From contig JAFGDV010000004.1 in the NCBI GenBank assembly GCA_016931955.1, positions 1-29,519 on the forward strand: a DNA stretch of 29,519 nt. The letters are read 5' to 3'. Position 1 is the first letter of the stretch. Each line of letters opens with the position of its first letter. The position numbers and the translations under genes were made by a program. Below the pieces are notes generated by a model, which was not told the DNA's origin, did no database searches, and saw nothing but the letters and a program-made list of their open reading frames with translations. Origin of the DNA: Candidatus Altiarchaeota archaeon. Lineage in GTDB: Archaea; Altiarchaeota; Altiarchaeia; IMC4; QMZM01. This document shows positions 1-29,519 of the stretch, one piece after another.

Positions 1-31
1 TGATGGATGTTTTTGTCTTTCTTTGGGGTGA

Positions 32-58
32 AGCACTTTCTTTTCTAAAGAAAGGGCT
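32..58. repeat. REP-like palindrome (AGC-a-CTTTCTTT-tct-AAAGAAAG-g-GCT)
   Basis: Inverted repeat read directly; same architecture as the hairpin at 19010-19040. Confidence 0.55.
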
Positions 59-109
59 CGTGGGTAACAGGTTGCATGCTCATAAGGCTATCTTGTTGAG
101 GTTGTTGGG

Positions 110-1270
110 GTGAAGAAGACTGGTTTAACCTCTTTTGACGTGTATTTTCTCGTGAGGGAGTTGGGTGGTTTGCTCCGCTCTGGGAGGGTTGATAAGGTCT
201 ATCAGATCTCTGAGAGGGAGCTTAAGGTAAGGTTGCGGATTCCGGTGGAGGGTTCTTCTGAGCTTGTCGTCGCGCCAAACTATCTGTGTCTTAGTAGGTA
301 TCCTAGGGACGTGCCTGAGCAGCCGTCGTCTTTTGCGATGCAGTTGAGGAAACATTTGAGGGGTTCCTTGGTAAGGGAAGTCAGACAGCATGGGTTCGAC
401 AGGATAGTGGAGTTTATATTGGAGAGGGGTGATGTATCCTATACTCTGGTGGTTGAATTATTCAGCAAAGGCAATGTCATACTCTGTGATGCTGGGTGGA
501 AGATTCTGGGTCTGCTTGAATGGCAGAAGTGGAGGGATAGGCGTCTTGCAGTCGGGCAGAGATATGAGCACCCCCCAGCCGGAAGGAATCCTCTTGAGGT
601 TGATCTGGCAGCCTTCCTTGATGTATTAGGGAGCTCAGAGAAGATTGTTGTTTCAACACTTGCAACAGACGTTGGCTTAGGGGGCTTGTATGCGGAGGAG
701 GTCTGCCTCAGGTCGGGTGTGGGCAAAGAGAAAGCATCTGGTGAATTGTCTGACGAGGAAAAGATGGTTTTGTTTCAGGAAATACAGAAGTTGCTTGATT
801 CCATTGAAGGTGGGGTCTTGGAGCCAATGATCGTCTTAGATGAGGGGGGAGGATACCTTGATGTTCTGCCCTCCCCGTTGGGTGTTTACGAAGGCTGTGA
901 TAAAAAAAAGTTCCCAGCATTTAATGATGCCGTTGATGCCTACTTTAGCGAGGAAGCGTTCTCCAAGAGGAGGGATGAGAGGGAGGAAAAGGTCAGGGAA
1001 AGGCTTGAGAAGATCCTGAAGATTGAGGAAAAGCAGAGAGAAACCATCAGAAGGTTGGAAGAAAAAGCAGTGGAATATCAGATGATCGGTGACCTGATCT
1101 ACCAGAAACTCACGGCCCTGAATACGCTATTGGAGGCTGTGCGGGGGGAGAAGAAGAAGGGTGCTAAGTGGTCTGAGATCAGAGAAACGGCTGCAGGGAA
1201 AAGCTTTGATGGTATAAGGTTCGTTGACGTTGATGAAGGTGGTGTTATAACATTGGAGGTTGAAGCTTGA
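110..1270 (+). CDS. NFACT/Rqc2 (FbpA-like) ribosome quality-control protein, N-terminal part only (NFACT-N, HhH, coiled coil)
   Basis: Motifs TSFDV, KVYQ, PSSFAMQLRKHL, FDRIV, VELFSKGNVIL, GLGGLYAEEVC; ends after the coiled coil with no recognisable NFACT-R domain. Confidence 0.85.
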   Translation: MKKTGLTSFDVYFLVRELGGLLRSGRVDKVYQISERELKVRLRIPVEGSSELVVAPNYLCLSRYPRDVPEQPSSFAMQLRKHLRGSLVREVRQHGFDRIVEFILERGDVSYTLVVELFSKGNVILCDAGWKILGLLEWQKWRDRRLAVGQRYEHPPAGRNPLEVDLAAFLDVLGSSEKIVVSTLATDVGLGGLYAEEVCLRSGVGKEKASGELSDEEKMVLFQEIQKLLDSIEGGVLEPMIVLDEGGGYLDVLPSPLGVYEGCDKKKFPAFNDAVDAYFSEEAFSKRRDEREEKVRERLEKILKIEEKQRETIRRLEEKAVEYQMIGDLIYQKLTALNTLLEAVRGEKKKGAKWSEIRETAAGKSFDGIRFVDVDEGGVITLEVEA

Positions 1271-1755
1271 TAGGCATAATGTCGGATTCCCACGACGACC
1301 TTGAGGGGATAAGGATGGCCGTGGAATTCTTCAACACAAAGAAAACAAGCCTCGTAGTCCATGCAGGCGATATCATCTCACCGTTCACGTTCAAGGAGTT
1401 CAGGAAACTGGGCTGCAGCCTTAGAGGGGTTTTCGGAAACAACGACGGAGAGCGGAAGGGTCTTAACGAGAAGTTCTCTGTATTAGACATGGAGTTCAGG
1501 GACATACTGGAGATGGAATACGACAACGTTAAGGTTTGCGTTTATCATGGCACATACGAGGAGATCGTTCATGCGCTCGTGGAAAGCGGGAGATACGACG
1601 TCGTCGTAAGAGGTCACAATCACAAGGCGGAGGTCTGGAGAAAAGAAAAGACATTGGTCGTGAATCCTGGGGAGGTATGTGGCTATTTGACTGGGCGAAA
1701 GACCGTAGCACTACTTGATCTAGAGGATTTGTCTGCTACTATATATGAAGTCTAG
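1267..1755 (+). CDS. YfcE/MJ0936-family metallophosphoesterase
   Basis: Motifs SDSHD, HAGD, GNND, HG, GHNH, NPGE; 4-nt overlap with the upstream stop. Confidence 0.92.
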   Translation: MIGIMSDSHDDLEGIRMAVEFFNTKKTSLVVHAGDIISPFTFKEFRKLGCSLRGVFGNNDGERKGLNEKFSVLDMEFRDILEMEYDNVKVCVYHGTYEEIVHALVESGRYDVVVRGHNHKAEVWRKEKTLVVNPGEVCGYLTGRKTVALLDLEDLSATIYEV

Positions 1756-1791
1756 GCAAATTATTATCTAAGCTGATCTGGTTTATGGAAG

Positions 1792-3816
1792 ATGATTGAA
1801 AAGATAAGGAAACGAGACGGCAGGGTCGTAGGCTTTGAGCTGGGGAAGATAGAGAACGCAATATATAAAGCCACATGTGCGGTGAAGAAGGGAGATAGGG
1901 AGCTGGCTGAGCGGCTTGCTTCGAAGGTCTCACAGATACTGAGAAAGAGGTTCGAGGGGAGGATACCTACAGTAGAGGATGTACAGGACGTAGTTGAGAA
2001 TGTCCTCATAAAGGAGGGCTGCTCTGATATTGCGAAGGCATACATCCTCTACAGGAGGGGGAGGGAGGAGATAAGGAAGACCAAAGCAGTCTATGGAGTC
2101 TACGATGAGCTTAAGCTTTCCGTTAACGCTATAAAGGTCTTGGAGAGGAGATACCTCAGAAAGGACGAAGGTGGGAGGATAGTCGAGAATCCTGAGGGGA
2201 TGTTCAGGCGCGTCTCAAAGGCGGTTGCTTTGGCTGACAGCCCCTACAACAGAAAAGCGGATCTTGGGAAACTGGGAGACGAATTCTATGCTGCGATGGC
2301 TTCATTGGAGTTTCTCCCGAATTCGCCGACCCTTATGAATGCAGGAACCGATGTAGGGCAATTATCTGCGTGTTTTGTTCTCCCGGTCGAGGATTCGATG
2401 GAGAGTATCTTCGATGCAGTGAAGAACGCTGCATTGATCCATCAGAGCGGCGGCGGGACTGGTTTCTCGTTCTCAAGGTTGAGACCTAAAGACGACATAG
2501 TCAAATCCACTGGAGGTGTCGCCTCCGGTCCAGTGTCTTTTATGAGGGTATTCAATACAGCAACTGAGGTCATCCGCCAGGGCGGGAGGAGGAGGGGCGC
2601 CAACATGGGGATCCTGAGGATCGACCACCCAGACATCATGGAGTTCATTACGGCAAAGGAGCATGAGAACGAATTCAGGAACTTTAATCTCTCTGTTGCA
2701 GTGACTGATGAATTCATGGAGGCTGTCATGGAGGGCGGAGACTATGGGCTGGTGAATCCTAGAACGAAGGGCGTCGTGGGCAGGCTGAATGCTAGAAAGG
2801 TTTTTGACCTCATCGTCATGATGGCTTGGAAGAACGGCGAACCGGGGTTGATATTCTTGGACACGATAAACAAGCATAATCCCACACCCAAGCTTGGTGA
2901 GATAGAAGCCACCAACCCTTGTGGTGAGGTCCCCCTGCTGCCCTATGAAAGCTGCAACCTTGGTTCAATAAACCTTTCAAGGATGTCTTCAGATGGCGAA
3001 GTAGACTGGGAGAAGTTGCGGAAAACCGTTGATCTGGGGGTGCACTTCCTGGATAATGTGATCGATGTGAACAAGTACCCGTTATCGATTATAGAAAAAG
3101 CGACAAAGGCGAACAGGAAGATCGGACTAGGGATCATGGGGTTCGCTGATCTATTGGTGGAGTTGGGTATAGCATACAATTCTGAGGAAGGTATAAAAAC
3201 CGCGGAAAAACTGATGAAGTTCATACAGGGGAGGTCGAAGGAATCCTCTATGGGTCTAGCGGAGGAGAGGGGTGTTTTCCCGAACCTTGAGGGCAGCGTC
3301 TATGGTGGGGAGATGATGTTGAGGAATGCCACCATCACAACTATAGCGCCCACCGGGAGCATAAGCATAATAGCTAATTGCTCCTCTGGCATAGAGCCGC
3401 TCTTCGCTGTATCATACATAAGGAATGTTCTTGGGACGGAGCTCGTCGAGATTAACCCAATATTCGAGAGGTTGGCGAGGGAGCAAGGTTTCTATAGCGA
3501 AGAATTGATGAGGAAGATCGCCTCCTCTGGGTCTGTTCAAGGCTTCGATGATGTTCCTGAGAACGTTAGAGGGGTTTTCGTGACAGCCCATGAGATAAAG
3601 CCTGAGTGGCATATAAGGATGCAGGCGGCATTCCAAAAGCATGTGGACAACTCTATATCCAAGACGATAAACTTTCCAGAGAATTCGACGTTGGATGATG
3701 TCGAGGAAGCATTCCTCTTAGCCCACAGGCTTGGGTGTAAGGGCATCACAGTCTATAGGTATAGGAGCAGGGGTGAACAGGTTCTTGACATAGGATGTGC
3801 TGTGTGTTCAACCTAA
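1792..3816 (+). CDS. nrdJ: Class II (adenosylcobalamin-dependent) ribonucleotide reductase with N-terminal ATP cone
   Basis: ATP cone (KRDGRVV), PNSPTLMNAG, SACFV, GGGTG, TNPCGE, TIAPTGS, KGITVYR, C-terminal CAVC; no beta subunit nearby; adjacent to cobO. Confidence 0.92.
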   Translation: MIEKIRKRDGRVVGFELGKIENAIYKATCAVKKGDRELAERLASKVSQILRKRFEGRIPTVEDVQDVVENVLIKEGCSDIAKAYILYRRGREEIRKTKAVYGVYDELKLSVNAIKVLERRYLRKDEGGRIVENPEGMFRRVSKAVALADSPYNRKADLGKLGDEFYAAMASLEFLPNSPTLMNAGTDVGQLSACFVLPVEDSMESIFDAVKNAALIHQSGGGTGFSFSRLRPKDDIVKSTGGVASGPVSFMRVFNTATEVIRQGGRRRGANMGILRIDHPDIMEFITAKEHENEFRNFNLSVAVTDEFMEAVMEGGDYGLVNPRTKGVVGRLNARKVFDLIVMMAWKNGEPGLIFLDTINKHNPTPKLGEIEATNPCGEVPLLPYESCNLGSINLSRMSSDGEVDWEKLRKTVDLGVHFLDNVIDVNKYPLSIIEKATKANRKIGLGIMGFADLLVELGIAYNSEEGIKTAEKLMKFIQGRSKESSMGLAEERGVFPNLEGSVYGGEMMLRNATITTIAPTGSISIIANCSSGIEPLFAVSYIRNVLGTELVEINPIFERLAREQGFYSEELMRKIASSGSVQGFDDVPENVRGVFVTAHEIKPEWHIRMQAAFQKHVDNSISKTINFPENSTLDDVEEAFLLAHRLGCKGITVYRYRSRGEQVLDIGCAVCST

Positions 3817-3818
3817 AG

Positions 3819-4328
3819 ATGATTCACGTCTACACTGGTGAGGGGGCGGGGAAGACCATAACAGCGTTGGGGCTTGCTTTAAGGGCTATGGGTCATGGCA
3901 GGAAGGTTGTCATGATACAGTTCATGAAGGGTAGGAGGGATACTGGGGAGTATAAGATAGCTAAGAGGCTTGCTCCGGGTTTTGAGGTCTACCAGTTTGG
4001 CAGGGAGGACTTTGTTGACATGGAGGAACCAATGGAAGAGGATTTTTCCCTGGCTAATAAGGGGTTTTCCTTAGCTAAGGAGATGCTGAAAAAGCGACCT
4101 GATCTCCTTATCTTGGATGAGGTAAATCTTGCTGTTTCTATTGGTTTGATTAACTTAGATGAATTTCTGGATTTCTTGGATAGCATTCCAGAAGACATGA
4201 CTGTTGTCTTAACTGGTAGGAGGGCGCCGAAGGAGTTCATTGAGAAGGCTGATCTTGCTACAGAAATGATCTACATCAAACACCCTTTTGATAGGGGTGT
4301 TGAATCCCGGGAGGGTCTGGACTACTGA
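3819..4328 (+). CDS. cobO: Cob(I)alamin/corrinoid adenosyltransferase (CobA/CobO/BtuR family)
   Basis: IHVYTGEGAGKT P-loop, QFMKG, ILDE, LTGR, KHPF; start set at ATG 3819 just after the nrdJ stop. Confidence 0.92.
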   Translation: MIHVYTGEGAGKTITALGLALRAMGHGRKVVMIQFMKGRRDTGEYKIAKRLAPGFEVYQFGREDFVDMEEPMEEDFSLANKGFSLAKEMLKKRPDLLILDEVNLAVSIGLINLDEFLDFLDSIPEDMTVVLTGRRAPKEFIEKADLATEMIYIKHPFDRGVESREGLDY

Positions 4329-4780
4329 ATTTCATTGTTGATTGAATAATATCCATAAAATCTCGAATAAAAAATACGTTTAAAAAAAATATTTTCTTCC
4401 AATTTTTTTGGTATGAAAAATGACCCAAAATTGTAATGATGTTATGGAAAAATGAACAATAAAGAATGTTATAAAAATTCCAATGGTTCATTTAATCCTA
4501 AAGATAAAGAATAATATATAATAAATACTAACAAAATCCGAAAATATTGAAATAGAATTTTCATAAATGCCTTTTAGAATGATCTGCTGAATAATAAGAA
4601 AAAAATCATACGATTTTTTAAGATTATTATTGTTTTGCAGTCATATGTCCCTTTAGAACGCCTAATAAATGGTGTATTATACAGATATTCGGATAAATGT
4701 TCAATATAAATTCAAATATAATATACAATCTCTATGAAATTTCCCCGAATACTTTTTATATTCAGTTTTTCAATAAATAA
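4329..4780. other. Very AT-rich non-coding spacer
   Basis: Abrupt composition shift relative to flanking genes; no credible ORF; TATA-like TTTTTATA at 4753-4760. Confidence 0.7.
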
Positions 4781-4909
4781 ACAAGTGGGGAGGGGTGTTC
4801 AAGAAAGACAGTTTGTACGTTAAAAAGTAGGGGGCACCGATTCAAGCGTTAACATTTTCTTGGTTTGGACACCTCAGTTATAGTGGATCTCATGTAAGCC
4901 CTCTGTAGG

Positions 4910-6175
4910 ATGAGTACCAGAACACAGAACATCAAGGTATTGATGTTTGGATGGGAGTTCCCGCCGTTCAACAGCGGGGGATTGGGCGTAGCATGCCAAG
5001 GTTTAACTAGAGGTCTGACTAGGCAGGGCGTTGAAATCCTGTTCGTTCTACCAAAAATACACGGGGCTTTAAATGAAGACTACATGAGAATCCTGTCAGC
5101 GGAGAGTTTCAACAAAAAAGTAGGAAAGATCACATTCAAGGCGGTTGACTCCATATTGAAACCCTACATGTCCTCCAAGAATTACAGATTAGAGATCACA
5201 GGACTTGAGGCGTTCATGGGAGAAGCGAAAGACATCTATGGATCAGACCTGTTCTCTGAGGTGAGGCGCTACTCAGCACACGCAAAAAACATAGCATTGC
5301 ATGAAGACTACAATGTGATACACTGTCACGACTGGCTTACCTTCCCAGCCGGCATCGTTGCAAAGAAGATGGCAGAGCTGCGGGGCTTAAAAACATCATT
5401 GATAACACATGTGCATGCGACGGAGTTCGACAGAACAGGCGGCATTCCAAATCAGTACGTGTATGACATAGAGAAGGTGGGAATGCATCATGCAGACTAC
5501 ATAATAACCGTGAGCGAGTACACGAAGAATATTGTCACAAAACACTACGGCATTGATCCGAAAAAGGTCCACGTAGTCCACAACTCGATCGATTTCAGCG
5601 AAAACGGAACCGAAGAGGAATTCAAGATAAAGAAACACTATAAGACCGTTCTCTTCCTCGGTAGGATGACCATACAGAAGGGACCAGACCACTTTCTATG
5701 GATCGCTAAGAGGATCTCTGAGCTAGATGACAACGTAAGGTTCATCATGGTGGGAAGTGGAGACATGTCAAGATACATAGTCGAGGAGGCTGCAAACATG
5801 GGCATAGGAGACAAGGTGCTCTTCTCAGATTTCCTTAATGGAAGAGACGTCGACAGGGCTTACAGGATGGCGGACGTCTACGTTATGAGCTCCATCTCGG
5901 AGCCATTTGGGATCACAGCATTGGAAGCTATGAAGAATCACACACCAGTTGTTATATCAAAGCAATCAGGCGTTTCAGAGATCCTGAAGAACTGCCTTGT
6001 CGCGGATTTCTGGGACGTGAATCTTATGGCTGACAAAATACTGTCTGTCCTCTACAACCCTGAATTGAGGAATCAGCTATTGGAGGAGGGGCTGAAGGAG
6101 ATCAGAAAATTCAGCTGGGACAGACCAGCAAACCAGTGCATAGAGATCTACAAAAGAGCGCTAGCAGGGTGTTAG
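4910..6175 (+). CDS. GT4 glycosyltransferase of glycogen cluster
   Basis: WEFPPFNSGGLG, IHCHDW, HATE, GRMTIQKG, SEPFGITALEA. Confidence 0.9.
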   Translation: MSTRTQNIKVLMFGWEFPPFNSGGLGVACQGLTRGLTRQGVEILFVLPKIHGALNEDYMRILSAESFNKKVGKITFKAVDSILKPYMSSKNYRLEITGLEAFMGEAKDIYGSDLFSEVRRYSAHAKNIALHEDYNVIHCHDWLTFPAGIVAKKMAELRGLKTSLITHVHATEFDRTGGIPNQYVYDIEKVGMHHADYIITVSEYTKNIVTKHYGIDPKKVHVVHNSIDFSENGTEEEFKIKKHYKTVLFLGRMTIQKGPDHFLWIAKRISELDDNVRFIMVGSGDMSRYIVEEAANMGIGDKVLFSDFLNGRDVDRAYRMADVYVMSSISEPFGITALEAMKNHTPVVISKQSGVSEILKNCLVADFWDVNLMADKILSVLYNPELRNQLLEEGLKEIRKFSWDRPANQCIEIYKRALAGC

Positions 6176-6176
6176 A

Positions 6177-7373
6177 ATGGTTTCTGTCTGTTTTTACTTC
6201 CAAGTGCATCAACCTTACAGGCTGAAGAAGTACTCCATATTCGAAATAGGCAACGGCGGAAAATACTTCGACGAAGAAAAGAACAGGGAGATACTCAACA
6301 AGGTAAGTGGGAAATGCTATCTGCCTGCGAACAACCTGATACTCGACCTGATCCATGAAACAGACGGCAGATTCAAGGTAGCTTATAGTTTGACTGGCAT
6401 CATTCTAGAGCAATTTGAGGAACACAGGCCGGATGTCTTGGAGAGCTTCCAACGGCTGGTGGATACGGGATGCGTTGAGCTTCTGGATGAAACCTACCAC
6501 CATACACTGGCAGCGTTATACTCCGAGAAAGAGTTCAAAGAACAGGTGAAGCTCCACCGGAAGAAGATAAGGCAGTTGTTTGGATATAAACCAAAGATCT
6601 TCAGGAACACGGAACTGGTCTACAACAACCGGATAGCTTATCTTGCGGAACAGATGGGCTATGCAGGTGTTCTGGCTGAGGGGGCAGACTATATACTGGG
6701 CTGGAGGAGTCCCAATTTCGTCTACAGGGCAAAGATGGCGAAAGACATCAGATTACTGTTGAAGAATTATCGGCTATCGGATGACATAGCGTTCAGGTTC
6801 TCTCAGAGGGGGTGGGAGGGCTGGCCCCTAACAGCGGACAAATTCGCGGCCTGGGTTAACGCAGTGAATGGAAACGGCAACGTAGTTAATCTGTTCATGG
6901 ACTACGAAACCATTGGAGAGCACCAGTGGGAGGATACGGGGATCTTTGAGTTCCTACGCTATCTGCCGCGTGAAATACTGAGGAATCCGGACAACGACTT
7001 CAAGACGCCCTCTGAGGTGGTAGAAGCCTACGAACCAGTTGCTGAAATAGACATGAGGCAGGTGGTTTCGTGGGCAGACATCGAACGAGACCTCTCCGCT
7101 TGGCTGGGCAACCAGATGCAGAGGACGTCAATATCCAAGCTTTATGAACTGGAGGATAAGATAGAGAAAACTGGCGACCAAAAGCTGATAGATGACTGGC
7201 GGAGGCTTCAGACGACGGATCACTTCTACTACATGTGCACCAAGTGGTTTAACGACGGCGACGTGCACAAGTACTTCAATGCATATGATAGACCGCATGA
7301 CTCATTCATAGCGTTCACTAATGTTCTCACAGACCTAAGGATGAGGTTGAACGAGAAATCAATGTCGGCATAA
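6177..7373 (+). CDS. GH57 alpha-amylase-like glycoside hydrolase
   Basis: GH57 conserved regions HQP, ETYHH, RNTEL, FMDYETIGEH, SWAD, LQTTDHFYYM. Confidence 0.92.
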   Translation: MVSVCFYFQVHQPYRLKKYSIFEIGNGGKYFDEEKNREILNKVSGKCYLPANNLILDLIHETDGRFKVAYSLTGIILEQFEEHRPDVLESFQRLVDTGCVELLDETYHHTLAALYSEKEFKEQVKLHRKKIRQLFGYKPKIFRNTELVYNNRIAYLAEQMGYAGVLAEGADYILGWRSPNFVYRAKMAKDIRLLLKNYRLSDDIAFRFSQRGWEGWPLTADKFAAWVNAVNGNGNVVNLFMDYETIGEHQWEDTGIFEFLRYLPREILRNPDNDFKTPSEVVEAYEPVAEIDMRQVVSWADIERDLSAWLGNQMQRTSISKLYELEDKIEKTGDQKLIDDWRRLQTTDHFYYMCTKWFNDGDVHKYFNAYDRPHDSFIAFTNVLTDLRMRLNEKSMSA

Positions 7374-7388
7374 AAAAAGAGGTGAAAA

Positions 7389-7706
7389 ATGGCAAAAACA
7401 AAAAAGAAAAAAACAACAAAAACAGCAATCAAGGATGCGAAGAAGTTTTTGAGCGACGTACCGGCTGATAAGTGCTTCTGGGTTAACAACGGTTGGATAA
7501 TGAGAAACCTGCAGGAGCTACCCCTCGCATTGGAAAACATGGGTGAAGAAACCTTCGTCTACCACGTGAACAAGGCCAAGAACGACTTCCACAACTGGAT
7601 AACCCATGTGATCGGGGATAAGACGCTCGCACAGGGTATAAAGAGTTCCAATAAAAAAGACATGTTAGCCAAAGTCAAGAAAAGGATAGCGCAGCTTAAA
7701 GGATGA
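7389..7706 (+). CDS. Small DUF5752-like protein associated with GH57/glycogen clusters
   Basis: Pattern FW..NG...RNL.EL...L..M..ETF.YHV....NDF.NW...V.GD..LA; RBS GAGGTGA upstream; ATGA overlap with the next gene. Confidence 0.7.
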   Translation: MAKTKKKKTTKTAIKDAKKFLSDVPADKCFWVNNGWIMRNLQELPLALENMGEETFVYHVNKAKNDFHNWITHVIGDKTLAQGIKSSNKKDMLAKVKKRIAQLKG

Positions 7707-9481
7707 ACAAGAATTACCTCTTTGAGGTTAGCTGGGAGGTCTGCAACAAGGTCGGGGGGATAAATACTGTTATAGTATCGAAGACCCCCTATCTGGTTAG
7801 GCACTACAAGGAAAACTACTGCCTCATAGGCCCCCACCTACCTGAGAAGGCGGTTGCCGAATTCCAAGAGAAGATCCCGCCAGATAAGCTGCACCACATC
7901 TTCGAGAGATTACATGGTGAGGGCATAGTATGCCACTACGGCAGATGGCTTATAAACGACAATCCATCGACGATATTAGTCGATTACACAGGATACACCA
8001 AAAAGAACAACGATATAAAGGCTAGACTCTGGGAGGAATACAAGATAGATTCTCTGGGGACATACTTCCATGACTTCGATGAGCCTATCCTATGGGGGCA
8101 CGCCGTCGGTAGACTACTTGAGGAGATATGCCAGTCATACAAGCGAAAAAAGGTCGCACAGTTCCATGAATGGTTGAGCTGCGGGGCCCTACTATACCTC
8201 AAGATGAGGAAGGTCAAGATAGGAACGGTTTTCACAACCCACGCCACGATGCTTGGGAGGACTCTGGCCGGCAATAATGTCGACCTGTACAACCTCCTTG
8301 GGAAGATAGATCCAGAAGAGGAAGCGTATAACTGGAATATGGCGGCAAAACACCAGGTTGAAAGGGTTTCAGCGCATGTCTGTGACGTCTTCACCACAGT
8401 AAGCGAGATAACGGCGATTGAGGCAGAACACTTCCTGAAAAAGAAACCGGATATCTTATTGTTTAATGGCATCGACCTAAAGAATCATCCAAGCTTCGAC
8501 GAGGTGGCAGTGAAGCATAGACTCTACAGGGAGAAGATAAAGGACTTCATACAGTACTACTTTTTCCCCTACTATTCCTTCGACTTGGATAACACACTCA
8601 TATACTTTATATCAGGTAGGTACGAGTTCCACAACAAGGGGTTGGACGTATTCATCCAAGCACTTGGTAAACTGAATCAAAAACTGAAAAACGAGAAATC
8701 GAAGAGATCCATTGTAGTATTCTTCTGGATTCCGGCCGACGTGGTGAGGATAAAACCAAGCCTGTCGAAGGCGCGGGCATATTATGATGACATAAAGGAT
8801 TCCATCAACGACGACATAGATACGATAAAGAAGAAGATGATCACATGCCTAGTATCCAAGCAGTCAATAACCGAATGCAGGCTGTTCTCTAATGATTTCA
8901 TGAATCAGACCGATAAGAAGGTCCTCAGGTTTCTGATACAGGGGAACCCACCACTCTGCACCCACGACCTCAAGAACGAAGAAAATGATCCGATACTTAA
9001 GAGCTTCAATGAAGAGGGCTTACTGAACAGAAAAGAGGATCCAGTGAAGGTCGTATTCTATCCCATATACCTGACAGGAGCAGATAGTCTATTAGACCTA
9101 ACCTACGACGAAGCAGTCATTGGATCACATCTGGGGGTTTTCCCATCATATTATGAGCCATGGGGTTACACCCCCCTCGAAACCGCCGCACTTGGTGTGG
9201 CATCTGTGACAACAGATTTCAGCGGATTCGGCAGATACCTTGAGATAGATTCTGCGAGGGATAACATGGGCGTGTTCGTCATAGACATGCTGGGTAAGAG
9301 TGACAGGAAAAAAGTGGATAACCTCTATGAGTCACTATACAATTTCTCTAGCTTAAGCACCGACGAGAGGGTGAGGAACAAGGTCGAAGCACAGAGGTTA
9401 TCGATCCTCGTGGACTGGGAGATACTCATCCACAACTATCTGAAGGCTCATCAGTTGGCTTTAGAAAGGGCATACAGGTAA
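7703..9481 (+). CDS. GT3 (eukaryote-type) glycogen synthase
   Basis: FEVSWEVCNKVGGI, FHEW, FTTHATMLGR, FTTVSEIT, GRYEFHNKG, FPSYYEPWGYTPLE. Confidence 0.93.
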   Translation: MNKNYLFEVSWEVCNKVGGINTVIVSKTPYLVRHYKENYCLIGPHLPEKAVAEFQEKIPPDKLHHIFERLHGEGIVCHYGRWLINDNPSTILVDYTGYTKKNNDIKARLWEEYKIDSLGTYFHDFDEPILWGHAVGRLLEEICQSYKRKKVAQFHEWLSCGALLYLKMRKVKIGTVFTTHATMLGRTLAGNNVDLYNLLGKIDPEEEAYNWNMAAKHQVERVSAHVCDVFTTVSEITAIEAEHFLKKKPDILLFNGIDLKNHPSFDEVAVKHRLYREKIKDFIQYYFFPYYSFDLDNTLIYFISGRYEFHNKGLDVFIQALGKLNQKLKNEKSKRSIVVFFWIPADVVRIKPSLSKARAYYDDIKDSINDDIDTIKKKMITCLVSKQSITECRLFSNDFMNQTDKKVLRFLIQGNPPLCTHDLKNEENDPILKSFNEEGLLNRKEDPVKVVFYPIYLTGADSLLDLTYDEAVIGSHLGVFPSYYEPWGYTPLETAALGVASVTTDFSGFGRYLEIDSARDNMGVFVIDMLGKSDRKKVDNLYESLYNFSSLSTDERVRNKVEAQRLSILVDWEILIHNYLKAHQLALERAYR

Positions 9482-9482
9482 G

Positions 9483-11222
9483 ATGCGGGTTCTTCACACA
9501 TTGGGCGATAAGACCATCTCCAGAAACGTTGAGGAGGATGTCGCCTTCATGCTGGGAAACAAGAAAGGCGGTTATGTCTATTTTTCTACAGGAAAGAAGA
9601 GCAGATACGAGGGCGTGTTCCTGCAACTGAACAAGAGGATGTACAGGGTCATCGCATACATCGGCCTTGAGAAAAAACCAGATAAGATAGTGAACAGGTT
9701 CCACTCAGTTGAGAGACACGTGAATGAGAACAGGGAGAGGTTTATGATGCCCTACAACCTAAACTCGATAGTCTACGAACTGGAGAAGGCTGATTGGATA
9801 AACATCTCGTTGGATGTTAGGGAGTCCTACGACACCTCAGCCCCTGGTTCATATGAGATCCTTGAGAAAGATAAAGCTGTGATAGTGAAATGCAGCAAAG
9901 ACGGTAAAGAATCCTTTGTCTCCATCAAGGCGGAGAGGCCAAAATATGAGCTCTTGGGGGAGTTCAATACAGACTACAATGAAAGAGACATGGAGAGGAA
10001 TTCCCCACCATATGAGATAATCGTACATAAAACATTGAGGGTCAGGTCAAAAAAGCTTGCAGTAGCTTTCTCAGACGACATGGAAACAGCAGTCAATGAG
10101 TCAACTCACGTGCTAAAGAACTTGAAGAGGATCAAAGAGGAACAGGAAAATCATGTGAAAGATCTCATAAAAAAGGAGGCTGTTGGATCAGATGAGACCT
10201 GGATGGCATACAACTGCTGCATCAACTCCCTGGATCAGCTCACCTGCCCTGATGGAATAGTTGCCGGATTCCCATGGTTCTTCCAACCTTGGACGCGGGA
10301 TGAACTGGTGTCTGTAAAGAAGGTAAGAAGCGATCTAGGAAAAAGAATACTCCTCAAGAATCTGGGTTACATCATGGACGACGGCAGGATACCCAACATG
10401 TTGTCTAACACAGAGGTCGTTAATGCTGACAGCATAGGATGGCTCTTCAAGAGAATAGATGAGTCACTACCTATGTTCAACAAAAAAGAGCGCAACCTCC
10501 TCAAAGAAAAATTAATCGAGAGCATAATGCGTCTCAATGAAACCCATGTGAAAGACCTGCTGGTATACAACAAACGAGGAGAGACTTGGATGGATTCATC
10601 CTACGATGATAATGGAAGAGAGGGCGCAAGAATCGAGATACAGGCACTGACGGTCTGCATGTATGGCATGGCATACAGGCTCACACATAACGAGAAATTC
10701 CTGCAGCTGAAGAGATTCTTGATTGAAAAGGTGAGACAGAGATTCTGGGATGGGGGCTACCTGAAGGATGGTTCAGATGATCCTACAATAAGACCCAATG
10801 CATTCATTGCGGCATACCTCTGCCCCACGATCCTAACCATGGATGAGTGGGCGACTTGCTTTGAGATGATCCTACCAAGGCTGTGGTGTGAATGGGGTGG
10901 ACTGTCTTCGATCGATAGAAAACATCCGCTCTACACTGAACGCTCTACTGGGGAGGACACTAAGAGCTATCATCGCGGGGATTCATGGTATTTTCTAAAC
11001 AACATGGCAGCACTTGTACTGCACAGGATTGACCGAAAGAGATTCCTGAAATACATCGGGGACATAGCTGAAGCATCAACAGAAGACATACTATGGAAAG
11101 GAATGATCGGGCACCACTCAGAGATAAGCTCTGCAGCCGAACAAAAGGCCGAAGGCTGCGGCGCCCAGGCATGGAGTGCGGCATTGTATCTTGAAATGAT
11201 AGACGAACTTTTTCTGAATTAG
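9483..11222 (+). CDS. Amylo-alpha-1,6-glucosidase (glycogen debranching enzyme, GH133-like)
   Basis: AGFPWF..WTRD, TWMD, IEIQAL, IRPN, YHRGDSW, QAWS. Confidence 0.88.
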   Translation: MRVLHTLGDKTISRNVEEDVAFMLGNKKGGYVYFSTGKKSRYEGVFLQLNKRMYRVIAYIGLEKKPDKIVNRFHSVERHVNENRERFMMPYNLNSIVYELEKADWINISLDVRESYDTSAPGSYEILEKDKAVIVKCSKDGKESFVSIKAERPKYELLGEFNTDYNERDMERNSPPYEIIVHKTLRVRSKKLAVAFSDDMETAVNESTHVLKNLKRIKEEQENHVKDLIKKEAVGSDETWMAYNCCINSLDQLTCPDGIVAGFPWFFQPWTRDELVSVKKVRSDLGKRILLKNLGYIMDDGRIPNMLSNTEVVNADSIGWLFKRIDESLPMFNKKERNLLKEKLIESIMRLNETHVKDLLVYNKRGETWMDSSYDDNGREGARIEIQALTVCMYGMAYRLTHNEKFLQLKRFLIEKVRQRFWDGGYLKDGSDDPTIRPNAFIAAYLCPTILTMDEWATCFEMILPRLWCEWGGLSSIDRKHPLYTERSTGEDTKSYHRGDSWYFLNNMAALVLHRIDRKRFLKYIGDIAEASTEDILWKGMIGHHSEISSAAEQKAEGCGAQAWSAALYLEMIDELFLN

Positions 11223-11278
11223 TCCGCATTTTTATATACCTCAAGTACGTAATAACTATTCTGACATGCGGTGATTTC

Positions 11279-12109
11279 ATGTACAAGATAATCCGAAAAG
11301 AGGACCTCTCGCCTGTGGTTAAACTCCTTGAGGTCTCAGCACCACTTATCGCGGACAAGGCGCAGCCAGGTCAATTCGTGATCCTCAGATTGGATGAGGA
11401 AGGTGAGAGGATTCCTCTGACGATAGCGGACTTTGACAGAGAGAAGGGGACTATCACGGTAATCTTCCTCGAGGTCGGGAAGACAACCACACAGCTGGGG
11501 AAGATGGTGGAAGGCGACAAGATACTGAATCTCATAGGGCCGCTTGGAAATCCGTCGGAGATGGAAGACTTCGGAACAGTGGTCTGCATCGGCGGTGGAG
11601 TAGGCGTCGCCCCACTCTATCCTATCGCCAGGGCACTGAAGGAGAGCGGCAATACTGTGATATCCATTATCGGGGCGAGGTGCAAGGACCTGTTGATTCT
11701 GGAGGATGAGATGCGTGAAGTAAGTGATGAACTCTACATAACGACCGATGATGGTTCTGTGGGGCATCACGGCTTTGTATCTGATATACTCAAGAGGCTG
11801 ATAGAAGAGGGCAGAATAATAGACAGGGTCATTGCCATAGGGCCTCTCATAATGATGAAGGTCGTCGTCGGTGTAACAAAACCGTATGATATAAAGACTA
11901 TAGTCAGCCTGAATCCTATAATGGTCGATGGAACGGGGATGTGCGGCAGTTGCAGGGTCATCGTCGGCGGAGAAGTGAGGTTCGCATGCGTCGACGGCCC
12001 GGAATTTGATGGACACCTTGTTGATTTCGATAACCTGATGAAGAGAAACACCAGATTCCTTGAAGAAGAGGCTAAGAGCGTGGAGGAATACAAGAGAAGA
12101 TGCCGGTGA
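11279..12109 (+). CDS. nfnA: Electron-bifurcating NADH-dependent ferredoxin:NADP+ oxidoreductase small subunit (NfnA/SudB)
   Basis: PGQFVI, ERIPLT, GPLG, GGGVG, DGTGMCGSCR...CVDGPEF [2Fe-2S] motif. Confidence 0.92.
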   Translation: MYKIIRKEDLSPVVKLLEVSAPLIADKAQPGQFVILRLDEEGERIPLTIADFDREKGTITVIFLEVGKTTTQLGKMVEGDKILNLIGPLGNPSEMEDFGTVVCIGGGVGVAPLYPIARALKESGNTVISIIGARCKDLLILEDEMREVSDELYITTDDGSVGHHGFVSDILKRLIEEGRIIDRVIAIGPLIMMKVVVGVTKPYDIKTIVSLNPIMVDGTGMCGSCRVIVGGEVRFACVDGPEFDGHLVDFDNLMKRNTRFLEEEAKSVEEYKRRCR

Positions 12110-13482
12110 AAAAGACCAGGCAGAAGATGCGGGAGCAGGATCCAAAGGAGAGGATCAAGAACTTCAGGGAGGTCCCATTAGGCTATACAAGAGAGCAAGC
12201 CATCGAGGAGGCGAAGAGATGCCTTCACTGCAAGGATCCGCCGTGTATGAAGGGCTGTCCCGTTGGAATAGAAATACCCCGATTCATAAAACACATAGCT
12301 GATGGAGAATTCGATAAAGCCATAGCAGCCATAAAGGAGAAGAACGCCCTGCCGGCGGTGACTGGGAGGGTCTGCCCCCACGAGATACAGTGCGAGGGTC
12401 AATGCACCATGGGTAAGTTAGGGGAACCCATAGCCATTGGGAGGCTTGAGCGCTTCGTAGCGGACCTCGAGCGAGATAAAGGCTCCAAGATCCCGGAAAG
12501 GATGAAGCCCACAGGTAAGAAGGTTGCAGTAGTCGGCTCCGGACCGGCGAGCCTCACATGCGCAAGCCATCTTGCAATGAAGGGACACAAGGTTATAGTA
12601 TTCGAGGCCCTCAGCGAGGCAGGCGGTGTTCTCCGCTATGGTATCCCTGAATTCAGGCTCCCAAAAAAGATACTCGACGAAGAGCTGAACTATGTGAAAA
12701 AACTCGGCGTCGAGGTAAGAGCAGACACGCTCATAGGGAAGACCATGACCCTGAAAGAATTGCAGAAAGAATATGATGCAGTCTTCATTGGAACAGGGGC
12801 CGGGCTTCCGATGTGGATGGGGGTTCTGGGAGAGAACCTCTGCGGTATATACTCAGCTAACGAGTTCCTGACGAGGGTCAACCTCATGAAAGCCTACAGG
12901 TTCCCAGAATACGACACCCCAGTCAGGATCGGGGAAAGGGTCGCAACCATCGGCGCAGGAAATGTTGCAATGGACTGCGCGAGAACAGCCCTTCGCCTGG
13001 GGGCGAAGGAATCATATATAATCTACAGAAGATCAGAGGAGGAGGCTCCCGCGAGGAGGGAGGAGATAGTGCATGCTAGGGAAGAAGGTGTAGTCTTCAA
13101 GTTCCTGACCCAGTCAGTGAGATACATCGGCGACGAACACTGCTGCGTGAAGGCGATGGAGTGCATTAGGATGGAGCTTGGGGAGCCTGATAAGTCTGGG
13201 AGGAGGAGTCCTGTTCCAGTGGAGGGCTCAGAGTTTGTCATGGATGTGGACACCGTTATTGTCGCAATAGGTCAGAGACCCAATCCATTGCTTACTCGAG
13301 CAGATAAGCGACTTGAAGTAACAAGCCATGGAACCATCAAGGCGGACGAAGACGGCAGAACCTCGATCCCAGGAGTATTCGCGGGAGGCGATATCACAAC
13401 CGGCGCAGCTACTGTGATACTTGCCATGGGTGCGGGGCAGAGGGCTGCCAAGGCAATCGATGAGTACCTAAAAAATGCATGA
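12100..13482 (+). CDS. nfnB: NfnB/SudA large subunit (GltD-like FAD/[4Fe-4S] protein)
   Basis: RCLHCKDPPCMKGCP, GRVCPHEIQCEGQC, GSGPA, YGIPEFRLP, GAGNVAMD, FAGGD; overlaps nfnA. Confidence 0.92.
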   Translation: MPVKKTRQKMREQDPKERIKNFREVPLGYTREQAIEEAKRCLHCKDPPCMKGCPVGIEIPRFIKHIADGEFDKAIAAIKEKNALPAVTGRVCPHEIQCEGQCTMGKLGEPIAIGRLERFVADLERDKGSKIPERMKPTGKKVAVVGSGPASLTCASHLAMKGHKVIVFEALSEAGGVLRYGIPEFRLPKKILDEELNYVKKLGVEVRADTLIGKTMTLKELQKEYDAVFIGTGAGLPMWMGVLGENLCGIYSANEFLTRVNLMKAYRFPEYDTPVRIGERVATIGAGNVAMDCARTALRLGAKESYIIYRRSEEEAPARREEIVHAREEGVVFKFLTQSVRYIGDEHCCVKAMECIRMELGEPDKSGRRSPVPVEGSEFVMDVDTVIVAIGQRPNPLLTRADKRLEVTSHGTIKADEDGRTSIPGVFAGGDITTGAATVILAMGAGQRAAKAIDEYLKNA

Positions 13483-14398
13483 CGTAATCATCATCGGAGG
13501 GGGGCCGGCAGGGCTTTCCGCCGGCATATATGCTGTGCGTAGGGGCCTTTCAACCCTCATCCTCGAGAAGAAGATCCTCGGCGGCCAGTTACCCTTCGTA
13601 AGGGAGGTAGAGAACTATCCTGGATTCAAGAGCATCCTTGGGAAGGAGCTAGCAGACAGGATGGTAGAACAGGTGAAACAGCTTGGTGTGGAATTCCTTG
13701 TGGGAGAGATGGAGGACATGAACCTTAAAGGAGAGATTAAGTCGATAAAGACCAAAGAGGGCGAGCACGCATGTAGAGCAGTAATAATCGCAACAGGCGG
13801 TGAATACCAGAAGCTTGGAGTAAGCGGAGAGAAGGAATTCACTGGAAGGGGGGTAAGTTATTGTCCAACATGTGATGCGCCCTTCTTCAGGGACAAGATC
13901 GTTGCGGTGGTCGGCGGCGGAAACAGGGCAGTAAGTGACGCACTCTACCTGTCAGATGTGGCAAAGGAGGTCTACCTGATACATAGGAGAGACAAGCTGC
14001 GCGCTGAGCAAGCAAGTCAGGAGAAGCTTAAGGAGAAGGGCGTGAAGCCCATCCTAAACGCAGTGGTTGAGGAATTTCACGGCGACGTGATGCTTAAGTC
14101 GATCAGGATAAAGGACGTGGAAACAGGCATACCTGCGGTGTTGAATGTTCAAGGCGTGTTCATCTCTGTGGGAACCATACCCCACACAGAAGTCGAGAAA
14201 AAAAACGGGGTCGCAGTCGATGAAAAGGGTTTCATCAAAGTGGATAGGAATCAGAAAACAAACATATCTGGGGTATATGCAGCCGGCGACGTTACCGGTG
14301 GAGTGATGCAGATCTCCACAGCAGTGGGTGAAGGATGTGTTGCAGCGTTATCAGCATACGAGCACATAAGAGAGCCCTACTGGAAGAAAAAGGGTTAA
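13475..14398 (+). CDS. trxB: Thioredoxin reductase
   Basis: GGGPAG, ENYPG, GVSYCPTCD redox CxxC, GGGN, HRRD, YAAGD. Confidence 0.93.
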   Translation: MHDVIIIGGGPAGLSAGIYAVRRGLSTLILEKKILGGQLPFVREVENYPGFKSILGKELADRMVEQVKQLGVEFLVGEMEDMNLKGEIKSIKTKEGEHACRAVIIATGGEYQKLGVSGEKEFTGRGVSYCPTCDAPFFRDKIVAVVGGGNRAVSDALYLSDVAKEVYLIHRRDKLRAEQASQEKLKEKGVKPILNAVVEEFHGDVMLKSIRIKDVETGIPAVLNVQGVFISVGTIPHTEVEKKNGVAVDEKGFIKVDRNQKTNISGVYAAGDVTGGVMQISTAVGEGCVAALSAYEHIREPYWKKKG

Positions 14399-14550
14399 AA
14401 GATGCTGTCGCGTCTCCAGTTCCTGTTCGATTTGGGGCTGTCCCTCACCTTCCGATTGGTTTTCGCGAAAACCCATATCGGTGCCCTCTTCCTCGTCTTG
14501 TTCTCCTTGATCAGGATGCCCTTCTTGGATTCTGACTTAACTCGCGCCAT
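14395..14550 (-). CDS. rpl39e: 50S ribosomal protein L39e (51 aa, absent from the ORF track)
   Basis: Manual translation MARVKSESKKGILIKENKTRKRAPIWVFAKTNRKVRDSPKSNRNWRRDSIF*; P.WV..KT.R and NWRR signatures; AGGAG RBS upstream. Confidence 0.9.
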   Translation of the reverse strand: MARVKSESKKGILIKENKTRKRAPIWVFAKTNRKVRDSPKSNRNWRRDSIF

Positions 14551-14592
14551 TTTATCTCCTCTGAATTAAAAATAGAGAATGCAGGTTAAAAT

Positions 14593-15528
14593 ATGGAGAC
14601 ATTTTGTCCGAAATGCGGTAGAAAGGGAAGGGGCCTATGTGTTGAATGCTTCCTTGAAGAACATCCTATAGGGTTAAAACCAGTGAGGCTTTCCCTCTGC
14701 GGTTGTGGGAACTTCATGTACGGAAAAAGCTGGCTGAAGAACGTGAGAGAATCCATCCACGGTATCGTCGAAAGAAACCTCGAGCTTTCGGAGGGAATAA
14801 ACATCAAAGACTTGAAGGTAAATCCCGAGTTCAAGGAGGACAGGATCGATCTCATGATCCAGGTTAAGGGGGAATATAATGGAGAGACGTTCACTGAAGT
14901 TTTTCCTTCAAGGGTGAGGGTGTCTAAGGCGGTATGTCCCGAATGCAACAAGCTGAGGTCTGGCTACTATGAGGCTATACTGCAGCTGCGGACGAAGAAG
15001 AAGCCTGAAATAGAAGTCGACTCAAATTTTGTTTCTAATGTGGAAAAAGTCCGTGGCGGCTTTGACCTATACCTGACCTCCCTACAGTATGCTAGACAAC
15101 TGAAGAAAATCTTCCGTGAGAGGGGTTTCTCCGTCAACGAGTCCTCTAAGCTTTATGGCATGAAGGATGGGAAAAATGTTTACAGGGTTTCGATAGCCGT
15201 GAAGGAGCCGCACTTTTCGGGAGGGGATTTCATAGAATATGGAGGCGATATCCTTAAGGTGGTGAGGATGGGCAAGAAGATACTCTGCAGAGACGTTGGA
15301 ACAAGAAAGGATAGGGTGATCAATGTTGACAAAGCAGCTCAATCCAGGGTAGTCGCCCACAAATCCGACCTAAGGGATGGTATTGTTACCATGGTTTCTC
15401 CCTCAGAGGTTCAGGTCCTTGATCTAGAAAGTAATGAAACGCATGAACTGAGAAACGAAGGACTGAATCTGGAGCCCGGCCAAGAGATCAATATCCTCAA
15501 GGTAGGTAAGAAGGTCTACATCTTGTGA
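14593..15528 (+). CDS. NMD3-family ribosome biogenesis protein
   Basis: FCPKCG..LCVEC, CPEC...SGYYEAILQLR, KVRGGFDLYL, KLYG..DGK..YR, C-terminal OB-like region. Confidence 0.88.
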   Translation: METFCPKCGRKGRGLCVECFLEEHPIGLKPVRLSLCGCGNFMYGKSWLKNVRESIHGIVERNLELSEGINIKDLKVNPEFKEDRIDLMIQVKGEYNGETFTEVFPSRVRVSKAVCPECNKLRSGYYEAILQLRTKKKPEIEVDSNFVSNVEKVRGGFDLYLTSLQYARQLKKIFRERGFSVNESSKLYGMKDGKNVYRVSIAVKEPHFSGGDFIEYGGDILKVVRMGKKILCRDVGTRKDRVINVDKAAQSRVVAHKSDLRDGIVTMVSPSEVQVLDLESNETHELRNEGLNLEPGQEINILKVGKKVYIL

Positions 15529-16865
15529 ATGTAGCCCAGGTGTTGTAACACTAGGTCGACTTGTTTGACTGCCGTTCCAACGTATTTCTCCGGATTCAAA
15601 GCCGAATCAAGCTCGTCCGCTGTAACGTATTTGACGATTTTGGAGTTCTTTATCAGCACATCCCTTAAAGGCACGCCATTCTGTGAACTCTTCATCGAAC
15701 ACTCCCTCAACAACTCATGAGCTTCCTGGCGGCCCATACCCTTCTTTGTCAGCAGAATCATCACGGACTCGGCCATGATCCTACCCTGCGACAGGTGGAG
15801 GTTATCCTCTATGTTCTTGTAGTCGAATACCAGGTTCCTGAAGAGATCAATGCTGAGGTTCAGGATATAGTCAGTGAGGATGCATGCTTCTGGAATGATC
15901 ATCCTCTCACAGGAGGAATTCGTGAGGTCGCGTTCATGCCACAAAGGGATGTTCTCTAATGCAACTATGGCGTCTGCTTTAATGACCCGAGACAAACCGC
16001 AGATTCTCTCAGAGTATATGGGATTCCTTTTGTGGGGCATCGTAGATGAACCAACCTGTTTCCTCTCAAATGCCTCAGATACCTCAGCTATCTCCGTCCT
16101 CTGCAGGTTACGAATCTCTGTCCCGATCTTATTCAATGTCTCAGCTATTAACGCCAGATTGAAAAGGAATTCAGCGTGCCGGTCTCTCTGGATCACCTGA
16201 TTGGAGACTAGGACTGAATTCAGACCCAGATCTTTCATGACATACTTTTGTATCCTGATAGCGTTCTTGCCTAAGGCGGCCTGTGTTCCCACAGCCCCAG
16301 TCATCTGGCCTACCAGGATCCTCTTCTGGCATTCTTTCACCCTGTCAATGTGTCTCTGCACCTCAGCCGCCCAGATAGCGAACTTCAGTCCATAGGTTGT
16401 GGGCACAGAATGTTGACCGTGTGTCCTGCCAACACAGATTAAGTGTTTGTTTTTTTCGGCTAATTCAATCAAAGTCTTCCTTAGTTTCCTCAAGTCCTTG
16501 AATAAAAACTCTAGGAACTTCTTGATCTGTAAAGCAAGCGCTGTATCCGTTATATCATTACTTGTGGCGCCGAGGTGCACATACCTCCCAGCGTTACCGC
16601 ATTGTTCAGTCAGTGCTTTAACGACAGCCATCACGTCGTGGTTGATCTCCTCCTCAAACTCCTTAACCCTACCAATCCTCACGTATTTTGTGTTAGCTTT
16701 CTCCTCTATCTTGTCCGCAGCAGCCTCAGGTATATCCCCAACCGCCGCCTGGGCGCGGGCGAGCGCAGCCTCCACATCAAGTATCTTCTGCAGACGGTAT
16801 TCTTCGTCGAAGATCTGCCTCACCACCTGCCTCCCATACCTTTTCTCTATTGGGTGAACAGCCAT
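15516..16865 (-). CDS. purB: Adenylosuccinate lyase
   Basis: HDVMA, HLGATSND, GRTHGQH, GAVGT, GSSTMPHKRNP, HERDLTNS. Confidence 0.96.
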   Translation of the reverse strand: MAVHPIEKRYGRQVVRQIFDEEYRLQKILDVEAALARAQAAVGDIPEAAADKIEEKANTKYVRIGRVKEFEEEINHDVMAVVKALTEQCGNAGRYVHLGATSNDITDTALALQIKKFLEFLFKDLRKLRKTLIELAEKNKHLICVGRTHGQHSVPTTYGLKFAIWAAEVQRHIDRVKECQKRILVGQMTGAVGTQAALGKNAIRIQKYVMKDLGLNSVLVSNQVIQRDRHAEFLFNLALIAETLNKIGTEIRNLQRTEIAEVSEAFERKQVGSSTMPHKRNPIYSERICGLSRVIKADAIVALENIPLWHERDLTNSSCERMIIPEACILTDYILNLSIDLFRNLVFDYKNIEDNLHLSQGRIMAESVMILLTKKGMGRQEAHELLRECSMKSSQNGVPLRDVLIKNSKIVKYVTADELDSALNPEKYVGTAVKQVDLVLQHLGYIHKM

Positions 16866-16866
16866 T

Positions 16867-17244
16867 TTACCTCTTTTTTTTCATTGAATAGGCGATGTCT
16901 ATATAATATACTCCGTCTTTGACTTTCACAACCAATGGGTCTCCTTTCATCAAGGACGCAATATCCAATCTATACCTGCCTTCATCCAGCCTCAGCAGGT
17001 TCTCCACATCGAGGTGAATCGTCTTATCCGTTTTCTTTAATTCTTCGCCGAATCTATCATCCAGCCACCGGAGATCCTTTTTATCTAGTCTCTGATTCTT
17101 TAATTCATTGATCGCTTCTCTCCTGGACATGTCCTCCTTCTCCCGCAGGAAGAGGAAAACCCTGGCTCCGCAACCGCAGCCGTTGATCAGTTCAGGGGCG
17201 TTGTCTTCATATATCTTATTGCAGCGCGCACATTTATGTGGCAT
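16867..17244 (-). CDS. oapC: OapC/ArvC (DUF2072) Zn-ribbon protein
   Basis: MPHKCARC...GCGCGARVF, G.Y..DI repeats; third gene of the GTPase operon. Confidence 0.85.
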   Translation of the reverse strand: MPHKCARCNKIYEDNAPELINGCGCGARVFLFLREKEDMSRREAINELKNQRLDKKDLRWLDDRFGEELKKTDKTIHLDVENLLRLDEGRYRLDIASLMKGDPLVVKVKDGVYYIDIAYSMKKKR

Positions 17245-17250
17245 CTTACC

Positions 17251-17616
17251 TCATTTTTCTTTTTCCTTCTCGGCGAAGAGCAGTATCTTCTGAGGCTCTT
17301 TCTTCAGCTTTTTTATGAGCTTCGACGGTCCTATGACTGTTAAACCCCCGACTCTTCCGCCAAGCATCCTTATGAGTTTTTGCCGGATACCACCCTCAAT
17401 CTTCTCCTTCAAGGTGGATATCTCAATGCCCCTGAATTTATCATCTATTGCAGCCATAGTCTCCTCGATCAGCATGGTCTCCTCTAAGGTTGTAAGGCTT
17501 TCCTCTAAGACAAGGATCTTATCCCTCTTTATCTTCTTGAGGATGAACCTTATCTTCTCCTCCTTTTCCCTGTTATACAGGGCATCCGAAGATATGAACT
17601 CGATCTCTATCCCCAT
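17251..17616 (-). CDS. oapB: OapB/ArvB (DUF2073) protein
   Basis: EKIRFIL, ILVLEE.L...EE..LIE.TM, F.GIEI, GLTVIGP; operon context. Confidence 0.85.
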   Translation of the reverse strand: MGIEIEFISSDALYNREKEEKIRFILKKIKRDKILVLEESLTTLEETMLIEETMAAIDDKFRGIEISTLKEKIEGGIRQKLIRMLGGRVGGLTVIGPSKLIKKLKKEPQKILLFAEKEKEK

Positions 17617-17620
17617 CCTA

Positions 17621-18250
17621 TTACCTCGAATGTTTTGCTATCGTATCATAGAGTTCCTCAAGGTGTTTGCCTTTAAGCCCTGACACCTTGACTACGGGAT
17701 GCTGCGGGAAGGCCTCCTGTATCTGTTCAGGTTTAGCATCCTCCAAATCGATCTTATTGGCTATTATGATCACGGGAATACCCCTTGCTTCCAGGTTCCC
17801 GATTATTGTGATGTTCACCTGAGTGTAAGGATCCTTCGTGGAATCCATGACGACCAATGCTGTGTCAACGTTCTCAAGCCATTTTATGGCCTCAATAACC
17901 CCCTTCGTGGCTTCCTTAGCCCTCTGCTTCGCCTCCTCAACCGTCAGGCCGTGGCTGAGAAAATCCTCGTAGTCGATTTTCGTTGCAATCCCCGGCATAT
18001 CCAATAGATTCATGATAAGTTTCTTACCCCTGCTCTGGATCACGACACGCTCTTTTTTCTGCACCTCACGTGTCTCATGAGGGATCTCTGAGACGGTGCC
18101 GACTGGCTCTCCAGTCCAATCCATAGAAATCTTGTTCGCCAGAGTGGTCTTACCAGCATTCGGCGGTCCATAGAATCCCAACCGAATGATCTTTCGTCCG
18201 CCGAACATCCGCTTGAACCAACCGACCAGACGTCTCCAAGGCACAGTCAA
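17621..18250 (-). CDS. oapA: OapA/ArvA Era-like small GTPase
   Basis: GPPNAGKTTLAN, IPHETR, DMPG, DPYTQVN, NKID. Confidence 0.9.
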   Translation of the reverse strand: MTVPWRRLVGWFKRMFGGRKIIRLGFYGPPNAGKTTLANKISMDWTGEPVGTVSEIPHETREVQKKERVVIQSRGKKLIMNLLDMPGIATKIDYEDFLSHGLTVEEAKQRAKEATKGVIEAIKWLENVDTALVVMDSTKDPYTQVNITIIGNLEARGIPVIIIANKIDLEDAKPEQIQEAFPQHPVVKVSGLKGKHLEELYDTIAKHSR

Positions 18251-18365
18251 TCACCTGTTATGAATTTGTTTTTAATCATGAAATATAAAGTATTAAGTCA
18301 GCATTGGTATTATATCCCCGCCTGGAGATGTGAACATGTTTTGAATCCTTAAAGGGGGTGATCTT

Positions 18366-18971
18366 ATGGGCTACTACAAGTACGTCAAGGAAGCATATGA
18401 GGGCATAAGAGATAAGATAAAGCATCCTGAAAACAAGGACATGAGGGACCTGATTTTTGAGAGGAAACTGGATTGGCGTCGCGGCCCTTCTGTCGCACGC
18501 GTTGAAAAGCCGACCCGAATCGACAGAGCAAGACAATACGGCTACAAGGCTAAGCAGGGATTCATAGTCGCCAGAGTACGCGTCAGAAGAGGCGGCATGA
18601 GGAAGAGCCGCCCGACGAGGGGGCGCAAACCCAAGAGGATGGGAGTGAACAAGATCACGCCCGCTAAATCCATTCAACGCATCGGCGAGGAGAGAACACA
18701 GAGGCGGTTCCCGAACCTGGAGGTCTTAGGCTCCTACTGGCTCTGGGAGGACGGACAATACAAGTGGTATGAAGTAGTCCTAGTGGACCCCAGTCATCCC
18801 TCCATAGAGAGCGACAAGGAAGTGAACTGGATCTGCGGTTCACAGCATAGGCGCCGAGTATTCCGCGGATTAACCCCAGCAGGCAAAAAAGGCCGCGGCC
18901 TACTTAACAAAGGCAAGGGCGCGGAGAAGGTGAGACCCAGCCTAAGAGCAAAAGGGAGAAGAGCCAAATAA
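18366..18971 (+). CDS. rpl15e: 50S ribosomal protein L15e
   Basis: [46 protein letters not shown]. Confidence 0.97.
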
Positions 18972-18998
18972 ATCTTTTCAATCCCCATTTTTTATTAA

Positions 18999-19178
18999 AG
19001 GTTGCCTCGCAGCCCTTTTCTTTGCGAAAGAAAAGCGCTGTCAGCAAAACAGCGTTGCTGTCTTGTCTGAGTCGAGACCATGAAGTGTTTCGCTCAGCGG
19101 AAAAGAAAGAGGAATTCGCCTTACGGCGAATTCAGTTTTGATCAACCTTTTACGAAAAGGTTGTGACAGGTTGCCTCG
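18999..19178. repeat. Palindrome-rich MITE/REP-like segment flanked by 11-bp direct repeats AGGTTGCCTCG (18999-19009, 19168-19178)
   Basis: Hairpins at 19010-19040, 19042-19060, 19112-19133, 19143-19163 read directly. Confidence 0.65.
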
Positions 19179-19317
19179 GTAGCTCAGCTGGTAGAGCGTC
19201 CGACTGTTATCAGCCTTTTAGGAAAAGGCTGGCGAAAACCCCCCCTCAAGGGGGTTGCCGGCTTTTATCCAGATGGCAGACATCGGATGGTCGCAGGTTC
19301 AAGTCCTGTCCGAGGCG
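19173..19317 (+). tRNA. tRNA-Asn(GTT) with 72-nt intron at position 37/38 (exons 19173-19209 and 19282-19317)
   Basis: Acceptor GCCTCGG/CCGAGGC, D arm GCTC..GAGC, anticodon stem TCCGA/TCGGA, loop CTGTTA|A, T arm GCAGG-TTCAAGT-CCTGT; BHB motif (CTGT/GCAG helix, TA|T and AC|A bulges); CCA not encoded. Confidence 0.93.
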
Positions 19318-19447
19318 TAGTAAAACACTGCAACTCCCTTCCGCACAAGTCGATTGGGGTTGAAATAATATACGTGTTTCATAGACTTGAGCGGCTGAAA
19401 AACGTATCCCTTGGAGGTGAATAAGATGCCTGCAAGGGCGGAAGAGT

Positions 19448-19912
19448 TTATTTCTTGACTTTTATCGTTTCCAGTAACCTGCCCATCCTCCCAACGAATT
19501 CCCTTGCAGTCCCCAGTGCATTTTCAGCTTCCTCCTCCGTCGTAAAGAAGCTGATGCTATACTGGTCCTCATGCCTTAATTCCCTGTAATGATCCAAGAG
19601 TTCAACCCACTTGCTCTCCAATAAGTTCTTCTTAACGTACCTATCTTGGAGATATCTTGCTATGCAGAAGTGGCTTTTCTCTCTGAAGCCATCAAAGAAA
19701 AGTATCGCCCTTGCGGAATGGAACATTGCAAGATAAGATGATAGAATAGACGAATTGAACGTTCCTGCTCTCAAATCCTTTTCAGCATCGCCCAACCATC
19801 TCCTAGCAGCATTTATACTGTCTTCTGCTTTTTTCTTTGAGGGTGGTATTCTCCGGAGCAAACCAGAACTCAAACAATCCTTTAGATTAGATACCCTCAA
19901 TTCCCTCACCAT
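19448..19912 (-). CDS. HEPN-domain toxin (DUF86/SaV_6107-like)
   Basis: YLAMFHSARAIL...G.REKSH, RELRHEDQY; directly downstream of an MNT gene; exact start uncertain. Confidence 0.85.
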   Translation of the reverse strand: MVRELRVSNLKDCLSSGLLRRIPPSKKKAEDSINAARRWLGDAEKDLRAGTFNSSILSSYLAMFHSARAILFFDGFREKSHFCIARYLQDRYVKKNLLESKWVELLDHYRELRHEDQYSISFFTTEEEAENALGTAREFVGRMGRLLETIKVKK

Positions 19913-20429
19913 ACACAGTTATCGAACCAAAAACAAGAGAATGGTAAAATACCATATCATCCTTTTTTAATGTTTTAATTTTGTCCTCTGTAAGATACAA
20001 AGGTCTTACGTTCCCATACCTCCTCTTTAATTCATTCGTCAGTTTTGCAAGATCCACATCATCCGTTTTCTCAATAAATATCCACAAATCCATATCGGAC
20101 TCTTCCGTGTTCATGCCTCTGACAAAGCTACCATATAACCCAGCACCCCTCACGAATCCATATCTTCTGAACACCCGGTGGTCGATACTGCTCAGGTTCA
20201 GCAGCATCTTAAGGGACCTCACATATACGTTATCAAGAACACCGAATTCACCGTTCAGCCTCCTTAAAATCCCGTTCTTGATAAGCAAAGCGAAGTACTT
20301 GGAGACCATGCCCTTACTCAGTTTTGTTTCGCTGGCAACTTCATTCACGCCTAACGATTCGATTCTGTAAATAACTCTTTTGAGTATCTCCACCCTTTCC
20401 TTCGTTGAAAGCAAAGTTTCTAAGTTCAC
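19887..20429 (-). CDS. wHTH-MNT nucleotidyltransferase antitoxin
   Basis: N-terminal HTH (VNEVASETKLSKGMVSKY); LYGSFVRG....SDMDL Pol-beta motif. Confidence 0.88.
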   Translation of the reverse strand: MNLETLLSTKERVEILKRVIYRIESLGVNEVASETKLSKGMVSKYFALLIKNGILRRLNGEFGVLDNVYVRSLKMLLNLSSIDHRVFRRYGFVRGAGLYGSFVRGMNTEESDMDLWIFIEKTDDVDLAKLTNELKRRYGNVRPLYLTEDKIKTLKKDDMVFYHSLVFGSITVYGEGIEGI

Positions 20430-20484
20430 GATTTATATATATGTTGTTCATGATTTATAAACTCTTTGTTCACGTTATGGAAAC
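20424..20484. promoter_or_regulatory. Three operator-like repeats GTTCAYGWT.. spaced 22 bp apart, over the MNT start and promoter
   Basis: GTTCACGATTTATA 20424, GTTCATGATTTATAAAC 20446, GTTCACGTTATGGAAAC 20468. Confidence 0.7.
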
Positions 20485-20627
20485 ATCAGCTTCAGCGTCT
20501 TCTCTCTCGACCCTTTGTTCCTGTAAGCCGCCGGGTTGTTCTGGTGTATCATACCTTACAGTTTAGTTTATGGGTTTGGCAGGGCATTATCCTCTGCCAG
20601 CCAGTCATCCCTGTTTTCCTGTTTTGG
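20477..20627. repeat. Degenerate direct repeat copy A (paralog of 22331-22469)
   Basis: Shared blocks TTGTTCCTGTAAGCCG, TTGTTCTGGTG, TGGGTTTGGCAG, CTGTTTTC.TGTTTTGG. Confidence 0.85.
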
Positions 20628-20671
20628 ACTCGACGGCTTTTTATTCTCTGGTTCACTATCCCTTTTTATAG

Positions 20672-20739
20672 GACAAATGCACCAGTGATACACACATAGG
20701 GGATACGTGGTCGATCTGTTTTCTTGTCCAAAGGCGTGT
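20672..20739. repeat. Degenerate direct repeat copy A' (paralog of 29418-29483)
   Basis: Identical 18-mer GGGGATACGTGGTCGATC plus alignable flanks. Confidence 0.8.
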
Positions 20740-20792
20740 TCTAATAAGGGCTCTTGCATCTTTACGTTATATCTCCCAAGATTTATATCTTA

Positions 20793-21563
20793 CTAATGGA
20801 GATCAGAGATATGCTGTTTGTTGGGCCTTATTTTTGCAAGTATGTTTTTTTCGGTTTCTTTCAGGTCTGGGAGTGATGGCACTAGGGGTTGCAGTTCGGT
20901 TTTCCATGCTTTTTCTGTTATGTTGAGTTTTTTTCTGAAGTTTTTCGGATCCCATCCCTTGCCGTAGTACTTCATCTTTTCTTTGGCGAGTTTTTTGTCG
21001 AATCCGATGCCTTTCGTTAGTAGGAATTGTAGGTCGTAGATGTCTCTGGCTTTGTTTCTCGTTAATATTGCCCTGATTTTTTCTGCTAGTATCTCTTTTT
21101 CCTGCATTACGTAGACGTCGAATGAGGGTATTTCGTTGAGGAATCTGCCGATTGTTTTCACTTGAGGCGGCAGGATGACGTTTTCTCTGAAGCTGAGGTC
21201 GACTATGAATTTGCAGAGCGTCTGACGTATTCCTGTATAAAGGGGTCCATGTAGTCGGTAGATTGTTTTGATGCCGTTGGGGTATTTTTCGGCTTCTTTT
21301 TCGTATTCTATTCCGAACCTCTTTAAGCCGCGGTCAAGGATTTTGGTGTCTGTTTTTTCTGTTGAGGTGAAGTCCAAGTCTTCGCTGAATCGGTCGAGGC
21401 CGTAGCATTTCTTCAGTGCCGTGCCTCCTTTGAAGATCAGTTCTTTTCCGTATTCCTGATACAGGACGAACAAGGCTATGCTTTGGAAGTAGTCTTTCTC
21501 TGCTTGTCCGAGGTTTAGGCGGGTTGTTTTCGCGTATTCCTGCAGTTCTTTTTTTGTTATCAT
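20793..21563 (-). CDS. AbiEii-family nucleotidyltransferase toxin (type IV TA)
   Basis: EKDY, FKGGTAL..CY...RFSEDLDF, AEKIRA..R.KARDIYD; start set at the ATG overlapping the AbiEi stop. Confidence 0.92.
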   Translation of the reverse strand: MITKKELQEYAKTTRLNLGQAEKDYFQSIALFVLYQEYGKELIFKGGTALKKCYGLDRFSEDLDFTSTEKTDTKILDRGLKRFGIEYEKEAEKYPNGIKTIYRLHGPLYTGIRQTLCKFIVDLSFRENVILPPQVKTIGRFLNEIPSFDVYVMQEKEILAEKIRAILTRNKARDIYDLQFLLTKGIGFDKKLAKEKMKYYGKGWDPKNFRKKLNITEKAWKTELQPLVPSLPDLKETEKNILAKIRPNKQHISDLH

Positions 21564-22243
21564 GTCTTCACCCTCCACTTGGCATTTGATTTAATTCCCT
21601 CAGAGAATGGATCCAGTGATACATAATTTCTGTCGAGCCGGAATTTTTTAGAGATATCGATTCCCTTAGCCTCTTCAAGCAGGTAGCCGGACCTTTTTGT
21701 GACCGCCTGTTTGTTTACTCTCTTTAGGTATTCGACCAGTTTTTCCGCGGATAGGTCGGCTTTTTTGAATATGTTCCGTATTTCGTCGATGTTGCCTGCT
21801 TTTTCGGGTCGTAGGAGGCAGTCTATTGCGAGTTTTTCGTCTTCTGAGATGAACAGTTCTCCCTCATCTGTCCTGATTTTCCGGTATCCGAAGAAGTGTT
21901 TAATGGGTATGAACTCTATCCTGTATCCCTCAAATTGGATGGGAAGTATCCTTCTTCTCGTGGCTACGTGTACTGTTTTGAGTATCTGCTCCGTGTATCC
22001 CAGGAAGGCGGACGCAGACCAGAAGGATATGTATGAAGGGTATGTTATGTTGCTTGCTATGAGGTGTATGTCTGTTTTTGTCGTGTATGCGTTTCTCCTC
22101 ACTTTTTTTATTAGTTTTTTTGCTTTCAGCCTCTGTATCATCTGTTTTGCATTTTGTCTGCTGTGTCCTGTTAGCCGTTCCACGTCCTGGATCCTGAAGA
22201 CCGGCTTTGCGCGTAGTCTGTCAAGCAGTTCGATGTTTTTCAT
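21560..22243 (-). CDS. AbiEi-family antitoxin / wHTH regulator
   Basis: N-terminal wHTH, PSYISFWSA..F.G.TEQI, EK...DCL, KRSGYLLE; coupled to AbiEii. Confidence 0.88.
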   Translation of the reverse strand: MKNIELLDRLRAKPVFRIQDVERLTGHSRQNAKQMIQRLKAKKLIKKVRRNAYTTKTDIHLIASNITYPSYISFWSASAFLGYTEQILKTVHVATRRRILPIQFEGYRIEFIPIKHFFGYRKIRTDEGELFISEDEKLAIDCLLRPEKAGNIDEIRNIFKKADLSAEKLVEYLKRVNKQAVTKRSGYLLEEAKGIDISKKFRLDRNYVSLDPFSEGIKSNAKWRVKT

Positions 22244-22298
22244 GTTACAGTAACATATTTCTTATTTTAAGTATAAAAAGTATACTATTTAGTATACC
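22242..22298. promoter_or_regulatory. Two inverted repeats in the AbiE promoter
   Basis: ATGTTAC-A-GTAACAT 22242-22256; GTATACTA-TTT-TAGTATAC 22280-22298. Confidence 0.65.
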
Positions 22299-22330
22299 TT
22301 CAAGCCAGTAAAAAAGAAAAAGGCCCTCAC

Positions 22331-22469
22331 ATGGAGATATCTTCACGTCTCGATTCCCTTGTTCCTGTAAGCCGTCCGTTTGTTCTGGTGAGGTATCCTT
22401 CACAGATTGGTTTCTGGGTTTGGCAGAGTATATCTCAACTAGCCCATCATCTCTGTTTTCTTGTTTTGG
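22331..22469. repeat. Degenerate direct repeat copy B (paralog of 20477-20627)
   Basis: Manual alignment to copy A. Confidence 0.85.
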
Positions 22470-22634
22470 GGTTGAAGACTTCTATTTTTGAGCGTTTTTT
22501 TTGGAGGCAGATAATAGGTGGTGTTTCATTCTCCTGTTTTTTATTCCCCTGTTTGTTGGAATTGTGGTGGCTGGGAAAGTATATATAATCAAACTATCTA
22601 ATCATTTATAGAATCCTATGTGAGGTGGCTTTGA

Positions 22635-23375
22635 ATGGCTGTTAATCGCGTTAAGTCAGGTATCTCTGGTTTAGATGAGTTGATTCAGGGTGGTTTTCCT
22701 GAAGGTTCTTCAGTCCTTGTTACTGGCTCTCCAGGTACAGGGAAAACGATTTTTGGTTTGCAGTTCCTCGTTGAAGGAGCGAAAAACAACGAACCTGGAA
22801 TCTATCTGACCTTCGAGGAAACCAAGAAAAAGGTCTTAGATCAGGGCGAACAATTTGGCTGGGATCTTGGAAAATTGGAGAAAGAAGGTAAGCTGATTAT
22901 TAACTCTGTTAGTGATGCCGACATTGGTGAGATATTAAAGAATTTGTCGGATGAGACCAAGAAGATCAAGGCTAAAAGGCTCGTCATAGATTCTCTTTCC
23001 ACTCTTTTGGAGTCGGCTCGTCGTTATACTTCCAAGCTTCAGAAGGAAGTACACAAGCTTGGTAAGGGGGAGCATGGTATATGCTTGCCTGAGCCGATGG
23101 AGAAGGTTACTCGTGAGGATGTCTTCTATATCATCCGTGAGATAAACAAGCTTGAACTAACAACGTTAATGATATCCGAGGCTCCTAAGGAGGGGGACTA
23201 TCTTTCAAGAGATACGATTTCAGAGTTTGTCTGCGATGGTGTTATCGAATTAAAGGCGATAGGGGGTATAGGTAAGAGAACGTTAACGATCAGTAAGTTG
23301 CGATCTACCCAACACAACATTACTTCCTTGGATATGGGGATCACAGATAAGGGCATAGCTATTGAAGCAACGTAG
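22635..23375 (+). CDS. Single-domain KaiC/RAD55-like ATPase 1
   Basis: RVKSGISGLDELIQGG.P, GSPGTGKT, TFEE, RLVIDS, CDGVI, KLR finger; RBS GAGGTGG. Confidence 0.92.
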   Translation: MAVNRVKSGISGLDELIQGGFPEGSSVLVTGSPGTGKTIFGLQFLVEGAKNNEPGIYLTFEETKKKVLDQGEQFGWDLGKLEKEGKLIINSVSDADIGEILKNLSDETKKIKAKRLVIDSLSTLLESARRYTSKLQKEVHKLGKGEHGICLPEPMEKVTREDVFYIIREINKLELTTLMISEAPKEGDYLSRDTISEFVCDGVIELKAIGGIGKRTLTISKLRSTQHNITSLDMGITDKGIAIEAT

Positions 23376-23387
23376 TTTTGATTAATC

Positions 23388-24128
23388 ATGGAAAGAACCA
23401 ATACAGGGATTAAAGGACTTGATAAGTTATTAGGTGGGGGAATACCTAAAAATCACTTGGTACTTTTAACAGGACAGACAGGAGCAGGCAAGACCATTCT
23501 TGGACTTCAATACTTAATAAAAGGAGCAATAGATTATGGTGAAAAAGGAATTTACATAAGCTTTGAGCAGGGGAAAGAAGATATCCTCCTACAAGCAAAG
23601 CAGTTGGGGTGGGATGTAGAGGATCTTGAAAAAAAAGAATTGGTTAAGGTTCTCACCTTCAAACCAGGGAAAACACATCTTACAGTGATAACAGAAAATC
23701 TTGAAGAAAATGTTAAGAAATTCAACCCAGAAAGATTAGTTTTTGACTCAATCTCTACGTATGGCATCTACGCTGAAACTTTCAGCTTTTTTGAGATGGC
23801 AATGGACTTGGGGCTGAATAAAGAGAAAGTCAATTTTGGTTTGACTCCAGAATCAGCCACAAGAAAAACTATAATGAATATAATGGAAAAGATAAAATCT
23901 TTTAATGTAACCTCTTTAGTAATTTCAGAACTCCCAGAAACAACGAGTTATCTCAGCAGAGACACGATTTCGGAGTTCATCGCTGATGGTGTTATAATCC
24001 TAAAACATGTGCCAATAGGTAATAATCTTAATAGGAGCATTGAAGTACGGAAAATGAGATGCACTGAGATGGGAGAAGGAACCTATTCTTACACTATAAC
24101 TAAAAAAGGTATTGTGGTGGAGGGATAA
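23388..24128 (+). CDS. Single-domain KaiC/RAD55-like ATPase 2
   Basis: TGIKGLDKLLGGGIP, GQTGAGKT, SFEQ, RLVFDS, ADGVI, KMR finger. Confidence 0.92.
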   Translation: MERTNTGIKGLDKLLGGGIPKNHLVLLTGQTGAGKTILGLQYLIKGAIDYGEKGIYISFEQGKEDILLQAKQLGWDVEDLEKKELVKVLTFKPGKTHLTVITENLEENVKKFNPERLVFDSISTYGIYAETFSFFEMAMDLGLNKEKVNFGLTPESATRKTIMNIMEKIKSFNVTSLVISELPETTSYLSRDTISEFIADGVIILKHVPIGNNLNRSIEVRKMRCTEMGEGTYSYTITKKGIVVEG

Positions 24129-25264
24129 TGGACTTGAAGGATAGCGCACTCAGGTTTTATGTGAAGGGATATATTATACCAAGAGCTCTTATTTTCGACA
24201 AGCCAGGTTTCGTTGATTTTAGGATATCTGGGAAAACCGAAATTTTTGCAAGACAACTTATCCTCCCAGAAAGTTTTTTTGTGAAACTGGAACAAAATTT
24301 AATCGAAAAATTTGGTGAATCTGCTGAAAGAATGATGTATTCTCTCGGTAAAAGATTTGGATATAGTTTTGCCCAACAAGGAAGATTTGAAAATACTAAA
24401 GATCATCCTGGAGATAAAGTGAAAAATTGGATTGTTGTGGCAAGTAAATTCGTTGAAGGAACTTACGCTAGTAATATCTCTCAGACAATAGATGTAAAAA
24501 AGAAAATTGTAGATTATACCCTGAAGAACTTTGTCGTATGTAGGAAATTAGGATATGACTTCTTCTTCGCTACAGGTGGCGCAGCAGGTCTTATTGCATG
24601 GATTCTGCAAGATCCAAAAATAGAGGGGCGACTATATGACAGCAAATTTAATGAAGAAGAACATGTTTGCAAAGTTAAATGTGCACCGATGGAAATATTA
24701 AAAGAATCATTTGAGGATAGACTTTACGTTGAGACTAACCTTGGTGGTTTAGAGCAAGATCCTGCGACATACCGAGATTTCAACCGTGAAGTAGATATCC
24801 AATGGAAAAAATCATTCCAGACTTTCTTGGATGCTAAAATATTCAACTATGCCGGCGGTATAATATCCTATAAAAATGAGCGTTTTTTCCTTATGGAAGT
24901 GAGTGGCGTGTACCTATTGGAAAAGGGGATGGAAACCGAAGATATGAAAAAAATAATGTTTGATTCAGCGTTTTCTGTGGGAAAAGAGATATTTAGTGAC
25001 ATAGGAAAAAACGATGTTTTGAGTATCATGGAGTTGCTTTCAGCTTTGGGTTGGGGTGAGGTCTCTATATATCCCTCATCCAAAACGAAGGTTATAATGA
25101 CCCATTTTCCTTGGACAAAATATTATAAAGACGTGGAGTATATACTCATCAGGGGACTGCTTTCCGGGATTATCTCAAGAATATACGGTAAAGATATCAT
25201 CTATGGAAAGCCCGGTTTGGATATATCAACTGGTCATTTATCCCTGATTTTTGAGCCGAATTAA
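24128..25264 (+). CDS. Tandem V4R-like (XylR-N/4VR fold) ligand-binding protein
   Basis: Two repeats of R..L.P/E...L...(Y/F)..G...G, LSALGWG, G..(A/S)G(L/I)I patterns typical of V4R proteins; most Zn-binding cysteines missing. Confidence 0.6.
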   Translation: MDLKDSALRFYVKGYIIPRALIFDKPGFVDFRISGKTEIFARQLILPESFFVKLEQNLIEKFGESAERMMYSLGKRFGYSFAQQGRFENTKDHPGDKVKNWIVVASKFVEGTYASNISQTIDVKKKIVDYTLKNFVVCRKLGYDFFFATGGAAGLIAWILQDPKIEGRLYDSKFNEEEHVCKVKCAPMEILKESFEDRLYVETNLGGLEQDPATYRDFNREVDIQWKKSFQTFLDAKIFNYAGGIISYKNERFFLMEVSGVYLLEKGMETEDMKKIMFDSAFSVGKEIFSDIGKNDVLSIMELLSALGWGEVSIYPSSKTKVIMTHFPWTKYYKDVEYILIRGLLSGIISRIYGKDIIYGKPGLDISTGHLSLIFEPN

Positions 25265-25265
25265 A

Positions 25266-26048
25266 ATGAAAAAAATAGGGCCTGTGGAAAGGAAGATATA
25301 CGAACTAAGACAAGAACACCCATTTGTTATACCCCAAGTTGATCCTGATAAATTTAACTCTGATACAGTTACTGAACTTTTCAGTGATATCAGAGAGATG
25401 GGCATAAACCATATTGCAGTAGGAGGAACAATACTCGATATGACCTCTTTTCAAAAAATCGTTGACATAGCGGTCAAAGATTTTGATTTCACTCTCGTTA
25501 CATATATGACAAATACTGCTATTGGTCTTCTTCAAGGTTACTCCAAGAAAACAGCCGTTTATTGGATGACTGTTCTGAATTCAGAAAATCCCTTTTATCT
25601 GAGGGATTCACTGATTATGTGCTCCATTGCAGTATCACTCCACGATTTTGAACCGCTTCCGACAGCATACGTTTTTGATGACCGTGGTTCTTTCATGGCG
25701 GCTAATTGGCTTGCCCGCGTGGTTCCTGTGCCTCGGGAGGAGCAGTCGATTAGTCTATCTATCGCATTGGCAGCTGAATTTTCAGGTTCCAGGTTTTATA
25801 TTATGGCGGGGGGTTCTGAGAGTAAACTCCACCCCCCCGCAGACCATGTGAGATTATTAACAAAGGAAACAGACTTATTTGTTATCCCTACAAGTGGAAT
25901 TAGAACGCTAAAACATGCAGAGGAAATGTTTGAGGCCGGTGCGGATGCCATACATGTCGGAAGATTGATTGAGGATAAAAAAGGCTTAGACATATTATCT
26001 AAGATTGTTAAATCATCGAAAAAGTATCCTGGTAAAGAGTTTTTATGA
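25266..26048 (+). CDS. Divergent GGGP/HepGP synthase (PcrB-family TIM barrel) paralog
   Basis: VDPDK, AVGGT, LNSENP, EPLPTAY, ALAAE, GIRT, AGAD match group II GGGPS; YLEAGSG reads YIMAGGS and GGGIR reads TSGIR. Confidence 0.82.
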   Translation: MKKIGPVERKIYELRQEHPFVIPQVDPDKFNSDTVTELFSDIREMGINHIAVGGTILDMTSFQKIVDIAVKDFDFTLVTYMTNTAIGLLQGYSKKTAVYWMTVLNSENPFYLRDSLIMCSIAVSLHDFEPLPTAYVFDDRGSFMAANWLARVVPVPREEQSISLSIALAAEFSGSRFYIMAGGSESKLHPPADHVRLLTKETDLFVIPTSGIRTLKHAEEMFEAGADAIHVGRLIEDKKGLDILSKIVKSSKKYPGKEFL

Positions 26049-26752
26049 AAAAATCAGTTCTCTGGAAGAAGATACGTGACATAGAGTATATTGTCTTTGA
26101 CTTTGATGGCTCTATTTACCCATGCATCCTCTTACTTGACTTGGCCCTAGACTTCTTTTATTCTTATAGTGGAGAAAAGGGGGAGTTTATGGCAGAAAAA
26201 CGCTCGAGACTCCTTAGTTTGATTGGTGAAAAAAACAAAAAAAGTTTTTATGAGCTTTCGTTAGAGTTTGCCTCTGTTCTTGAAGGGATTCCATGCGTTG
26301 AATTCAACAAAAAAATCCCTGTTTTTCTGCAGAATTGTTATCCAAATGCCTTAAAGTTTATTAATGCCTTAAAGAAGCGGGGGAAAAAATGTTTTCTTGT
26401 TTCTTTGACTTCTGAGGCAGTTTCTAGAGAGGCTATGCAGATGTTCGGTTTTGATGGCTACTGGTGTAGGACACTAAGAAAGACAATAAAAGAAGGAGTT
26501 GAGTTCTTTGATGGAAATTATGTTGACAACATTAATGATCTTACCGAATTCAAAGCTAGGTGCTTAGATGAATTCAAAATCCGAGATGAAGTTTTTGGTA
26601 TGGTAGGAAATGATGTAGAGGATGTTCTATTGTTTGAATCGGCCTATCTAAAAGTTGGTGTTAATCCAACAAAAGAATTAATGGATGAGGTCGATTTGGA
26701 TTTTGTTTTGGTTGACAGAAAAGATCCGTGGAGTAAATGCATTGATTTTTAG
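26045..26752 (+). CDS. HAD-superfamily phosphatase (SerB-like)
   Basis: Motif I FDFDGS, motif II LVS, Lys in FKAR, motif IV GNDVED, VNP; ATGA overlap with the upstream gene. Confidence 0.85.
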   Translation: MKKSVLWKKIRDIEYIVFDFDGSIYPCILLLDLALDFFYSYSGEKGEFMAEKRSRLLSLIGEKNKKSFYELSLEFASVLEGIPCVEFNKKIPVFLQNCYPNALKFINALKKRGKKCFLVSLTSEAVSREAMQMFGFDGYWCRTLRKTIKEGVEFFDGNYVDNINDLTEFKARCLDEFKIRDEVFGMVGNDVEDVLLFESAYLKVGVNPTKELMDEVDLDFVLVDRKDPWSKCIDF

Positions 26753-26772
26753 CAGAACCGAACTAAATAACT

Positions 26773-27060
26773 ATGAAGTTAATAGTCTTTGTTTTTATAT
26801 CCCTTGTTGGGGCTTATTTGGGAGATTTTTTTAGTTGGTTTTTGTTTTTTTATGTCTATATACCTTATTGTTGGTGGTTTTTTATGTCGGAGGATTTTAG
26901 GGGTTTTTTGATTTTGTTTTTGGTCGGCTGTTTCATTGCATTCATGTGGTTTGGCGGTTTTGTTAGGGGCTCTTTTATCGAGTTTGTTGTTGGAAGTTTC
27001 CTGCTTTTTTCAGGCATTCTAATGTATCTGATTTATGAACACATCTATGACCCTAGGTGA
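26773..27060 (+). CDS. Small hydrophobic membrane protein (true start may be ATG 26884)
   Basis: Phe/Leu/Gly-rich putative TM segments; GGTGG before ATG 26884; T-rich DNA makes a spurious ORF possible. Confidence 0.45.
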   Translation: MKLIVFVFISLVGAYLGDFFSWFLFFYVYIPYCWWFFMSEDFRGFLILFLVGCFIAFMWFGGFVRGSFIEFVVGSFLLFSGILMYLIYEHIYDPR

Positions 27061-27210
27061 CCCCCTCTTAAAACTCTTTATACTCTCTTCCACCAACATA
27101 AAAACACGTCCATAGACGTTATTTAATCTCTCACCCATCCTAAAGGAACACAGGATAAAACAGCCAAGAAGATGATATGTGATATATTCTCTGGTGTGTA
27201 AGATTATTTT

Positions 27211-28443
27211 ATGTTGAAGTGTCCTGTCTGTAGGGAAAAGGTTCAGAAGGTGTGGGTTTTCTGTCCGAGGTGCAGTGCGAGGCTGGATTCTAGCTTAGAT
27301 AATAAGTATCATTTAGAAAGTATACGGTATCTCTGGGAGCGGCAGGAGGGTGGGAAGTTTTTGTATTCGAATTTTGAGGCAGTAAAAAATGCAGGTATTA
27401 TGCCGTACAAGAAAGTTGAATCCATACGTTCTGTTTTAGGAGATTTTGCGCATATATACTTCCATGGCTTATATGAACTTTCACTTCTTTATGTGGTTCC
27501 TGCTTTTGCGGCAGAGTTCTACAAAATCGGCAAGTTCATAGGATATTATAGTGCATATGAAGCCATAGAGACGTTAAGATTGGAAAAGCTTGTGAACGCC
27601 CTAAGTAAAACAGCTTTGTTTTGGGAGATTTTTCAGAATAGTAAGGTACAGGCCGCTCAAAAGAGAGGATGGAGGGCTGTAGGGGCTGCAGTTATTGATC
27701 TGACAGAAATTGATAAAGAAAAAAGGATGCTGAAGTATGTGATGGACTATTCGGTTGAGTCAATATTCCATAACACGTCTAAGCCCACTTGTTTTCTAGC
27801 GTGCGGTATCTTGTGTGGCAATGTTGAGTCTCTTTTTGGCGACTTTTGTGATGGAATCGAAACAAAATGCAGATCTACCGGAGATCTACAATGCGAAATT
27901 GAAGCTTATCTGCATGAAAGGGAAGAGAAGCCAAAAATAATCCCCTTAACACGAGATGAAGCCGACACACTACTTAATGAGTTAATCGGGTACGTTATCA
28001 ATAAAAGAATCCTAGATAGGAAGGAATTAGGTGATTCTGTTCATATTATATCCCCCCAGTGTCAAAATTACCTGCTACTTTCGATTTCGCCCGGCCACGC
28101 GGTTCTTTCGAGATATGCTGGGAGGGTCTGCGGGGAAAGGATTGCAAGAGAATCAGAGCTCCAAGGATTAGAAAACGCACTGGAATATCTGGAAGACCTT
28201 TTCCTCCACTTGAAGGCAGGCATACTTCAATGTGAAAAAAGGCAGGATAGGCTCATAATCAGGATGCGTGAATCTGTCTATGCCTCAGGCGTAAACAACA
28301 TCCACATGAATCTGTGCATCTTTCTTGCTGGAATCATGGAAGGAATACTGAATGAGGTGACAGATAAGAAGTGGGACGTCAACGAAATAAAATGCATCGC
28401 AAGCGGCTTCTCAGAATGCGAATTCTGGTGTAAGACTATTTGA
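27211..28443 (+). CDS. Zn-ribbon plus two V4R (4-vinyl reductase) domains
   Basis: CPVC..CPRC; C.FLACGILCG...ETKC...G...C and C.FLAGIMEG...EIKC...G...CEF, both with C/E/C/C Zn ligands. Confidence 0.85.
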   Translation: MLKCPVCREKVQKVWVFCPRCSARLDSSLDNKYHLESIRYLWERQEGGKFLYSNFEAVKNAGIMPYKKVESIRSVLGDFAHIYFHGLYELSLLYVVPAFAAEFYKIGKFIGYYSAYEAIETLRLEKLVNALSKTALFWEIFQNSKVQAAQKRGWRAVGAAVIDLTEIDKEKRMLKYVMDYSVESIFHNTSKPTCFLACGILCGNVESLFGDFCDGIETKCRSTGDLQCEIEAYLHEREEKPKIIPLTRDEADTLLNELIGYVINKRILDRKELGDSVHIISPQCQNYLLLSISPGHAVLSRYAGRVCGERIARESELQGLENALEYLEDLFLHLKAGILQCEKRQDRLIIRMRESVYASGVNNIHMNLCIFLAGIMEGILNEVTDKKWDVNEIKCIASGFSECEFWCKTI

Positions 28444-28467
28444 GAAGAATAGAGAGGCTTCTGCCTT

Positions 28468-29123
28468 TTATTTCATGCATTTTGTGAGTATGATGTTTTT
28501 GTCTATGATCCAGTGGGGTAGTTTTTCTCTGAGTTCGCGGGAATAGCCTGCTGGTACGGATGTGCTATATACTTGCTTATTGTGGTATTTTATTATTTCT
28601 GCGGCAGGCAGAAAGTCGGCGTCTCCGGAGAATAGGATACATTGGTTGCATTCGTTTTTGATTATGCATATGTCGAGCATATCCACCGCCATCATGACGT
28701 CAACCCCCTTCTCTCTTTTCCTGATGTTCCCTATGCAGCCCCTACAGTTAGCCTCTATCAGAGGACGGTAGCTGTCACACAAATCAAGGCTGTCTATTAT
28801 CGCCTGCTTCTCTGCTAACACTTCCTGGGTTGAGTGCCTCTGCAGCTTCCTTGTTTTAACAACAAAACCAGGCAGCTTACGTATATCCTCTAAGAACCTC
28901 ATATGATCATATACATTTTTTCTCCGTCACTGATGCTGGGAACCGAATTATAGTAATAGGTTTTACTTCGAATGCAATTAAAATGCTGACAGACAAGTTC
29001 ACTTAACTTGTAAAAATCTACGAAACTCGGCTTTATGTCCATTGATCTTATGTTGTGGTAGAAGTTGTTACCGTCTATGAAAACAATTGCGTGCCTCTCA
29101 GAAGAAGTTCTTCCAGCCATCAA
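28468..29123 (-). pseudogene. NYN/LabA (PIN-fold) RNase split by a 1-nt frameshift near 28900-28921
   Basis: N part FIDGNNFYH..YYY; C part EKGVDV..AVD, FSGDADF; the two ORFs join by adding one nucleotide. Confidence 0.82.
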
Positions 29124-29171
29124 TAGTATATAGAAAAACAGCCATAATATAAGAAAAAAAAGAGAAGAATA

Positions 29172-29203
29172 CCCAGCATTCCCTCCGAAGAGGTCATACT
29201 GGG
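29172..29203 (-). ncRNA. Putative structured RNA leader or sRNA: 8-bp stem, tandem GA/GA, 4-bp stem with C(UUCG)G loop, followed by a U-rich tract
   Basis: Minus strand CCCAGTAT-GA-CCTC-TTCG-GAGG-GA-ATGCTGGG; TATA-like TTTATA about 33 nt upstream. Confidence 0.55.
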
Positions 29204-29417
29204 GACTTAATAATTAATAATAACGTAAAACCCCCTATAAATGCTACTATTCCTCTCCTCTTAAGGCCTCAATATCCCCCCCACCTTAGAACCTTATCCC
29301 GGGTTCCTAGTAACCTCCCCAACTCAGCAGATTCAAGGAGAACCAGCCGGTTTTCTCATTCGTTTGGAGGTTCATCTTGTTACTGTATAGGTGATGCGGT
29401 GGATTTTGGTATTTAAA

Positions 29418-29483
29418 GACTAAATGTACTGTGGTACTATAAGGGGGATACGTGGTCGATCAGCTCCCCTGTCGGAGACGTAT
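29418..29483. repeat. Degenerate direct repeat copy C (paralog of 20672-20739)
   Basis: Identical 18-mer at 29444-29461 plus alignable flanks. Confidence 0.8.
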
Positions 29484-29519
29484 GAGTTTCTTTATTACAA
29501 AGTCGGCAGAATACAGCAA

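Follow-up and report, generated by a model that had tools for sequence, protein, structure and literature searches.

The stretch of DNA analysed here, the window, covers 29,519 nucleotides of a contig from Candidatus Altiarchaeota archaeon. On its forward strand, positions 25266..26048 encode a 260-residue divergent paralog of the PcrB/GGGP synthase (GGGPS) fold, in which the catalytic Glu/Tyr pair is gone and TSG replaces GGG. The ATG at 25266 agrees with the N-terminus MxKIG of its clade. The gene is part of an operon on the same strand. Two KaiC-like ATPases of 246 residues each come first (22635..23375 and 23388..24128; Pfam PF06745, 204.5 and 195.4 bits). They carry the Walker A motifs GSPGTGKT and GQTGAGKT, and neither reaches the NCBIfam cut-off of the circadian KaiC equivalog. 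The stop of the second ATPase overlaps the start of a 378-residue tandem V4R/XylR_N-like protein (24128..25264), which ends just before the paralog. A HAD-IB family phosphatase with the motif FDFDGS (26045..26752, 235 residues) follows, its start overlapping the paralog stop by 4 bases. The junctions are thus tight, 1-base and 4-base. Further downstream on the same strand, the ORF list contains a small hydrophobic ORF (26773..27060, 95 residues), and a 410-residue protein with a zinc ribbon and a V4R domain lies at 27211..28443 (Pfam V4R, 74.1 bits in two stretches; Zn_Ribbon_1). A promoter and terminator scan gave counts near shuffle expectation, with a bacterial consensus that is uninformative for an archaeon.

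The core of this arrangement is conserved in related loci. The V4R-like gene is found upstream of the paralog in all 19 loci that have upstream DNA, and in 18 of these 19 a KaiC-like gene lies immediately 5' of it. Additional KaiC-like genes are present up- or downstream in loci L006, L007, L008, L017, L021 and L026. Downstream of the paralog, 19 of 21 loci have a HAD gene; in the remaining two the contig ends. In five of the 21 loci the operon also includes a GGR-family flavoprotein, which scores 128-141 bits against TIGR02032, below the cut-off of 158.8. The window's HAD protein passes Pfam HAD (30.7 bits, cut-off 27) and falls just short of Pfam Hydrolase (26.2 against 26.4); against TIGR01490 (cut-off 98.3) it reaches 32.9, while the L007 orthologue scores 113.6. 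It has no match among PDB sequences at E <= 1. The small hydrophobic ORF has no Pfam match and no BLAST match in loci L006-L026, so its membership of the module is doubtful. The zinc-ribbon and V4R protein also lacks a BLAST match in L006-L026, and the profile of the tandem V4R-like protein shows no similarity to it (hhalign probability 0.4%). It is thematically related and lies outside the conserved module.

The product of 25266..26048 is genuinely of the PcrB/GGGPS fold. Against Pfam PcrB (PF01884) it scores 47.8 bits (cut-off 23.9) over profile positions 8-222 of 226. All curated enzyme-family models are missed: NF003198 (133.8, cut-off 247), TIGR01769 (78, cut-off 161.55), TIGR01768 (81, cut-off 113.25) and NF003201/2 (87.5 against 353 and 69.6 against 388). 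The AF2 model (pLDDT 90.1) is a modified (beta-alpha)8 barrel of the GGGPS type. It is nearest to group II GGGPS, with Z-scores of 29.6-31.6 to seven entries, among them MtGGGPS 4mm1, TaGGGPS 6jo3, TvGGGPS 6nke and FjGGGPS 4jej, over 235-245 residues at an rmsd of 1.9-2.4 and 20-25% identity in the structural alignments. The next unrelated fold class, tryptophan synthase alpha/BX1, reaches at most 16.2. By sequence, the best solved relative is likewise the group II enzyme 4mm1 (phmmer, E 1.5e-23). A search of a protein atlas returned generic PcrB clusters only, and fused or longer forms of the paralog were not found at E <= 1e-10, which is weak evidence.

The genome also encodes a canonical enzyme, and the window's gene is confirmed as a true paralog. 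A second PcrB match, with 174.1 bits, lies on another contig (C38) and adjoins an ORF that scores 435.6 bits (cut-off 413) for NAD(P)-dependent G1P dehydrogenase, whereas the paralog gene is embedded in the KaiC/V4R/HAD operon. Additional PcrB matches of 134-148 bits are found elsewhere in five of five other paralog-bearing genomes tested, and a canonical copy is therefore retained in all six genomes examined, the window's included.

The paralogs form a clade of 79 clusters from DPANN genome bins. Identity to the window's copy runs from 45 to 62% and then falls to 27%; in an exhaustive search the score drops from 264.6 bits to 96.6 for the next full-length protein. The paralogs do not nest among housekeeping GGGPS. 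They form one clade with a support of 100 both in FastTree (159 rows, stem 1.41) and in IQ-TREE under LG+C20 (70 rows, stem 1.58). The two trees differ on the attachment point, and we therefore rejected an assignment of the clade's origin within the GGGPS tree. All 32 sampled relatives outside the family pass NF003198 (250.5-330.5, cut-off 247). The source annotations call the clade genes 'phosphoglycerol geranylgeranyltransferase', which is probably wrong. In the available part of PMC6431249 only two classical GGGPS paralog groups are described, and very divergent hits had been removed.

Residues were counted in the 79 family members and in 138 non-family GGGPS rows. The prenyl donor side is kept, as the preliminary description of this DNA had stated. 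DPDK (26-29), VGGT (52-55) and LNSENP (104-109) are all present in the paralog; the corresponding columns of the other GGGPS hold D in 134, G in 134, S/T in 134 and N in 108 of the 138 rows. D26 is found in 79 of 79 family members and aligns to the Asp (Af D13, Mt D25) that, according to the available text of PMC9385802, binds the Mg2+/diphosphate of the prenyl donor. Common to the paralog and group II GGGPS are the Asp for Mg2+/diphosphate, the motifs GGS/T and LNSxN, Tyr135 (Mt Y134, kept in 79/79) and, apparently, most of the phosphate site.

On the acceptor side the picture is different. In phmmer, MAFFT L-INS-i and hhalign alike, RFYIMAGGS pairs with R-x-x-YLEAGS in a gap-free register, so the canonical Tyr becomes I179, the Leu M180 and the Glu A181. 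The preliminary description had read YLEAGSG as changed to YIMAGGSE with loss of the Glu; the loss is real, but its register was off, and a gapped alignment that places the Glu at Met180 is ruled out. The Glu column (Mt E180, Af E167) contains Ala in 74 and Gly in 5 of the 79 family members, compared with Glu in 100 and Asp in 37 of the 138 other rows, where neither Ala nor Gly is among the five commonest residues. Hence an acidic residue is found in 137/138 other GGGPS and in 0/79 family members. In the Mt Y178 column, Ile is present in 78/79 family members and Tyr in 114/138 other GGGPS. The sections of PMC9385802 at hand describe Mt Y134, Y178 and E180 as strictly conserved for stereospecificity and catalysis, and state that the Glu polarises the C3 hydroxyl of G1P. 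The glycerol-phosphate pocket is regarded there as strictly conserved in both known groups. As far as sequence can tell, the paralog has been rewired where GGGPS hold the glycerol moiety of G1P, with Ile and Ala in place of Mt Y178 and E180.

The phosphate-binding loops are changed in part. In AfGGGPS the backbone of the beta-alpha7 Gly-Gly binds the phosphate (PMC9385802, available part). The family has T209 (77/79) and S210 (79/79) at these positions, where the other GGGPS have Gly in 123/138 and 134/138 rows; Thr is not among the five commonest residues of the first column, and Ser occurs once in 138 at the second. The reported change from GGGIR to TSGIR is therefore fixed in the family. 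In the FPG motif, Y80 is invariant (79/79), compared with Phe in 132 and Tyr in 2 of 138 elsewhere. The next two positions vary within the family (L/I/P, then T/S), and of the described change to YMT only the first residue is fixed in the family. Two other proposed changes belong to the window's copy rather than to the family. The final Glu of GGSE is E185, at a position with G72 N5 E1 D1 in the family, and the Arg seen instead of the terminal GT/GN is R233, at a position with N32 S17 T8 K7 A5 R4 Q4 H1 G1. In the family, the beta-alpha6 loop retains S184 (79/79) and G185 (72/79), beta-alpha7 retains G211, and beta-alpha8 retains G232 (78/79) followed by N/S/T at position 233 in 57/79. That the G1P-binding motifs are changed was consequently overstated: the Tyr/Glu pair and the Gly-Gly are replaced, but family members appear to keep most of the standard phosphate site. 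E185 and R233 mean that the window's own copy might bind phosphate poorly. The substitutions shared by the clade are fixed throughout it, and so are not due to chance; among the housekeeping enzymes they are absent or rare.

New polar residues have appeared at the same time. Q24, D138, R140 and H194 are each present in 79/79 family members and H230 in 76/79. At these columns the 138 other GGGPS have mostly Leu (119, for Q24), I/V (D138), G/S/P (R140), M/I/V (H194) and mostly Val (108, for H230). Together with the Ile/Ala, Thr-Ser and Tyr replacements, these residues set the family apart from group II GGGPS, as does a 4-residue insertion after beta3. We take the length of the stem and the invariance of the new polar residues, read from the alignments and trees, to speak for a changed function and not for drift.

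These data bear directly on whether the paralog could be an isoenzyme, either regulated or specific to certain conditions. It would still join G1P and GGPP to geranylgeranylglyceryl phosphate, with its catalytic groups arranged differently, and the HAD protein would be unrelated or act on an intermediate further along. The shared fold, closest to group II GGGPS, would fit, and so would Y135 and the phosphate site, most of which appears to be retained. W148 is also located in a column that is mostly aromatic in the other GGGPS (Y55, W20, F20 of 138) and that, by our reading of the available text of PMC9385802, may be the anchor of the group II hexamer. The isoenzyme is nevertheless improbable in our estimate, given an acid at the Glu column in nearly all other GGGPS and in no family member, the canonical copy in each genome examined, and the long stem with its new polar residues.

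The protein encoded immediately upstream offers another clue. The tandem V4R-like protein has no Pfam or NCBIfam match at 0.01, and Pfam V4R does not match it or its orthologues at E <= 10. Of its 20 orthologues, which have a mean column identity of 63%, six match XylR_N weakly, the best with an E of 0.0051, which is below the cut-off. In its AF2 model (pLDDT 84.7), residues 11-204 match the phenol-sensor domains of PoxR, MopR and DmpR with Z-scores of 12.7-13.7 over 163-177 residues, and Foldseek finds them as well. Bet3/TRAPP proteins follow at 8.2-11.5, including the entry 6aq3 with covalently bound palmitic acid at 8.7, and the V4R protein MJ1460 at 9.7. The second half (205-378) was barely covered by the fold comparison and gives a weak profile match to MopR at 224-271 (E 0.19). 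From the model, the tandem protein is predicted to bind a small hydrophobic ligand. A complex prediction with the paralog scored 0.00; it was run without controls and is evidence neither way.

A comparable pairing of a hydrophobic-ligand sensor with a P-loop ATPase is known from the phenol-responsive activators XylR, DmpR, MopR and PoxR (XylR_N and V4R). The V4R-like first half covers 163-177 of the about 191-206 residues of seven MopR/PoxR entries, and full-length DmpR (6iy8) shows the same fold with a Z-score of 13.2. However, in the window's module the sensor fold is in tandem and on a separate polypeptide, there is no DNA-binding domain, the ATPase is of the RecA/KaiC type and not of the AAA+ sigma-54 type, and the partners are prenyltransferases. 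In the window's phylum, distant homologues of the V4R-like protein have a UbiA prenyltransferase as their immediate neighbour at 11 of 18 loci, in 8 of 11 genomes, and KaiC at 10 of the 18 loci.

Is the paralog, then, an enzyme or a binding protein? The preliminary description had left both a new-acceptor enzyme and a non-catalytic sensor as candidates. As a pseudoenzyme it would bind a prenyl diphosphate, GGGP or another phospholipid intermediate. Within the KaiC/V4R module it would serve as a subunit that senses or carries this ligand, and so report or buffer the level of isoprenoid lipids. Two of the three residues to which PMC9385802, in its available part, assigns catalysis and stereospecificity are gone, the scores are far below the enzyme-family cut-offs, the window's copy has further deviations in its phosphate loops, and the operon includes two signalling-type proteins, the KaiC-like ATPase and the V4R/PoxR-like sensor fold. 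Judged by sequence, the conserved polar pocket would fit a dedicated ligand sensor equally well. On the other hand, the Mg2+/diphosphate Asp is invariant and the GGS/T and LNSxN motifs are kept, residues that pseudoenzymes usually lose. The neighbouring gene already encodes a sensor-like protein, UbiA enzymes fill the same slot in the sister modules, and the HAD phosphatase (19/21 loci) and the GGR-family reductase (5/21) are pathway enzymes that need a substrate. In our analysis the operon context favours the enzyme, as it combines the HAD-IB phosphatase, the GGR-family reductase, the V4R-like protein and the KaiC-like ATPase, and we consider the pure binder unlikely.

For an enzyme of this fold with an altered acceptor there is a precedent, which the preliminary description had named and which is named likewise in the available part of PMC9385802. 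MoeO5 of the moenomycin pathway transfers farnesyl to 3-phosphoglycerate with the same fold, a changed acceptor and a kept phosphate handle (PMC9385802). It is farther from the paralog model than group II GGGPS are (Z 25.3-25.4 over 236 residues, against 29.6-31.6) and is not among the phmmer matches of the paralog at E <= 1. There is thus no sign of an acceptor change by common descent, and a MoeO5-type 3-phosphoglycerate prenyltransferase was rejected as nearer than GGGPS neither in structure nor in sequence. Bacillus PcrB (heptaprenylglyceryl phosphate synthase) and AfGGGPS are weaker matches still, with Z-scores of 23.4-24.8. PcrB shows, in the same source, that a soluble enzyme of this fold can serve outside core membrane-lipid synthesis, with its G1P pocket kept (PMC9385802). 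In contrast to the paralog, it has no KaiC or V4R partners. The mirror-image acceptor, G3P made by GpsA, was also considered and set aside: PF07479 is found in none of five genomes (G000-G004, incomplete bins), and other routes to G3P are possible.

The product of PcrB in B. subtilis is dephosphorylated and then acetylated. The dephosphorylation step would parallel the pairing of the paralog with a HAD phosphatase. We suggest, at what we judge to be even chances, that the paralog is catalytically active and transfers a prenyl group to a new phosphorylated acceptor, and that the HAD-IB phosphatase then dephosphorylates the product. We infer catalysis, a different acceptor, the sequence of steps and what the V4R-like and KaiC-like proteins do as follows. 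The paralog would be a soluble TIM-barrel enzyme descended from a group-II-like GGGPS. The prenyl diphosphate, which can be supplied since the genome encodes a polyprenyl synthase (one, 258.9 bits), would be bound and ionised via the invariant Asp26/Mg2+ site, and the acceptor would be held by its phosphate in the standard beta-alpha 6/7/8 site. sn-Glycerol-1-phosphate would no longer be used, as the inward-facing Tyr/Glu of beta6, which positions and polarises the glycerol hydroxyl, has become Ile179/Ala181. Q24, D138, R140, H194, H230, T209 and S210 may take over acceptor recognition and possibly base catalysis; by its strand position only, D138 could be the replacement general acid/base. 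The prenylated product would lose its phosphate handle to the HAD-IB phosphatase, whose gene overlaps the end of the paralog gene, and in some lineages the GGR-family flavoprotein of the operon may saturate the chain. The tandem V4R-like protein could bind the hydrophobic compound, be it substrate or product, with the KaiC-like ATPase coupling this event to regulation or to hand-off. Together, the paralog and the phosphatase would then be a soluble counterpart of the UbiA-type prenyltransferase found beside the distant V4R-like homologues.

Several observations argue against parts of this mechanism. The general acid/base of the family is gone, which speaks against an active enzyme. The Thr-Ser in place of the beta-alpha7 Gly-Gly would speak against phosphate anchoring, and with E185 and R233 the window's copy deviates further. 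The association of the HAD and GGR-family proteins with the paralog is guilt by association.

The distribution of the module allows another possibility. The PcrB-type version is patchy, being found in 3 of 61 genomes of the window's phylum, and in the window it lies in a low-GC stretch (0.376-0.400 against 0.459-0.525) adjoined by toxin-antitoxin genes, like an accessory trait. In a small-genome archaeon that possibly takes lipids from a partner, the paralog and the phosphatase could process scavenged ether lipids or prenyl phosphates, e.g. by reverse or exchange reactions, with extraction or transport of the lipid left to the V4R-like protein and KaiC. The match of the V4R-like fold to Bet3/TRAPP proteins, including the palmitic-acid-bound 6aq3, would suit such salvage or remodelling. 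However, the genome encodes a polyprenyl synthase, a canonical GGGPS and a G1P dehydrogenase and carries two UbiA genes, so a dependence on salvage is not obvious. A reverse reaction is not known to us from the GGGPS family, and we give this scenario little likelihood.

The prenyltransferase with a new phosphorylated acceptor can be taken one step further, more tentatively, to a proposal that we think has a limited chance of being right as a whole. The clade would represent a third functional class of the GGGPS fold, which ether-links an isoprenoid to an acceptor other than glycerol phosphate. Once dephosphorylated, and in some lineages also saturated, the product would be a new archaeal prenyl lipid or isoprenoid signal, sensed by the V4R-like protein and transmitted by the KaiC-like ATPase. 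If so, this would be the first KaiC-type circuit that is gated by a ligand and linked to isoprenoid chemistry, and it would exist in two non-homologous versions, one soluble (PcrB-like protein and HAD phosphatase) and one membrane-bound (UbiA). Neither the paralog nor a link between V4R and prenyltransferases was found in the literature searched.

The first ether bond of archaeal membrane lipids is set by GGGPS, which also determines their stereochemistry. A probably wrong GGGPS label on the clade inflates the lipid autonomy inferred for DPANN genomes. A well-populated clade in which the donor site is kept, the Glu/Tyr pair has been exchanged under strong constraint and a phosphatase is co-encoded would widen the chemistry of the fold beyond G1P (GGGPS, PcrB) and 3-phosphoglycerate (MoeO5). 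The pair of a KaiC-like and a hydrophobic-ligand-binding protein, which is also found beside UbiA, would provide a handle on the role of at least one family of archaeal KaiC-like ATPases. The module suggests an isoprenoid product or a control circuit that has yet to be described, and could point to new lipids or isoprenoid signals in the DPANN archaea, whose lipid biology is largely unmeasured.

The ORF at 25266..26048 (+) encodes a paralog of geranylgeranylglyceryl phosphate synthase (GGGPS) of 260 residues, and its ATG at 25266 agrees with the N-terminus MxKIG common to its relatives. It matches Pfam PcrB (PF01884) with 47.8 bits (cut-off 23.9) and falls well under all curated NCBIfam GGGP synthase models, scoring 133.8 against 247 for NF003198, 78 against 161.55 for TIGR01769 and 81 against 113.25 for TIGR01768. 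By sequence (phmmer), the closest solved structures are group II enzymes, i.e., M. thermautotrophicus GGGPS 4mm1 (E 1.5e-23), 6jo3 (E 8.9e-19) and F. johnsoniae 4jej (E 1.6e-17). For the AlphaFold model, for which 24 family members were the input (pLDDT 90.1), Z is 29.6-31.6 to group II GGGPS, 25.3-25.4 to MoeO5, 23.4-24.8 to PcrB and A. fulgidus GGGPS, and at most 16.2 to unrelated TIM barrels. Structural neighbours were also searched for with Foldseek.

The genome of 1.55 Mb, in 46 contigs and 92% complete, contains a second, far better PcrB match (174.1 bits) on contig C38. This gene has the canonical YLEAGSG and VGGGIR motifs and adjoins an ORF scoring 435.6 for NAD(P)-dependent glycerol-1-phosphate dehydrogenase, above the equivalog cut-off of 413; the genome further has a single polyprenyl synthase gene along with two for UbiA. 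The C38 gene is preceded by one for a protein of 483 aa that looks secreted and has Cys-rich repeats and long linkers rich in Thr. The five other genomes tested that have a relative of the paralog likewise all have a separate PcrB match, of 134-148 bits; in just one of the five did this Pfam search also recover the paralog. A housekeeping GGGPS is thus maintained in parallel with the paralog, and that the paralog is itself a GGGP synthase isoenzyme seems to us improbable.

The relatives form a discrete group. When the paralog was searched against a collection of 5.8 billion proteins, 79 cluster representatives were found at 45-62% identity, followed by a fragment and one protein with 27%. An exhaustive search of 1.84 billion representatives gave 264.6 and 253.6 bits, after which the best remaining full-length protein scored 96.6 bits. 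Where source names are given, they are Diapherotrites/Iainarchaeum bins, often with the label "phosphoglycerol geranylgeranyltransferase". With one genome per GTDB species, relatives were found at 21 loci, by record title five Iainarchaeum, six Micrarchaeota/Micrarchaeia, two Nanohalarchaeota and eight archaea without a group name. NF003198 is passed by all 32 sampled sequences from outside the family (29 representatives and three canonical copies), at 250.5-330.5 bits.

In a FastTree phylogeny of 159 rows (21 family members, the six canonical GGGPS of genomes that have the paralog, and those 132 of the 145 non-family representatives that fall within 215-300 aa), the family is recovered as a single clade (support 100; stem 1.41 changes per site). 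An IQ-TREE analysis of 70 rows under the LG+C20 mixture gives the clade an SH-aLRT of 100 and a stem of 1.58. Both trees place the canonical copies from paralog-bearing genomes away from the clade; the canonical GGGPS of the window's genome is in both separate from those of the five other genomes. The clade joins the GGGPS tree at different points in the two analyses.

According to the review PMC9385802, a GGGPS Asp (D13 in A. fulgidus, D25 in M. thermautotrophicus) holds the donor's Mg2+/diphosphate; Y134, Y178 and E180 of the M. thermautotrophicus enzyme are termed strictly conserved, with stereospecificity and catalysis ascribed to them, and the Glu polarises the C3 hydroxyl of sn-glycerol-1-phosphate (G1P). 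The same review has the G1P phosphate bound by three standard loops, with S and G in beta-alpha6, two G in beta-alpha7, and V, G and N or T in beta-alpha8. Residues were counted over 79 family clusters and 138 rows of other GGGPS. The preliminary description had read YLEAGSG as changed to YIMAGGSE, with the Glu lost. The loss stands, while the gapped register, which puts Met in place of Glu, does not: phmmer, MAFFT L-INS-i (159 sequences) and profile-profile alignment with hhalign (24 family members vs 31 canonical ones) all give an ungapped register in which Tyr becomes I179, Leu M180, Glu A181 and Ala G182, with the loop's G-S-G retained. The Glu column is A74/G5 of 79 in the family and E100/D37 of 138 elsewhere; I179 is found in 78/79, where other GGGPS have Tyr in 114 of 138.

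The proposed changes of GGGIR to TSGIR and of the F of FPG to Tyr are family-wide, with T209 in 77/79 (G123 of 138 in other GGGPS), S210 in 79/79 (G134) and Y80 in 79/79 (F132). The terminal "GR" and the last Glu of "GGSE" turned out to be peculiar to few sequences: position 233 is N32 S17 T8 K7 A5 R4 Q4 H1 G1, and position 185 is G72 N5 E1 D1. The window's copy alone combines Glu at 185, a Gly position of the phosphate loop, with Arg at 233, the N/S/T position of beta-alpha8; their codons lie at 25818-25820 and 25962-25964, respectively. The sole other family member with an acid at 185 (an Asp) likewise has Arg at 233, and from these two sequences the residues may be a compensating pair or salt bridge over the phosphate site.

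D26 and Y135, which other GGGPS keep, are invariant in the family. Q24, D138, R140, H194 and H230, counted also over 21 family rows, are invariant or nearly so, where other GGGPS have L (119), I/V, G/S/P, M/I/V and V (108), respectively. In the secondary structure of the model, Q24 is in beta1, D138 closes beta5 and is soon followed by R140, H194 is near the start of the helix following beta6 and H230 is in beta8, all toward the catalytic face; we infer that they line the pocket. More speculatively, D138, which ends the strand neighbouring the lost Glu, might serve as the base in its place. The paralog thus combines the GGGPS fold, an intact donor site and a phosphate site that, by sequence, appears largely retained with loss of the glycerol-handling pair and a new invariant polar set. 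Such a conserved pocket fits a sensor no less than an enzyme; a non-catalytic binder is an unlikely reading in our judgement.

The paralog is the fourth gene in a tightly packed (+) strand run. It follows two KaiC-like ATPases (22635-23375 and 23388-24128) and a 378-aa protein without a Pfam or NCBIfam family (24128-25264), and precedes a HAD-IB phosphatase (26045-26752), a small hydrophobic ORF and a zinc-ribbon/V4R protein. Its start lies one base past the upstream stop, and its stop overlaps the downstream start by four bases. Of the 21 related loci, 19 include upstream DNA; in all of these the 378-aa gene precedes the paralog, directly adjoining it in 18 (about 1.2 kb separate the two at L023), and a KaiC-like gene is directly 5' of the 378-aa gene in 18/19. 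The HAD gene is downstream in 19/21 (12 by BLAST, seven by Pfam or NCBIfam); at the other two the sequence stops at a contig edge. The last two genes of the run have no conserved counterpart at related loci. Five of the 21 include a geranylgeranyl reductase (GGR)-family flavoprotein of 346-359 aa (TIGR02032 128-141 bits, under the 158.8 cut-off; NF008519 176-220 bits), upstream at L022 and between paralog and HAD at L013, L016, L018 and L025. The genomic partnership with phosphatase, predicted hydrophobic-ligand-binding protein and ATPase is thus fixed, with a prenyl reductase sometimes added. All arguments from gene context are guilt by association, drawn from genome bins that are related and so not independent of one another. 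A salvage or remodelling role for the paralog has, we believe, little probability.

The 378-aa protein has 20 orthologues (63% identity per column) and no match to Pfam V4R. Structural comparison of its model (pLDDT 84.7), for which Foldseek was also used, bears mainly on the first half: residues 11-204 match the whole phenol-sensor domains of PoxR, MopR and DmpR (Z 12.7-13.7, 163-177 residues), with weaker matches to Bet3/TRAPP subunits (Z 8.2-11.5), to MJ1460, a V4R protein (Z 9.7), and to H-NOX domains (Z about 6). The second half has a weak profile match to MopR (residues 224-271, E 0.19), which together with the repeated order of secondary structure suggests a tandem copy. Ligands of the matched folds are small and hydrophobic: phenols, haem and, in one Bet3 entry, covalent palmitate.

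Within the window's own phylum, a profile search with the 378-aa protein found homologues in 14/61 genomes. The close form (>600 bits) occurs in only three, i.e., the window's and two others (G058, G059), whose loci again have the order KaiC, V4R-like, PcrB-like, HAD. The more distant homologues (137-294 bits) occupy 18 loci in 11 genomes, where 51/84 ORFs were scanned, 22 V4R-like and 11 short or edge ORFs being excluded. A UbiA-family prenyltransferase lies directly next to the V4R-like gene at 11/18 loci (8/11 genomes) and a KaiC-like ATPase at 10/18; a GGR-like FAD protein follows UbiA at two, MFS transporters adjoin at two, and an undecaprenyl-diphosphatase gene (BacA) is near one. At two loci (L046, L048) no such link is seen among the ORFs scanned. 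The three UbiA proteins scanned are far under all NCBIfam cut-offs. From the paralog at close loci and UbiA at distant ones, the ATPase/V4R-like pair is therefore linked with prenyl-transfer enzymes of two unrelated folds. At L042/L050 (contig C66 of G057), two successive tandem-V4R-like genes stand beside two KaiC-like genes, and the nearby BacA gene is a further tie to polyprenyl chemistry.

The operon region looks island-like. GC is 0.376-0.400 over 22000-28000, vs 0.459-0.525 at 5-19 kb of the window, and the run is directly downstream of two toxin-antitoxin-like pairs, HEPN/nucleotidyltransferase and AbiEii/AbiEi (19448-22243, -). The one other same-genus genome scanned (73% complete) gave no match. 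From low GC, the adjoining pairs and this absence, the module therefore resembles an accessory trait, perhaps one acquired by transfer. Elsewhere in the window, genes for origin-associated OapC (PF09845) and OapB (PF09846) adjoin a small GTPase gene (16867-18250, -), and a chromosomal replication origin may be near, e.g., in the gene-poor stretch at about 18.7-19.4 kb. A glycogen-type cluster (4910-11222, +) of GT4/GT5 glycosyltransferase, GH57 enzyme, PF05693 glycogen synthase and amylo-alpha-1,6-glucosidase (GDE_C) is notable for a genome of this size. An NYN-domain gene (28468-29123, -) seems to lie in two overlapping ORFs, 28899-29123 and 28468-28902, with Pfam NYN matching only the latter and only at profile positions 72-138; the gene may carry a frameshift or be broken.

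We suggest, with moderate confidence, that the paralog is a prenyl transferase with a different phosphorylated acceptor. It would transfer a prenyl group to a phosphorylated acceptor other than the canonical one, and the HAD enzyme would next strip the phosphate from the prenylated product, making "PcrB-like plus HAD" the soluble analogue of UbiA in the sister modules. The V4R-like protein would bind the lipid, be it substrate or product, and KaiC would link this binding to control or hand-off. However, the beta-alpha7 Thr-Ser, plus E185 and R233 in the window's copy, could weaken phosphate binding, and the GGR-family and UbiA neighbours are likewise under curated cut-offs.

In the main texts searched, among them PMC7888582 and part of PMC6431249, neither the clade nor a link between V4R and prenyltransferases is described; the gene neighbourhood may be listed elsewhere. 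The clade is likely, though unproven, to represent a third functional class within the GGGPS fold.
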